Source: Bacteroidota bacterium (GTDB lineage: Bacteria > Bacteroidota > Bacteroidia > Bacteroidales > CAIXZF01). Taken from it: a DNA stretch of 64,000 nucleotides. The first letter of the stretch is position 1; each line of letters begins with the position of its first letter. The stretch is taken from NCBI GenBank assembly GCA_026391855.1, contig JAPLDE010000028.1, positions 297 to 64,296 of the forward strand, written 5' to 3'. A model generated the notes under the pieces. That model saw only the letters and a program-made list of their open reading frames with translations. It did no database searches and was not told where the DNA came from. The translations under genes were made by a program, and so were the position numbers. Of the stretch, positions 1-64,000 are shown in pieces.

Positions 1-3000
1 CTGGCTAACCCTCACTGTTTCCTTTATCACCACCTGCCCCGTTACATTCAGCACTTCCAGGGTTACGAGCGAATTCAGCGGCATGCTTAATTCAACGTCA
101 AATGATCCTGACGAAGGATTGGGATAAACCTCCAGGTTGTTGATGGCAACCGGTTGTATATCAGGAACATTAGCTGCAGTGTTGGTTCTGAACTGTAAAT
201 AGATGTTGTTTCCGAAATCAGGGTTAAAGGTCTTGAGGATCATCGGATTCTTTGAGTCAAAGATCCTGAAATAGCCTGAACCCTGGTCGGGATTGGCCCA
301 GAAGCTCAACCCGTCGTCACCGTTGTCGGTCATCAGCAAAGTATAACACCCGTAAGGAAGTTCAACGGTGTCGCGATACATCGTGTTGGAAGTCAGATTA
401 TGACGGTAGATGATAGTGTCTCCGTCAGCATTTTTCAGGATATAGGAATCCTCATAAGCATAAAGATTGGTCTTCAGTTCAAAGAAGAGGTGGGTGGGGT
501 AGACCGGCGGAACGACAAATTTAGAGTAAAGAGTATCATTCAGGGCATACTGGTCGTTCCCGCCATTGGGCTGGCTTACGTACATAATAAAACGGTCGCT
601 TGAAGACCCGTCCCAGTCCGGTGCAGGCAGCGACAACTCGGCCAGCTGTAGAAAATTGAGGTTTCCTGTCCAGTGAAAGGTGGAAAGAGGGGCGCCAACC
701 CTGCCGTATGTAATGTCAACGGAAGTCAGCGGGGTTGAACCCGTGTTTTTTATGGCAACCAGCGGTTGGTTACACAAGGGATTCAACCGCATATACTCGG
801 TTCTGTCGGAAGGCGATTTAATGTATTCAACGGCGGCGTCCAGCGTGAAGTTTGCCGGACCGTAACTGACAAGCTGATTGTTTACCCGGTAATTGGACGA
901 CCCGGGGTTCATAATGTACGGCAGGCTGTAGTCGATAGTAATTGTATGACCGGGTGTAACCTTAGAAGTAAGTTCAAAGTCCTTATTATCAACAACAGCC
1001 CCCGGGCACCAGCCGGCACGGTCATACACCCAGGTGCCTCCCTGCGGGTAGATGGGGTTGGTGGCACAGGCTTTCCATACCTGCCGGAGATACTTGATAC
1101 TGTCATTAACACTGATGGTATGAATGCGGGGGATAAATTCCCCTTCCTGGCCGTGACCACTGATGGCCGATCGTATCTTAAACTGGGCAGCAGCAGGCGA
1201 AAGCGTCACCTGCCTGGGCTCAAAGTAAACATTGTTGACAATATCATTATACGAAGGCACCACCCAGCTTCCGCTGGGCCAGATCTGCGATAGCGAATGC
1301 ACTGTCCTTGGCGGGGTTCCTTCATAGTAGATAAAGGTGATGTCGTTATCCTCCTGGTAAGCCCCGTCACTCATGGCCATAAACCTGGGACCTTTCAGTA
1401 CCCGGGCATAATCGGTCACATCGTAGGTCCAGGTCCTGCCTGTCAGTCCGTTAAGGTTGAGGTTGATCCCGTAAGGAGTAATGAAATTGATCAGCTCCAC
1501 CCTCATCGGTCGCCGCTGGTAATAGGTAAGCGGAAAAACAGAAAGCGTATCCTGCCCGGCAATGAAGACCGAATCCAGCACATTGCCCAGGGGATCAAAA
1601 ACATAAGTATAACCCGCAGGCCATACATAAATGGTATCCTGGACAGAAAGGTTGTTGTTGCTTACCGCATAGGAAATCACCGAAGTGGCGAGGTTCAGCG
1701 TTGAATCATAAATTGGAAATTGCTGAATATAGGTGGTATCGTATACTCCCTGGATGAAGGTAGTATTCGGTCTCAGGTCGCCTAAAACGAAATTACGGTG
1801 CAGCTCATACCCCCTGAAACTCCGCCAGCCCGGGTTAACCAGTTGGGAAGGGTAGGAATGAGGCCCCGAGTCGGCTGCGGTAAACCCGCTACCGTCGTTG
1901 AAAGAGTAATAAGCAAGCAGTGAATCATAATCGGGATGACTGGAAGAAATGTCATTCATCATGATCTGCTGGATGGCATTGGAGTCAAGATCCTTATTCC
2001 AGATACTGAGCTCGTCCATCTTCCCATAGTAATGAAGCCCGCTGCCATTGGCGTCACAACCCAACAGCCATTTCCGTATGTCTATAGGCCGGGTTTTTCC
2101 TGAACCACTGGTCCACAAATGACCGTTTTTAAAGATGCTCATCACTCCTGTTCCGGCATTTTTGGTGAACGCCCAGAAGTTCCATTTACCCCTGATCTCG
2201 TCAACCGATGCCGCCTGGTCAATACGGTCATAACCCGATGCGTCACCTCCGCAATCCCAGTAAATCCTCGAATCGCTCCACGGAAAATGAATATTGACCT
2301 GACGTTGGTTCGCTGCATTTACACCCTCCAGTATGGTGGTATTGGCCGGAAGCATGGCACTGTCGCCAAAAGCCCATAAGGCAATAGTGATCTTATCGGT
2401 AAGCGACGGATAAACGGAAGGATTAACCGTCATGTTCTGCACCCCGCCCGACCACTCCAGGTAACCGTCAGGCAACAGGCTGTGTATACAGAAATCAAAG
2501 CCCGGATCGTGGGATTTGAATATTGTCTACACCAGGCGAGATATTTTGATAGGAGAACTCCACCAGGAGATTACTGCTTCCATCCCAGGTGAAGGGATTG
2601 TAAAAGTTAAACTGTTGTAAACCTGTTGTGAGAAAAGAGGTGTTGAGGAAGTAAACCTCGGTAAATCCGTCAAGTTCAGGGGCATAGGGATCAAGGTAGG
2701 TCTGCTGGGTGGTTTTGATCCTGATCCTCAGGTTGTTGAGCATATTGCCTGTTGATTGCAATTCCATACGTAAGGCGGTAATATCCCCGGTGGTAAGCTC
2801 GGCAGCGGTCAGCTCGGCAGCTGTCCATAAATACTGGGTCCGGGCAATGGCATCGGCTGAACCCAACGGGTGATCCGAAGGAAAAACATCGTTACCGACA
2901 GACCCCGTGTTCTCACCGATCACATTGCCGTAAGTGACCGACTGCTGTTCAAATAAGGTATAGGTATACACCGAATCATACGTAAAAGCAAAACTCCCTC

Positions 3001-3340
3001 CCGAGAACTGGCTGATATCATAATTGCTGTGGGTTTGCCGCAGGGAATCCGTTTGTGAAGAATCTACCACATAGGTGTAACAGTTGTAGTCCCATTCGCC
3101 GCAGCCCAGGTTGGTGTTTGCCGAGGTCGAAACAAGACCGTTTTTACACCGCATACTGTATAACATCAGGATCTTTTCATATGTTTTGCCGGGATCATTC
3201 GGGAACATAAAAACCCCGCTTCGCATTGAACTGTCAAACCTGAATGTCCCCACCACAGTAGTGTCCCCGGGTGCCGCCATGGTTCCTTCCATCAGGCCCC
3301 AACAGGCTATCAGGCATAAAAGGCTGTATATCTGCTTCAT
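1..3340 (-). pseudogene. Peptide-N-glycosidase F-related secreted protein (N-terminal PNGase-like segment, LamG-like domain, PNGase F C-terminal domain, T9SS CTD). Frameshifted at ~2518; runs off the window edge.
   Basis: The ORF 2495..3388 (likely start ATG 3340, signal peptide) switches frame after DNI. The second frame is open from 2514 to position 1 and reads SHDPGFDFC...WSDSRIYWDCG (LamG-like), GHGQEGEF...NPIYPQGGTWVYDRAGWCPG (PNGase F-like) and LEVYPNPSSG...LNVTGQVV (T9SS CTD). The ORF track misses it because the frame has no stop inside the window. Confidence 0.8.
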
Positions 3341-3528
3341 CTCTCTAATTTTCAGCAAATATAAAGGATATTTCAACCTTCCGCTCATCCAGTCAATACA
3401 CTCATTCCGATGAAAAAATCAACTCTGACACCAAATCAACAAATTAACTTAAGAATTACTGTTAACCGGTTAAGCAGTATATTTTGCCGATGGTTAAATC
3501 ACATTGACTCATTTAACTTTTAACTGCC

Positions 3529-3864
3529 ATGACCGACAAATCAAAAGAACTCAGCGCTTCCATTGCCCTTGTTAACGACCGGCTTCATTTTACAGGAGCA
3601 GCAGACGAAAAAAAACCCATTTCTATCGACTACACCCCGCCCCTGGGTGATAACCTCGGATACACCTCATTGGAATTAATGCTCTTAAGCCTGTCATCCT
3701 GCCTGGGTTCTGCCGTCCTCACTTTTCTCAGAAGAATGAACAAGAATATCAAGGGTTTTGAAATAAAATCAAGAGGTATCAGGAAACAGGAACACCCGAC
3801 CGGGTTCAGTACCATATTTTCTGGAGATAAAGTTGGCAAAAAGATGGCATCTTTGTACCGATAA
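3529..3864 (+). CDS. OsmC/Ohr family protein, apparently 3'-truncated
   Basis: Contains IDYTPPLG..G.TSLELMLLSLSSCLG and HPTGF motifs. It is 111 aa, lacks the second Cys (CPV-type) helix, and its tail looks unrelated to the family. Confidence 0.7.
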   Translation: MTDKSKELSASIALVNDRLHFTGAADEKKPISIDYTPPLGDNLGYTSLELMLLSLSSCLGSAVLTFLRRMNKNIKGFEIKSRGIRKQEHPTGFSTIFSGDKVGKKMASLYR

Positions 3865-3893
3865 AATTCCTGAACAGCATTACATTCAATTAC

Positions 3894-5963
3894 ATGATCA
3901 TGAACCTGATTTCTCCACCAAAGGCCGGTAAATTCCTGGCCATGGCAATGGTTAGTATTGCCATTTTCAGTTCCTGTAGCTTAAAAAACAAGACCGGCCA
4001 GGTTCCCGATGCCCTGGTCTCTCATATCGATTCTACCGTCAAACCCGGTGATGACTTCTTTCTTTATGCCAATGGGAAATGGTTTAAGCAAAACCCTATC
4101 CCTCCCAGCGAAAGAAGCAATGGTCTCTGGCAACTGATCCAGGATACCATCAATGCCCAGATCCGGAATATCTGCGAAACCTCAGCGGCCATTAAGACAC
4201 CGGAAAAAGGAAGCAATAAACAGAAAATAGGGGATTTCTTTTTCACCGGGATGGATAGCGTTACCCTGAATAAAAAGGGAATTTCCGACCTCAAACCTGA
4301 ACTGGACAGGATAGACGGGATTAAAGACATGAAGGGAGTATCAGCCATGGCAGCCTTTATCCACCAGGTGGCCGGATCTCCTCTTTTCTCCTTTTTTGTT
4401 GGCCAGGATGATAAGATCAGTAATAAATATGCGGTCATTATCTCCCAGGGGGGGCTAAGCCTGCCGGAACGAAGCTTTTACTTCGATACCGACCCCAGGG
4501 CAATAATGATACGGGAAAAGTTTGTGGAGCATGCCGGAAATATTTTCATGATGATGGGTTATGATAAGAAGAAGGCCACTCAGGCAGCATCCAAACTGAT
4601 GAAACTGGAGACTTCCCTGGCCAGGGCTTCCCGCAAACTGGAAGATACCCGTGATCCGGTAAAGAATTACAATAAGCTTTCATTCAAACAGCTGACAGAA
4701 AAGACAGCCAATTTCGACTGGGCGCTGTTTACTGAAACCATTGGGTTAAAAAAGGTTGATTCAGTGATTGTGGGGCAGCCGGAATTTCTGGAGGCAATGA
4801 ACAGCTATCTGAAAACCATGTCACTGCAAGATTGGAAAGATTACCTGAAATTCCATTTTATCAGTGGACTGGCCGAATACCTGGATGATAAGACATACAT
4901 GGAGGTTTTCAACTTTTATTCAAAAACGATGCAGGGGGTAAAAGAACCCAAACCGCGTTGGAAAAGGGTGGTTGAGCAAACCGACAACTCCCTGGGTGAA
5001 CTCATCGGGCAGGTATATGTAAGCGAATATTTACCCAAAGGGACCAAGGAAAAGCTGACGGAGATCGGTAACGCCATCAGGGAGGTATATGCCGAACGTA
5101 TCAAAGCCCTGGACTGGATGAGTGAACCCACCAAGCAAAAGGCGCTGAAAAAACTGAGTACCGTGATCATGAAAGTGGGCTATCCCGACAAATGGAAAGA
5201 CCTGAGCAGCCTGGTCCTCGATCGCAACTCATATGTCCGCAACGTGATTGCAGCCAACCGCTGGGCGGTAAACTACAATATCTCCAAATATGGCAAGCAG
5301 GTGGACCGTACCGAATGGAACATGACCCCCCAGACCTATAACGCCTATTATAACCCCTCAAACAATGAAATAGTCGTACCCGGTTCAAACATCATTGTCC
5401 CCGGGTATGAACGGGTTCTGGCAGATGATGCCATCCTCTATTCGGTTATCGGAGGGTCCACCTTCGGTCATGAAATTACCCACGGCTTCGACGACCAGGG
5501 GTGCAAATACGATGAGGCCGGGAACCTGCATAACTGGTGGACAGCAGAAGACAGCGTAAAATTCTATGCGAAAACCAGGCTCATTGTTGAACAGTTCAGT
5601 GAATATAACCCGGTTGACAGCCTGCACATCAACGGCAAAATGACCCAGGGCGAAAATATCGCCGATCTGGCCGGGATTACCATGGGGTATGTGGCCTTTC
5701 AGAAAACAAAGCAATACAAGGAAAAGCTTTTAGTTGCCGGGTTGAACCCTGATCAGCGCTTTTTCCTTGCTTATGCGCTGGCCTGGATGATCAACCAACG
5801 GCCCGAAGGTATCGCCAACCAGGTGAAAATGGATGTTCATTCACCGGCCAAGTACAGGGTAATCGGACCTTTGTCCGACATCACTGAGTTCTATACCGCC
5901 TTTGGCCTCAAAGAAGGCGATAAAATGTGGCGCCCAGAAGATAAAAGGGTGAAGATCTGGTGA
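3894..5963 (+). CDS. M13 family zinc metallopeptidase (PepO/neprilysin-like), lipoprotein
   Basis: FSSC lipobox, YNAYYNP, HEITHGFD zinc motif, GENIAD, DVHSP...RV. Confidence 0.95.
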   Translation: MIMNLISPPKAGKFLAMAMVSIAIFSSCSLKNKTGQVPDALVSHIDSTVKPGDDFFLYANGKWFKQNPIPPSERSNGLWQLIQDTINAQIRNICETSAAIKTPEKGSNKQKIGDFFFTGMDSVTLNKKGISDLKPELDRIDGIKDMKGVSAMAAFIHQVAGSPLFSFFVGQDDKISNKYAVIISQGGLSLPERSFYFDTDPRAIMIREKFVEHAGNIFMMMGYDKKKATQAASKLMKLETSLARASRKLEDTRDPVKNYNKLSFKQLTEKTANFDWALFTETIGLKKVDSVIVGQPEFLEAMNSYLKTMSLQDWKDYLKFHFISGLAEYLDDKTYMEVFNFYSKTMQGVKEPKPRWKRVVEQTDNSLGELIGQVYVSEYLPKGTKEKLTEIGNAIREVYAERIKALDWMSEPTKQKALKKLSTVIMKVGYPDKWKDLSSLVLDRNSYVRNVIAANRWAVNYNISKYGKQVDRTEWNMTPQTYNAYYNPSNNEIVVPGSNIIVPGYERVLADDAILYSVIGGSTFGHEITHGFDDQGCKYDEAGNLHNWWTAEDSVKFYAKTRLIVEQFSEYNPVDSLHINGKMTQGENIADLAGITMGYVAFQKTKQYKEKLLVAGLNPDQRFFLAYALAWMINQRPEGIANQVKMDVHSPAKYRVIGPLSDITEFYTAFGLKEGDKMWRPEDKRVKIW

Positions 5964-6124
5964 TGTTGCTGTTTTGCTGATGTACTGATAATTAATCCTG
6001 CCATCAATACAATTACCCGGGCAGACGGGATACGGATGTTGAAATAGTTATACATAGAACCCGGATTATAAAGGCATCAGCATATCATCACATCGGCAAA
6101 TCAGAATACAGCACATTTTTTCCT

Positions 6125-6132
6125 TACCTTTG
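6125..6132 (+). promoter_or_regulatory. Bacteroidota sigma70 -7 box for glyQS
   Basis: TACCTTTG matches TAnnTTTG, ~22 nt upstream of ATG 6154. Confidence 0.65.
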
Positions 6133-6153
6133 CGCCCCAAAATCAATCTGTTT

Positions 6154-7695
6154 ATGGCCAATAACGAAGAACTCTTTAAAAAGATCATCTCCCACGCCAA
6201 GGAATATGGCTTTGTTTTCTCTTCCAGCGAGATATATGACGGACTGAGTGCCGTTTATGACTACGGTCAGTATGGGGTTGAACTGAAAAACAACATCAAG
6301 GATTACTGGTGGAAAGCTATGGTCAGGTACCACGAGAACATTGTGGGTATCGATTCGGCCATTTTTATGCATCCCACCATCTGGAAAGCCTCAGGCCATG
6401 TGGATGCCTTCAACGATCCGATGATCGACAATAAAGATTCCAAGAAAAGATACCGGGCCGATGTTCTTATAGAAGATCACCTGGCAAAAATTGAAGATAA
6501 GATTGAAAAAGAAGTCCAGAAAGCTGCCAAACGCTTCGGCGATTCATTCAATGAAGAGCAATACCGCACTACCAGCCCGAAACTTCTTGAATACCAGCAA
6601 CTTATTGATGATACTAAAAAGCGGTTTTTCGGTTCTCTTGAAAACAACGACCTGGAAGATGTTAAAAAGCTCATCGAGGACCTGGGGATTGTTTGCCCGG
6701 TATCCGGTACCCGCAACTGGACAGAAGTCCGTCAGTTCAACCTGATGTTTTCCACCCAGATGGGATCATTGAGCGAGGATACCAACCTTATTTATCTAAG
6801 ACCTGAAACAGCCCAGGGGATTTTTGTCAATTTCCTGAATGTCCAGAAATCAGGCAGGATGAAAGTTCCCTTTGGAATTGCCCAGATTGGCAAAGCCTTC
6901 AGAAATGAGATCGTGGCCCGTCAGTTTATATTCCGGATGCGCGAATTCGAGCAAATGGAGATGCAGTTCTTTGTCAGACCTGGCGAAGAGCTGAAATGGT
7001 TTGAATATTGGAAGCAGGAAAGGCTTCGCTGGCATCTTTCGTTGGGAATTCCGGCTACAAAATACCGCTTCCATGATCATGAAAAGCTGGCCCATTATGC
7101 CAATGCAGCCACGGATATCGAATTCGATTTCCCCATCGGGTTTAAAGAACTGGAAGGGATCCACTCCAGGACAGATTTTGACCTGAGCAGCCACCAGAAA
7201 TATTCCGGGAAAAAGCTTCAGTATTTCGATCCTGAACTGAATGAAGGATATGTCCCTTATGTCATTGAGACTTCCATCGGGCTTGATCGTACTTTCCTGG
7301 CCGTTCTCAGTAATTCTTTTACGGAAGAAGTACTGGCCGACGGCAGTGAGCGCGTTGTGATGAAGATCCCACCCATACTGGCTCCGATCAAGGCTGCTGT
7401 GTTACCCCTGGTTAAAAAGGACGGTATGCCTGAAAAAGCCCGTGAAATCATGGATACACTCAAATATGACTACCTGTGCCAGTATGATGAAAAGGATGCC
7501 ATCGGCCGCCGTTACCGCCGCCAGGATGCCATCGGAACACCATATTGTATAACCGTCGATACCCGGACGCTGGAAGACAATACCGTTACCATCCGGGAGC
7601 GCGACACTATGAAACAGGACAGGATCGCCATCCATGAGATATCCGGCATTATCTCCGCCCGGATACAAACCCACTACAAACCAACACCACAATAA
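6154..7695 (+). CDS. glyQS: Glycine--tRNA ligase (homodimeric, eukaryote/archaea type)
   Basis: SEIYDGLSAVYDYG, WKASGHVDAFNDP, LRPETAQGIF, FRMREFEQME, anticodon-binding tail IGRRYRRQDAIGTP. Start placed at MANNEE. Confidence 0.97.
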   Translation: MANNEELFKKIISHAKEYGFVFSSSEIYDGLSAVYDYGQYGVELKNNIKDYWWKAMVRYHENIVGIDSAIFMHPTIWKASGHVDAFNDPMIDNKDSKKRYRADVLIEDHLAKIEDKIEKEVQKAAKRFGDSFNEEQYRTTSPKLLEYQQLIDDTKKRFFGSLENNDLEDVKKLIEDLGIVCPVSGTRNWTEVRQFNLMFSTQMGSLSEDTNLIYLRPETAQGIFVNFLNVQKSGRMKVPFGIAQIGKAFRNEIVARQFIFRMREFEQMEMQFFVRPGEELKWFEYWKQERLRWHLSLGIPATKYRFHDHEKLAHYANAATDIEFDFPIGFKELEGIHSRTDFDLSSHQKYSGKKLQYFDPELNEGYVPYVIETSIGLDRTFLAVLSNSFTEEVLADGSERVVMKIPPILAPIKAAVLPLVKKDGMPEKAREIMDTLKYDYLCQYDEKDAIGRRYRRQDAIGTPYCITVDTRTLEDNTVTIRERDTMKQDRIAIHEISGIISARIQTHYKPTPQ

Positions 7696-7732
7696 ACTAC
7701 CGGCTGTTAACTGCCTGGGAACGTAAACAATT

Positions 7733-7826
7733 GGACACGATGTATCGTGTCCCTGCGAAATCGTGACAGTCGACTGCTAACTGCCCGGTAATGTGACCAA
7801 TTTGACATGCCATGGCATGTCCCTAC
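7733..7826 (-). repeat. Two GTAG-type REP-like palindromes in direct orientation, interspersed with ACTGC heptamer remnants
   Basis: Minus strand reads GCAG-GGACACGA-TACA-TCGTGTCC (7733-7756) and GTAG-GGACATGCCATGGCATGTC (7804-7826). Both are followed by GAAAT on the + strand. They lie between convergent glyQS and pth. Confidence 0.7.
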
Positions 7827-7850
7827 GAAATTTTGCCGACTGCCGGCTGC

Positions 7851-8417
7851 CTACTTATTATTGTATGACGTCATCGTCAGGTTGATCCCGGCCAGTCCAA
7901 AGCTTTTTACAGCTTCAGCAGCCAGCCTGATGCGGGGGATCAGCGCGGCTTCCTCGTGGCGGGTCCAGCGGCCAAGCACATAATCAACCTGAAAACCGCG
8001 GGCGTAATCGTTCCCGATGCCAATCCTGAAACGCGGAAAATCGGAGGTTCCCAGTTGCTCAATTATGCTGTTGAGCCCGTTGTGCGAACCTCCGCTTCCC
8101 TTGGGTTTAATACGGAAAGCACCTAGTTCAAGGTCAACATCGTCTGAAATGACAAGCATATCCTCTGCCTCGATCTCTTCCTTCACCATCCAGTATTTCA
8201 CAGCTTTACCCGACAGGTTCATATAGGTCGAAGGCTTGATCAGAATGAAAGTCCTTCCTTTCAACCTGAACCGGGTAACAGCAGCATACCTGTCAGTCGT
8301 AAAAGTTACGCCGGCATCCTGTGCCACCGCATCCAGTACGATGAAACCAATATTGTGACGGGTATTGGCATACTCATCACCGATATTGCCCAATCCGACG
8401 ATAAGGAATTTGTTCAT
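7851..8417 (-). CDS. pth: Peptidyl-tRNA hydrolase
   Basis: IVGLGNIG..YANTRHNIGF, KPSTYMNLSG, GSHNGL, FPRFRIGIG. Confidence 0.97.
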   Translation of the reverse strand: MNKFLIVGLGNIGDEYANTRHNIGFIVLDAVAQDAGVTFTTDRYAAVTRFRLKGRTFILIKPSTYMNLSGKAVKYWMVKEEIEAEDMLVISDDVDLELGAFRIKPKGSGGSHNGLNSIIEQLGTSDFPRFRIGIGNDYARGFQVDYVLGRWTRHEEAALIPRIRLAAEAVKSFGLAGINLTMTSYNNK

Positions 8418-8462
8418 CCTTACGCCTTTTTATTAAACAAAGTTGAAAAAAATGAATTTGTA

Positions 8463-9045
8463 TTACTTTGCAGGAGCCACTGGTGTCTCTTCAACAGCCC
8501 TGGTTGCTGGTTGATTGAACACTCACGATCATCATGTTAGGATTGTCCAGAAGCTGTAAGGATTCTTCCTTAACATTACTAACCTTTAAAGAGTCCCCGA
8601 TATCAAGACCGGAAATATCGATATCGATAAAATCAGGAAGATTCTCCACCATACCTGTCACTTTAAGTTTTCTTAGTTTTTGAATCAGTTTACCCCCCTT
8701 CAGAATACCCGGAGAGGTACCTTTGATCTTAATAGGAATACCGATGATAATGGGTTTACCGGTTACGATTTCCATAAAATCGACATGTAGAATACTATCG
8801 GTAACAGGATGATACTGAACATCCTGCATTGATGCTTTATACGTTTTTCCGTCGATGGTGAGGTCTACCAGTTTCACTTCAGGAGTAAAGATCAGGTGTT
8901 TGAAATCCCTTTCTTCCATACTGAACTGAACCTGCTGGGGACCGCCATACAGCACACAGGGAACTTTTGCCTCCCTGCGGAGTTTCTTTGCATCTTTTTT
9001 CCCTACGTTCTCGCGGAGAGAACCGCTCATAGATACTGTTTTCAT
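8463..9045 (-). CDS. rplY: 50S ribosomal protein L25/Ctc; C-terminal tail frameshifted by a 7-bp duplication
   Basis: GKKDAKKLRRE, VPCVLYG, QYHPVTDSILHVDF. CTGGTTG is duplicated at 8500-8513; removing one copy restores QSTRAVEETPVAPAK-stop (TAA at 8463-8465). Confidence 0.93.
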
Positions 9046-9050
9046 AATTT

Positions 9051-9145
9051 ACAATTAACAATTAGTAATTAACAATTAACAACTTAACATTCAACAATAT
9101 AACTTTTCACTTTAATCACTTTAATCACCTCAATCACGTCTCAAT
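9051..9145. repeat. Short tandem heptamer (ACAATTA) and nonamer (CACTTTAAT) repeats
   Basis: acaatta-acaatta-gtaatta-acaatta-acaactt at 9051-9085 and cactttaat-cactttaat-cacctcaat-cacgtctcaat at 9108-9145, in the prs-rplY spacer. Confidence 0.75.
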
Positions 9146-10076
9146 CAAACTTAAACAGCGACGAAATCGACTCATAATTATGCACCCTTCGGATGACATC
9201 CGAAAGCAGGTGAGCAGTGGTAAGCACCTTTATCTTTTGCGATTCCCGCTGAAGAGGGATGGTATCTGCGACAACGACCTCGGTAATCCTTGAGTTTTCA
9301 ATTTTATCGATGGCATTTTTACTGAGCAGTGGGTGGGTACAGAAGGCCCTGACGCTGCTGGCGCCCTCGTCCATGATCAGATCGGCGGCAGTGGTAATGG
9401 TACCGGCCGTGTCGATGATGTCATCCACCAGCACCACATCTCTTCCCTTCACGTCGCCGATGATCGACATCCTCCCAATTTCGTTGGGTTTCGACCGTTG
9501 TTTGTAGCAGATCACAAAAGTACTCCCCAGGATCTTGGCATAAACAGCGGCTCTGCGTGTCCCTCCCGTATCGGGTGAGGCCATCATAAGGCTGGGCAGG
9601 TTCAACGATCTGAGGTGAGGTATAAAGATGGAAGAAGCAAAGAGATGGTCAACCGGAATGTCCATAAAACCCTGGATCTGGTCGGCGTGGAGGTCGAGCG
9701 TGATAAGGCGGTCGACACCGGCTGCAACCAGCAGGTTGGCTACCAGTTTGGCGGCGATGGAAACACGGGGTTTGTCCTTACGGTCCTGCCGGGCATAGCC
9801 GAAATAGGGGATCACGGCGATGATCCGTTTGGCCGAGGACCGCTTGGCAGCATCGATCATCATCAGCAACTCCATCAGGTTATCGGCCGGAGCGAATGTG
9901 GACTGGACGATAAACACATCCCTTCCCCTGATATTGTCTTCAAACGAGGGCTGAAATTCCCCGTCGGCAAAGTCAGTAAACTGCACATTTCCCAGGGCCG
10001 TGCCAAAGGATTTAGCGATCTTCTCGGCCAGGTAATAACTGCCACGGCCGGAAAATATCTTAACTTCAGTTTCCAT
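9141..10076 (-). CDS. prs: Ribose-phosphate pyrophosphokinase
   Basis: FADGE, PYFGYARQDRK, DLHADQIQGF, VDDIIDTAGT. The true start is METEVKIF (10076); the ORF-track extension to 10292 is translated repeat. Confidence 0.97.
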   Translation of the reverse strand: METEVKIFSGRGSYYLAEKIAKSFGTALGNVQFTDFADGEFQPSFEDNIRGRDVFIVQSTFAPADNLMELLMMIDAAKRSSAKRIIAVIPYFGYARQDRKDKPRVSIAAKLVANLLVAAGVDRLITLDLHADQIQGFMDIPVDHLFASSIFIPHLRSLNLPSLMMASPDTGGTRRAAVYAKILGSTFVICYKQRSKPNEIGRMSIIGDVKGRDVVLVDDIIDTAGTITTAADLIMDEGASSVRAFCTHPLLSKNAIDKIENSRITEVVVADTIPLQRESQKIKVLTTAHLLSDVIRRVHNYESISSLFKFD

Positions 10077-10104
10077 GTGATTGATTAACTCCGGTTTGAG
10101 GGCG

Positions 10105-10136
10105 CAAAAGTACAAAGAAAGTTTTATTTGAGCAAA
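10105..10136 (-). promoter_or_regulatory. Bacteroidota -33/-7 promoter for prs
   Basis: Minus strand TTTG (10133-10136), 20-nt spacer, then TACTTTTG (10105-10112). Confidence 0.75.
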
Positions 10137-10144
10137 TGTTACCA

Positions 10145-10298
10145 ACTGCCGACTGCCAACTGCAGACTGCCGACTGCCAACTGCAGACTGCCGACTGCCG
10201 ACTGCCGACTGCCAACTGCCAACTGCCAACTGCCAACTGCCAACTGCCAACTGCAAACTGCAAACTGCCAACTGCCGACTGCCGACTGCCAACTGCTA
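10145..10298. repeat. Tandem array of 22 heptamers, consensus ACTGC(C/A)(A/G)
   Basis: Counted unit by unit: ACTGCCG, ACTGCCA, ACTGCAG, ACTGCAA variants, ending ACTGCTA. There are no spacers between units. Confidence 0.97.
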
Positions 10299-10299
10299 T

Positions 10300-10329
10300 T
10301 TTGCATTGTCCAAAACTTTACTATCTTTG
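10300..10329 (+). promoter_or_regulatory. Bacteroidota -33/-7 promoter for tRNA-Leu
   Basis: TTTG (10300-10303), 18-nt spacer, then TATCTTTG (10322-10329), 7 nt before the tRNA. Confidence 0.7.
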
Positions 10330-10336
10330 CCCGCCC

Positions 10337-10420
10337 GCCCGGATGGCGGAATAGGTAGACGCGTTGGTCTCAAAAACCAATGAGCGAAAGCTCGTGCCGG
10401 TTCGATCCCGGCTCCGGGTA
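10337..10420 (+). tRNA. trnL-CAA: tRNA-Leu (anticodon CAA)
   Basis: Acceptor stem GCCCGGA/TCCGGGT, D-loop GGCGGAATAGGTAGACGC, anticodon arm TTGGT-CTCAAAA-ACCAA, long variable arm, T-loop GGTTCGATCCC. CCA is not encoded. Confidence 0.97.
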
Positions 10421-10424
10421 CCCT

Positions 10425-10471
10425 AACCCCCTCTTAACTATGTTGAAAAACAATCAGTTAGAGGGGTTTTT
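10425..10471 (+). terminator. Probable intrinsic terminator after tRNA-Leu
   Basis: Imperfect stem AACCCCCTCTTAACT / AGTTAGAGGGGTT followed by a T-run. Confidence 0.55.
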
Positions 10472-10844
10472 CATTTATCGGGCTCCTTTCAGGGTCCTCT
10501 AAAATAATTATAAAGTTGACCTAAGGTGCTGATTAAAAATACAATATGTGAATATTTTTCAAAAACTTAATACAAAGCGGATAGTTTTAGTTATTGATTT
10601 TCAGTAAGTTAATAAAATAGCAAGTAATAAGTGAGTATGCATTGAAGTTGGAAACAAAAAAAAATAAGTATGATATTCGCAATGTGATCTATTTTGTTAT
10701 AAATTTAGTGCCTCTTGAAGCTGAAGTTGCCTGCTTTGTGTCACCAATAATGGAATACTGCATTCCTTTAACCTGAACTGCTGCAGCACAGATAGTCTGA
10801 AATTTCAGTTTGAATATGGGTTTATCTAATAAATGGAGGTATTT

Positions 10845-11387
10845 ATGAAAGATGAAACATGCACACATTCCTGGGAAATGATGAATGTTCAGCCTGGTTT
10901 TATCATTACAGAGAACTGTTTTCGTTGCGATATGATTTCTACCTACTTTTCGCTGGAGGAACGGCCTCCACTGGAAGAATACAGAGAAGGTGATCATTTC
11001 TGGAATGTAATGGGAAGTGCGCAATCGATACGTTTCGATCTGAAATGCAGCAAATGTTCATATTTAATGACATTTGAAGAATTATGCGGTCTGATGATGT
11101 GTACCGGATGCGATGAAAAGTGTAAGATCTATAAACTTATGAAGGAATATGAGAAAGAACGAACATGGGTATACGTCGCTTTTGGTTATCTCCCGATTGA
11201 AGGCAGAAAAAAGCTAAGCCCTGAAAAGATTCTTGCTCTTGAACAATATTTCAATCAGCGGCGTAAATCTTCAACGTCAAAAATTAAGATTGTTTCCGAT
11301 GAACTTGTTGACAATATCAGGAATTGTTACGCAGAATTAATCAGGGACATCGATATGATTTCTTTGAAACCACCTGAAAATAAATAG
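10845..11387 (+). CDS. Cys-rich hypothetical protein, putative metal/Fe-S binding
   Basis: First gene of a tightly packed operon, with GGAGGT SD. Ten Cys including CxxC, CxxC and CxxCxxxC. Confidence 0.75.
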   Translation: MKDETCTHSWEMMNVQPGFIITENCFRCDMISTYFSLEERPPLEEYREGDHFWNVMGSAQSIRFDLKCSKCSYLMTFEELCGLMMCTGCDEKCKIYKLMKEYEKERTWVYVAFGYLPIEGRKKLSPEKILALEQYFNQRRKSSTSKIKIVSDELVDNIRNCYAELIRDIDMISLKPPENK

Positions 11388-11422
11388 ATTACAATAATTA
11401 ACCTTAATAGAGGAGAATTGCT

Positions 11423-11752
11423 ATGAAGCTTCAAGAAGTTATTGACAAACTCTCATTAAAAGCACTTACTGATGTGGAAGACAGAAATGTATCCGGAGTA
11501 CATATCTCTGACATGTTATCAGAAGTGATGAGCAGTGCGCAAAGTGAAAATCTGTGGTTAACCATTCAAACCCACAAAAACATTGTCTCGGCAGCTAACC
11601 TGATCGATATATCAGCAGTTATTGTTACTAATGGCAAGATAGTTCCGGAAGATACAATTGAATTGGCAAACCGTTACCATGTTAATATTTTGAGCTATCC
11701 GGAACCGGCTTTCAAACTGGTTAGCAAGTTGATTGAAGCAGGTATTCAATAA
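11423..11752 (+). CDS. Stand-alone DRTGG domain protein (HPr-kinase N-terminal-like)
   Basis: SDMLSEVM, LWLTIQTHKNIVSAA, AVIVTNGK. Confidence 0.85.
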   Translation: MKLQEVIDKLSLKALTDVEDRNVSGVHISDMLSEVMSSAQSENLWLTIQTHKNIVSAANLIDISAVIVTNGKIVPEDTIELANRYHVNILSYPEPAFKLVSKLIEAGIQ

Positions 11753-11767
11753 GAAGGAGCCTGCCCA

Positions 11768-12589
11768 ATGCTGGTTCAAACAACTCATAATATTGATATA
11801 GAGAAGATTGGGAAGTCGTTACAGGCAAATTTTATCGTTGGTCAACGTGATGATGCTCAATATACTTCAGGAATTTATGCTTCCGACCTGATGAGTGATG
11901 TACTTGCTTATGGTAAACCGGGTTCTGTTTTGTTGACCGGACTTAATACTATACAGGCGGTAATTTCTGCCTATATGGCTGAATTCAGGGGAATTATATT
12001 CCTAAGGAGTAAGGTGCCTGATGATGATATGATTGCCTTTGCCCGTGAAAAGGGATTGGTGGTTCTGACAACTGAAGAAGACATGTATGAAGCATGTGTG
12101 GAAATCGCCAATATTGAGTGTGAAGTAGCTGATATTAAAGATATTCATAAACCGGCAAAAAAAGTTGAGAATATTGCCACTTATAATTTTCATATCGATG
12201 GACATGACTTTGCCAGTGCGGGATTAGTATCGACACATATAAAAACGATCCTTAAATCAATCGGATATAATCCTTTGCTTATCAGAAGAGTTGCTATCTC
12301 AACCTACGAAGCTGAAATGAATGTGGTTATGCATGCAAAGAAGGCAGATGTCATGCTTACAACCTCAGAAAAAGAAATTCAGGTACTTATCCGTGATGAA
12401 GGAAAAGGCATTGAAGATATAGAATTAGCGATGAAGGAAGGATACTCCACTGCCACTGATGAACAGCGTGCAATGGGATTCGGAGCCGGAATGGGTTTGC
12501 CGAATATAAAAAGAAATACTGATAATCTGCAAATCGAAAGTCAAGTCGGGAAGGGAACTACTATTAACGCTGTTTTTTATGTGAAATGA
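11768..12589 (+). CDS. DRTGG domain fused to RsbT/RsbW-like anti-sigma Ser/Thr kinase (HATPase_c)
   Basis: N-terminal ASDLMSDVLA...LLTGL. C-terminal YEAEMNVVMHA (N box), DEGKGIEDIELAMKEGYST, GFGAGMGLPNIK, GKGT. Confidence 0.88.
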   Translation: MLVQTTHNIDIEKIGKSLQANFIVGQRDDAQYTSGIYASDLMSDVLAYGKPGSVLLTGLNTIQAVISAYMAEFRGIIFLRSKVPDDDMIAFAREKGLVVLTTEEDMYEACVEIANIECEVADIKDIHKPAKKVENIATYNFHIDGHDFASAGLVSTHIKTILKSIGYNPLLIRRVAISTYEAEMNVVMHAKKADVMLTTSEKEIQVLIRDEGKGIEDIELAMKEGYSTATDEQRAMGFGAGMGLPNIKRNTDNLQIESQVGKGTTINAVFYVK

Positions 12590-13860
12590 AATTTTATCAT
12601 TCACACCTTATATTGCACGAGAAATGTGCCGGGAGGACATTATGTATTAAAGCCTGTCCTACCCAGTCATTGAGATATAGAGACAATAAAATCCTGTTTT
12701 ATGACGACCTCTGTGTGGATTGCGGGGAGTGTATAAATGCCTGCCCGGAGGGTGTTTTTGTTCCTGTCATCGATGAAGTCAGTGATTTTGATAAGTTTAC
12801 GTTTAAAATTGCTGTCCCTTCCCGTGTATTTTATACTCAGTTCAGTGCCGATATACATCCAAAATTGATTCATCAGGCGCTAAAAAATATTGGATTTGAC
12901 GCTGTTGCAAACATCTCACAGGAAAGTCATGAACTTAGTTATGTCATTTCCGAGTATTTGAAGGTAAAAAAAGACGGTAAACCTATTATAGGGTCATTTT
13001 GCCCGGCAGTTATCCGGCTGATACTGGTAAATTATCCCAACCTGGTAGAATTAATCTCACCTTTCGATGTACCACTGGAATTAGCAGCAAAGAAATCGAA
13101 ATTAAGATATTCTAAGGAACTGGGAATCGACATTAAAAAGATAGGCGCCATTTATATCACTCCTTGTCCGGCCAAAGCTGTGTCCATCGCTCAACCGGCA
13201 GAAAAGGAAAAATCCTGGATTGACGGCACAATCTCTATTAAAGATATTTATAATATCATTCTTCCGGAAATACTCAGAATGCATGAAAATAATAAACAGG
13301 AAAGAGTGGAAGATTATTTCTATTACGGGAAAGGATGGGGTATCTTAAGTCATATATTACAGCACCTTGACTCAGAAAGATTTATGACAGTTAAAGGGAT
13401 TGATAATGTTAAGATGATCCTTAATGACATCGAAGACTCAAAATTAAAAAATGTGGACTATATTGAGGCGTTCACCTGTAATCAGGCTTGCATAGGCGGT
13501 GCATTTTGTGTTGAAAATCCCTATATTTCAAGGCATAATTCTATTCTTCTGGAAAAGAGATTTTGTGAACCTGGTGCTTTTAATCAGGATGAAATTATGA
13601 AAAAGCACCAGGAGAATTACTATTTTATGGAACACCATGTTGTTCCAAGAACTACTCGTGCTGCAACATCCAACCTTGCCATTTCCATTAAAAGAATGAA
13701 TCAGAAAGAGAGGATTCTTTCAAAATTACCAAAAAAGGATTGTGGATTATGCGGAGCGCCCACCTGTGAAACCTTCGCTCAGGATTGTGCCTGGGGTGAA
13801 GCTGATCTCACAGATTGTATCTTTTTTAGACAAATTTCTTCATTTAAGGATAATAAATAA
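12586..13860 (+). CDS. [FeFe]-hydrogenase large-subunit-like (Fe_hyd_lg_C) protein with N-terminal ferredoxin and C-terminal FeS domain; non-catalytic/sensory type
   Basis: Ferredoxin motifs CxxxxxCxxxCP and CVDCGEC. H-cluster-like motifs GSFCPAV, TPCPAK and EAFTCNQACIGG. C-terminal CGLCGAPTC...C. Confidence 0.85.
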   Translation: MKFYHSHLILHEKCAGRTLCIKACPTQSLRYRDNKILFYDDLCVDCGECINACPEGVFVPVIDEVSDFDKFTFKIAVPSRVFYTQFSADIHPKLIHQALKNIGFDAVANISQESHELSYVISEYLKVKKDGKPIIGSFCPAVIRLILVNYPNLVELISPFDVPLELAAKKSKLRYSKELGIDIKKIGAIYITPCPAKAVSIAQPAEKEKSWIDGTISIKDIYNIILPEILRMHENNKQERVEDYFYYGKGWGILSHILQHLDSERFMTVKGIDNVKMILNDIEDSKLKNVDYIEAFTCNQACIGGAFCVENPYISRHNSILLEKRFCEPGAFNQDEIMKKHQENYYFMEHHVVPRTTRAATSNLAISIKRMNQKERILSKLPKKDCGLCGAPTCETFAQDCAWGEADLTDCIFFRQISSFKDNK

Positions 13861-14318
13861 TGAAAAAAGCTGAAACATCCTTCTCAGAACTGCTTCAGTC
13901 ATTTCCGCCGGAAGAAGGAAGTATTATTCCCTTGCTTCAAAACGCTCAGGCAAGACTGGGATATATTCCAGAAGAAGCAGTAGAAGTTATTGCAGATTAC
14001 CTAAAACTAACTGAAAGTCAAATATTTGGAGTTGCATCCTTTTATTCTCAATTTCGTTTTACTGAACCTGGAAGACATTCTATTAGTGTATGCCTCGGAA
14101 CAGCCTGTCATGTGAATGGTGGCGCTACATTATTAGAAACCACTGAGAGAGAACTGAATGTCAAACCTGGTGAATGTACGGCCGACAAAAGATTTGACCT
14201 GAACCGTGTTGCCTGCCTGGGCTGTTGTGCCTTAGCCCCTGTTGTAAAAATCGACGGCGAGATTCACAGTAAGGTCAATGTTATCAACCTCAAGGAGATG
14301 TGGAATCACTATGATTAA
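13860..14318 (+). CDS. NuoE/HydC (BfuC)-like [2Fe-2S] subunit
   Basis: GVASFYSQF, VCLGTACH, VACLGCCALAPV. Confidence 0.92.
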   Translation: MKKAETSFSELLQSFPPEEGSIIPLLQNAQARLGYIPEEAVEVIADYLKLTESQIFGVASFYSQFRFTEPGRHSISVCLGTACHVNGGATLLETTERELNVKPGECTADKRFDLNRVACLGCCALAPVVKIDGEIHSKVNVINLKEMWNHYD

Positions 14319-16179
14319 TATTACGACATTACAAAAGAAAAGCCTTATTGAATGGGAGGCGTTAACCCATTCAAACGAACCAGTCATATACCTGGGCATG
14401 GCATCCTGTGGTAAAGCAGCGGGTGCCGAAAAAGTTAAGCAGGTAATTCTGGAGTCCCTCAAGGTTCACAGTATCAATGCAAAACTGATAGAGGTAGGCT
14501 GTGTGGGAACCTGTTACCTGGAACCTATTATGGATATCAGAGCTTTTGGCTGGCCACGTATCTCATATGGCAATGTGGATGAAAAAAGAGCAGAATACAT
14601 CATCCAAAAACACCTGGTCGAACGGAATCTTTCCAAAACCAAACCCCTTGGATATCTGGGCAATGTTCCTTTTGATAATATTCCCCCTTTCTCTGAACAG
14701 CCGATGCTGAAACCTCAGGTTCGTATTGTAACGAGAAACTGTGGGATTATTGATCCGGAAAATATTCATCACTACCTGGCAAATGAAGGTTATTCAGGTA
14801 TTGCGAAAGCACTGAAGATGACCCCGTTAGAAGTCATAGAGGAGATTACTTCTGCAGGACTCAGGGGGCGTGGAGGTGCAGGGTTTCTGACCGGAAGGAA
14901 ATGGCGTACATGCTATGATACCCAATCTGATGTTAAGTATTTGATTTGTAACGCTGATGAAGGTGACCCCGGAGCTTTTATGAACCGCCTTCTGATCGAA
15001 AGCGATCCTCATGCCGTGCTGGAAGGGATGCTGATAGCTGCCTATGCTATTGGTGCTACCCTGGGATATATTTATATCCGTGCCGAATACCCGCTGGCAA
15101 TCAAACGATTGCAAAATGCAATTGAGCAGATGCATAAATATGGACTACTGGGAGATAACATTCTTGGTTCAACGTTTTCCTTCTCATTAAAAATCAAGGA
15201 AGGAGCTGGTGCCTTTGTTTGTGGAGAAGAAACCGCACTGATTCATTCTATAGAAGGAAAAAGAGGAATGCCACGGACCAGACCACCTTTCCCCGCCGTC
15301 TCAGGTTTACATCAGAAGCCTACTGTCATTAATAATGTTGAAACCCTTGGGACTGTGGCTCAAATTATCAGAAACGGAGCTCAATGGTATCGCCAATATG
15401 GGATCGAAGGCAATTATGGGACCAAAACCTTTTCACTGGTAGGCAAGGTGAGAAGGTCGGGATTAATAGAGGTTCCCCTGGGAACACCGCTTCGCAAAAT
15501 TATTTTCGATATTGGCGGTGGTACCGTGAAACCCTTTAAAGCGGTACAAACAGGAGGCCCCTCCGGAGGATGTATCCCGCTGGAACTCCTTGATACTCCG
15601 GTTACTTATGAAACACTTGCCTCTATTGGATCCATTATGGGTTCAGGAGGACTGATTGTAATGGACCAGGACACATGCGTGGTAGATGTGGCAAGATATT
15701 TCCTGGATTTCATCCAGAAAGAATCTTGTGGAAAATGTACTCCATGCAGGGTTGGAACAAGGCATATGGTTGAAATACTTGAGAATATCTGCCATGGTGA
15801 AGCCAGTGCAGATCAGTTGGACAACCTGGAAACCCTGGCAAAACTGGTTCAGTCAACCTCATTATGTCAGCTGGGACAAACCGCTCCAAACCCTGTTCTT
15901 ACCACTTTGCGCTATTTCCGGTCGGAATATGTTCAACACATCAATGAATATTACTGTCCGGCCCTGGTTTGTAGCTCTCTTATCGAATATACGGTAATTA
16001 AGGAGAAATGTACCGGGTGCCAGAGATGCGTGAGTGTTTGTCCTACTGAGGCTATTACAGGTCCAAGGTCTGAGCCTCATAACCTCGATCCTTCAAAATG
16101 TATTAAGTGCCGGTCATGTTATGAAATATGCCGTTTCGACGCCATTGCAGGTAACGCTATTGTCATCACCTCGAAATAG
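14311..16179 (+). CDS. NuoF/HydB (BfuB)-like FMN/NADH-binding subunit with N-terminal thioredoxin-like [2Fe-2S] domain and C-terminal 2x[4Fe-4S]
   Basis: GLRGRGGAGF, NADEGDPG, GAFVCGEETAL, ESCGKCTPCR, SLCQLG, HINEYYCPALVC, two ferredoxin motifs. Start placed at ATG 14311. Confidence 0.93.
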   Translation: MINITTLQKKSLIEWEALTHSNEPVIYLGMASCGKAAGAEKVKQVILESLKVHSINAKLIEVGCVGTCYLEPIMDIRAFGWPRISYGNVDEKRAEYIIQKHLVERNLSKTKPLGYLGNVPFDNIPPFSEQPMLKPQVRIVTRNCGIIDPENIHHYLANEGYSGIAKALKMTPLEVIEEITSAGLRGRGGAGFLTGRKWRTCYDTQSDVKYLICNADEGDPGAFMNRLLIESDPHAVLEGMLIAAYAIGATLGYIYIRAEYPLAIKRLQNAIEQMHKYGLLGDNILGSTFSFSLKIKEGAGAFVCGEETALIHSIEGKRGMPRTRPPFPAVSGLHQKPTVINNVETLGTVAQIIRNGAQWYRQYGIEGNYGTKTFSLVGKVRRSGLIEVPLGTPLRKIIFDIGGGTVKPFKAVQTGGPSGGCIPLELLDTPVTYETLASIGSIMGSGGLIVMDQDTCVVDVARYFLDFIQKESCGKCTPCRVGTRHMVEILENICHGEASADQLDNLETLAKLVQSTSLCQLGQTAPNPVLTTLRYFRSEYVQHINEYYCPALVCSSLIEYTVIKEKCTGCQRCVSVCPTEAITGPRSEPHNLDPSKCIKCRSCYEICRFDAIAGNAIVITSK

Positions 16180-16184
16180 GAAGA

Positions 16185-18509
16185 ATGAACCTTACTATTA
16201 ATAACAGAACCATTCAGATCGAAAAAGCGGTCACGGTTCTAGAAGCCGCAGAAAAGAACGATATCTACATTCCCAAAATGTGTGCACATCCGGAACTAAC
16301 TCCATATGGAGGCTGCCGGTTATGTATTGTGGAAATTGACGGAAGGAGAGGATATCCGACTGCCTGTACTACAATGGCTGAAGAAGGAATGACGGTCAGA
16401 ACAGACACGAAAATCCTTCGCGAGATGCGGGAGAACCTGCTTCAGTTGATTCTCAGCGAACATCCTTCAGCTTGTCTTTTATGTGAAGATATTGATGGGT
16501 GCAAAGAGTTTCAGAGTACCATCAGGAAGGTAGGTATTACCACCGGTTGCCGATGGTGTCCCAAGGACAGGGACTGTGAATTGCAAAAGATAGTAGAAAG
16601 TTTTAACATTCATCAGCTTACACTGCCCGGACTGTACAGGGATTTACCTATTGAAAAGTATGATCCCTTTTTCGACAGGGATTATAATCTTTGTATTTAT
16701 TGTGGCCGTTGTGTGAGGATATGCAGTGAATACCGGAAAAGCTCAGTACTGGCACTAAAACAGAGAGGGAAGCAAACCACGATTGGTCCTGCTTTCACTG
16801 ACAATCATACGGACGCCGGCTGTGAATACTGTGGAGCTTGTGTTTCAGTTTGCCCAACAGGTGCTATGTCAGAAAAAAGCCGAAAGTGGTGGGGTGTTCC
16901 GGAATCCTATGTGCAATCTGTTTGCCCTTTATGTAGCCTGAACTGTGAAATACAGGTTCTTACAGCTAAAAATAAAATTGTCGGCACTTTACCCCCGGGG
17001 TTACCCCATGAGTCTGCCGGGGATTTGTGTGTAAAAGGACGGTTTTGTCTGAGTGAACTTGTGAACCGAACGGAAAGAATACTGGAACCAATATATCTTT
17101 TTCCGGAAGGTAACGGTATTGTTGTATGGGATCAGGCTATTGATAAAGCGGAATTAATATTGAGCAACATTCAGACGGAAAGAACAGCGGTCTTTCTTTC
17201 ACCTGATTTATCGACGGAAGAATATGAGGCTGTCCGGTTATTTTCGGAAAAAGTGCTGAAGACCAGTGAAATCACTTCGTCATGTTTTGATAGCAATCTG
17301 ATTGCATTCTCACGGATGGCCATGAAATCTGCATCCATTGAAACAGTTAAGGATGCCGGGGTGATTCTTTCCTTTTTTCTGAATGGCAATTACAATTATG
17401 GTCCTCTTACCCTGGCCATTAAAACAGCTTCAGATAATGGGGTTCCATACTACCAGACAGGTTGGATCAAAGACACTACTTCCCGCTTCGCCAGGCATAG
17501 GTTTGTTCCTGTTCCGGGGGAAGAAGTATCGATTCTTGATGAAATACTGAAATGTCTTAAAGATGGAAAAACCAACAAACCCGAAATCCTTGAACTCTCA
17601 GATTATCTTATAAAAGCAGGAAAAGGAATAATAGTAGCCGGACCTGAAATGATGTCACTGAGCAATTGTCAGCTGTTACTCGAAAAAATTGAAACCCTGG
17701 CAATTATCACCAAATCTCAGATTTTCATGCCCTTACCTTATGGAAATCTCAAAGGAATGCTTTCTGTTATTCAACTTAAACCTTTTGAAGACGTTCTTAA
17801 TAAAGTTGAAAAAGGTAAATTTGATTTGCTTTATTTTATCGGAGATGCACCTTTCTCATCAAGACCAGAGGTAAAATATATACTTTACCAGAATTCATTC
17901 CCTGCACCTGAAGGACTAAACCCTGATCTTGTCTTACCTGCCGCACTTTGGGGCGAGACCGGAGGTACCTGGGCTGGATCAAATGGTCATTCCCAGCCTG
18001 TTGTAGCTGCAGCTCTTCCTCATAATTATGCCCTCTCACACCAGGAAATATTGATCAAACTGGCAGAAAAAATGCAGAATAAAGAGTTTGTAACTGATGC
18101 TAAAAACCTTATTAGCGGGAGTTTAAAAGCAAAAAAGCCAATGCTTCCGGCTTTAAAAGAGGTTCAGAAAATCACTGTTCCATCGAAACCTGATCCTGAT
18201 TTTCCCTATGTGCTGGTTGAGGAAATATCACCCCATCGTTATCACAACCTGAACCTCAGTAAAGGGATCAGCGGTTTCGGAGAACTGGTCAGAACAGATC
18301 AACTGATGATGAATCCGTCAGATGCGCGAAAACTTAAGATTAAAGACGGGGACTCCGTCGAAGTCGTTAATAAAAAGATAATAAAGACACTTCCTGTCAC
18401 TATCAGGAAAAACATAACTGAAGGATTTATCCATCTGAACACTTCAAACGGAATGAGGGGATTTGATTGCAATCCCTGTTACGTAGATATAAGGAGGGTC
18501 CATGTTTAA
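16185..18509 (+). CDS. NuoG/FdhA-like Fe-S subunit with degenerate molybdopterin-oxidoreductase domain
   Basis: [2Fe-2S] C..GGCRLC..TAC, His-ligated cluster HPSAC, 2x[4Fe-4S], CPLCSLNC...LCVKG, C-terminal Molydop_binding-like domain. No RxC/UH catalytic motif and no H-cluster. Confidence 0.85.
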   Translation: MNLTINNRTIQIEKAVTVLEAAEKNDIYIPKMCAHPELTPYGGCRLCIVEIDGRRGYPTACTTMAEEGMTVRTDTKILREMRENLLQLILSEHPSACLLCEDIDGCKEFQSTIRKVGITTGCRWCPKDRDCELQKIVESFNIHQLTLPGLYRDLPIEKYDPFFDRDYNLCIYCGRCVRICSEYRKSSVLALKQRGKQTTIGPAFTDNHTDAGCEYCGACVSVCPTGAMSEKSRKWWGVPESYVQSVCPLCSLNCEIQVLTAKNKIVGTLPPGLPHESAGDLCVKGRFCLSELVNRTERILEPIYLFPEGNGIVVWDQAIDKAELILSNIQTERTAVFLSPDLSTEEYEAVRLFSEKVLKTSEITSSCFDSNLIAFSRMAMKSASIETVKDAGVILSFFLNGNYNYGPLTLAIKTASDNGVPYYQTGWIKDTTSRFARHRFVPVPGEEVSILDEILKCLKDGKTNKPEILELSDYLIKAGKGIIVAGPEMMSLSNCQLLLEKIETLAIITKSQIFMPLPYGNLKGMLSVIQLKPFEDVLNKVEKGKFDLLYFIGDAPFSSRPEVKYILYQNSFPAPEGLNPDLVLPAALWGETGGTWAGSNGHSQPVVAAALPHNYALSHQEILIKLAEKMQNKEFVTDAKNLISGSLKAKKPMLPALKEVQKITVPSKPDPDFPYVLVEEISPHRYHNLNLSKGISGFGELVRTDQLMMNPSDARKLKIKDGDSVEVVNKKIIKTLPVTIRKNITEGFIHLNTSNGMRGFDCNPCYVDIRRVHV

Positions 18510-19290
18510 AATCGTTGAGCGAAAAATGATCGTCCCAAATTTGCACCTTCTTGTAGTGCATGCACCTGAAGTAGCCAATACGATACGACCAGGGCAGTTT
18601 GTTATACTTCATGCAGGGGAAGGTGCAGAAAGAATACCTCTTACTGCAGCCGATTGGGACAGAGAGGAAGGTACACTAACAGTCATTTTTATGGAAGTGG
18701 GTACTTCCACCGGGAAGCTGGCGATGCTAAAGGCTGGTGACCAGATACCTACAGTTGTTGGTCCGTTAGGTGTACCAATGGAAATGAGGAATTTCGGTAC
18801 GGTAGTATGCATTGGCGGCTGTTTTGGCATGGGTTCCATTTTGCCTGTTGTCAGAGAATTAAAGGAAAATGGGAATAAAGTAATTACCATACTTGAAGGC
18901 AGGAGCAAAAATCTTTTATACTGGGAAGAGAAGTTGTCAAAATACAGCGACAAGGTGATCAGGTTAACCAGAGACGGAAGCACAGGCTACAAGGGTCATG
19001 TTAAGAAGGGCAATGAAATCCTTAAGGAGATGAATATCATTCCCGACCGGATTATCGCTATGGGTTGTACAACCTTATCTTATCTGGCTACAAGGGATTA
19101 CGCTCATTATAATGTACCCATAATCATTACCCTCAACACCATTATGATTGATGGAACCGGTATGTGTGGTGTTTGCCGGTGCACTATCGACGGGCACATG
19201 AAATTTGCCTGTGTTGATGGCCCGACATCATTCCGGATGTGGAGGATTTTAACATGGAAGAAACAAAATCAAGGAAACGTGAGAGGGTAG
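18502..19290 (+). CDS. nfnA: NfnA/SudB (ferredoxin:NADP+ oxidoreductase small subunit); C-terminus disrupted by an apparent deletion at ~19225
   Basis: PGQFVI, ERIPLT, GPLG, DGTGMCGVCRC...CVDGP. The expected EFD continuation is missing, and HHSGCGGF-stop appears in another frame (19226-19252). Confidence 0.85.
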   Translation: MFKIVERKMIVPNLHLLVVHAPEVANTIRPGQFVILHAGEGAERIPLTAADWDREEGTLTVIFMEVGTSTGKLAMLKAGDQIPTVVGPLGVPMEMRNFGTVVCIGGCFGMGSILPVVRELKENGNKVITILEGRSKNLLYWEEKLSKYSDKVIRLTRDGSTGYKGHVKKGNEILKEMNIIPDRIIAMGCTTLSYLATRDYAHYNVPIIITLNTIMIDGTGMCGVCRCTIDGHMKFACVDGPTSFRMWRILTWKKQNQGNVRG

Positions 19291-20672
19291 AAATGCCCAA
19301 ACAGGCACCTTTCATCAGGAAAAGAAATTTTCAAGAGGTTGCACTGGGATATACAAAGGAAATGGCAGTAGATGAAGCCAGCCGCTGCCTTGCCTGTAAA
19401 AAACCGCTTTGTGTGGAAGGCTGTCCTGTGGAAATCGATATTCCGGGTTTCATTAAATGTATAGCCACCAATGATTTTTCAGCTGCCATAAGGAAGCTGA
19501 AAGAAAAAAATTGTTTACCGGCAGTTTGCGGCAGAGTATGTCCACAGGAAGAACAATGTGAAATAAAATGCATAGTTGGGAAAAAAGGATCTCCTGTCGC
19601 TATTGGTCGCCTCGAACGTTTTGCCGCTGAATGGGAAGCTTCTCAAACAATAATGGAATTACCTGAAATAAAAACGAAAACGGGTAAAAATGTACTGGTT
19701 GTCGGTTCAGGCCCTGCGGGTATTACTGTTGCCGGCGACCTGATCCTTGCGGGACATGAGGTGACCATGCTCGAAGCACTTCATGAACCCGGCGGAGTCC
19801 TTTCCTATGGGATCCCAGAATTCCGCCTTCCCGGCAAAATTGTCAGCAGGGAGATTGAATATCTTCAAAAACTCGGAGTAAAGCTTATCTGTAACTATGT
19901 TGTAGGTAAAACCAAATCTTTGTCTGATCTTTTAAATGAGTATGATGCTGCTTTCATCGGCACAGGTGCAGGTCTTCCGTGGTTTATGGAAATACCGGGA
20001 GAAAATCTGAACGGAGTATATTCCGCCAATGAATATCTTACCCGCGTTAACTTAATGAGAGGATATCAGTATCCTAAAACTTATACGCCGGTTATCCGAC
20101 ATCGGAGAGTGGCAGTAGTGGGTGGTGGAAATGTTGCCATGGATTGCGCCCGGACTGCACTTCGTTTAGGTGCTGAAGAGGTTTATATTGTATACAGAAG
20201 ATCCCGGAATGAACTGCCCGCCAGGCTTGAGGAGTTCGAAAATGCCGAAGAAGAGGGAGTGATCTTCCATTTTCTTACGCTGCCTGTAAAATTAATTGGA
20301 GATGAAGAGGGCTGGCTTAAAGAAATTGAATGCCTGAAAATGGAGCTTGGAGAACCGGATCAATCCGGGAGAAGAAAACCGGTTCCATTGGCAGGTTCAG
20401 AATTCAGAATGAGGATGGATGCTTGTATTGTTGCTATCGGTAACAGTCCTAATCCTATTATCCCCACTACAACTCCCAATCTGGAGGTTTCAAAAAAAGG
20501 TACCATTATCGTTGATGAAAATACAGGTAAAACCTCTATCGACCGCGTGTGGGCAGGGGGCGATATTGTTACCGGAGCTGCAACAGTGATTCTGGCGATG
20601 GGTGCCGGTCGTAAAGCTGCACGGTCGATGCACGCCTATTTAACCAATGGTATTGTTTCAACAGGAGGCTAA
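19254..20672 (+). CDS. nfnB: NfnB/SudA large subunit (GltD-like; often annotated gltA, NADPH-dependent glutamate synthase)
   Basis: RCLACKKPLCVEGCP, CGRVCPQEEQCE, VGSGPAG, VVGGGNVAMDCAR, YRR, AGGDIVTGAATVILAM. Start placed at ATG 19254. Confidence 0.9.
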   Translation: MEETKSRKRERVEMPKQAPFIRKRNFQEVALGYTKEMAVDEASRCLACKKPLCVEGCPVEIDIPGFIKCIATNDFSAAIRKLKEKNCLPAVCGRVCPQEEQCEIKCIVGKKGSPVAIGRLERFAAEWEASQTIMELPEIKTKTGKNVLVVGSGPAGITVAGDLILAGHEVTMLEALHEPGGVLSYGIPEFRLPGKIVSREIEYLQKLGVKLICNYVVGKTKSLSDLLNEYDAAFIGTGAGLPWFMEIPGENLNGVYSANEYLTRVNLMRGYQYPKTYTPVIRHRRVAVVGGGNVAMDCARTALRLGAEEVYIVYRRSRNELPARLEEFENAEEEGVIFHFLTLPVKLIGDEEGWLKEIECLKMELGEPDQSGRRKPVPLAGSEFRMRMDACIVAIGNSPNPIIPTTTPNLEVSKKGTIIVDENTGKTSIDRVWAGGDIVTGAATVILAMGAGRKAARSMHAYLTNGIVSTGG

Positions 20673-20889
20673 GTCCGGTCAAAAGGAAAGCATTATCAGA
20701 GCCGAACAAGTTGAGGCGGAAAATGACATTACAAGGTTATCCTGACTGATGGGATTTCTGTTGATATTTTGTGGCTTATGGCGCATCGACACAGAAAAAA
20801 ATATCAGAGAAGCCAGATATGATGTTAACCAGACATGGTATTAAAGAAGTTGGCGGATTTATCTGCCAGCTTAATCCAATTAACCGATA

Positions 20890-21354
20890 TCAATCCTTTT
20901 CGTCTTCACCCTTCTTTTGCAGTGTTTTCTTCAACACCTCACCAGTTGTGGAGAACTGAACTTCATACCTTTCCTTACCTTTTTTCAGGTCCATTTCATA
21001 AATAGTCCCTTTGTCGGGGGTTTCAACTTTGGCTACTTCAGAAGTCTTAAACCCGGCGAAGTTTTTGGCTACGGAGGCGGTAATTTCTTTGGGCAGCGCG
21101 GATTCTTTTATCTCAGTCTCCGTTTCTAACCACTTTCCTGTAGCGTCAAAGTTGGCTGACATCTCTACTCCCTTATCCTTGAAGTTGATCTCATAATCCT
21201 TCTTTTCCATCTCATATTTAATGTTGGTAGCAGCAGGAAACTTTTTGGCAAAGGCTTGTTTTACAGGAGCAGGTACTTTATCTGCGGTGATTTTCTGGGT
21301 AAATCCCCCAAAACTGATCAGCAAAATGGTGGTCAACAAAATTAAATTTTTCAT
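20890..21354 (-). CDS. PepSY-like (beta-lactamase-inhibitor-like) periplasmic protein
   Basis: Signal peptide followed by VPAPVKQAFAKKFP...YEINF...ANFDATGKWLETE repeats. Confidence 0.85.
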   Translation of the reverse strand: MKNLILLTTILLISFGGFTQKITADKVPAPVKQAFAKKFPAATNIKYEMEKKDYEINFKDKGVEMSANFDATGKWLETETEIKESALPKEITASVAKNFAGFKTSEVAKVETPDKGTIYEMDLKKGKERYEVQFSTTGEVLKKTLQKKGEDEKD

Positions 21355-21702
21355 TTTTTCAGATTTAAAATATTGAAAGTTAATAAATTACATCTTATTT
21401 CCACACTGAATATCTCCGGAGGGTAATACAAAAGATCAGGATCAGTTGAGGTGTAGTTATCAGCACCCGCAAAATGCAGAGGTTTAAGAATACGGAAAGC
21501 ACCATGGTCATGGATCAAAGGTAGTTAAAATATTGGTCATGAGTAAAAACAGGCCGGAACATGGCAACAGGTTATCTTTTGGATTATTTAATGAGCTGTT
21601 ATCAGTGCCGGTTCAGCTATTCTTTTTACTTTCGAAGGCTGAAATTCTGACAGCCATGGGGCTTAAAAGCCTTAAGATCTTGTATGATAATGGAATAAAA
21701 CG

Positions 21703-22278
21703 ATGGCTCAGTATATTGAAGGAAAAGTATTTAAAAAAGTTGATTTTTCGGAGCCCACCCCGGGGATAAAAGAATATGAAAAGTGCTCCTTTCAGGGTTG
21801 TAATTTTTCGTATGCCGTGTTGTCGAATATTACGTTTTCTGACTGTTCATTTAATGGTTGCGACTTTTCACTGGCGAAACTGTATAACACGGCTTTCAAA
21901 CAGGTAACGTTTAAGGATTGTAAGTTGCTGGGATTACATTTTGAAGATTGCAGTAATTTTTTGTTTGGGGTCAGTTTTGAAGATTGTGTGGTTAACTTGT
22001 CCACTTTTTTCAGGAAAAGTTTAAAAAAGACGATGTTCAGGAACTGTAGCCTCAGGGAAGTGGATTTTACAGAATCAGACTTAAGCGCGGCCGTTTTTGA
22101 AAATTGTGACCTGGGAGGGGCTGTTTTCGAAAATTCAAATCTGGAGAAGACGGATTTCCGGACATCCTTTAACTATTCCATTGATCCCGAAAAGAATAGG
22201 GTAAGGAAAGCGAAGTTCTCAATATCAGGAATAACGGGACTGCTGGATAAATATGATATTGAGATTGACGGAATATAA
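21703..22278 (+). CDS. Pentapeptide repeat protein (Qnr/McbG/MfpA-like fold)
   Basis: Continuous x(D/N/S)F(S/T)x pentapeptide repeats ending IDPEKNRVRKAKFS. Confidence 0.9.
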   Translation: MAQYIEGKVFKKVDFSEPTPGIKEYEKCSFQGCNFSYAVLSNITFSDCSFNGCDFSLAKLYNTAFKQVTFKDCKLLGLHFEDCSNFLFGVSFEDCVVNLSTFFRKSLKKTMFRNCSLREVDFTESDLSAAVFENCDLGGAVFENSNLEKTDFRTSFNYSIDPEKNRVRKAKFSISGITGLLDKYDIEIDGI

Positions 22279-22311
22279 GTAATAGTAACCGTTGTCAGGA
22301 AGAATAGATCA

Positions 22312-22788
22312 ATGAAGGCATTCACCATAAAAGAACTTAAAGAAGAATTAACGAACTGTTCGTCTGCAGAACTGCTGGAGCTTTGTCTCCGCTTGTCGAA
22401 ATTCAAAAAGGAGAACAAGGAACTATTAACCTACCTGTTGTTTGAATCATCGGATGAGGGGGCCTATATCGAAAGCGTAAAGAGGGAGATGGACGGGCAA
22501 TTTGAGCAGATCAATACCACCACTTATTATTTTATAAAGAAGAGCGTTCGCAAAATATTACTCAATCTCAAGAAATGTATACGATTTTCAAACAGGAAAG
22601 AGACTGAGATAGAGCTACTTATGTATTTTTGTGCGAAACTGAAAGCCTTTACTCCATCCATACAACATAATAACAGACTCCGGAATATTTATAACGGGCA
22701 AATTGAGCTTATCAAAAAAAAGTTAACGGCTATGCATGAAGATTTACAACATGATTACCTGATGGAGCTGGAAGCAATTGACAAGTAA
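22312..22788 (+). CDS. Conserved hypothetical helical protein
   Basis: 158-aa ORF with ELCLRLSKFKKENKELLTYLLFE, which looks like a Bacteroidota family; no function recognised. Confidence 0.7.
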   Translation: MKAFTIKELKEELTNCSSAELLELCLRLSKFKKENKELLTYLLFESSDEGAYIESVKREMDGQFEQINTTTYYFIKKSVRKILLNLKKCIRFSNRKETEIELLMYFCAKLKAFTPSIQHNNRLRNIYNGQIELIKKKLTAMHEDLQHDYLMELEAIDK

Positions 22789-22806
22789 AGACAGAAAAAG
22801 AGTTGG

Positions 22807-24612
22807 TTAATTTCTGGCGGTATTTTGGGTGTGTGAAACAAAAGAACTCGTGTGTTCATTCATTTCCATGATCGTACCGGTAATGGCTTTCATGCTCTCG
22901 CTGACCTCCATGCTCAGTTTTTCTGCATCGTAAAATTGCGTGGAGGCACTATTAATTTTTATGTTGATCTGTTTAAAGAGCATCGCAATGGTTTCCAGAT
23001 AAGGTTTGATCTTATCGGCTTCATTATGTGAATTCTCGGCTAATCGTTTTACCTCGCTGGCCACTACTGCAAAACCACGGCCATGCTCACCGGCCCGGGC
23101 AGCTTCAATGGCAGCATTCAGGGCAAGCAGATTGGTTTGCTTGGCAATGGTGCTGATGGTTTCTATTATCTTGGTGAATTCACCAAGCATATCGGATTTA
23201 GAATTTACAGATTCCAGCAATCCCAGGAATTCAGCATTTAATTTGTTGGTAAGTGTATGCATTTTATCAATAAACACACTTATGGTAAAACTCTGTGTAT
23301 CAAGCTGTTCCGCTGTTACGGAAACATTACCCGCAAGTTCACCAACAATGGTGGCATTATAATAAAAGCAATTTTCTTTCTTGTTCAGTCCGTTATGAAT
23401 GGCAGTTGCCATATGGTCGCAGGAATTATATCCACAGGAAGCACAATTCAAAAAATCTGATGGCTTGATTTTTTTCATGCTGAGATAAATACTCTGTCTT
23501 TCTCTTTCGGTAGGTTCAATAACTACATTATTTTCAGATAGATCCGAATATTCTCTTTTATATAGTTCAGGAGCCCAGTAATGGTCCAGTATGCGGTTTA
23601 CCTTTTTCTTATTTGAGTACTGCTTTTGCGCCAGTTTATTACGTTTTTCAACGAAATATTCTATTTTATCGATGGGTTCCTCCAGGTTCAGCGTGCCAGG
23701 CCCGCCATTACATCCTTTATGACAATTCAGGCAATCGATCAGAACAGGCGCTCTTCCGTGAGAAATTTCTTCCGGTAAAGAAGTGAAATAATCATAAACA
23801 TATTCTTTACCTTCAATTTTCCTGGAAATTTTAGCGATATCCGGAACCTCTCTTTCAGCAGTTCTCAAAAGGCCTCCGGGCAAAGAAAACAAAACAGCCC
23901 TTTCGGCAGGCGGGTTATCATAATCCGTTTCGGCATATTTATTCAGATCAATCTCGTTTTCATCGATAAATTGCTTCAGGGACCTGATAGTGACATTATA
24001 ATCTCCGAGGCCAACTTCATCAAATTCTCGGCGCTTTGCCACACAGGGCGAGATGACGGCAATTTTATGCTGACGGTATTGCGGATAAAACTGTTTTATC
24101 ATTTTCATCGTGTGCATCATCGGGCTATCAGCAGGGGCAAGATATTTAAGCAGGGACGGACGATAAATTTCAAGGTAGGTGACAATGGCCGGACAGGGTT
24201 GTGAAATGATGGCTCTTGGTTTATTGTCGTGTAAATGAGCAAGATATGATTTGATGGTAAGTTCGGCGCCAAAACTAACGTCAAAATTTGCCTCCACACC
24301 CATACTTTTCAGCAGGCCATTTATACGAAGATACTGTTCGGGAAAGTTGGATGCGATAGCCGGAGCCACTATAGCGATCATTTTTACCCCGTTTCCCAAG
24401 TTCTCGAGAAATGTCTCCGTATCGTCCAGGTAATAGCGGGCTTCGTGGGTACAAACTGCGATGCAGGCGCCACAGGCTATACACATATCATTGTTTACCT
24501 GCACATAATCACCGCTGCCGTTGTTACAGTATTTTATCGGGCAGGCAGCAATGCATTTATGGCAATTAACGCATTTTTCTTTATCGACTTCTAAAACATG
24601 ACTTAATTTCAT
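22807..24612 (-). CDS. Cytoplasmic [FeFe]-hydrogenase-like sensor fused to methyl-accepting chemotaxis signalling domain (group C-type)
   Basis: 2x[4Fe-4S], [29 protein letters not shown], FeS domain [12 protein letters not shown] hairpin [30 protein letters not shown]. No transmembrane segment seen. Confidence 0.9.
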
Positions 24613-24977
24613 TTTAAACTGGTTTTATGAAGCGTCCACTAAATGAAGACATAAAAAAATATATTATGAATAACATATAATGTCACAACACATAAGCATT
24701 GAGATCAATATAATTCTGACTCGTAACTCTAACAAAGATGATATATTTTTTCCTGATAATCAAAATTATGTGAAAGGTATATTCAGCTGACAGGACCAAA
24801 AAGCATTTTCCGGTCACAATATCTTGTTGAACCTCACGTTTAACTTAAAATTCTCGCCTTATCGCAAGATCATCTACCCAGGAGGAATTTCTTTTTTCTA
24901 TCATCACTTCAGGGTCTCCATATTGAATCCCTCCTTTCTGTAAGAAAAATTTATCGGATCACTAAACACTGCTTATT

Positions 24978-25631
24978 ATGAGAGTGTCGGGCGTTCTATT
25001 CAGAATGGGGATTATCCTGCTGTTCTTACTTGAGTGTCAGCGGGTTGATAATGCCAATCTCCGGGTCCGCTGCCGGAGTAAGCCTGAAAAGACGATAACT
25101 CAGCCGATGGTACCTGAAAAGGAAAGGATCTTCATCCTTGTTGAAAAGAGCAGCTTTCATTTATCTGTTTACCGTTATGGGAAGCTTAACCGGACCTATG
25201 AGGCGGCTTTCGGGCAAAGCCGGGGATGTAAGGAGGCAGTAAAAGATAAGAAGACCCCCGAGGGTGATTACCGGATTTGTGAAAAAAAGAAAGGACCATT
25301 CAGCGGTAACACTTTCGGGGGTTATCCTGAATTTGCCGGGACCCGCTGGATGCTGATCAGCTACCCCAACTGCCAGGATGCCCTGAAAGGTTTACGGAGA
25401 AAGCTCATCAGCCAGCGACAGTAATGGGAGATAGCCAGCGCTGATGCTGCCGGTCTTTTGCCGCCCCAGGATACCCCGCTTGGTGGAGGCATAGGGATAC
25501 ATGGCTGGAACGGTGAGTGGGATGAAAGCGACAGGTACCTCACCTTCGGGTGTATCAGCCTTCATCAAAAAGATCTGGAAGAATTGTACGACCTTGTTGA
25601 CACAGGGACCAGGATAAGGATAGTAAAATAA
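24978..25631 (+). pseudogene. L,D-transpeptidase (YkuD family) interrupted by an in-frame TAA at 25422-25424
   Basis: ILVEKSSFHL...KKTPEGDY...ISYPN before the stop. The same frame continues WEIASADAAGLLPPQDTPLGGGIGIHG...TFGCISL...LYDLVDTGTRIRIVK-stop. Confidence 0.88.
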
Positions 25632-25636
25632 TCGCT

Positions 25637-26887
25637 ATGAACCTCTACTGTAAAATAACCGCGTTGTTGTTACTGTTGTCCTTTCCGGGTTTTATCCGGG
25701 GGGAAACTACGGACACCTTAAAGCATTTCCATCTTTCATTCGATAAGGGCAAATACGCCCTCAGGCTGGCTGATATCAGGCTGATCACACCAATGACAAG
25801 GTTGGTCAGGCTTAATCCCCTGGTGAAGGTGAAAATCATCTGTCCGCTTACCGACCCTGTCACGGATTCGGCCTCCTTCAGCCTGACACGTGAGAGGATA
25901 GACCATCTTAGAAACTTCCTGCTTTGCAGGGGTGTGGACAATAAAAACATTGTTGTTGAGAATGCTTCCGAAATTGACCGGATTTCTTATCAATTAATCA
26001 GTAAGACCATAAATAAGGAGGGCCTGGATATCATTGTTTCGGGGATAATGACCGTATTACCCGACCATCTGTCGACAGCCGAACTGGCTGCCATCGTCAC
26101 CATGGTTGAAGACAATACGCTTGTTCATGGAGAGGAAGGCATCAAAATCCAGTTAAATGCAGGGTATTTTGCGCCCAACAGGATCAGGGATTACCGGATA
26201 TACATCGATGCCCTGATTAATAATGAGGAAATAATGGCGAAAGGATACACAACGCTCACTGTTAATGATGATCTGATGGTTGCCGCCTGTATATTTGAGT
26301 TGAATATCAGTCCGCTGAAAGAATGCCTTCCCCTGATGAACAAACCTGATTCCATGATGGTATTGGTGCCGGTATCAACGATAGGGCTTGCTCCTGAGAA
26401 TCTGGTCGTTGCAATAGCAGTGAAAAACAAGGATCGCAGAATGAAATGGAAGGAAACCCGTATCAGGTTGTCCGTATCTGAATATAACGGAATCCCTCAT
26501 TATTTTTTCAGTGTTGGCCAGGCCGGGGCATACAGCCTTTTATACAGGCCATCAACCGCTTATGCTTCCATCAGGGTGAAAAAAATGCGGTCGTACCGGC
26601 TTGCAGTATACTATGATAACCGGAATTCGGTGTGTTTCCTTACAGCCAACAATGTGGAAGAGATCAGGGTCCCGGTTATCCCTTCCGACACTACGGCTAC
26701 CCTGACCCTACAGGTGAGGGGTAAACAGGGAAGATGGTTCCATATAACGGATATACCCATCGCAGCGCTGAAATATAACCGGAGAAAACAGATCTACTCA
26801 CTGGATCGTAATCTGCTTCAGACTGGACCGCTGCCTTTCAGCAGGAAAAAAGACATGAATGCTTTTGTCTCCAGGGAGAGATTCTAG
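25637..26887 (+). CDS. Exported protein with degenerate OmpA-like N-terminal domain
   Basis: Signal peptide; FDKGKYALR...TD...SLTRERIDHLRNFLLCRGV resembles OmpA_C. The remainder is unrecognised. Confidence 0.55.
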   Translation: MNLYCKITALLLLLSFPGFIRGETTDTLKHFHLSFDKGKYALRLADIRLITPMTRLVRLNPLVKVKIICPLTDPVTDSASFSLTRERIDHLRNFLLCRGVDNKNIVVENASEIDRISYQLISKTINKEGLDIIVSGIMTVLPDHLSTAELAAIVTMVEDNTLVHGEEGIKIQLNAGYFAPNRIRDYRIYIDALINNEEIMAKGYTTLTVNDDLMVAACIFELNISPLKECLPLMNKPDSMMVLVPVSTIGLAPENLVVAIAVKNKDRRMKWKETRIRLSVSEYNGIPHYFFSVGQAGAYSLLYRPSTAYASIRVKKMRSYRLAVYYDNRNSVCFLTANNVEEIRVPVIPSDTTATLTLQVRGKQGRWFHITDIPIAALKYNRRKQIYSLDRNLLQTGPLPFSRKKDMNAFVSRERF

Positions 26888-26924
26888 GAGAAAACAATAA
26901 AATAATGCGGTAGTAATCATACCA

Positions 26925-27797
26925 ATGAGAAAAAGCATAATAGCCGGATTTTGCTTCATCCTGCTGTCAGGCAGCATTCAGTCTCAGACCGACACGGTGA
27001 ATGGCCCCTATAATCTTCATCATCCATATGCCGGTGTACGGAGAATATTGATAGAACTGTCGGATGACCAGTTACTTGCGCAGAAATTCGCCGGTCAGTA
27101 CTGCCGGATGGTAGCATTTATCGCAGGACAACTGCTGAATGAGGAAGAAATGGTCCCGAAAGAGGATGATCCTGATTCGGTATCCATGAGAAAACAGCGG
27201 AATTTCCTGAATCGGATATGGAGCATCTATTCTACAGAACTTGACATCCAATATGGGTTCAACAATTTCTCCCATGATCTCTGGAAATGTTTAATCCCTG
27301 ATGACATGCTGATGGATTGCGACAACTCCGCTTTTCTTGTTTATGATGTCGGCCGGAAACTTGGTTTCAATATAGAGCTGATACTCGTAAACGGACTCTC
27401 CATTTCGCACGCATTAGTGAAAACTCCTGATTATGAGTATGAAAGCACTGATGGTGCTTTTTACCGCTTGGGGTATGCTAAAAAAACGTATCAAACATTT
27501 CTTCATATAATCAATGATCCTGAAAAATTACAGTCTATTCCTGAGATGAACAAATCGCTCACTTATAGTGATTTAAGAGTTTTTGACAGGGCCATTTCCT
27601 CAGGTTTGAGAGCCATTTCCCTGGACCCTGATAATTCCCTGGCGCAATATTGTCTTGGCTTAGTCTATAAAAATGCCGGTCAGCTTGAAAAAGCCCGTAG
27701 ACAGTTTTCTGAGGCAATCCGGGTGTCAGGAGGTAAATATGCTGCTGCTGAACGAGAGCTGGAAAAAATCAAGCTGGTGGCTGCGATACAGCACTAA
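26925..27797 (+). CDS. Exported transglutaminase-like Cys-His-Asp/Glu domain protein with C-terminal TPR
   Basis: Signal peptide; MDCDNSAFL...ISHALV...YESTDG; TPR AISLDPDNSLAQYCLGLVY. Confidence 0.6.
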   Translation: MRKSIIAGFCFILLSGSIQSQTDTVNGPYNLHHPYAGVRRILIELSDDQLLAQKFAGQYCRMVAFIAGQLLNEEEMVPKEDDPDSVSMRKQRNFLNRIWSIYSTELDIQYGFNNFSHDLWKCLIPDDMLMDCDNSAFLVYDVGRKLGFNIELILVNGLSISHALVKTPDYEYESTDGAFYRLGYAKKTYQTFLHIINDPEKLQSIPEMNKSLTYSDLRVFDRAISSGLRAISLDPDNSLAQYCLGLVYKNAGQLEKARRQFSEAIRVSGGKYAAAERELEKIKLVAAIQH

Positions 27798-27941
27798 TGG
27801 ACCGACTCTTGGGTTTGCCAGTGGGGGTAAGCATCAATCACCCGGTTTATTATCATAAGGCAGTTGTAAATATAAGAATAATGCTTACATTTACAGGATA
27901 AGTGATCTATTATCCGGTTATCTTTCTTAATGCTAAATACT

Positions 27942-30900
27942 ATGAAGTCCAGGTTAACGATGTTTCTACTGTTAACATTACTGATAACTCAGAACCTCAG
28001 GGCCCAATGGGTTCAGACCAACGGACCAGAAGGAGGAAGGGTTAACTGCATCACCAGGGTCGGCAGCGATATCTGGGCCGGGACATACGGAGGTATATTT
28101 ATTTCTCAGGATGAGGGACTTACCTGGCAGAAATCTCCACTTTACGATAATGTCTTTGTTGGGGAAATCTTTTCTTCAGGGGATACCCTGGTGGTCCGTT
28201 ATGCCCTGCCGGATACTGATTACGTTGAGTACGGCTTTTTACATGAAGCAGCCAGCAGTTTTAACGGGGGAATCACCTGGAATTCAGCGGTATATTTAAG
28301 TGCTGATACCGGAACAGGGACATACAATTTTCAACGTTGTCAATCGGGTCTGTTGCTTAACAGCAATCATTTTGTTTGTTATATCTCAGACGATATGGGA
28401 TTAAGCTGGCATTCTCCCGGATTTCCTTCAGGCATTAACAATGGTGGCGTGATTTCAGATCTCCACAGATTACTGCTCGTGAGTGCGTTCGATTTCGATT
28501 CTGTGCTTTTATTTCTTTCTGGCGATCTTGGACAGACCTGGCAGGCATTGGGTGTAACCGGAGATGCAAGAGGATGGTTTATTTCAGATTCCCTGATATT
28601 ATACATTACGTATGATTCTCTGATTATCCGTTCCGATGACCTGGGAAACACCTGGGATACCATTTTGTGTCCACCGATTCCGTATTTAGCTTTTTTCATG
28701 ACTGTCGGGGATTCAATTTTTGGGTATAATTATTATAATGCATTGATTTACAGTGCGGATCAGGGGTTAACCTGGCAAACCGGTTTATTGCCGCCTGATT
28801 TTTTCTGGACTTCGCTGGAATTAAATAACGGAGATATCCTGCATTCAGAGGGTTTCCAGCTAAGCCGATATATCCCTTCGCTGGGGATATCCATACCCGC
28901 CAATTCCGGATTGAAATGCCGCAAGGTGAATTGTATCAGGAATTTCAATGATTTTCTGTTTTGTTCCACTGCTGAAGGAATTTTCAGAAGTGCCGATGCA
29001 GGGCAGACCTGGCTGAAGGTTTATCAGTTACCTTATCCCGACACCTTTATTGATAATTCTATTTTTGATATTGAAGCTACCCATGATACGATATTTTGGG
29101 TGAATCCGGGCAATTTCGGCCGGAGTTTCGACAACGGGCTGACCTGGCAGACAACCGTATTACCAGCCCTGTCTAACGATCATTTCATAACTTCCATAGA
29201 AATGAAAGGCAGCCGGATCTATCTGTCGGCCAATACGTTGTGGCAAAGCGACGACTGGGGGCAGACCTGGCAGAATATGCCCGGCTTGCCTTATATTACC
29301 ACACCCGGACCGGGTAATTTTTCACAGACAGGTTATCTTAAGCTACATAAGAACAAGCTTTTCGCCATATCAAGATCTGGCTATATTTTTTATTATGATG
29401 AATTGGCAGGACAGTGGATTTACTCCTTTAATATTTTGTCGGACCAGTTGTTATACGATAATGTGCTTTTCTCCCTTGATAGCACATTGATTGCAACAGG
29501 GGAGCAGGCCTTGTGTTATTCTCAGGATACAGGGAATACCTGGGTAATACCAGCGGGGAACGGGCTTCCTACCGGGGCCATGGCTCCGGTTTATCCGGAG
29601 AGTATGACATCGTTTCAGGGGTTGTGGATTGGATGCAATCCCTACACAGGAATTTATTGCACCAGCGATTACGGGAATAACTGGTCATTGTACCAGGGAG
29701 GTGTCTCCAATCTCAAGGCCAGGAATCTTACGGAGATGAATGGCATACTTTACTGCGGATCGCTCAACAGCAGTGTCTGGCGGTATAATGGCAGCCTGTT
29801 CAGCATCAGTGGCCGGGTATTCAGGGATGATAACAACAATGGGTTGTTTGACCCCGGAGAGGAAGGGATCTCCAATATCTCAATACTTTCAGATGCCACT
29901 GGTGATACCCTCAGACCCGTTTTTCCGGTTGGCGGGGTGTCAGTTACCCCGGACCATTATATCACCAATGCGGGGGGTCTGAATCAGGATTTCGCTGCAG
30001 TCCCGGTACCGGGAATCAGGGATCTCAGTATTGATCTTACGAATATCAATGTTTTCAGACCCGGATTCAATACGCTGATTAACCTCCATGTGATGAACAA
30101 AGGTTCTGTGGTACAGACTCCTGTGGTCACATTGGTAAAAGACGCTGACCTGTTGTATCAGAGTGCCACACCTGTGCCAAACTCGGTCAATGGTGATACC
30201 CTAACCTGGCAGTTGGACAGTCTCCATTTCCTCGGGAATTTCAACATCCAACTTGATGTAATAACATCCCTTTCAATTTCTTATAACGATACGCTGATTT
30301 GTTCAGCTACTGTATTCCCACTTATAGGTGATACCAACCCTTCAGATAACCATTCAACACTCATCAAAAATGCGGTCGGGTCCTATGATCCTAATGATAA
30401 AACATGTGAACAAGGGAGCTTTTTATCCCCCATTAATCTTAGTCATGGAAAGGAGTTACCCTATACTATCCGTTTTCAGAACCTGGGCAATTTTCCTACC
30501 GATTTTGTTCATATTATTGACACACTTAGTCCTTACCTTGACTGGGGCAGTTTCCGGTTGATCTCCTCCAGCCATCCTGTTCAGTTGCAATGGCTTGACC
30601 GGGGGGTTGTTGAATTCATTTTCGACCCGCTGGTTCTTCAGCCTGCCGGTATGAATGAAATGGCAAGCATTGGTTTTGTTAAATATGCCATAAAAGGTCG
30701 TAAGGAAATCCTGGTGGGTACCTGGATCACCAACCAGGCGCATATTTATTTTGATTTAAACCTTCCTGTTCAGACCAACAAAACATTTACCCTGGTGGCA
30801 GAAGCCATCCTGTCAATCGATAGAAATCCCGGTCAACCGGATGATCCTGTGAGAATCCGAATTTTTCCGAACCCGGCTAATAATGAGTTAACGGTTCATG

Positions 30901-31094
30901 TTGAAGGAAATATGACGGAATCTCTCAACGTGGTTATTTTTGACATTGCCGGAAGAAAATTGTTGCAAATACCTGTAAATCAAGAAAATACTATAATTCC
31001 CGTTACGGCTATTTCAGCTGGTTTTTATTTCGGGAGCCTGGTTTCCGGTAAAGGGAGAAAAATTGGTTCTTTCAAATTTATTGTTAACCATTAA
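27942..31094 (+). CDS. T9SS-secreted BNR/Asp-box beta-propeller protein with DUF11-like Ig and C-terminal sorting domain
   Basis: Many S-x-D-x-G-x-T-W boxes, RVFRDDNNNG, SYDPNDK...YTIRFQNLG, IFPNPANN...FDIAGRK CTD. Confidence 0.85.
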   Translation: MKSRLTMFLLLTLLITQNLRAQWVQTNGPEGGRVNCITRVGSDIWAGTYGGIFISQDEGLTWQKSPLYDNVFVGEIFSSGDTLVVRYALPDTDYVEYGFLHEAASSFNGGITWNSAVYLSADTGTGTYNFQRCQSGLLLNSNHFVCYISDDMGLSWHSPGFPSGINNGGVISDLHRLLLVSAFDFDSVLLFLSGDLGQTWQALGVTGDARGWFISDSLILYITYDSLIIRSDDLGNTWDTILCPPIPYLAFFMTVGDSIFGYNYYNALIYSADQGLTWQTGLLPPDFFWTSLELNNGDILHSEGFQLSRYIPSLGISIPANSGLKCRKVNCIRNFNDFLFCSTAEGIFRSADAGQTWLKVYQLPYPDTFIDNSIFDIEATHDTIFWVNPGNFGRSFDNGLTWQTTVLPALSNDHFITSIEMKGSRIYLSANTLWQSDDWGQTWQNMPGLPYITTPGPGNFSQTGYLKLHKNKLFAISRSGYIFYYDELAGQWIYSFNILSDQLLYDNVLFSLDSTLIATGEQALCYSQDTGNTWVIPAGNGLPTGAMAPVYPESMTSFQGLWIGCNPYTGIYCTSDYGNNWSLYQGGVSNLKARNLTEMNGILYCGSLNSSVWRYNGSLFSISGRVFRDDNNNGLFDPGEEGISNISILSDATGDTLRPVFPVGGVSVTPDHYITNAGGLNQDFAAVPVPGIRDLSIDLTNINVFRPGFNTLINLHVMNKGSVVQTPVVTLVKDADLLYQSATPVPNSVNGDTLTWQLDSLHFLGNFNIQLDVITSLSISYNDTLICSATVFPLIGDTNPSDNHSTLIKNAVGSYDPNDKTCEQGSFLSPINLSHGKELPYTIRFQNLGNFPTDFVHIIDTLSPYLDWGSFRLISSSHPVQLQWLDRGVVEFIFDPLVLQPAGMNEMASIGFVKYAIKGRKEILVGTWITNQAHIYFDLNLPVQTNKTFTLVAEAILSIDRNPGQPDDPVRIRIFPNPANNELTVHVEGNMTESLNVVIFDIAGRKLLQIPVNQENTIIPVTAISAGFYFGSLVSGKGRKIGSFKFIVNH

Positions 31095-31130
31095 ATTTGC
31101 CTCCTTTTCTCTTCATAATCAGATGTAAAA

Positions 31131-31856
31131 ATGACAAAAAAGATCAATAGCCGATATTTGTTGTTGAGTTTCCTGGCTCTGGGAATCCTGCTTCAATCCT
31201 GCAATGTAGCCTATCATCCTGCTCAGCAGAATGTTCCGTTGATCAGTGATAAGACGGAAGGGACAGCTAGTTTCAGCGGTTCCAATATACAGGGGGCCGG
31301 TGCCCTGGGAGGATCAACTGCCCTGATGTGCAATTTCCAGTATTCGGCTTTCTTATCCGGTTTATCGGATGATAATGAAGGCGTTTTTAACAAGCCTCCC
31401 AGCCAGTGGAACCTGGAGGTTGCCCCGGGGATTTACAAAACACTGGCACCAAAGGTTGTTTTCGAGTTTTACGGAGGTGCAGGGATAGGAGGGTCCAACG
31501 TATACGGTGAATCCAGCCTGGAGCGTTACCATGCCAACCATTACCGTCTTTTCCTCCAGCCGGATATAGGGTATAAAGGGGATAAATGGGAAGTAGCCTT
31601 TAGCACCCGTCTGTTACGGCTGCAATTCTTTAATGAAAGGATCCATAACCTTGATACAGACTGGCTGAAAGACAACGATGTTTATCACCTTGACCGGTAC
31701 TGGTACTTTTTCGCTGAACCTGCCCTGACTATCAGGATGAAGCTCAAAGGGGGTGCATTTGCTTTTTCACAGTTTATCTATTCGGAAATGATGAACCGCG
31801 ATCCGCTGAGCCGGTCGAAGGCTACGCTGATTGTGGGATTTTGCGGAAGGTTTTAA
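31131..31856 (+). CDS. Hypothetical outer-membrane lipoprotein/beta-barrel
   Basis: LLQSC lipobox, amphipathic strands, C-terminal Phe. Confidence 0.6.
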   Translation: MTKKINSRYLLLSFLALGILLQSCNVAYHPAQQNVPLISDKTEGTASFSGSNIQGAGALGGSTALMCNFQYSAFLSGLSDDNEGVFNKPPSQWNLEVAPGIYKTLAPKVVFEFYGGAGIGGSNVYGESSLERYHANHYRLFLQPDIGYKGDKWEVAFSTRLLRLQFFNERIHNLDTDWLKDNDVYHLDRYWYFFAEPALTIRMKLKGGAFAFSQFIYSEMMNRDPLSRSKATLIVGFCGRF

Positions 31857-31930
31857 TAGTATGGTGGTAACCAGCAAGATGTCAACGTTTTACCTGTGTA
31901 ATACCAGGGAAAACTTGTGGGATTTACTTA

Positions 31931-32848
31931 TTACCTTAAAATTTTCCGACTGAGCATTTTGTCACCGGCTGTGACTTGCAGCATATAGATACCGTGAGAC
32001 AAGTTGTTTAATAACAGTGTTTTAACTCCATTTTTCATTCTTCCATAGTCGATATGGAGAATGACTCTTCCTGTCATATCCATAACCATGGCGGAAACCG
32101 TTTCTTCTGAAGAAAGATTGAAGGTCAGTTGAGCGGCAGCGCTGGACTGACTATAGTTCAACCCTAAGGGTGAATCTTCGGTTTGTGCAGGAATTCCTAC
32201 TCCCGAATAAACCATTTCAAAATCATCGACAAAAAGGGTAGTGCCGGCAGTGCCATTGATACTGGCAGAGGATAAGGCCGCAATAATAAGGGTATCGGGG
32301 TTGTCAGCCGTAAAGAAATCGACAGGGCATTCGAGAAGTGTCCACTGGGACTGGGCTACAAAGATCAGCGCACCAGCCATGCCAATGGTATCGGCGTTTC
32401 CTGTTGAGTCGTTGTGTTTTTTGAAAATAGCCCCGATCAGGCAGGTATCTCCACCCGCTGGTGTGAATTTAAAATACACTTTCATTGAGGTCGGACGCCC
32501 GGAAAAGGGAGTTCCCCCGGTGAGTGTATATTCGAGGGTGGAAAGATTAATAGTAAATATTCCCAGGGTTACCAGGCCGGGAATGCTCAGTCCGAGCAGG
32601 CTTTTGGTTTCCAGCCGGGCGCACCATTGCCCGGTATGCGCGTTTCCGGCTTTTGTGACGGTTGAGAAACCCACTATGGGAATAGCAGCTGTTTCGGTAT
32701 TGGGTGTATCCCAGAATTCAGGGTTAACATAGTTGGAAGAGGTGATCCAGTTTTCAAATCCGCTGTTGGGTGGCTGCAACTGGGCGAAAACAGAGCTCCC
32801 TGTTGCAAGAAGAATCAAGACCACCAGAGGGAGTATGTATCTTTGCAT
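31931..32848 (-). CDS. T9SS-secreted protein with PCMD-like carbohydrate-binding domain
   Basis: PNSGFENW...WDTPN, G.PFSGRPTSM..YFKF.P..GD, WTLLECP, LFVDDF, CTD VMDMTGRV...GIYMLQV. Start placed at MQRYIL. Confidence 0.75.
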   Translation of the reverse strand: MQRYILPLVVLILLATGSSVFAQLQPPNSGFENWITSSNYVNPEFWDTPNTETAAIPIVGFSTVTKAGNAHTGQWCARLETKSLLGLSIPGLVTLGIFTINLSTLEYTLTGGTPFSGRPTSMKVYFKFTPAGGDTCLIGAIFKKHNDSTGNADTIGMAGALIFVAQSQWTLLECPVDFFTADNPDTLIIAALSSASINGTAGTTLFVDDFEMVYSGVGIPAQTEDSPLGLNYSQSSAAAQLTFNLSSEETVSAMVMDMTGRVILHIDYGRMKNGVKTLLLNNLSHGIYMLQVTAGDKMLSRKILR

Positions 32849-33049
32849 GTTAATGGATTTTTCAGTTAACAATCCTGTGGCTGTTAGATTTGGTATATGA
32901 TAGTTGTCAATCAATCCGCAAATAAACACAAATTACGGCACATTTGCATAGTTAAATCAGGGATAACAACCAATAAATATCTAAACTTCATGATGTTCGG
33001 CGGATCACACCTTTATCCCCGGCTTATTGAGATCACTTAAGGTAAGATG

Positions 33050-33985
33050 TTAATCAAAATCAATGCTCAACTGGGGTGTAACGAGCCTTTGGTTAAAGAG
33101 TTCCATATATCCGTCTCCTAATGGATAGCTGGATTTAATTGAATTAATGACTGACCTCAGTTTAGTAAAATAGGATTGATCAACGTGTTTCGCCTGAAAC
33201 AGAGGAATAAATACGTTATATTTTTCCGGGAATTCCTTTTTGAAAAAAGAAAGGAAATGAGTCCTTGTCCTTCCACTTAGATGCAGTGGATATTCTACAG
33301 TATAATCTGCTTTTGACTCAACGGAGCGAGCGAAAAGCTGATGAAAACTCTCCGCTGAATCGGTGATCAAAGGGATGACAGGCATGATATGAACACCTGT
33401 GGAAGCCCTGGTATTCTCCTTAATATTCTTCAGAAAACTGAATCTTTCAACGGGAGTGGAAGCACCGGGTTCAATTCTCCGGGCCAGGGATTCATTATCT
33501 GTAATAATTGTAGAGGCAACATTCACAAAAGTCAGGCGGGACAGGCGGTCGATGAGTTCCATATCGCGCAGGATGAGGCTTGATTTAGAGGAAATAACCA
33601 CCGGACTCCTGTGACGGATCAGGGTTTTCCATATTTCCGGCATCAGTTGGTGATCCTTCTCTGCCGGCTGGTAAGCGTCGGTTACCCCTCCCAGGTTGAT
33701 CAGCTTTCCCTGCCAGTATGGCCTTGAAAGTTCTTTGTCCAGCACTGCTGCAATATTGGTTTTGACTTTTATCTCCGAAAAGAAATGAAAATCTTTTTTA
33801 TTCTGATAGGTTTCGGTATACTGGGCAAAGCAGTAATGGCATCCGTGAGCACAGCCAATGAAGGGGTTTACATTGCCATCATGGGGAAAGGTATCAGGAA
33901 TCTTTCGAAGGGCTGATCTGGCGGTGGTCGGAACAACCCGGACAGAGCCCGGGCCCTGTTCATCAGTTAGTGAAAGGGAAACCAT
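33050..33985 (-). CDS. Radical SAM protein, Rv2578c/spore-photoproduct-lyase-like family
   Basis: NPFIGCAHGCHYCFAQY (CxxxCxxC), GGVTDAYQPAE, IEPGAST. Confidence 0.9.
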   Translation of the reverse strand: MVSLSLTDEQGPGSVRVVPTTARSALRKIPDTFPHDGNVNPFIGCAHGCHYCFAQYTETYQNKKDFHFFSEIKVKTNIAAVLDKELSRPYWQGKLINLGGVTDAYQPAEKDHQLMPEIWKTLIRHRSPVVISSKSSLILRDMELIDRLSRLTFVNVASTIITDNESLARRIEPGASTPVERFSFLKNIKENTRASTGVHIMPVIPLITDSAESFHQLFARSVESKADYTVEYPLHLSGRTRTHFLSFFKKEFPEKYNVFIPLFQAKHVDQSYFTKLRSVINSIKSSYPLGDGYMELFNQRLVTPQLSIDFD

Positions 33986-34142
33986 TTTTGCTTGTCAGAA
34001 TGGGCAAAAATGCAATTTTTTCTTTGTTAAAGAGGGACAATTTGAAATAAGCTTTCAAAAATTTGATAGGATACATTGGAAGTCATTGTTGTCTAAACAG
34101 ATATAAACCTTAATTTTACCCACCCAAAAACCAATAAAAGTT

Positions 34143-35564
34143 ATGATTCCCAAAGAAGTTTATGTTAGAAGACGACAACAACTGAAGAAGGAACTGGGTT
34201 CCGGGCTGGCATTGTTTCCCGGTAACCAGGAAGTCAGTTACAACTACCCTGCCAACACTTACAGTTACCGGCAAGACAGTCATTTCCTTTATTTTTTCGG
34301 TCTGACCCATCCCGGATTTGCCGGTATTATTGATGTTGATGAAGACAAGGATATTGTTTTCGGCAATGATGTTGATATTGAAGACATTATCTGGATGGGA
34401 TCCCAACCCAGTGTGGCCGACCAGGCTGCATCTACGGGAATAACAACCATAGCCCCATACGCAGCACTAACCGGTGTTTTAGCTTCGGCACTAAACAAAG
34501 GACGCAAGATCCATTTCCTGCCTCCTTACCGTGGAGAAACCCAGATAGAACTCTCACAATGGCTTGGTATTCCTGTTGGTGAGCTCAGGGGTAAAGCCTC
34601 TGTTGAGTTGATCAGGGCTGTTGTCAGATTAAAAGAGATTAAAGACGATTACGAGATTGCAGAAATGGAGAAGGCAACCGACATCGCCTGCCTGATGCAC
34701 ACCACAGGGATGAAGATGTGTTTGCCGGGAATAAAAGAACAGGAAATTGCAGGAACAATGGAAGGCATCGCCCTCGCATTGGCAGGCCCGGTCTCTTTTC
34801 CCATTATTCTGAGTATGGACGGACAAACATTGCATAATCACTATCACGGAAACATACTGAAGGAAGGGCGGATGGTGGTGATTGATGCCGGTTGTGAGAC
34901 ACTGACGGGTTATTCCAGTGACATTACCCGAACAGTGCCGGTGGGCGGAAGATTTAACAGCAGGCAGAAAGAGGTTTACGAGGCAGTGCTTATGGCCAAT
35001 ATGGAGGTGATTAAAAAGCTTAAGCCCGGCATCCGGTATTTTGATATGCATATGCTGGCTGCAAGGACCCTTACCACGGCCTTAAAAGAGATCGGTCTGA
35101 TGAAAGGCGATGTGGATGAGGCCGTTGCCGCCGGTGCACACACGCTTTTCCTGCCGCACGGGCTCGGGCATATGCTGGGAATGGATGTTCATGACATGGA
35201 AGGCATTGGGGAAAATTATGTGGGATACGATGAGACCATCCAGCGCGCTTCGGCTTTTGGTACTGCCTATCTCAGGCTGGCCAGGGAGCTGAAAACAGGT
35301 TTTACCCTTACCGTAGAGCCCGGTTGTTATTTTATCCCGGCCCTGATTGATCAGTTCAGAAGCGAAGGAAAATTCACTGATTTCATCAATTATGACAAAG
35401 TTGAATCGTATAAGGATTTCGGTGGTATCCGGATCGAAGATGATGTGCTTATCACGGCTGATGGTCACAAAGTGCTGGGAAAGCCCATTCCCAAGACGAT
35501 TGCCGAAATTGAAAAAACCATGACAGAGGCCAGGGAGTGGATTAAAATGCCCGGAATCATCTGA
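34143..35564 (+). CDS. pepP: Xaa-Pro aminopeptidase P (M24B)
   Basis: LHNHYH, IDAG...YSSDITRT, PHGLGHMLGMDVHD, TVEPGCYF, GIRIEDD. Confidence 0.93.
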   Translation: MIPKEVYVRRRQQLKKELGSGLALFPGNQEVSYNYPANTYSYRQDSHFLYFFGLTHPGFAGIIDVDEDKDIVFGNDVDIEDIIWMGSQPSVADQAASTGITTIAPYAALTGVLASALNKGRKIHFLPPYRGETQIELSQWLGIPVGELRGKASVELIRAVVRLKEIKDDYEIAEMEKATDIACLMHTTGMKMCLPGIKEQEIAGTMEGIALALAGPVSFPIILSMDGQTLHNHYHGNILKEGRMVVIDAGCETLTGYSSDITRTVPVGGRFNSRQKEVYEAVLMANMEVIKKLKPGIRYFDMHMLAARTLTTALKEIGLMKGDVDEAVAAGAHTLFLPHGLGHMLGMDVHDMEGIGENYVGYDETIQRASAFGTAYLRLARELKTGFTLTVEPGCYFIPALIDQFRSEGKFTDFINYDKVESYKDFGGIRIEDDVLITADGHKVLGKPIPKTIAEIEKTMTEAREWIKMPGII

Positions 35565-35599
35565 CAACCGGGTATTCATTCGGGAATTCTTGTATTTAG

Positions 35600-37951
35600 A
35601 TGAAAAGACCTTTTATCTTATTGATTGTCTTCTTATTACCTTTCTTTTTGGTTGGAAAAGATAATCCGCCCCAGGAAAGGAATTTCCGGCTTTTCCATTT
35701 TTCCGCCGATTTATATCTTAATCCCGTGACGCAGCTGCTTCAGGGAAGTGTAACCTTTGACATTTCGATGATCAGAACACAAACAGACTCCCTTGTTTTT
35801 TACACCCCCGGAATAAATATAAGTGCTGTAAGCCTGAAATCCTATACCGGTAAAGAAGCTTTCAAACCGATCAGGTTTCAACAGGTTAAGGACAATTTGA
35901 TCCTGTATCCTGAGAGAGAAATACCCTTTACAGTTTTGCAGGAGCCCCAGATTACCCTGAAAATTGACTATTCCGCTACCTCATCCAGGGAACTTCATTT
36001 TGTCGGGTGGGACGATAAAACCGGCCGTATGCGAAAGCAGGTATGGGCGCATCGTCCCTTCGGATGGATCCCTTACACCGACCAGATGACCACCCAGGAT
36101 ATCCGCATTACTTTTAACAGGAATTACCTTGTTGTTAGTAACGGAGAACGGATCAGTAAAACAGTATCGGGAGATACTGCCTTCACCTGGCACTACCGGC
36201 TTGATAAGCCTCATCCCTTTTATTCCGTTTGTCTGGTTGCCGGCGATTATGCGTATAAAAACCTGAAAACCAGCAGGGGTGTTCCCCTGGAATTGTGGTA
36301 TTATCCCGATATGGCTGATCGCTTCGAAACGACTTACCGCTTACAGGAGGAAATGTTTGATTTTTTTGAATGGGAGACAGGGTTTCCGTATCCGTATGCG
36401 CTTTACCGCAATCTGCCGGTTGCCGATTACCTGTACGGAGCCATGGAAACCACCACCAGTACCGTTTATGCTGATTTTATGCTGGTTGATCCGAGAGGTT
36501 TTCTGGGAAGGAATTTCATTAATACAAATGCCCATGAGCTGGCTCACCAGTGGTTCGGGAATTGCATCAACGACAAGACAGTTAACGATCTCTGGCTGAC
36601 TGAAAGTTTCGCCACTTATTATGCAAAGATTTTCGAGAGGAAGTACATGGGTGAGGAACAGTATGAATATCAGCGGGATACGGAACGTCAGAAAGCCATG
36701 AAGATCGCTGAAACCAACAACTACCCCCTGGGAAGCGGGAAGGCAGGGTCTGAACGATGGTACCAAAAGGGTTCACTTGTAATGGATATGCTTAGGGATG
36801 TTATTGGTAATGAGGCGTTTATGGCAGCAATTCAGTACTATTTACAGCATCAGGCTTATGGTGAGGCTGAATCCAATGATTTTCTGAAGGCCATTTACAA
36901 TACTTCAGGTCAAGCACTGGACTGGTTTTTTGATGACTGGATATACGGAGGCGGGGAACCTGAGTACAAGATCAGCTGGAAAAATGTTAAAAATGCAGAT
37001 AACCAGTTGATTACGCAGGTTACCGTGGAACAGGTTCAACTGGTGAACAGCACTTCCGGGCTGTTCAGAATACCCGTCACCATTGAAACATATGATCCTG
37101 ATCATCAATGTGTTCCGAAAACAATATGGATCGAAAAACCCGTTACGGTGGTGGAGATACCAGTCAGCAAACTGACTTCTTTTGTCGTATTTGATGCCGG
37201 AAACCGGATATTAAAGAAGATGCAGTTCACCCGCCAGTTTGATGAACTGGCCTCCCAGGCTGAGTTTGCGCATCATATGGCCGACAGACTGGAAGCGGTC
37301 AGGTCCCTGCAAAACTTTCCTGTTTCACAGAAAAGAGAGGTGTTGACAAGGATTTTCAAAAAGGATAGCTTTCACCTTATCCGAACAGAAATCGTGAATC
37401 AGCTGGCCGTCGATTCCCTGTCATACGGATTGATGAAGAAGGCTATGCATGACCCCCAGGTATTGGTAAGGAAAGCCGTTACAGATTATATTACAATAAT
37501 ACCCGTTCCGTTGCAGGCTGAATATGAAACCCTGCTGAAGGATTCTGCCTATTTTATTGTTGAGTCCGCTCTTGTTAATCTCTGCAACACAAACAGGGAC
37601 AACAGTTTAGTGATAGAAAAATACCTGGCGCTGACTTCCCGTGAAACCGGGTGGAGGGGAAGGAACATACGCGTTGCCTGGCTGGGTATTGCCGCTTATA
37701 TTCATCCTGAAAAGAAGGAATACCTTGAAGAGTTGATCGACTATGCCGGTCCTTCCTTCGATTTTGAAACCCGGACCAATGCACTGAATGAGCTGAAAAA
37801 GCTGGATTACCTGGATGAAAAGTCGGCCGGCTACTTGTTAGCAGCGGCTGCTTACTGGAATTATAAACTGTCGGGCCCGGCTAAAGAGCTGGTTACCTAT
37901 TTTCAACAGCAAAAGAGGTACATACCCTTGCTGGAGAAAACAGGAAAGTAA
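35600..37951 (+). CDS. M1 family aminopeptidase with C-terminal HEAT-like repeats
   Basis: YGAMET, AHELAHQWFGN...LWLTESFATY (HEXXH-18-E), YQKG. Confidence 0.93.
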   Translation: MKRPFILLIVFLLPFFLVGKDNPPQERNFRLFHFSADLYLNPVTQLLQGSVTFDISMIRTQTDSLVFYTPGINISAVSLKSYTGKEAFKPIRFQQVKDNLILYPEREIPFTVLQEPQITLKIDYSATSSRELHFVGWDDKTGRMRKQVWAHRPFGWIPYTDQMTTQDIRITFNRNYLVVSNGERISKTVSGDTAFTWHYRLDKPHPFYSVCLVAGDYAYKNLKTSRGVPLELWYYPDMADRFETTYRLQEEMFDFFEWETGFPYPYALYRNLPVADYLYGAMETTTSTVYADFMLVDPRGFLGRNFINTNAHELAHQWFGNCINDKTVNDLWLTESFATYYAKIFERKYMGEEQYEYQRDTERQKAMKIAETNNYPLGSGKAGSERWYQKGSLVMDMLRDVIGNEAFMAAIQYYLQHQAYGEAESNDFLKAIYNTSGQALDWFFDDWIYGGGEPEYKISWKNVKNADNQLITQVTVEQVQLVNSTSGLFRIPVTIETYDPDHQCVPKTIWIEKPVTVVEIPVSKLTSFVVFDAGNRILKKMQFTRQFDELASQAEFAHHMADRLEAVRSLQNFPVSQKREVLTRIFKKDSFHLIRTEIVNQLAVDSLSYGLMKKAMHDPQVLVRKAVTDYITIIPVPLQAEYETLLKDSAYFIVESALVNLCNTNRDNSLVIEKYLALTSRETGWRGRNIRVAWLGIAAYIHPEKKEYLEELIDYAGPSFDFETRTNALNELKKLDYLDEKSAGYLLAAAAYWNYKLSGPAKELVTYFQQQKRYIPLLEKTGK

Positions 37952-37976
37952 ACTGCAACTGTCAGTGCCTTGTTGT

Positions 37977-47900: not shown

Positions 47901-48003
47901 CCGTGTAGGACCTTGAATAATACCGCTGACTGCTGACACATAACGGAAGCAGTAAGATAAAAAGTAACCCAATGGCTTTATTGTGAAGCCTGTCAGCGAT
48001 CAT
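44905..48003 (-). CDS. Sensor histidine kinase with periplasmic beta-propeller (Reg_prop) and Y_Y_Y domains
   Basis: Repeated GL.S..V..I..D..G.LWFGT, YKYNLEG (Y_Y_Y), TM, IIAHDLKSPF, NLLSNALKFT, DSGKG, GTGLGL. No REC or AraC domain. Confidence 0.93.
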   Translation of the reverse strand: MIADRLHNKAIGLLFILLLPLCVSSQRYYSRSYTELDGLSSSKVFSITQDSSGLIWFATRSGISSYDGLIFTNYNINNGLTNLSYSFILTDEKSRLWGLPSEGLLKPSLFKDKHWVSDIAPYPVNQSYVYSAFEVFYKENKLNIVCGTQEDGMFLYQNGKWDHLTTRNGLPSNNIYSIKRYEGALFIATEKGLIIYNNGIFSFFPSPFLENHKILALAVEPAVSPSKKSKLWILTENLAGYIQDSKLKVTLTDVHFPEIDPGWDCFIFPVHSVGLYYGSPFYIIHYSIPDKKKVLLDHSSGLVADGATEIFIDRETNTWISGFRGVTKISSKRFSNFTSTNGLFDDEVASGIEWSPGKYAFGHFGAISILEKGKFSSLILIPSQEKRKNNYRILDLCKDREGNLWAAVPSEGLAKIRKNKKITWYHEKEGIKKNTNSVICTSNGVIYAATYLDLMVFRKGQFAPVTLSKKPVNASIRKLFAGKDNSIYVATLSSGLIELKDGRETVYMSDDNKLANNLFSFCIDSHHRKWVGTAAGLFMAVKGKLIKPEIAQLLFYKPVYLILEDYKGNLWFGTDNGLYCWNGKDLNHYTVKNGLSGQEINRSAGFSDSKHQLWFGTNNGLTLYQPEFEYDLRDIPPPVVELLYVKAGRDSLNPNLKKVLAHDHNYLEFNIRITSLIDESEVYYKYNLEGIDQAWSDEQHYFSGKIVFSNLKPGTYRFCLMARNAIGVWSNPVCSASFTVLPPFWFRWWFLISVFILVLFVILITLRSVLVSRYNTRLENTVAERTRELKESELKLTQSNAAKDKFFSIIAHDLKSPFNALLGMLDILTTEPHKFTDSERKTVLLELKKSAIRTFSLLENLLTWSRAQKGIIPFSPKNIDIISLIQDTIALSAMSASNKHISITHQWDGPLEVLADADMIQTVLRNLLSNALKFTGNGGNVSISAFKQNGRALVSMQDSGKGIPPQMIDRLFKIDDLIITKGTENETGTGLGLILCKDFIERNHGSIWVESEPGKGSTFYFTLPLTTSYSVS

Positions 48004-48234
48004 AGGAAAAATACCAGTCTGTTTATTTACCGGATAATACCCCCACCGGTAAACGTTATAAAAATAATGGTATTTTTTTACATCGTATAAACAAACTTTT
48101 AGAAAGTGAAATTTCTATGTGTAATAATTAGATAACTATTTGTCACAAAGCAGAATACAAGAAAAATTTTAGGCAATGAAAGTTCTCACGCTTTCCTCGG
48201 AGGGCAGAAAAAGTTAACCCGGGAATAACCTGTT

Positions 48235-48642
48235 TTAAGAAGGTTGATTGTTGCGTTGGGTCAAACAGGTGTCAATTTTTGACAGCAGTTCTTCTCTTCT
48301 GATGGGTTTTGAAAGATAATCATTACAGCCCGCCTCCAGGGCAAATTTTCGATCGGCTGGCAGGGCATAAGCTGTTTGCGCGATAATAATGACCCTGGGA
48401 TCGATCTTTTTTATGATCCTGGTAGCTTCATAGCCATTCATTACCGGCATCTTAATATCCATGAGAATGATGTCGATGTCAGGGTTTGCCATGAAAGTGT
48501 CTATGGTCTCTTTCCCGTTTTCCGCATTGGATATAAGGGCCCCGGTATCTTCTAGGTATATTTTTAAAAGTTCGAAGTTAAGTTGCTCATCTTCAGCAAT
48601 CAGGATCTTACATCCCGCCAGGTTAAATCTTTCATCAATCAC
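48235..48642 (-). CDS. Single-domain response regulator (CheY-like REC)
   Basis: ILIAEDE, ILMDIKMPVMNG, AQTA, YLSKP. Confidence 0.92.
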   Translation of the reverse strand: MIDERFNLAGCKILIAEDEQLNFELLKIYLEDTGALISNAENGKETIDTFMANPDIDIILMDIKMPVMNGYEATRIIKKIDPRVIIIAQTAYALPADRKFALEAGCNDYLSKPIRREELLSKIDTCLTQRNNQPS

Positions 48643-48842
48643 TTAATGGGCATTTTTAATGTTAGTAATGTTTGATGGGAACGAAATGGTGACTTTTTTC
48701 CGGTACAAAATTAGGTGAGATTTCAGTCCGCTTTACTTATTTTATTTTATTACCCAACCTTTTCCGGATTTTTCCGTCATGTAGTTGACAATATATTGAC
48801 TTACCGGGAAGTTCCGGCAGGCTGACCAGAGTTGTAATACTG

Positions 48843-49487
48843 ATGAAGTTAATGAATCCAGATGGTAACACAACCAGTCATTCTGACTGTTTTATCATAC
48901 CTTTGTCAGGAGGTGTAAGCACGAAACCTATGTCAGCACTGGTCAGTCCCGATATTATCAATCTTTGCCGAAAGAATGACCGAAAGGCCCAACGCCAGGT
49001 GTATGAAAAATTATTTGCTTCATCGATGCGGGTATGTAAACGATACTGTAACGGTACGGAGGAAGCCATGGAAGTCCTGAATACAGCCTTTTTAAAGGTC
49101 TTTACCCAGCTTGACAAATACGGAGGCAAAGGCAGTTTTGAAGGATGGGTACACAGGATCATGGTGAATACTTCGCTGGACCATCTCAGGGAGGAGAAAA
49201 AGCATCATTCTCATTTTATTTATCCGGAAAAGATGGATGATGTGCCGGATGAGGAAACGGATGAATTGGAATACAATGATATCGAACTTGACTCGCTCTA
49301 CCGGATGATAGGAGAACTGCCACCGGTGAGCCGTCTGGTATTTAATTTATATGTCTTTGAAAATTTCTCGCATACCGAAATCGGCCGGGAACTTGGAATA
49401 TCAGTTGGTACATCCAAATGGCACCTGTCGTTTGCCCGAAAATTTCTTAGGGAAAAAGTGAAAGCTGTTTATCAAAAAGCTCAATAA
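48843..49487 (+). CDS. ECF RNA polymerase sigma-70 factor
   Basis: AFLKVF...GSFEGWVHRIMVNTSLD (region 2); LPPVSRLVFNLY..E.FSH.EI...LGISVGTSKWHL (region 4). Confidence 0.93.
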   Translation: MKLMNPDGNTTSHSDCFIIPLSGGVSTKPMSALVSPDIINLCRKNDRKAQRQVYEKLFASSMRVCKRYCNGTEEAMEVLNTAFLKVFTQLDKYGGKGSFEGWVHRIMVNTSLDHLREEKKHHSHFIYPEKMDDVPDEETDELEYNDIELDSLYRMIGELPPVSRLVFNLYVFENFSHTEIGRELGISVGTSKWHLSFARKFLREKVKAVYQKAQ

Positions 49488-49495
49488 TCTTCACA

Positions 49496-51016
49496 ATGGA
49501 AGAGAAAAATAATATGGACAAAATGTTTAAAGACCGGTTAGGGAAGGATAACCCGGCCTTTAAAGATGAGTACTGGCAAGGTTTTGAGAAGATGCTCGAA
49601 GCCGCAGCCCCAGTCAGTACCGCCGGGTCTTCTTCGGGATTTGGGAAAGCCCTGCATTTGATGACAACGACAAAGGGAATCATTTCCATTGTTACATTCG
49701 TTACCTTATCCACAGCCACATATTTTTATTCCAAATCGCTAAAGGACAACCAAATAACTCAAAAAGTTGAATCCATTCAGGCTCCGCTTTCCTTCAGCAC
49801 TCATCCTGATGATACCATCGTCGTTTTTTCAACCCCGACTGGTGTTTCCAACCCATTCTCCCTTTCTTCATCCACCACTGCGGTCAATGTCGCAAGTCAG
49901 CCGGGTTCAATCCAGACAGCTAACCAGGCTTTATCGGAAAAACAAACCGTAACGCCTTCAAAACAAATAAGCAACTCAATAGTTTCCTCTGTTGCCACCC
50001 CTCAAAACAAAAAAGAGATCCGGTCCCGGTCATCTAATGAAAAAGCCCTGATACCTGGCAGGAACGGGGTTGCCATTGTGGCTGAAGGTTCTCCGGATGA
50101 GGTGATAGCGTTAAAAGAGAAATTTTCCGGGACAAGGACAGATACAAAGCAACCCGTAGAAAAGGGTATGGTGAATGACTTGACAGGAAGTATACCCGGA
50201 AGAACATTACCACAAGACTCAAGCCTGTTTCAGTACACTGATAACCAGAAACCTGACGCACAGAAGGAAGAGTTTCCGACAGGGAATCAACCGATTGTTA
50301 GAAAGGACGATTCACCCCCACTCATCCCGGCGGCTATCCCGGCTGACCTGCCAACGGCCCAATCAGGAGCAATACCTGGATTAACATCAGGCATTTTTGC
50401 CGAAAACAAGCTTTTCAAGCTTTTTCTGGCTGCCGGAGCCACTTCTTACACCCCATTTGGAAATACCTCCGGGTTTTCAGGCACCGGTCGGGTGGGTTTT
50501 CAATTTGGGGCCGGAACCTGGTATGAAATCACCAAAGAAATATCCGTACTGGCAGAAACAGATTACCTGCGAACCAGCGGACATCAGCTCTCAGCTTCGA
50601 GTGAATCAACGGATTACTTATTTACCAAGTGGGTAGGCCGCGTCACTGTTGAGAACCGTGAGATCAATCTGCTGCATGTCCCGGTGTTACTGCGTTACAG
50701 GTATAAATTCCATATGTTTAGTGCCGGATTATCATTGCAGTATATCCTTTCCTGCACAGGAGAAAAAACAACGGTCGATTCTGTCAGGTATCAATACAAG
50801 TATAACCACGAAAAGGCAGATAATTACATCGGTGGGTTTAACCGACTCACAGCGGGCCTGACGGCAGAATATTCCTGTTTCGTTTTCAGGCAGAATGCTA
50901 TCCTTTTACGATACACCTATTACCTGAATGATATGTTGAAGAAGCAATACTATGAAGGAATCAAAAGCCCAAAACCCGGCTATCTCTTCATCGGGTTACG
51001 CTGCAGGATCTTTTAA
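49496..51016 (+). CDS. Putative anti-sigma protein: N-terminal cytoplasmic segment, TM helix, S/T/P-rich linker, C-terminal PorT-like outer-membrane barrel
   Basis: MDKMFKDRL...YWQGFEKML, hydrophobic IISIVTFVTL, linker, then strands with LHVPVLLRY ending GLRCRIF. Starts 8 bp after the ECF gene. Confidence 0.65.
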   Translation: MEEKNNMDKMFKDRLGKDNPAFKDEYWQGFEKMLEAAAPVSTAGSSSGFGKALHLMTTTKGIISIVTFVTLSTATYFYSKSLKDNQITQKVESIQAPLSFSTHPDDTIVVFSTPTGVSNPFSLSSSTTAVNVASQPGSIQTANQALSEKQTVTPSKQISNSIVSSVATPQNKKEIRSRSSNEKALIPGRNGVAIVAEGSPDEVIALKEKFSGTRTDTKQPVEKGMVNDLTGSIPGRTLPQDSSLFQYTDNQKPDAQKEEFPTGNQPIVRKDDSPPLIPAAIPADLPTAQSGAIPGLTSGIFAENKLFKLFLAAGATSYTPFGNTSGFSGTGRVGFQFGAGTWYEITKEISVLAETDYLRTSGHQLSASSESTDYLFTKWVGRVTVENREINLLHVPVLLRYRYKFHMFSAGLSLQYILSCTGEKTTVDSVRYQYKYNHEKADNYIGGFNRLTAGLTAEYSCFVFRQNAILLRYTYYLNDMLKKQYYEGIKSPKPGYLFIGLRCRIF

Positions 51017-51128
51017 TTGATAAACGGTCATGTATGGCAGAAACACGGAGTACAAATTAAACAGAAATGTTTTGTATAGTAGTGGGTCATGGCATGACCC
51101 AACTGAGTAATAATTTAATCACCTGAAA

Positions 51129-51776
51129 ATGAAAAGGATAGTTAAAAATATTAGCAGATTGATTTGTGGTGCCGGCTTGCTGGCTCTGGTGGTTTCCTGT
51201 GAAAAGAAAGAAATGGACCCTTCATCCCCGGGAAGTCCCGTTCTTTATATTCGCGGCAATTTTAAAGACACAGACCTGCAATGGACCATTGGTAACACTA
51301 GTGTAGCCGGAACTACCTTTATCGGATTGCAGGCTGATTCTCTGGTGCGGCATTTCATATTCACAGCCGGTGATACAGTCAAACCCTTGTTCCCACGGAT
51401 TTCCTTCGATTTTATTAATTACAGCAATACTAGCGGAAATATAAGTGCTGATCTTGACAATACCTTTACGAAAGGGGTTAAATCAATGACTTCCAGGTAT
51501 TTTAATCCTGCCAATCCTTATCAGTTAAACACGGTTACTGTTGAGATTGCAGATAATTCGGAGTATTACTCAACACAAACCTTCGTAAACACACCCGTTT
51601 CAGATTCAAATTTTGTAAGGGTAGATAGTGTGAAGGACCTCACCTGGAAGGATGGAATCCCCTATAAGATCATTTATCTCAGTTTTGAGTGCAAGCTGGA
51701 ACATGACAATCCGGCAGATTCACTCCTTTTTAATCTCAAAAATGGGAAAGCAGTCATTGCCTTTCCAAGACAATAA
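51129..51776 (+). CDS. Hypothetical surface lipoprotein
   Basis: VVSC lipobox followed by EKKE (K/E-rich export-signal-like). Confidence 0.7.
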   Translation: MKRIVKNISRLICGAGLLALVVSCEKKEMDPSSPGSPVLYIRGNFKDTDLQWTIGNTSVAGTTFIGLQADSLVRHFIFTAGDTVKPLFPRISFDFINYSNTSGNISADLDNTFTKGVKSMTSRYFNPANPYQLNTVTVEIADNSEYYSTQTFVNTPVSDSNFVRVDSVKDLTWKDGIPYKIIYLSFECKLEHDNPADSLLFNLKNGKAVIAFPRQ

Positions 51777-51935
51777 AAAAACGCTTTTCATCCTTAAACA
51801 AAGGGAATCTCCAATCCCGGATTCATTCATATGGGTTCTATATGATACATTTTTTTACCACAGTAGACACATTGACCACATAGAAAATGTTCAGTATTAG
51901 GTGATGTCATTTGCGTATCGCACTCATAGTGCATA

Positions 51936-53846
51936 TCAATCCATTAAGCACCGGACCGACTGACCAAAAGTCTTGACATTCTGGTTAGAATAAAAGAAAC
52001 CTGTCGCGTAATTATCTAAATAGCGACATCCTGGAAAATTTGTACCGTTGTCAGAAGAGCTCCAGAAATATGTATAACCCTGAAGACTCACGAACCCGTA
52101 AGAATAACTGCTATATTTCCATAAAAAGCCAGCACCAAGAGCTGTGAACCCGCTTTCGTTCGTTGCCCAATTATTGGGTGAAGACCAATGATCAAATCCA
52201 GCTTCTTTTAATTTTTCACCAGCTATTGTATCACTGCCCAAAAAGCTGGAAAGAACATCCCATTCGGAATCAGTCGGAATATGGTATCCACCCGGACAGA
52301 TACCCTGAGCACCGGGTACTGTAGAATATTGCATCATCTCATCCCATTGATAAAGCCCACCATAGACAGCACAATTATACTCATCATTATCATAACAATA
52401 TTTTTCAATGGTAGAATTATTGGTTGGGTCGTCCGATCCATTGATCAGCGTTCCAATATTCAGATTTTCTTTCATCCAGCATTGGTTCCCGATTTGCACG
52501 GTATTATAAACCTGGTTCCCATAAGAAATCCAGGCGCTCCACAAGTCCAGGCCGGACCAGTATTTACTGTTACTTCATCAAAACTGGTATCGCATATAGT
52601 GCTGATCGACCACCTTAGAATATATATTGTATTGGGAACCCCTTGAAAAAGTGTATTACAATATGTTGAATCAACAAATATACCTCCGGAACCATTTACG
52701 ATAGTCCATGTACCTGAACAATATTCTCCCGGAGGATTAGCTTGTAAAATACTCGTACAAAACGGAACTGTTATATCCTGTCCAGCATCTGCTATTGTCA
52801 CGGTTGTTGGACAGAAATTGATGACTACATCATCAAAGCTGGTATCACAATCATTCCAGGTCGTCCAACGTAATGTATAGGATTCACCTAAAGAGCCATG
52901 AAAAAAAGCATTCGGATCATTCTGATCCCACCAATTCCAATTATTTCCATTGATACCACTCCATTTTCCATAATTTCCCGTAGGAGGAGTATTGCCAGCC
53001 AGGTAAGTGTTGTTATTATAGATATATTGGTCAGGACCCGCATTAGCCGGACTCAACCGATTAAAAATAATATGTAGCTCATCTGTTAAAGAAGTACAGG
53101 AATTAGCAATCTGCCAGGAGAGAGTATATAGTTGATGAAGATTACCAGTAAAAGTTGACTGTGGGTCGTGGATGTTTGAAAAGGATCCACCTATTCCATT
53201 ACTTACACTCCATAATCCAGTTCCGATAACAGGATTATTCGCAGATAATTGTATTACGCTATCCACACAGTCTGCTAAATCAGCCCCGGCATTAGGGGCA
53301 GAAGGCTGTGGTACGCAATCACCACATACCTGGTACCAGTTATTGCTATGCCAGATATTCAGGCAATTCGAAGTCAGGTTAAAAATGACCTTCCCATTAG
53401 AAGGGTTGACAATGCTATCTCTCTGAGAATCAGTCAAATGCAGCATTCCCGCCGAATTGGCATATAGGGCATAAGGAACAGATAATAGTTGGGAAATTCC
53501 AAGAAGAGAGAAATTTGTCCCGGCATTTTCATCCGCTTCCACTTTTATGAAGTAATTGCCTTTGCTCCAGTTAATTCCTGTAAAGCTTCCGGATACGGGA
53601 GTTCCATGGCCAATCTCAATGTTCACCAAACCCAAAGAGTTGGTTGTAACTGCATGGGTCTCAGTATAAATGCCAGTGCCTGCCGCACTGTCGCTTAATA
53701 TGCTGATCCTCATGCTTATAGATTGAGCTGCCAATATGTTGCCCCATTGTATTCCGGGAAATGGCCTGGTATTTAATACCTTGCGGTGCCTGGGCATAGG
53801 CACTGATAATAATAATGTTTAAGAAAAGGTAAATGAGTTGTTTCAT
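51936..53846 (-). pseudogene. FISUMP (Fib_succ_major) domain surface protein with SVPYALYA N-terminal domain and Ig/PKD-like repeats; two frameshifts
   Basis: Frame 1 MKQLI...QAPQGIKYQAISRN, then an extra G at 53742-53745. Frame 2 contains QLLSVPYALYA and AGxD repeats, then shifts at ~52531. Frame 3 YNTVQIGNQCWMKENL...GGLYQW...YFWSSS...GQSVRCLMD. Confidence 0.85.
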
Positions 53847-54044
53847 CTTTCTATGATAATTTTTCGAAAGCTTTTACTTTTTATTCACATTCAATTGTTA
53901 ATCAATATAATACAATAAATTTTATCAATTTTAAATAGTTTCTTAACAAAAAGAATAAATAAAGAGATTGTTTATACAAACGGGTTTACCCGGTGGGTAA
54001 AAGGTGAGTTACACGGGATGCATTCCCGGAGTAAAAAGCAACCA

Positions 54045-54081
54045 AATAAAAAAGGGCGCCTCTTTTCAGAGGCACCCTTTT
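54045..54081 (-). terminator. Intrinsic terminator after the PKD/T9SS gene
   Basis: Minus strand AAAAGGGTGCCTCT-GAAA-AGAGGCGCCCTTTTTT. Confidence 0.8.
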
Positions 54082-54102
54082 GAGGTTGAGAAGAGTGTTA
54101 AA

Positions 54103-56373
54103 TTAGCGGACGATCGTCAACTTGCGGACCAGATCGTTTCCGTTCCTGGTTTTCAGAGAAACGAAATACTGTCCGGAAGGCAGGCCTTCAACCGGTATAG
54201 TGATACGATGATTCCCCGAGGAAAGATCATATTGTGTAGTCAGCACCTTTTCACCTACCAGGTTGGAAACGTTGACTTCAACGGAGGATGAACCGTTCAG
54301 GTTAAATTCAAGATAGGCTGCGCTTGAAGCCGGGTTGGGATATAAATTCCTTGCCTGGAGGGTTTCTGTCTTACTTTCATGAATTCCGTTAATTACACCT
54401 GTCGGGGTAATGACTACTGAAATGTTATTCCATGTGGGGTTGGTCCCGGAAAGTGTTACCTGGGCCGGGTTGGTGTTCAAACCGGTCACTTCGGCATACA
54501 CTTTATAGGTCCCCATTCCGAGGCTTTCGAAAGCAAAGAAACCTTGGTTGTCGGAATAGATCATTCCCACCGGTTCATCGTTGCTGTTTATCAGCAATAC
54601 CTCTACATCAGGGGCCGGTGTTCCGTTGGAAAGGATTTTCTGGCCGCCATTGGTCACCTGTCCTGAAATCAGTCCGTTTCCCTGGATAGGTCCCAGGACG
54701 GGAACGAGGTCAATATTATAAGGATTGACGATCTGTGTGGCGTCGATGGGCAGGGCTGATCCCCAGAAGATGGTATTACCGTAATAAGTGGGAATATGAG
54801 ATGTATAATACAGCGAATTGGGGGAAGGTTCAGCCTTCACATAAAAAATACCATAGTCCAGGACTTCAAACAAATACATGCCAATAGAATCAATTTGAAC
54901 GCTGTCGACAACAAACAAAAGGTTTGTAGCGGAGTCCAGTTCATACAGGTAGGCCAACCCACTGTCAAGGAAGGAGTTGTCGGCAGATACTTGTCCAATG
55001 ATATAGCGATCAATTGGATTTCCGAGATAAACATCTGTAGCAGAAGTATAGGTGCATCCGGTGGCATCGGTTGTGGTGAAAATTACAGTATAAACACCCA
55101 GTATACTATATGTATGAACAGGGTCGCTGAGTGTTGAAGTTGTCCCGTCACCAAAGTCCCAGAGATAGGTATAAGGGGCAGTACCTCCGGTGGCGACACC
55201 TGTAAATTCAACAGTCAGACCAATAGCATTGGTGATGAAATAATTGCTGCAAGGCCAGGGCATATCCACCCTCAGTGTGTCGCAGAAAGTACTCTGGCAT
55301 CCAGTGGGGACATCGGAAATGGTGAGGCAAACATTGTAGAAACCGGCTGAGTTATAAGTATGTACCGGATATTGTAGCGCAGAAGTAGTCCCGTCGCCGA
55401 ATTCCCATAACCAACTGGTGGGATTTCCCATAGAAATATCAATAAAACTGAAGGTTAATCCTGGGTTCAATGAATCAGGAATGGCATAAAACATGGCCTG
55501 GCATCCTGTTCCTCCTCCGATAGTGATGCTTTCGCAGTAATTATTGTAGCAGCTGTCAGAGGTAAAGATGGAAAGACAAACCAGGTAAGTTCCCTGCTGG
55601 GCAAAGGTGTGTGAAGGGCTTTGCAGGGTTGAAGTTGTCCCGTCCCCAAAATCCCAGGCCCAGGCGATGGTATTCCCGGAACTCAGGTCATAGAAATCGA
55701 AATCATTGCTGACCCCGTTCTGGACATAACTAAAATAAGCCTGGCAGATCGGGATATTAATTCCGGCATAAACAGGTAGGGTAAAGGTCGACTGACAGGA
55801 ATCGGGTGTTGAGATCGTGAGCGTTACGTTATAAGTACCTGCCTGGGTGTAAGTGTGAAAGGGATTTTGAAGGGTAGACCCGGTCCCGTCACCAAAATCC
55901 CATACCCATTGGTTGGGATTACCCAGTGAGGCATCGATAAACTGCCAGCCTAATGATCCGCCGGCAGGATTGGCAGAATCGGGGTAAGCATAGAATGAAG
56001 CGGCACAACTCGTGGGGAGTAATACACGGCAGATGGAAAAAGTGACATAAATAGGGGCATTGGTGCTGAGACCGGTTTCCTGATGCCAGACCCCGGCGCA
56101 ATCCGAAGTGCCGATGAAAAACAGGATCGGCGTGCCAGCCGGAACAGACGGGTAATCATTAAATTCCCCGTTGACATCCGTGTAAACAATGTTGAAATAG
56201 CCTCCGCCTGCCGGATTACTTGAATCCGACATGATGTAAATTTCCTGGTTTTCGATGGGAATACCAGTACTGAGTTCGGTTACCAAACCACCAATTTGAA
56301 TCGTAACATTCTGACTATTAGCCCAGAAGACGATCATTAGTAGCATGAGACTGCTTAGAAGAAATCGTTTCAT
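54103..56373 (-). CDS. T9SS-secreted protein with four PKD domains and a carboxypeptidase-regulatory-like domain
   Basis: Four WDFGDG/WEFGDG...P.HTY motifs; CTD LYPNPAS...NLVGEKV...GQYFVSL. Confidence 0.9.
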   Translation of the reverse strand: MKRFLLSSLMLLMIVFWANSQNVTIQIGGLVTELSTGIPIENQEIYIMSDSSNPAGGGYFNIVYTDVNGEFNDYPSVPAGTPILFFIGTSDCAGVWHQETGLSTNAPIYVTFSICRVLLPTSCAASFYAYPDSANPAGGSLGWQFIDASLGNPNQWVWDFGDGTGSTLQNPFHTYTQAGTYNVTLTISTPDSCQSTFTLPVYAGINIPICQAYFSYVQNGVSNDFDFYDLSSGNTIAWAWDFGDGTTSTLQSPSHTFAQQGTYLVCLSIFTSDSCYNNYCESITIGGGTGCQAMFYAIPDSLNPGLTFSFIDISMGNPTSWLWEFGDGTTSALQYPVHTYNSAGFYNVCLTISDVPTGCQSTFCDTLRVDMPWPCSNYFITNAIGLTVEFTGVATGGTAPYTYLWDFGDGTTSTLSDPVHTYSILGVYTVIFTTTDATGCTYTSATDVYLGNPIDRYIIGQVSADNSFLDSGLAYLYELDSATNLLFVVDSVQIDSIGMYLFEVLDYGIFYVKAEPSPNSLYYTSHIPTYYGNTIFWGSALPIDATQIVNPYNIDLVPVLGPIQGNGLISGQVTNGGQKILSNGTPAPDVEVLLINSNDEPVGMIYSDNQGFFAFESLGMGTYKVYAEVTGLNTNPAQVTLSGTNPTWNNISVVITPTGVINGIHESKTETLQARNLYPNPASSAAYLEFNLNGSSSVEVNVSNLVGEKVLTTQYDLSSGNHRITIPVEGLPSGQYFVSLKTRNGNDLVRKLTIVR

Positions 56374-56494
56374 AACATGGTTTTTTTAGAGATTAATACT
56401 TTTTTTTAAATCGGGAAAATGTTGCATTCCTGACCTAATGACGGAAGGTTTGCAAAAGGTTGGGTAGAAAAATGACTTTTAAGGATAAAACTGG

Positions 56495-59400
56495 TCACGG
56501 GATTTCCCAGCTTCCTTTTACAAGGGTACCTGTTTTCTCCTCATTGGTAACCCGGAGGTAGGTTTCAATTTCCTGCTGCATTTCTTCCACATGGGAGATC
56601 ACGCCTACTATCCTGTTTTCCTTACGCAGGGTTGTCAGTGTTTCAAACACGACATCCAGGGAATCCTTGTCAAGGGTCCCGAAGCCTTCATCCAGGAAAA
56701 AGAAGTTCTCAGCTGAACCTAAAGCCGTGTGAATGCTATCGGCCAGTGACAGCGCCAGGGCCAGCGAAGCCTGAAAGGTCTGACCACCGGAAAGGGTTTT
56801 GATCGATCGAAGCTTTCCTTCATTGAGGTAATCACGGACCATAATACTATTGTCTTCAGCCAGTTCGAGCCCGAGATTCTGACGCGTGAGGCGGTTAAAC
56901 CTTTCATTGGCCGAACGGGCCAGGTTTTCCAGGAATACGGTGGAAACAAAATTTACGAAACCACTTCCCCTGAAGAGGACCTTCAACTCGGTCAGATCCT
57001 GTGCCCTCAGGTTGAAAACCTCCAGCTCTTTTTGCAGTTTTACCCTTTTTTCGGCCTTCTCCCCCAGGTCGGTCAGTTCCTTTTCGCACTGACCCAGTTG
57101 CAGGGTCTTTTCTTCTTTGGTCTTTTTCAGAACAGCAATTTCCTCTTTCAGTGCATCATGGGATTCCTTGTCGTAAACGGATTCTCTGAGTTCCTTTTCA
57201 AGTTCACTGAGGTATTTTCTGAGTGATTCAACTTCCTGCCTGTATTTCTCAATTTTTTCTTTTGATTCGTCAATGTTAATCTCCTTACTTAGAATCATCA
57301 CAACGTCTTCCAATAGAAGGTTACCCGCTTCAACGCACTTTTTCAGCAGGGAATCTGAGAGACTGACCATCTCACTATTTAGCATGTTCAGGCTGTTTTC
57401 GGTCTCTTCTGTTTTGCCCGACAAGTTGCTGAGTTCCGACCGTATGGCCTGTAATTCCTGTTCTGTTTTTGAAAAGGCGATGGCATTCTCTTCCGTTTTA
57501 TGCTGAAGACGGTCAGCCATTTCAACCAGCTCTCCGGAAGGGACATCATTATACTGATCTGAGGCTATGTGTGTTATTTGTGAAAACAACAGCTGTTTCC
57601 CGGCCATTAAAGCCGTGATCTGCTGATCGAACTCATGCCGGGCGCTAGTATACTTTTCCTTCTCATTTTCTGTCCTTTCAAGTTCAGCCGTATTTGCTTT
57701 TAAAGCCTGCTCCGACTGTTGAATGAGATATTGAAGCTGATCATATTTACCGAGGGCATCCTTAATAATCCCTTCGTTATCTGGTTGATAATCAGTCCAT
57801 ATGAAGAGATCCCCGTGTTCTTTTATCTTAGTAGTAAATTGATCCAGTACTTCTGCATCTTGCCGGACCTGTTTCCCTATGGTGTTGATCTCAACCTGAA
57901 ATCCGTTCAACGCTTTTTCGAGTCTGAGAGCATCCTTTATCTTCCTCTCCAGTGTGTCTTTCTGAGTTATCAGGGCTTCCTGCTGTTCATTCATCTGTCC
58001 TGGGTTAAGGATGGCAGGGTGATTCAACGAACCGCAGAGGGGGCAGGGTATTCCTTCTTCCAGTTCGCTGGCGAAGGTTTCCAGCCGGAGCTGAACCCTG
58101 ACATGCAACAGGTCGTTGTTACAGGAATCCAACTCCTTTTCCCAGCCTGATCGAACCACCTCGAGAAGTTGGATTATATCCTGAAGATCAGTGGATTCCG
58201 GAACTTCTTCAAAAAGGCCCGAAGCCCGGATCAATGCGCTTGTTTTATCTTTTATCACTTCAAGCGCCCGGGAAGAAAGAAACATCCTTTTCCTTATTTC
58301 CTCCTGATCGTTAAGTAGATTGTTCTGCCGGCTGAACCATTCCCTGACAGCGGAAAGTACTTTCATGTCGGGTACGTACTTTTTTGAAAGGGCGATCTCC
58401 TCTGTTGTTTTTTTGATCTGTTCTTTCAGGTTGTTAACCGATCCAATGGTCTGCCGCAGGGTTTCTGCACCTTTCAGGGACCTGAACTGCAGACTTTCAA
58501 ACCGGGTATCCGATTCCCTGATCTCTGCCAGTTTTCTTAGTTCTCCTGCTTCCTGCTTCAGTTGTTCTTTTTTGTCGAAATCCTTCTTCAGTTCTGAATA
58601 GACTGAAACCAACGAGGCTTTCTTCCCGCTGGCATTACCGGCAGTTTCTTTCAATGCCCTGAGGTAAAGGGCCCTTTCTGAGATCGTTCTCTCCAGGGTT
58701 TTCATCCTTTCCAGTTCTGCTCTGAAAATCAGGGAGATCTGTTCCATTTCTTTTACTTCCCTGTCAAGCGCATTTATTTCAGTTTCCGACTTCAGTAAGG
58801 ACTGCAACAGGCTTTGCTGTATGGCGATCTGGCTGACGAGCTTTTTCCTGTTTTCCAATTCCCGGTCAAGCTCTTGTTTATTCTCCAGCTCTTTTGTAAT
58901 TACCTGTATATCAACCTTTAAATTAATTATTTGTTGACCGGATTCTTCGATTTGCTGTGGATTTATCTCACCTACTTCCTGGAGTTGGCCTGTCAGCTGT
59001 TGGATGGCTTCATTGTTTTTAGATTCCAGGCGGGAGACCTTATCCGACAGATCAAACCTCGACAGGTTGAAGAGTTCCTTGAGCATGGTGGTACGGTCGC
59101 CGGGATTCAGCTGGAGAAATTCCTGGAAACGGCCCTGTGGGATGATGATGGTCCGGCGGAAATTTTTATAGTTTAACCCTGTAACAGCTTCAACATCAAG
59201 AACATTAATCGGTATCCATTCTTCCCCTTCTTTTTTATATGCCAGTCTGCTAAATGCTTTAACGTCTTCAAAAGTTTTGCTGTTCCGTTTTCCTTTCACC
59301 ACAAAACGGTACTGACTATTGTTAAGGGCACTGAATTCGAAATCGATGAGGAGATCATTCGATTTCAGGTTCATCATATTATAATACCGGTTTTCCCTGG

Positions 59401-59581
59401 AGTTAAGGCGTTCACATTCTCCATACAGGGCAAATGATATGGCTTCCAGTACGGATGATTTGCCGCTTCCCACCATGCCAAAGATTCCGAACAATCCGGC
59501 CTGGGTCAGCTTACTGAAATCAATGGTTTGTTTTTCCCTGAAGGAATAAAGACCTTGTATGCTCAGTTTCAGCGGGATCAT
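56495..59581 (-). CDS. sbcC: SbcC exonuclease ATPase subunit (SMC-like)
   Basis: GMVGSGKSS, IIPQGRF, hook CPLCGS, LSGGQTF, LDEGFGTLD, VISH. Confidence 0.95.
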   Translation of the reverse strand: MIPLKLSIQGLYSFREKQTIDFSKLTQAGLFGIFGMVGSGKSSVLEAISFALYGECERLNSRENRYYNMMNLKSNDLLIDFEFSALNNSQYRFVVKGKRNSKTFEDVKAFSRLAYKKEGEEWIPINVLDVEAVTGLNYKNFRRTIIIPQGRFQEFLQLNPGDRTTMLKELFNLSRFDLSDKVSRLESKNNEAIQQLTGQLQEVGEINPQQIEESGQQIINLKVDIQVITKELENKQELDRELENRKKLVSQIAIQQSLLQSLLKSETEINALDREVKEMEQISLIFRAELERMKTLERTISERALYLRALKETAGNASGKKASLVSVYSELKKDFDKKEQLKQEAGELRKLAEIRESDTRFESLQFRSLKGAETLRQTIGSVNNLKEQIKKTTEEIALSKKYVPDMKVLSAVREWFSRQNNLLNDQEEIRKRMFLSSRALEVIKDKTSALIRASGLFEEVPESTDLQDIIQLLEVVRSGWEKELDSCNNDLLHVRVQLRLETFASELEEGIPCPLCGSLNHPAILNPGQMNEQQEALITQKDTLERKIKDALRLEKALNGFQVEINTIGKQVRQDAEVLDQFTTKIKEHGDLFIWTDYQPDNEGIIKDALGKYDQLQYLIQQSEQALKANTAELERTENEKEKYTSARHEFDQQITALMAGKQLLFSQITHIASDQYNDVPSGELVEMADRLQHKTEENAIAFSKTEQELQAIRSELSNLSGKTEETENSLNMLNSEMVSLSDSLLKKCVEAGNLLLEDVVMILSKEINIDESKEKIEKYRQEVESLRKYLSELEKELRESVYDKESHDALKEEIAVLKKTKEEKTLQLGQCEKELTDLGEKAEKRVKLQKELEVFNLRAQDLTELKVLFRGSGFVNFVSTVFLENLARSANERFNRLTRQNLGLELAEDNSIMVRDYLNEGKLRSIKTLSGGQTFQASLALALSLADSIHTALGSAENFFFLDEGFGTLDKDSLDVVFETLTTLRKENRIVGVISHVEEMQQEIETYLRVTNEEKTGTLVKGSWEIP

Positions 59582-60745
59582 GGCAGGTCCTCCTCCGACA
59601 GCGCTTCCCTGAAGAGGTTCAGCAAGCGGTTATTGGGTTGCTGCCCTTTTTTGGAGATGAAGTAGTCGGTAAAAAGTTCTTCCATGCTTTTTGACAGATC
59701 GATAAAAGAAGGTGTATGGCCGTATAAGGAATCAGGGCACCTGATCTCCGGAACGATATGGACGATTCTTTCATGCACCTCCGTCAGTTTTTTCCGGTCG
59801 GTAGCGCTCAGGAAGGTGTCAGAAACCAGGGTAATTTCAACGTATGCTTCCTGGTTCAGGATCAGCCAGGCAACGGCATCCTCCACCTTTTCGAAACGGG
59901 CTTTGACCAGCTTCCTTCCTTCAGTAAGTACAACATTATGAATAACTGCCTCATTACCGGGTGATAGTTCAATAAACCTGACCATTTTTTCCTGGTTAGC
60001 CTCGTTGAAGCTATAGGCTATCGGACTTCCTGAATAGGTAACCGGGCAGGGTAGCAGGTCCATAGTCTGCGCCCGGTGCAGGTGACCAAGAGCCACATAT
60101 TGCAGTTGGCGGGGGTTCTTCAGGCAGGTCGTTTCCTTCTTTTACAACCAACAGGTGAGCCGCCAGGACATTAACCCCCTGGTTGTCACAGTAGTTGTCG
60201 GCCAGGCTTTTCCAGGAATTCTCCAATAAAATGCGCTGTTCTTCCTGGCTGTCTTCCTGTCCAAGATATGTCTTCAGCCGGAGTTCATTGGCATAAGGAG
60301 TAAGCAACAGCCGGAGCGGGAAGGATATCCCCGGCAGATGAATTTCGATGAAACGCGGTTCGCTCCTGAGGATACAAAGACCGGTTTCCAGTTGGAAGGG
60401 GGAAACCCTGGTATGCGGAAATCCGGCAAAAATGATACCGCATTCCCTGGCCAGGGGATCGGGTGCTTCGATACGTTCCGGTGAATCATGATTCCCGGCA
60501 ATAGCGACGACCGCCCTCTTCCCGTTTGCTGAAAGACGTTTCAGGGTATGGTAAAAAAGCTCAACGGCTTCGGTGGGCGGATTATAGGTGTCGAATAAAT
60601 CACCTGAAATGAGGATGGCATGGACCCCTTCCCGGTCTGCAATCCCGCAGATCTCGGTCAACACCGCCTCCTGTTCTTCAAGCCTGGAAAAACTCTCCAG
60701 CCGTTTTCCCAAATGCCAGTCTGATGTATGAAGCAGCTTGATCAT
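59578..60745 (-). pseudogene. sbcD: SbcD nuclease subunit, split by an internal deletion/frameshift at ~60111-60115
   Basis: HTSDWHLG, SGDLFD, AGNHDS, AAHL. After LPEEP the frame jumps to PRQLQYVALGHLH...YSGSP, and the usual intervening segment is absent. Confidence 0.88.
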
Positions 60746-60790
60746 CCTCTCAAATCTTTCAAATAAATGGTACATTGACACATCGGTATA

Positions 60791-61549
60791 TTAACTTTCT
60801 TTTTCTCTTTCAAGAAATTGCCGGAACCGCCACTCACAGAGAATCTTAAAACGATTCATGATATTAGAAGTAACCCGGTTATGGAACATTTCCCAGGATT
60901 TTTGGACGATCCAGATCCTTGATAACCGGTTCTTTCCGAAGAAGTTAAATCCTACCAGCAGAAACAGCTGGCTGGCTTCTGTCTCCTGGTATTCTTTGAT
61001 GGATGTCCTGACGAACATAGAGAAAATGCCAATGGGATATCCGCCTGAACACCGGTAAAGAAGGTATCGGGCGTTATCCAGCTCGTAATGGTCAGGGTCC
61101 TCAATTCTGAAAGCGTTCATATTGAACAGAGGAATATATTTTATTCCCAGGAAGCTTTTCTTAAACCCAAAGGGGTAGTTCTTTTTACCGAACAGGAATA
61201 GCTGAATATGGTCGAGCTGGTTGTCCTTCCTTTCGACCCGGGCGATATTGTTGGGCCAGCAGGTAGAATCCCCGTTCCATCTCAACAGTTCCTCGTATAC
61301 ATACTTGGTCGGAACCTCGATACCTATCCTGTGCAGGTTAAGGATAACGAAGGGGTCAGGGTTAACACCTATCCGTTGAAGGATCCGCCGGTTATAATCC
61401 TCCCTTTCTTCCCGGGTTGCAAACTTAATACGGGTCGGCTCTCCCGCTCTCCTGAGCAGAAAATACTTCACATCGGTCCAAACACTGTTGGACCTTTCGA
61501 GCGGACATTTGCTGCTGTTGGAGTATGAATTGATCTGCTCCGGTTTCAC
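60791..61549 (-). CDS. Hypothetical protein (possibly START/SRPBCC-like fold)
   Basis: 252-aa ORF in operon-like position before sbcD; no motif recognised with certainty. Confidence 0.6.
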   Translation of the reverse strand: MKPEQINSYSNSSKCPLERSNSVWTDVKYFLLRRAGEPTRIKFATREEREDYNRRILQRIGVNPDPFVILNLHRIGIEVPTKYVYEELLRWNGDSTCWPNNIARVERKDNQLDHIQLFLFGKKNYPFGFKKSFLGIKYIPLFNMNAFRIEDPDHYELDNARYLLYRCSGGYPIGIFSMFVRTSIKEYQETEASQLFLLVGFNFFGKNRLSRIWIVQKSWEMFHNRVTSNIMNRFKILCEWRFRQFLEREKES

Positions 61550-61584
61550 GGAGCTAAATTAGCAGGAAAATAACAATAGTTTTT

Positions 61585-62592
61585 TCAGAATCCTGCTTTT
61601 ATCTCAACCCGCCTGTTTTGGGCGCGGCCTTCGGGTGTATCATTAGTGGCAACCGGTCTGGTTTCTCCATAACCTGTAGCCGTGATCTTCTTTTCAGCCA
61701 CTCCTTTTGAAACCAGGTATTTTTTCACACTGTTAACCCTGTCCTGCGAAAGTTTCAGGTTACTGTCTTTGTTGCCGACATTATCGGTGTGACCCTCGAT
61801 GGTGAGGTTGAGACCGGGATATTTTTTAACAATGGCAACAAGTTCATCAAGTTTAACCACCGATTCGGGCTTGATTTTATCGCTGCCGGTATCAAAATAA
61901 ATAGCTTTTGCAATGGAAATGATGGCTTCCTGGTCGGCAGGAGCGATGGTTTTTTTAGGAGCAGGTGCAACACTCACCGGCTCAGCATGTTTTTTCTTGC
62001 AGCACATGTGGGCAAAACGATACTTCACACCCAGGGCACCATGAAGAAAATCGCGGTAATCACCCTGAGCTGCATAATTCATATGCAGGTTCACACCCCA
62101 GTGCTCCAGGAACCAGTAATTGACGCCGGCCCCCGTGGTCCATTTAACATAAGGATAATCAAAAAAGTCTTTTGCCTTGTCCATATTAGTCTGACCCAGG
62201 CCTACATAGATATAGGGATCGATTTTGCTGTCTTCTTTCAACAGATAACCATTGGCAAACTTGTATTGTACGCTGAGGTCGTAAGTGAAGAATTTTTTAT
62301 CGGTCAATGCAGCCCCATATATGTCTTTAAACTTCTCAGTTTCAAGGCTTAACATGGAAGCGGAGGCCTCGACAGTGAAAGAGGGGATAATGCTGTATCC
62401 GAAAGAAAGCATCAACGGCTGAGGGCCCTGCCAGTTCATATGGGTAAGCTGATCAGCAAACGTCAATTTAGGGAAATTGAAATCTGCCCAGTTCACATAG
62501 GCGCCCACAGCCCAGGGATTTTTGGTGTCCTGGGAATAACTGCCTGACAGGGTAGCTGCCATCAGCACAATAAGGAGTACTGTTTTTTTCAT
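61585..62592 (-). CDS. OmpA family outer-membrane protein
   Basis: N-terminal barrel; C-terminal YFDTGS, IEGHTDN, LSQDRV, GYGETRP, NRRVE. Confidence 0.93.
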   Translation of the reverse strand: MKKTVLLIVLMAATLSGSYSQDTKNPWAVGAYVNWADFNFPKLTFADQLTHMNWQGPQPLMLSFGYSIIPSFTVEASASMLSLETEKFKDIYGAALTDKKFFTYDLSVQYKFANGYLLKEDSKIDPYIYVGLGQTNMDKAKDFFDYPYVKWTTGAGVNYWFLEHWGVNLHMNYAAQGDYRDFLHGALGVKYRFAHMCCKKKHAEPVSVAPAPKKTIAPADQEAIISIAKAIYFDTGSDKIKPESVVKLDELVAIVKKYPGLNLTIEGHTDNVGNKDSNLKLSQDRVNSVKKYLVSKGVAEKKITATGYGETRPVATNDTPEGRAQNRRVEIKAGF

Positions 62593-62684
62593 AATGATAG
62601 GATTTGGGTTAACAAATGCTTTTCAACTGATGTTTGATGGAATAACGATCAATTATCTTTTAACAACTAAAATAATACATTTTG

Positions 62685-63485
62685 TTACATTTTGTAATAT
62701 TTTTTTGCCTCCGGCAGATATTTTTGCAGTTGTTTGATCCGGTTTGCATCACTGGGATGGGTACTGAGAAATTCGGGAGGCTTGGCCCCGCCGGCTTTTG
62801 ACATGTCCTGCCAGAAACCCAAAGCTCTTTCAGGGTTATATCCTGCCATGGCCATAAAGATCAGACCGAGCCGGTCGGCTTCATATTCGTGTTTCCTTGA
62901 ATAGGCAAGCTCCCCCAGGGTTGAACCCATGCCATAGGCGGTGAGGAAGATGTTTTTGGTTTGCTGGGGTTGTTGCTGCAAGGCCAGTTCCAGTGATATT
63001 CCTCCCAGGTAGAGGGCCAGCATCTGGCTCATTCTTTCATTACCATGCTCAGCGATGGCGTGGGCGATCTCATGACCCATAACAACAGCGAGACCGGATT
63101 CATCTTTCGATACAGGCAGTAAGCCCGTGTAAACAACCACTTTCCCGCCGGGCATGCACCAGGCATTCACCTCTTTACTATCAACAGCATTGAATTCCCA
63201 CTGGTAGCCCTGGACCCGGCTTGCATACCCATTTTCCTTCATGTATTTGTCAACAGCCCCGCTGATCCGCTGACCAACGGTTTTCACCGATTGGACGGAA
63301 GCCTGCTGGGCAGGTAGCGGGGGATGGGTTTTCAGAAAATCTGCATAGTTTGTCAGGCTCATCTGCATCACCAGGCTTTCAGGCATGAAAGCAAACTGTT
63401 TTCTGCCGGTCAGGGGTACTTTTGAGCAGGAAACCAGGGCGATCACCAGAAAAAGACGGAACAAGAAAGTAAAGACTGCTCTCAT
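62685..63485 (-). CDS. M48 family metallopeptidase lipoprotein
   Basis: LVSC lipobox, NAWCMPGG, GHEIAHA, EYEAD, STHP. Confidence 0.93.
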   Translation of the reverse strand: MRAVFTFLFRLFLVIALVSCSKVPLTGRKQFAFMPESLVMQMSLTNYADFLKTHPPLPAQQASVQSVKTVGQRISGAVDKYMKENGYASRVQGYQWEFNAVDSKEVNAWCMPGGKVVVYTGLLPVSKDESGLAVVMGHEIAHAIAEHGNERMSQMLALYLGGISLELALQQQPQQTKNIFLTAYGMGSTLGELAYSRKHEYEADRLGLIFMAMAGYNPERALGFWQDMSKAGGAKPPEFLSTHPSDANRIKQLQKYLPEAKKYYKM

Positions 63486-63825
63486 AGTATGGTGTTTATA
63501 AAAATAATTTCAGACAGCTAATATAGTTAAATTTATAAAAGTTTCTCAACATTACATACCACGATGGACATTTAAGAATATAACAAAGGTTTCACAGTGG
63601 TTCATCATCGGTACATATTGCATATTCCGGAATCTCCTGATTGCATAATTCTCAGTATCAATCCTCCGTAAAACCCCAAGAATTCCGTATGTTTGACTTG
63701 TGGTAAAGAATGACCCGGGCCCAAAGTGGAAAGTTACCAGCCTTTAAATACTAAAGAAACTGGATCTAAGGGTGATAGCGACCACAAAAGGATTCGTTTA
63801 CATTGACACATAATGCTCAGCAACC

Positions 63826-64000
63826 ATGATGAATATAATCAAAATGTCCGGACTATTCCTTTTCTTATATACAGGTCAGTTTTTATATGGACAGACTAAT
63901 AAGGAAAAAGCTTTTTCAAAAGGACAACAAGCCATCGAACTCATGGACAACGGCCGGGTTGACGAAAGCATTAAACTATTGGAAGAAGCGCAGAAACTTG
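63826..64000 (+). CDS. 5' end of a probable exported TPR protein (partial)
   Basis: MMNIIKMSGLFLFLYTGQFLYGQTNKEKAFSKGQQAIELMDNGRVDESIKLLEEAQKL; frame open to the window end. Confidence 0.65.
   Translation, partial: MMNIIKMSGLFLFLYTGQFLYGQTNKEKAFSKGQQAIELMDNGRVDESIKLLEEAQKL

Follow-up and report, generated by a model that had tools for sequence, protein, structure and literature searches.

What does a protein with a hydrogenase fold, encoded together with DRTGG-domain and kinase proteins, do in front of an enzyme that is not a hydrogenase? The question is raised by a 64,000-nucleotide stretch of a Bacteroidota genome (hereafter the window), in which a DRTGG protein, a DRTGG-kinase fusion and a hydrogenase homologue are all encoded on the + strand within 11423–13860. 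An earlier note had described these genes as a signalling-type module repurposed to regulate a transhydrogenase. Pfam searches and motif reading identified all three proteins, and the module is indeed of the signalling type; however, a fourth conserved member, at 10833–11387, had been left out. These four cassette genes and five enzyme genes form a nine-gene unit, laid out as follows.

10337–10422, + strand: tRNA-Leu(CAA), detected by ARAGORN shortly before the operon; may mark the edge of an acquired block
10833–11387, + strand: Cys-rich protein "cys184", cassette gene 1, matching no family or fold
11423–11752, + strand: single-domain DRTGG-superfamily protein, 109 aa (Pfam, phmmer, BLASTP)
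11768–12589, + strand: DRTGG plus SpoIIAB/RsbW-type GHKL predicted Ser/Thr kinase, 273 aa (Pfam, NCBIfam, fold match)
12586–13860, + strand: group D (M2e)/HydDB-C1-like hydrogenase homologue, 424 aa (Pfam, motifs)
13860–14318, + strand: NuoE/BfuC-like [2Fe-2S] subunit (PF01257, E 5.7e-44)
14278–16179, + strand: NuoF/BfuB-like FMN/NAD(H) subunit, 633 aa, likely true start 14311 (Pfam, NCBIfam)
16185–18509, + strand: BfuA/NuoG-like Fe-S subunit, 774 aa (Pfam, NCBIfam)
18502–19290, + strand: NfnA/SudB-like FAD/[2Fe-2S] subunit (NF004862, E 7.9e-87)
19239–20672, + strand: NfnB/GltD-like NADPH/FAD/2x[4Fe-4S] subunit, likely true start 19293 (TIGR01316, E 5.7e-180)

The junctions of the unit either overlap or leave gaps of 5–35 nt. 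The kinase stop overlaps the start of the hydrogenase homologue by 4 nt, a single nucleotide is shared by the stop of the homologue and the start of nuoE, and the BfuA/NuoG-like and NfnA-like genes overlap by 8 nt. Tight translational coupling with nuoE would also suit a structural subunit. Pfam detected no DNA-binding, sigma, STAS or phosphatase domain within the unit, and, as previously claimed for the block, no phosphatase, STAS protein or sigma factor was found in 10833–20672 or in the flanking genes. A promoter and terminator scan of 10200–21500 returned no more sites than shuffled sequence.

The hydrogenase homologue contains a Fe_hyd_lg_C domain (PF02906, E 1.7e-26), a Fer4 dicluster and a C-terminal PF04060 domain (E 1.4e-10), with no PAS domain match. 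Its L1 motif is G-S-F138-C139-P, its L2 motif is T192-P-C194-P-A-K197-A-V-S200, in which S200 occupies the position where Glu (E361) is expected, and its L3 motif is E-A-F296-T-C298-N-Q-A-C302. The earlier reading of these motifs, namely that the [4Fe-4S] Cys ligands are kept, Phe replaces the proton-transfer Cys (GSFCP) and the L2 Glu is missing (it is replaced by Ser), was accurate. C139, C194, C298 and C302 (C300, C355, C499 and C503 in CpI numbering) are invariant among 44 relatives, and all Cys of the C-terminal cluster, C386-x2-C389-x4-C394-x16-C411, are likewise invariant among relatives. The second N-terminal ferredoxin motif (CxxCxxCxxxCP) is complete; the first (C14-x5-C20-x3-C24-P) lacks its second Cys, with Arg17 in its place, where nearly all orthologues have R, H, K, N, T, S or D. 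The orthologue alignment also revealed variable positions in the [2Fe] pocket (C299 is F, Y, H, D or other residues; M353 is S, T or A; M497 is F, L, M, H or other residues). K358, a conserved Lys that hydrogen-bonds a CN ligand and is a criterion for a [2Fe]-binding hydrogenase, corresponds to K197 in the window copy and is replaced by Met or Leu in 16 of the 81 family members.

Group D hydrogenases are distinguished by non-conservation of C299 and the pathway residues and by Ser or Thr in place of M353 (PMC8163306), and F138, S200 and T192 of the window copy correspond to these features. TamHydS of Thermoanaerobacter mathranii, a putative sensory [FeFe]-hydrogenase, belongs to group D (M2e) and has been described with its gene neighbourhood (Land et al. 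2020, PMC8163306), from which it was known, as the earlier note stated, that similar modules lie upstream of bifurcating [FeFe]-hydrogenases. In HydDB-based annotations (PMC6163223, PMC11406978) the group D type appears as "group C1, histidine-kinase-linked"; the C1/C2/C3 naming used here comes from papers citing the classification. Like the window homologue, TamHydS has an N-terminal ferredoxin-like domain, an H-domain with the four cluster Cys, an identical Cx2Cx4Cx16C motif and no PAS domain, and it has lost C299 and has a hydroxyl residue at M353 (Thr in the window homologue). On the other hand, the window cassette differs in its incomplete first ferredoxin motif, the variability of the K358 position among orthologues, the fusion of the kinase to DRTGG, the extra Cys-rich protein and the lack of an AraC regulator, a PHP protein and a second GHKL ATPase. 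Moreover, its downstream enzyme has no H-cluster subunit, whereas group D genes are expected, with a gene for a histidine-kinase-like ATPase, upstream of a trimeric bifurcating [FeFe]-hydrogenase, and most operon-bearing genomes have neither HydG nor HydF and no other hydrogenase. Elsewhere in the window, 22807–24612 encodes a Fer4/H-domain/PF04060 architecture fused to an MCP signalling domain.

The 109-aa protein and the N-terminal half of the kinase can both be assigned to the DRTGG superfamily, by profile or by fold. The former scored above the cut-off with Pfam Hpr_kinase_N (26.8 bits) and just under it with DRTGG (22.1 bits, cut-off 25.2), matched the DRTGG part of the C. perfringens CBS-pyrophosphatase 3L2B (phmmer E 0.007) and is paralogous to the N-terminal half of the kinase fusion (BLASTP E 3e-6). 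It has a conserved S29-D30-x2-S33-D34-V35 motif, and its orthologue at locus L094 scored 34 bits with DRTGG. The kinase consists of a DRTGG region (~1–118), a disordered linker (120–134) and a GHKL kinase domain (~137–273), and it matched DRTGG (29.6 bits), HATPase_c (33.8 bits) and HATPase_c_2 (28.7 bits) in Pfam and spIIAB in NCBIfam (E 4.9e-15). In its AlphaFold model (pLDDT 83), the C-terminal half superimposes on SpoIIAB and RsbW (1TIL/1L0O, 6M36; TM 0.85, rmsd ~2 Å) and the N-terminal half on the DRTGG protein AF1212 (2IOJ; TM 0.77). The N box (E181/E183/N185/H189), G1 box (D210-x-G212-x-G214) and G2 box (G237-F-G239-x-G241-M-G243) of this Bergerat-fold ATPase domain are invariant among 42 orthologues, and the protein is a predicted Ser/Thr kinase. 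The kinase fold and the three boxes are common to the SpoIIAB/SpoIIAA, RsbW/RsbV and RsbT/RsbS partner-switching modules, in which a small alpha/beta partner gene adjoins the kinase gene, as it does in the window. However, these modules use a STAS partner, whereas the window cassette has a DRTGG domain instead, lacks a sigma factor and a PP2C phosphatase, and has an Fe-S sensor protein attached and a metabolic enzyme in the same operon.

The remaining cassette member, the Cys-rich protein, probably starts at 10845 (the database start), which gives 180 aa. It matched nothing in Pfam or NCBIfam, and its AlphaFold model (pLDDT 82, pTM 0.78) had no significant Foldseek match in the PDB (best E 0.1, TM <0.3). 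MCM N-terminal, Tudor and NusG folds were considered and rejected as noise (E at least 0.1, TM <0.3). C10, H12, C29, C32, C72, C75, C90, C93, C97 and C165 are conserved in this family, which comprises 569 clusters, all annotated as hypothetical, and which in our locus survey was restricted to loci with this operon type. The protein could be a DNA-binding output, which would count against a post-translational output of the cassette.

The downstream enzyme is predicted to be of the Bfu type, with BfuC-, BfuB- and BfuA-type subunits, and its putative identity as a transhydrogenase is based on subunit homology. The Bfu family of electron-bifurcating enzymes includes Nfn-Bfu/StnABC and NiFe-Bfu (Schut et al. 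2022, PMC9304861; PMC10482914; PMC11829005). The window enzyme shares with this family the BfuC (NuoE) subunit, the BfuB subunit (NuoF with extra clusters), a BfuA-like Fe-S subunit and an NADPH-binding GltD/NfnB module. Its NuoF/BfuB-like subunit carries a 2x[4Fe-4S] domain at the C-terminus and an N-terminal extension containing Cys residues (pattern read from the sequence), in line with the extra C-terminal clusters and the N-terminal cluster domain expected of BfuB (PMC9304861). Stn/Nfn-Bfu enzymes carry the GltD module as a fusion with BfuA, whereas the window enzyme has separate NfnA-like and NfnB-like subunits, a BfuA/NuoG-like subunit that keeps a NuoG-like degenerate molybdopterin-type domain, and a five-subunit layout. 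We found no description of such a NuoEFG-NfnAB layout in the literature searched. That the enzyme is not a hydrogenase, as claimed earlier, was borne out by the 774-aa subunit, in which no H-cluster domain and no Cys/Sec-His catalytic motif were seen; among solved structures, its closest relatives are FdsA (N-terminal part only) and the A. mobile NiFe-Bfu HydA. Formate dehydrogenase was considered as a third activity and provisionally rejected: PF00384 gave no match to E 0.001, the FdsA alignment covers only the N-terminal Fe-S part, and no Cys/Sec-His motif was seen.

Related loci were identified with a 9-sequence homologue alignment. Of 80 such loci, which come from approximately ten phyla, 37 carry all nine genes of the unit. 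Fifty of the 68 loci of sufficient length have the upstream trio, and 40 of 54 have the five enzyme genes. Gene order is fixed in all complete operons, and its recurrence in dozens of genomes is far beyond chance. In this survey, which the earlier note had suggested, neither a prototypical H-domain nor a true hydrogenase was found downstream of the cassette in any of the 80 nearest loci. Several loci (L047, L078, L049/L050 and L079/L081) have the cassette separated from the enzyme genes or on their opposite side. Some relatives are fusion proteins, in which the homologue is joined to a C-terminal DRTGG domain (P0130, P0175, P0219 and P0235), an N-terminal DRTGG domain (P0134 and P0198) or HATPase_c_2 (P0178).

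The "classical" cassette of HydABC-type operons (DRTGG / HATPase_c_2 / HydS / DRTGG / PHP / HATPase_c) was seen at L094, in a Chlorobiaceae MAG. It likewise has DRTGG, a SpoIIAB-type GHKL kinase and a group D-like homologue directly upstream of NuoE/NuoF. In the window version, however, one DRTGG domain is fused to the kinase, the Cys-rich protein is added, the PHP phosphoesterase and the second GHKL ATPase are missing, and identity between the two versions of the homologue is only 38–41%. This cassette type is already recognised beside bifurcating hydrogenases, though uncharacterised, and the window version is therefore a variant of it. The local novelty implied by "repurposed" does not hold, since the unit is an old and widespread block. 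New here are the absence of maturases from most operon-bearing genomes and the relatives in which the homologue is fused to DRTGG or to the kinase.

In the window genome, GC content is 0.52 at prs and drops to 0.38 across the cassette; relatives of the same genus do not have the operon, and no att-like direct repeats of the tRNA-Leu 3' half were found downstream. Horizontal acquisition of the operon seems likely. No paralogues of the cassette genes occur in this genome, which contains three further hydrogenase loci and two further Nfn-type enzymes; a canonical Stn-like locus is found at C130 and an NfnAB locus at C105. Three PP2C/SpoIIE phosphatases are encoded (C65, C51 and C136 only).

A role of the hydrogenase-like protein as an H2 sensor in general is unlikely, since both HydG and HydF are absent from 30 of 47 operon-bearing genomes (HydG is over the cut-off in 16 and HydF in 15; these are MAGs and may be incomplete). 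In 29 of these 30 the homologue is the sole PF02906 protein. Of 20 additional related genomes, just 2 have HydG, and maturases follow the host's own prototypical HydA, not the operon. HydEFG absence does not strictly exclude an H-cluster, because active [FeFe]-hydrogenases have been reported from maturase-less archaea and eukaryotes (PMC11216029).

In this particular organism, the protein might be a genuine H2 sensor, which would obtain its [2Fe] subcluster from HydEFG and sense H2 partial pressure as TamHydS and TmHydS do; the kinase would then adjust an NADPH/NADH/ferredoxin-balancing enzyme when H2 disposal by HydABC is unfavourable. The look-up of HydEFG suggested earlier found HydE, HydF and HydG in the window genome, all over their cut-offs, and the window copy keeps the four H-cluster Cys and the K358-equivalent Lys. 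Thr at the M353 position is a group D hallmark, and TamHydS binds a functional H-cluster in vitro (PMC8163306). In the homologue tree, maturase-positive Bacteroidota copies form one clade beside maturase-negative Aminicenantes copies (class II loci gave no clean outgroup, and the tree was used only for this adjacency); the Bacteroidota clade with the window copy is mostly maturase-positive. One genome, G004, has HydG and HydF, yet the homologue is its sole PF02906 protein. The distribution of maturases described above argues against this explanation, as do the missing second Cys of the first ferredoxin motif and the Met or Leu at the K358 position in 10 of 16 maturase-positive orthologues, and we consider an H2 sensor in this organism unlikely. 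The H-domain fold does work without the [2Fe] subcluster and without maturases in Nar1/NARF of eukaryotes, which are H-cluster-less hydrogenase-like Fe-S proteins keeping the cubane Cys; these differ from the window homologue in lineage, domain additions and role (cytosolic Fe-S assembly), and the analogy is functional only.

A second possibility is that the homologue is not a regulator at all; it may be an extra electron-transfer subunit of NuoEFG-NfnAB, an H-cluster-less Fe-S "wire" or ferredoxin-docking module, with the kinase, DRTGG and Cys-rich proteins aiding assembly or stability or regulating secondarily. The overlap with nuoE, the fixed order in complete operons, the conservation of cluster ligands only and the absence of maturases from most hosts would fit such a role, and in the Bfu literature a hydrogenase of the sensory type has been considered as a possible "T" subunit (PMC11406978). 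However, fusions elsewhere join the homologue to DRTGG or the GHKL kinase, not to NuoE, NuoF or NuoG, the window also encodes this architecture joined to an MCP output, and the cassette lies apart from or opposite the enzyme genes at the loci listed above. In addition, products of the neighbouring kinase-type genes are absent from purified HydABC and NiFe-HydABCSL holoenzymes (PMC9304861, Fig. 1 legend). We regard this role as improbable.

A classical partner switch, in which the kinase would phosphorylate an unlinked STAS protein (RsbS/RsbV/SpoIIAA-like) with transcriptional output through a sigma factor elsewhere, is very improbable. In its favour, SpoIIAB and RsbW are the nearest relatives of the kinase domain, and the genome does contain STAS proteins, as the earlier note had allowed, one of which (C5:30419-30745) seems to be an orphan and lies beside an ECF-sigma-like gene cluster, as well as the PP2C/SpoIIE phosphatases. 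Against it, neither the 80 loci nor three contexts with precomputed Pfam calls show a STAS, sigma or PP2C gene linked to the cassette, C229, the best STAS protein, adjoins its own RsbW-like kinase, the hydrogenase-near PP2C (C136) is part of a separate HydABC/group C locus, and a host-encoded partner is unlikely because the operon is absent from same-genus relatives.

Considering that most host genomes appear unable to make the hydrogenase cofactor, the "hydrogen sensor" is probably a redox sensor controlling the enzyme. The maturase-less genomes, together with the fusions to DRTGG and kinase domains, suggest that the homologue is most likely a [4Fe-4S] redox sensor that shares a complex with DRTGG and the kinase. 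Since no gene for a DNA-binding, STAS, sigma or phosphatase protein accompanies the cassette, we infer that the output is probably post-translational. The joint reading, that the homologue is an H-cluster-independent Fe-S redox sensor which is complexed with DRTGG and kinase proteins and exerts post-translational control of the enzyme, has in our judgement an even chance of being right.

A possible mechanism is that 10833–13860 encodes a four-protein signalling cassette which is inherited together with a five-subunit NAD(P)H/ferredoxin oxidoreductase and is predicted to be co-transcribed and translationally coupled with it. The homologue would sense redox state through its ferredoxin-like domain, the H-domain [4Fe-4S] cubane and the Cx2Cx4Cx16C cluster at its C-terminus, generally without needing the [2Fe] subcluster. 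It may form one complex with the DRTGG proteins and the kinase, which would act in a partner-switch-like manner with DRTGG standing in for the STAS partner, and the output would be post-translational control of the NuoE/NuoF core. The sensed signal, the phosphorylated substrate and the enzyme as target are all what we infer from this arrangement. A more specific proposal is that an H-cluster-independent switch, composed of the homologue, two DRTGG domains, the GHKL kinase and the Cys-rich protein, post-translationally controls the NuoE/NuoF core of an undescribed five-subunit NuoEFG-NfnAB enzyme and moves between phyla with its target; this is tentative, and we think it somewhat more likely to be wrong than right. 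Direct phosphorylation of the enzyme by the kinase, and sensing of nucleotides or ApnA by DRTGG, both raised in the earlier note, are speculative. Taken as a whole, the earlier interpretation is partly supported.

These findings bear on the signal output of so-called sensory [FeFe]-hydrogenases, for which the operon type names candidate partners that are fused pairwise in nature. They indicate that the cassette belongs with NuoE/NuoF-type bifurcating enzymes in general, not with hydrogenases, and they provide natural "maturase-free" cases in which the hydrogenase fold must function, if at all, without the [2Fe] subcluster. The compact nine-gene unit, expressible whole, may be used for studying post-translational control of electron bifurcation. 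The results are also relevant to metagenomic surveys that count group C/D hydrogenase genes as H2 sensing or metabolism. If the H-cluster-independent switch is true, hydrogen sensing would not be the function of many catalogued "sensory [FeFe]-hydrogenases" (group D / C1).

Nine genes on the forward strand (10833–20672) are arranged as an operon, with gaps of 35, 15, and 5 nt and five overlapping junctions. Clear GGAG-type, Shine-Dalgarno-like ribosome-binding sites are found upstream of most starts. The first four genes (hereafter the cassette) and the following five (the enzyme), together with a related gene nearby, are as follows.

10833–11387, forward strand: Cys-rich protein, 180–184 amino acids, first gene
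11423–11752, forward strand: DRTGG-superfamily protein, 109 amino acids (Hpr_kinase_N, 26.8 bits; DRTGG, 22.1 bits)
11768–12589, forward strand: fusion of DRTGG and a GHKL ATPase of the SpoIIAB/RsbW type, 273 amino acids (Pfam, NCBIfam)
12586–13860, forward strand: hydrogenase-like protein (hereafter the homolog), 424 amino acids, with a ferredoxin-like N-terminus, an H-domain (PF02906, E 1.7e-26), and a C-terminal PF04060 cluster domain
3' of 13860, forward strand: NuoE-like, NuoF-like, NuoG/BfuA-like, NfnA-like, and NfnB/GltD-like genes, in this order (Pfam, NCBIfam)
22807–24612, reverse strand: hydrogenase-like protein, 601 amino acids, with a Fer4 dicluster, PF02906 (E 3.5e-31), PF04060, and a C-terminal MCP domain (E 1.9e-30)

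The coordinates and motif readings of the earlier note for 11423–13860 were correct, and so was its view that the downstream enzyme is not a hydrogenase: Pfam and NCBIfam detected no H-domain in the NuoG/BfuA-like subunit. The layout of NuoEFG with separate NfnAB is absent from Schut et al. (PMC9304861). For two genes the longest ORF probably starts too early: ATG 14311 (preceded by AGGAG) rather than 14278 for the NuoF-like gene, and ATG 19293 (3 nt past the nfnA stop) rather than 19239 for the NfnB-like gene, better fit ortholog lengths.

Scanning one genome per species, we found a relative of the homolog encoded in 571 genomes, and the 80 closest loci were queried by tblastn with the nine window proteins and the H-domain of a true HydA from the source genome. 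The complete nine-gene unit was present in 37 of these loci. Among loci of sufficient length, the three cassette genes upstream of the homolog were found in 50 of 68 and the five enzyme genes in 40 of 54. Hosts are labeled Bacteroidota, Chlorobiota, Aminicenantes/Acidobacteriota, Zixibacteria, Calditrichota, Ignavibacteria, Latescibacterota, Krumholzibacteriota, Myxococcales, and Desulfuromonadaceae. Three further metagenome contigs have identical gene order (independent gene calls and Pfam). The tblastn search with the HydA H-domain revealed no prototypical hydrogenase H-domain besides the homolog in any of the 80 loci. Thus, among the nearest relatives of the homolog, the cassette accompanies non-hydrogenase NuoE/NuoF-type enzymes.

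A second, more distant class, whose homolog is 38–41% identical, has a "classical" cassette order (locus L094: DRTGG, HATPase_c_2, homolog, DRTGG, PHP, HATPase_c, NuoE, 2Fe-2S protein, NuoF, BfuA, MvhD), and its BfuA has no H-domain. Two Aminicenantes loci, L017 (11315–20032) and L018, carry an operon variant with a fusion of NuoF and a GltD-type domain (1031 amino acids) and with an additional, inserted gene for a 2Fe-2S thioredoxin-like protein; the NfnA- and NfnB-like genes are still downstream. In a Desulfuromonadaceae MAG (L043, 2188–8150), two cassettes occur in tandem: a fused type (Cys-rich protein, DRTGG, DRTGG-kinase, homolog), a NuoE-like gene, and then a split type (DRTGG, kinase, a second homolog with 37% identity, DRTGG).

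None of the cassette proteins has a paralog elsewhere in the source genome. The fused kinase is missing from three genomes of the same genus, three others of the same family, and 399 of 400 sampled genomes of the phylum; six matches from the same order are of the split, distant type. A tRNA-Leu(CAA) gene (10337–10422) lies directly upstream of the operon, and the GC content of the cassette genes is 0.38 versus 0.52 for the adjacent prs. The upstream tRNA gene, the GC contrast, and the patchy distribution suggest that the entire unit was acquired horizontally as a block; a downstream search for direct repeats of the tRNA-Leu 3' half revealed no att repeat. The source genome also encodes a canonical NfnAB (C105:42195–44842) and a Stn-like fused BfuA-GltD (1234 amino acids) with NuoF (C130:4023–8686), so that, counting the five-subunit enzyme, it appears to have three different NADPH/NADH/ferredoxin-type systems.

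The homolog shows nearly all hallmarks listed by Land et al. (PMC8163306) for group D (M2e) enzymes such as TamHydS, a putative sensory [FeFe]-hydrogenase. Its motifs are GSF138C139P (L1), T192-P-C194-P-A-K197-A-V-S200 (L2), and E-A-F296-T-C298-N-Q-A-C302 (L3). Like group D, it keeps the four H-cluster Cys, has lost the proton-relay Cys, has a hydroxyl residue at the M353 position, contains no PAS domain, carries an exact C-terminal Cx2Cx4Cx16C (C386, C389, C394, C411), and is encoded next to a kinase-like ATPase. In one feature it departs from this list, as its first ferredoxin motif lacks the second Cys: residues 14–24 (12625–12660) read C-x5-C-x3-C-P with Arg17 in its place, and the second Cys is likewise missing in almost all orthologs. 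This position is His in the orthologs of 21 of 30 maturase-less genomes. Such a pattern suggests that the cluster at the electron entry point is His-ligated or of the [3Fe-4S] type. Across 44 diverse relatives, all cluster-binding Cys are invariant and the residues lining the [2Fe] site are variable; in 16 of 81 sequences, most of them from the Bacteroidota clade, Met or Leu replaces the K358-equivalent Lys.

Could the homolog be a true H2 sensor? HydE, HydF, and HydG, which the earlier note proposed to look for elsewhere in the genome, are all present above curated cut-offs, and the genome encodes six further PF02906 proteins. The genome also has two HydABC-like loci on contig C214, and a HydABC-type locus on C136 (683–9831) has genes for two longer HydS-like proteins (628 and 663 amino acids) and for a PP2C/SpoIIE phosphatase on its flanks, so that a separate and different set of sensors accompanies the true hydrogenase. 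Among 47 operon-bearing genomes, HydG was above cut-off in 16 and HydF in 15, and 30 had neither. In 29 of these 30, the only PF02906 matches were of the homolog's type (E 1e-23 to 1e-31). Maturases occur where a prototypical HydA (E < 1e-80) is also present and therefore follow the host's own hydrogenases. HydG was found in 2 of 20 further genomes with related cassette classes. MAG incompleteness is an unlikely explanation for so clean a pattern. The inference against a general H2-sensing role is strong rather than absolute, because active hydrogenases have been reported from maturase-less archaea (PMC11216029); similar doubt has been voiced about "C1" hydrogenases with degenerate motifs (PMC11406978). 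We regard a true H2 sensor in this maturase-positive organism as unlikely. One Bacteroidales MAG (G004, locus L024) has HydG and HydF and the operon homolog as its only PF02906 protein; either the assembly lacks HydA or, in this MAG, it is the sensor-type protein that the maturases serve.

Another reading, to which we give a similarly low probability, is that the homolog is a structural electron-transfer subunit, with its invariant cluster ligands and its place beside the enzyme genes.

Longer relatives combine the homolog with DRTGG at the C-terminus (P0130, P0175, P0219, P0235), with DRTGG at the N-terminus (P0134, P0198), or with a HATPase_c_2 kinase domain at the N-terminus (P0178). As the window itself has a DRTGG-kinase fusion, each of the three pairings exists as a single polypeptide, which is good evidence that homolog, DRTGG, and kinase work as one complex. 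In addition, the 601-amino-acid protein encoded about 2 kb downstream on the opposite strand has the architecture of "chemotactic" group C2, and this MCP fusion supports a role of the Fer4/H-domain/PF04060 unit as a sensory input module.

In the AlphaFold model of the DRTGG-kinase fusion (pLDDT 83), two domains are joined by a disordered linker (120–134). SpoIIAB and RsbW are structural matches of the C-terminal domain (TM 0.85), and the DRTGG protein AF1212 is one of the N-terminal domain (TM 0.77). The N (E181, E183, N185, H189), G1 (D210, G212, G214), and G2 (G237–G243) boxes are invariant in 42 orthologs, and ATP binding is thus almost certainly retained. The free DRTGG protein, which matches the DRTGG part of the CBS-pyrophosphatase 3L2B (E 0.007), is paralogous to the kinase N-terminal domain. 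A conserved S-D-x-x-S-D-V motif occurs in both, where a strand passes into a helix; purely by analogy, it is a candidate phospho-site (S29/S33 in the free DRTGG protein, S39/S43 in the DRTGG domain of the kinase). Domain search of the block and flanking genes revealed no STAS protein, phosphatase, or sigma factor, as the earlier note had stated for the block. A classical STAS/sigma circuit with unlinked partners is very improbable. STAS proteins are encoded elsewhere in the genome, one of them next to an RsbW-like kinase of its own and another as an orphan.

The Cys-rich protein has no Pfam or NCBIfam match, and its family comprises 569 database clusters, all unnamed and without a Pfam domain. 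In the locus survey it was confined to loci with the nine-gene operon type. Its fold is predicted confidently (pLDDT 82, pTM 0.78), and the model has no significant structural neighbor in the PDB. Nine Cys and one His are conserved, which suggests two metal or Fe-S sites.

The best-supported reading, to which we give about even chances, is that the four cassette proteins form an Fe-S redox sensor that regulates the co-inherited enzyme at the post-translational level. The cassette would sense redox state through its Fe-S clusters, DRTGG would take the place of STAS in partner-switching, and the output would act on the enzyme. In the papers searched, there were no experiments on the kinase, on the DRTGG proteins, or on what they act upon, no link between DRTGG and hydrogenase operons, and no characterization of this cassette-enzyme arrangement. 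The cassette type itself is already recognized in annotation as group D or "C1, histidine-kinase-linked" hydrogenases, and has been reported next to HydABC (PMC8163306) and, in one case, next to Rnf (PMC6163223). What is added here is its maturase-free context, the fusion evidence, a new Cys-rich member, and a five-subunit partner enzyme.

Follow-up and report, generated by a model that had tools for sequence, protein, structure and literature searches.

Gene content of the locus

The DNA examined here (the window) is a stretch of 64,000 nucleotides from a Bacteroidota bacterium (GenBank assembly GCA_026391855.1, contig JAPLDE010000028.1, positions 297 to 64,296 of the forward strand). Nine forward-strand genes at 10833-20672 most likely form a self-contained, horizontally mobile operon, with 13860-20672 as its enzyme half. 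Gene order and domains in this half (bfuC, bfuB, bfuA, nfnA, nfnB) match an earlier note on this DNA, which described a bifurcating core with a catalytically empty alpha subunit joined to NfnAB. The features are as follows.

10833..11387, + strand: Cys-rich protein read as zinc ribbon, 184 aa, first gene of the operon (C10/H12/C29/C32; C72/C75/C90/C93)
11423..11752, + strand: DRTGG-domain protein, 109 aa (Pfam DRTGG / Hpr_kinase_N)
11768..12589, + strand: DRTGG + HATPase_c protein (Pfam HATPase_c, DRTGG, HATPase_c_2; TIGR01925, spoIIAB-like)
12586..13860, + strand: HydS-like protein with H-cluster fold (Fer4, Fe_hyd_lg_C, PF04060)
13860..14318, + strand: BfuC, NuoE/HydC-like (PF01257 at 5.7e-44)
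14278..16179, likely true start 14311, + strand: BfuB, NuoF/HydB-like (signatures, C-terminal 2x[4Fe-4S])
15676..15972, + strand: five-ligand 'B2' motif in BfuB (spacing and alignment against A. mobile HydB)
16185..18509, + strand: BfuA, NuoG/FdhA-fold, 774 aa (Pfam/NCBIfam, PDB sequence matches, family conservation)
16548..16577, + strand: extra Cx2Cx5C of BfuA, C122/C125/C131 (invariant in homologues)
17274..17297, + strand: TSSCFDSN of BfuA, residues 364-371 (position of the formate dehydrogenase Cys/Sec-His dyad)
18492..18509, + strand: bfuA/nfnA junction (AGGAGG 18492-18497, nfnA ATG 18502-18504, bfuA TAA 18507-18509)
18502..19290 in the window, + strand: nfnA, NfnS (ERIPLT FAD motif, Asp + 3 Cys)
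19239..20672, + strand: nfnB, NfnL (two [4Fe-4S] motifs, FAD and NADPH Rossmann domains)

The start of bfuB is more likely 14311 than 14278, in which case it overlaps bfuC by ATGATTAA. As the earlier note stated, nfnA and nfnB come directly after bfuA: nfnA starts 8 nt before the end of the bfuA stop, with AGGAGG just upstream, and nfnB follows. From its layout this junction is one of translational coupling. At the 19225/19226 junction, contigs from three public runs carry 80 nt that the window does not have, which explains why the 3' end of nfnA is out of frame. A genuine frameshift was thus ruled out in favour of an assembly artefact, and the complete NfnA is 276 aa long, with HHSGCGGF at its C-terminus. 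A sequencing-run search found no RNA run carrying the locus.

The cassette upstream of bfuC

The product of the first gene gave no match in Pfam or NCBIfam and reads as a double zinc ribbon; it shows 49-70% identity in 19 related loci and is always first in the block. The DRTGG protein also keeps its position in related loci. The DRTGG + HATPase_c protein has, by its domain matches, an anti-sigma-F/RsbT-type serine kinase fold, and in most loci its gene shares 4 nt with the HydS-like gene. The HydS-like protein combines an N-terminal Fer4 domain, Fe_hyd_lg_C and the C-terminal PF04060 Fe-S domain. It keeps the four [4Fe-4S]H cysteines (C139, C194, C298, C302), and a Phe (GSFCP) replaces the proton-relay Cys. 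Against catalytic hydrogenase models it scores 99 bits, the curated cut-off being 450 bits. We read it as a sensor type, and the four genes, which most related loci carry, probably tie expression or activity of the enzyme to H2 or redox state. Where the earlier note proposed a five-subunit complex, the conserved unit is one of nine genes including this cassette.

The HydS-like protein could instead be a catalytic H2 module, making this an H2-linked Bfu enzyme among H2, NAD(H), ferredoxin and NADP(H). In 20 loci it retains the H-cluster [4Fe-4S] ligands and the accessory clusters, its gene accompanies the enzyme genes in most loci and lies directly 5' of bfuC (the two share 1 nt in the window, and -4 to +13 nt separate them in most loci), and FdhFeFe-Bfu has separate H-cluster subunits. 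However, the Phe in place of the relay Cys and the low model score argue against catalysis, and the accompanying DRTGG-kinase and DRTGG protein suggest signalling. Genes for group C3 sensory hydrogenases reportedly lie beside those for A3 bifurcating ones (PMC11406978), and a Bellilinea locus (L024) and an Aminicenantes locus (L020) gave no HydS-like match in the upstream sequence fetched. We consider a catalytic H2 module improbable.

Bifurcating core and alpha subunit

Two signatures of bifurcating enzymes, GDPGAFM and GAGAFVCGE, mark the FMN/NAD(H) site of BfuB. The protein further has the motif for cluster B1 and, as the earlier note had seen, a C-terminal 2x[4Fe-4S] domain (Fer4 pair), the presumed ferredoxin site. 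BfuC carries the C1 [2Fe-2S] ligands C78/C83/C119/C123, these cysteines being kept in 23 loci. The note had stated that five residues of BfuB follow the 'B2' spacing of Acetomicrobium mobile HydB (C438/C476/H525/C531/C536; Schut 2022). The spacing of C467/C505/H554/C560/C565 (+38/+87/+93/+98) is indeed identical, and a residue-level alignment pairs the ligands one to one. Later structures, however, assign the site to Zn rather than [2Fe-2S], and for the A. mobile enzyme, too, Zn is what its authors now expect (PMC11829005), so the motif is a family marker rather than a redox centre. The best solved relatives of BfuB are Csac NfnB (9bov_B, 731 bits), Tsib NfnB (9n5u_B), Sov StnB (8oh5_B) and A. 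mobile HydB (7t2r_B), the BfuB of Stn/NfnABC scoring highest at 700-731 bits. In a tree with Nfn-, NiFe- and FeFe-type BfuB, the window protein fell outside the known Nfn-Bfu clade, its placement relative to the three types being a polytomy. BfuC and BfuB most likely constitute a genuine Bfu-type bifurcating core, as the note proposed, with FMN/NAD(H), B1, C1, Zn-type 'B2' and ferredoxin sites predicted from their motifs.

The alpha subunit keeps the Fe-S chain and the extra cysteines in the His-cluster loop that had been noticed, and all are invariant in 119 homologues: [2Fe-2S] ligands C33/44/47/61, His cluster H93/C97/C100/C106, extra C122/C125/C131, two ferredoxin-type clusters and a MopB-type cluster C247/250/254/282. 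The MopB part, in contrast, holds no Cys or His conserved across these homologues, and conservation there is 26-61% versus 66-84% in the Fe-S part. A Pfam search of the window protein found no Fe_hyd_lg_C domain and no PF00384 match at E<0.001. The TSSCFDSN segment aligns with the NN[VI]D...C/U-H region and with SNNVDLLSSYPD in a sister lineage; TSSCFDSN has no His, and C367 is present in 50 of the 119 homologues, elsewhere being V, I or Y. In a PDB sequence search BfuA aligned best with NuoG and with the StnC domain, which Kumar et al. describe as catalytically inactive. An AlphaFold model (pLDDT 79 overall, unreliable in the Fe-S region with pLDDT<50 for residues 92-206) has FdsA-type formate dehydrogenase alpha subunits and NuoG as nearest folds (TM 0.62-0.70); A. 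mobile HydA shows the highest identity (23%) among the structural neighbours.

Could BfuA still function as a molybdenum- or tungsten-pterin enzyme, for instance a formate dehydrogenase, and thus belong to an Fdh-Bfu that merely adjoins nfnAB? The MopB fold, the FdsA-type nearest structures and a precomputed PF00384 match in many homologues point that way. However, BfuA has neither the Cys/Sec-His dyad nor an in-frame TGA, and the domain in question varies more than any other part of the protein and escapes PF00384 in the window. Moreover, phmmer aligns BfuA with FdsA only up to residue 322, plus 48 weakly matching residues near the C-terminus (704-751), yet it does align this domain to the inactive one of StnC. 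A pterin enzyme is therefore very improbable. The claim of an empty alpha subunit holds: BfuA is most likely an electron wire of NuoG/FdhA fold with neither H-cluster nor molybdenum site. Thus, at sequence level, two points on which the earlier reading depended, an alpha subunit lacking the active-site dyad of Mo/W formate enzymes and five ligands that align, are both borne out.

The extra Cx2Cx5C is a tandem copy of the His-cluster loop, invariant in all 119 homologues and present also in L068/L069 of the sister lineage. In StnC and in Csac and Tsib NfnA, an NfnL-like domain is inserted at this very place, right after HxxxC of the His-cluster motif. The element is a candidate for an additional cluster or metal site and for an NfnL docking point. 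It is not exclusive to NfnAB-linked operons, since the sister Bfu lineage (G048, G060) has it.

NfnAB and the proposed enzyme

NfnB carries RCx2Cx4Cx3CPV and GRVCPQEEQCx3C (Glu-ligand type; PMC6405883) and the equivalents of R201 and R333 (PMC12221290). It scores 574 bits (57% identity) against Thermotoga maritima NfnB (4ylf_B), compared with 288-341 bits against fused Nfn-Bfu alpha subunits. NfnA has ERIPLT (ERxPxT) and Asp + 3 Cys as [2Fe-2S] ligands; its nucleotide-binding motifs are changed (GGGxG to GGC[FY]G, [DN]DGS to RDGS, GP to GC), and its NAD(H) site may have changed with them. Judged by these motifs, NfnB is a canonical NfnL and NfnA fits an NfnS with altered nucleotide binding. 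The Stn-like character suggested earlier for the pair does not hold, since Glu ligand, R201/R333 equivalents and an upstream nfnA are those of canonical NfnSL; nor does BfuB nest in the known Nfn-Bfu clade.

Had nfnAB been independent of the trio in most homologous loci, the earlier reading would have suffered. Instead, wherever a related locus continues beyond bfuA, nfnA is the next gene: 23 loci of 23 (21 from the genome scan and two metagenome loci, one labelled Armatimonadetes, with the same nfnA-nfnB order); two further loci end inside nfnA or bfuA. The carriers include Bacteroidota, Aminicenantes, Chloroflexota and Armatimonadetes-labelled contigs, so that the operon occurs in several anaerobic phyla, at least four, and flanking genes vary. 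Of the 23 genome-scan loci having both genes, 22 show the same 8-nt overlap. The 23 operon-linked NfnB form one clade (support 100/98) that excludes 25 stand-alone Bacteroidales NfnB and those of T. maritima and Pyrococcus furiosus; about 19 positions in NfnB and about 25 in NfnA are clade-specific. The same genome also encodes another nfnAB that stands alone, as well as a fused Stn-type enzyme, which indicates that the operon copy is not the housekeeping one.

These data bear on whether the operon encodes two separate enzymes, an ordinary NfnSL and an 'orphan' BfuABC, linked by co-regulation for redox balance with no complex formed. BfuABC would then have its third-substrate partner encoded elsewhere, or be a plain ferredoxin/NADH oxidoreductase. 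Canonical NfnSL is a complete enzyme alone, so that co-expression without contact is possible, and NfnB and NfnA of the operon, in which the cofactor motifs checked are canonical, look self-sufficient. The position of BfuB outside the Nfn-Bfu clade and the sister lineage, where nfnAB is not adjacent in G048 despite the same alpha motif, fit as well. On the other hand, a free BfuABC lacking a third-substrate site has no known precedent, gene order and overlap persist across phyla while flanks change, the pair is a specialised lineage, and a separate nfnAB is already at hand. We regard two enzymes as rather unlikely, but as the most serious competitor.

Comparative evidence strongly supports the earlier view that the BfuBC core, empty alpha subunit and NfnAB act as one unit, because of the constant linkage, the shared 8-nt overlap and the separate NfnB clade; the Stn insertion site agrees. 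Our preferred reading, which we hold to be somewhat better than an even bet, is an Nfn-type Bfu enzyme of split "ABCSL" make-up whose third substrate is NADP(H). The site for this substrate would be provided by an NfnS/NfnL pair on separate subunits, specialised yet canonical in other respects, and the five proteins would form a split 'Nfn-Bfu ABCSL' complex resembling Type 3 NiFe-HydABCSL. The pair would dock on BfuA near the His cluster and extra Cx2Cx5C, where Stn/NfnABC place their fused NfnL-like domain, a Rosetta-stone argument for NfnAB joining BfuA. The reaction would be NADPH <-> NADH + ferredoxin. Since NfnL keeps the self-bifurcating-FAD hallmarks checked and NfnS has not been lost, NfnSL may pass electrons from its low-potential branch to BfuA, placing two bifurcation sites in series. 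Both options of the earlier note, an unfused Stn and two bifurcation chemistries in series, would agree with the present data. Calculated with the physiological potentials of Schut 2022, a two-stage scheme of 3 NADH + 2 reduced Fd : 4 NADPH poises NADP at about -335 mV, which makes NADPH formation unfavourable.

Comparison with known systems

A HydBC-type core with an active-site-less subunit and a dedicated NfnAB was not found described in the literature searched. Stn/NfnABC (Nfn-Bfu, Type 1; Sporomusa ovata, Caldicellulosiruptor saccharolyticus, Thermococcus sibiricus; 8OH5, 9BOV, 9N5U) shares the NuoE/NuoF core signatures, a NuoG/FdhF-fold alpha subunit with inactive MopB domain and a GltD/NfnL-type FAD module as NADP(H) site. 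There, this module is fused in the alpha subunit, its FAD is non-bifurcating, there is no NfnA homologue, and a strictly conserved Lys of StnC ligates the FAD-proximal cluster (PMC10482914). In the operon, in contrast, BfuA has no insert, NfnL is separate, canonical and of Glu-ligand type, and NfnS is present. NfnAB/NfnSL of T. maritima and P. furiosus (4YLF, 5JCA) likewise have nfnA upstream of nfnB, and share both [4Fe-4S] motifs, the R201/R333 equivalents, the extended N-terminus, ERxPxT and Asp + 3 Cys. The operon pair differs in always lying downstream of bfuCBA with a start/stop overlap, in forming its own clade, and in its NfnS, where the nucleotide-binding motifs are changed and the C-terminus bears a characteristic ...EEAFLVHHSGCGG tail.

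A proposed precedent for wiring BfuABC to a second bifurcating flavin module is the Bam-Bfu benzoyl-CoA reductase (BamBCDEFGHI) with HdrA (Schut et al. 2022); its second module and substrates differ, and the Bam mechanism is a proposal only. Finally, the NiFe-HydABCSL of A. mobile (Type 3 Bfu, 7T2R) carries its catalytic module on separate subunits attached to an empty NuoG-like HydA scaffold, and thus provides an architectural precedent for the split arrangement. In its BfuB, as in that of the operon, the second 'B2' ligand is Cys instead of Thr. Where the extra subunits of the A. mobile enzyme are a [NiFe] hydrogenase, those of the operon are a flavoprotein pair of bifurcating type.

Layout of the operon and the BfuBC core

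The operon comprises nine genes on the + strand of the window, tightly packed with spacings of at most 35 nt or with overlaps. A tRNA-Leu gene (10337-10422) is located upstream of it, and the downstream gene is on the opposite strand.

Genes of the operon, with products assigned by domain search (coordinates, strand, product)
10833-11387, +, Cys-rich 184-aa protein without a family match
11423-11752, +, DRTGG protein
11768-12589, +, DRTGG + HATPase_c protein
12586-13860, +, HydS-like protein, 424 aa, with Fer4, Fe_hyd_lg_C and PF04060
13860-14318, +, BfuC, NuoE-like
14278-16179, +, BfuB, NuoF-like, with a Fer4 pair at the C-terminus
16185-18509, +, BfuA, NuoG-like
18502-19290, +, NfnA-type protein
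19239-20672, +, NfnB-type protein

Internal starts are preceded by strong Shine-Dalgarno sequences (AGGAGG at 18492-18497 and AGGAG at 14294-14298), and the bfuA/nfnA junction reads AGGAGG-N4-ATGTTTAA. None of the RNA runs sought for evidence of co-transcription holds the locus. The product of the first gene (10833-11387) is a conserved, double zinc-ribbon-like protein of 184 aa that has no family assignment. About 2 kb past the operon, the - strand encodes a second protein with an H-cluster fold (22807-24612, 601 aa, PF02906 match).

BfuB carries the signatures by which bifurcating NuoF proteins are told from non-bifurcating ones (DEGDPGAFM... and GAGAFVCGEE), present as CNADEGDPGAFMNR and EGAGAFVCGEETALI and judged against Supplementary Fig. 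10 of Schut et al. 2022. BfuC matches PF01257 and has the four conserved Cys for the C1 [2Fe-2S] cluster, as in Bfu enzymes, a family in which a third substrate reduces NAD+ and ferredoxin in a coupled reaction (Schut et al. 2022). The earlier note had recognised in BfuB the five-ligand spacing of A. mobile HydB and a C-terminal 2x[4Fe-4S] domain, and both were borne out. In a HMMER alignment to A. mobile HydB (7t2r_B), C467, C505, H554, C560 and C565 of the window each fall on their counterparts C438, C476, H525, C531 and C536, the ‘B2’ ligands of that protein (Schut et al. 2022), and a Fer4 pair (B3/B4) occupies residues 572-622. Across the Bfu family the ‘B2’ ligands are Cys, Cys/Thr, His, Cys and Cys, spanning the B1 motif (Schut et al. 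2022). In the structures of the C. saccharolyticus, T. sibiricus and S. ovata enzymes this site is occupied by Zn, and their authors now predict the same metal for the A. mobile enzyme (PMC11829005). The motif is thus a good family marker, and probably not the site of a redox cluster.

These features set BfuB apart from the NuoF of respiratory complex I, which has neither the bifurcating signatures nor the C-terminal Fer4 domain. Likewise, the complex I N-module (NuoEFG) goes with membrane and Q-module nuo genes, whereas neither gene calls nor domain searches found membrane nuo genes in the operon. We expected BfuB to be nested in the known Nfn-Bfu clade, but it is not nested there in the tree, in which operon-type, Nfn-type and NiFe/FeFe-type BfuB form a polytomy. 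The bit-score ranking (731, 714, 700 and 686) is a weak lead only.

BfuA and its proposed NfnA and NfnB partners

The claim that BfuA keeps its Fe-S chain, has extra Cys near the His cluster and is catalytically empty stands up well at the sequence level. BfuA was aligned with 24 homologues from related loci and with 119 homologues from a protein collection, and all ligand residues are invariant in both alignments: C33/44/47/61 for a [2Fe-2S] cluster, H93/C97/C100/C106 for the His cluster, C170/173/176/180 and C213/216/219/223 for two ferredoxin-type clusters, and C247/250/254/282 for a MopB-type cluster. Also invariant in both are H208 and the extra motif C122/C125/C131, which resembles a tandem copy of the CxxCx5C-ELQ loop. 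In contrast to the Fe-S part, where conservation is 66-84%, the C-terminal 470 residues are conserved at 26-61%, and neither alignment shows a conserved Cys or His in the MopB-like part. Of the 119 homologues, 50 retain C367 of ‘TSSCFDSN’. The Cys/Sec-His dyad that ligates Mo/W in Fdh-Bfu/MopB proteins is absent, and domain search gave no PF00384 match. Nor was Fe_hyd_lg_C found in BfuA, in agreement with the reported lack of an H-cluster and unlike FeFe-Bfu HydABC, which has this domain in its alpha subunit. The AlphaFold model of BfuA (pLDDT 79 overall) exceeds 90 across most of the MopB part, with FdsA-type alpha subunits and NuoG as nearest folds; in the Fe-S region pLDDT falls below 50, so that the model is uninformative on the extra Cys site.

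NfnB is closer to T. maritima NfnB (574 bits, 57% identity) than to fused Nfn-Bfu alpha subunits (288-341 bits). Hallmarks of NfnB are an nfnA gene upstream, an extended N-terminus, Arg333 (Pfu numbering) and an R201 equivalent (PMC12221290), in addition to the cluster motifs and, in NfnA, ERxPxT and the Asp+3Cys [2Fe-2S] ligands (PMC12221290, PMC6405883). The whole set was found here, as in NfnAB/NfnSL. nfnA lies directly upstream of nfnB; the alignment of NfnB begins at T. maritima residue 2; R333 and R201 have equivalents in ...NELPAR and YGIPEFRLP; and the motifs RCx2Cx4Cx3CPV and GRVCPQExQCx3C occur as RCLACKKPLCVEGCPV and GRVCPQEEQCEIKC. NfnA aligns with P. furiosus NfnS and T. maritima NfnA and has ERIPLT as well as the Asp+3Cys ligands (DGTGMCGVCRC...FAC). 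The operon NfnS shows about 25 clade-specific substitutions, several within nucleotide-domain motifs (GGGxG to GGC[FY]G, [DN]DGS to RDGS, GP to GC, MxK to LxY), and these may have altered its NAD(H) site. A parallel is P. furiosus NfnII, in which the NAD(H) site is occluded (PMC12221290), other residues being involved. In NfnL, no concentration of surface changes at the ferredoxin-facing Fe-S domain was found: the 19 positions specific to the clade lie scattered along the entire protein.

In the window, nfnA departs from the conserved frame after ...CVDGP, where the NfnA proteins of relatives (276 aa) continue for 27 further codons and end in HHSGCGG. Contigs of three public sequencing runs (X1, X4 and X5) are identical to the window except for 80 extra nt between 19225 and 19226, which restore a 276-aa NfnA; the loose end of a contig from a fourth run, X2, reads ...QYVDEEAFLV. 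The 80 nt in three runs, together with the 276-aa relatives, led us to reject a frameshift, a pseudogene or a fused NfnAB of the PRK12778 type. They indicate that nfnA is intact in the population and that its 3' end in the window is an assembly artefact.

Conservation of the gene linkage and related loci

A genome scan with one genome per species gave 27 loci, of which 26 are clear relatives. The earlier note had placed nfnA and nfnB immediately after bfuA, and nfnA indeed adjoins bfuA in all 23 loci that read past bfuA; no independence in gene order was seen. Both genes follow in 22 of them, including two Aminicenantes and one Bellilinea (BfuA only 33% identical), and the remaining locus, L007, stops within nfnA. 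Of the 23 genome-scan loci carrying both bfuA and nfnA, 22 share an 8-nt overlap of the two genes. All four upstream genes are shown by 18 loci, with a different gene order in one Aminicenantes locus. All nine genes recur, with unrelated flanks, at the loci of two more distant homologues retrieved by identity, one on a 1.3-Mb contig and one labelled Armatimonadetes.

Maximum-likelihood analysis grouped the 23 operon-linked NfnB in a single clade (100/98), to which neither the 25 stand-alone Bacteroidales NfnB nor the T. maritima and P. furiosus proteins belong. Within this clade Bellilinea branches first, followed by Aminicenantes and then Bacteroidota. Such a single clade indicates that the association of bfu with nfnAB arose once and was inherited and transferred as a unit. 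A close BfuA was found in none of 6 genomes of the same genus or family and in none of 54 genomes of other Bacteroidales families; at least 118 distinct full-length homologues occur in metagenomes, all with generic annotations. The operon is thus rare and patchy in distribution. Its strong Shine-Dalgarno sequences, its location 3' of a tRNA gene and its absence from close relatives of the genome fit acquisition from outside Bacteroidota. That the operon is a conserved genetic unit is well supported; the enzyme it would encode is a prediction.

The window's genome (G000) also contains a stand-alone nfnAB (contig C105), a fused Stn-type locus (C130) and three HydABC-like loci, so the operon copy is not the sole transhydrogenase of this organism. 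Further loci encode BfuCB with an NfnL-like protein (C107) and a NuoEFG-like trio that looks non-bifurcating. With contigs C130, C107, C136, C214 and C44, the Bfu repertoire is unusually large for one Bacteroidales genome. The stand-alone NfnB (L035, C105:41249-44842) is extended at its N-terminus by ~150 aa that include repeated CxxC zinc-ribbon-like units, and upstream of its nfnA lies the gene of a paralogous protein (303 aa) whose CxxC repeats are similar. L035, L041, L042 and L064 form an NfnB clade within the sister group of the operon clade. In L026, a locus of a fen Bacteroidales relative, BfuB is a protein of 1047 aa (4802-7945) in which a Stn-type (circularly permuted) NfnL/GltD-like FAD domain replaces the C-terminal 2x[4Fe-4S] ferredoxin domain; bfuA, nfnA and nfnB are still found downstream.

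A sister Bfu lineage is represented by L068 (G048:C315) and L069 (G060:C300), whose BfuC and BfuB are 54-64% identical to those of the window. The alpha subunit of this lineage has the double CxxCx5C of BfuA, so the extra Cx2Cx5C also occurs outside the operon. In G048 the alpha subunit (861 aa) has a recognisable PF00384 fold without the Cys/Sec-His dyad, whereas the G060 copy is truncated where its contig ends. nfnAB is divergent and 1.3 kb upstream in G060, and not adjacent in G048, where genes for a toxin-type nucleotidyltransferase and a YhcG nuclease separate bfuB from bfuA. Two candidates for a fourth ligand of the extra Cx2Cx5C were considered. H208 is weakened, as the sister lineage has Gln there with the same three Cys, and the Cys of the NfnA tail (HHSGCGG) was dropped, as the Bellilinea homologue does not have it.

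Proposed mechanism and comparison with Stn and Nfn

The BfuBC core needs a third substrate, for which BfuA offers no site, leaving the NADP(H)/FAD site of NfnL as the sole candidate in the operon. In Stn/NfnABC, an NfnL-like domain inserted in the alpha subunit directly past HxxxC of the His-cluster motif feeds electrons via two [4Fe-4S] clusters into the alpha chain. At this very point BfuA has no insert and has the invariant extra Cx2Cx5C instead, which suggests that NfnL would dock on BfuA there. The five proteins may thus form a split Nfn-type Bfu enzyme on the plan of A. mobile NiFe-HydABCSL, whose empty NuoG-like HydA bears separate catalytic subunits, as proposed here for BfuA.

Because NfnS is kept and NfnL has the checked hallmarks of a bifurcating FAD, unlike in Stn, two readings can be given. 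The enzyme could work like Stn. Alternatively, NfnSL would bifurcate NADPH and the Bfu core would bifurcate again: the NfnL FAD would split the electrons of NADPH, with the high-potential electron leaving via NfnS and the low-potential electron entering BfuA instead of ferredoxin, for a second split at the BfuBC flavin/cluster site. By our own arithmetic from physiological potentials (Schut et al. 2022), the net reaction of such a tandem would be 4 NADPH + 3 NAD+ + 2 Fd(ox) = 4 NADP+ + 3 NADH + 2 Fd(red). This ‘gear ratio’ would differ from the 2:1:2 of Nfn and Stn, and in principle it could drive an acceptor down to about -680 mV or yield four NADPH per ferredoxin pair.

The HydS-like protein is the only H-cluster-fold protein of the operon and is separate from BfuA. 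It keeps the four Cys for the [4Fe-4S] of the H-cluster and has Phe at the position of the proton-relay Cys. This protein, the DRTGG-kinase and the DRTGG protein together resemble a sensor module, which we read as regulatory; a catalytic role for the HydS-like protein is a minor rival. Such group C3 proteins are reported to be encoded beside A3 bifurcating hydrogenases (PMC11406978). The module of the operon precedes an enzyme without a hydrogenase site, which provides a way to study the targets of such sensors. The complete scheme of a five-subunit tandem machine, NfnL FAD then BfuBC, switched by an H2-sensing HydS-like/DRTGG-kinase cassette, seems to us rather unlikely.

We found no description of a NuoEFG/HydBC cluster with NfnAB in the literature searched, and the Nfn-Bfu entries in Supplementary Table 1 of Schut et al. 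2022 are solely Type 1 ‘ABC’. If the five proteins form one complex, it would constitute a new ‘ABCSL’ type for the Bfu classification, with two bifurcating centres in series whose stoichiometry is testable, and it may be an evolutionary intermediate toward the fused Stn alpha subunit. In Stn (Type 1), the NfnL/GltD-like FAD-NADPH domain is fused in BfuA, whereas the window BfuA (774 aa) has neither Pyr_redox nor Fer4_20; residues 102-565 of StnC have no counterpart in it, alignments skipping from ~100 to ~568-570. StnC has a strictly conserved Lys ligand (K170) on the FAD-proximal cluster, whereas the window NfnB (GRVCPQEEQCEIKC) is of the NfnL Glu type; the motif is CPx--xCE in the fused enzymes and CPQExQCE in NfnB, a comparison made by motif. 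Stn has no NfnA homologue (PMC10482914), in contrast to the operon with its conserved nfnA. Nfn and Stn are nearly mutually exclusive in acetogens (PMC7483475), and Thermococcaceae species have either Nfn or Stn/NfnABC (PMC12018979). The literature presents NfnSL and Stn/NfnABC as unrelated solutions to one problem; an operon coupling a full NfnSL to a BfuABC without a third-substrate site means that both systems are combined in nature.
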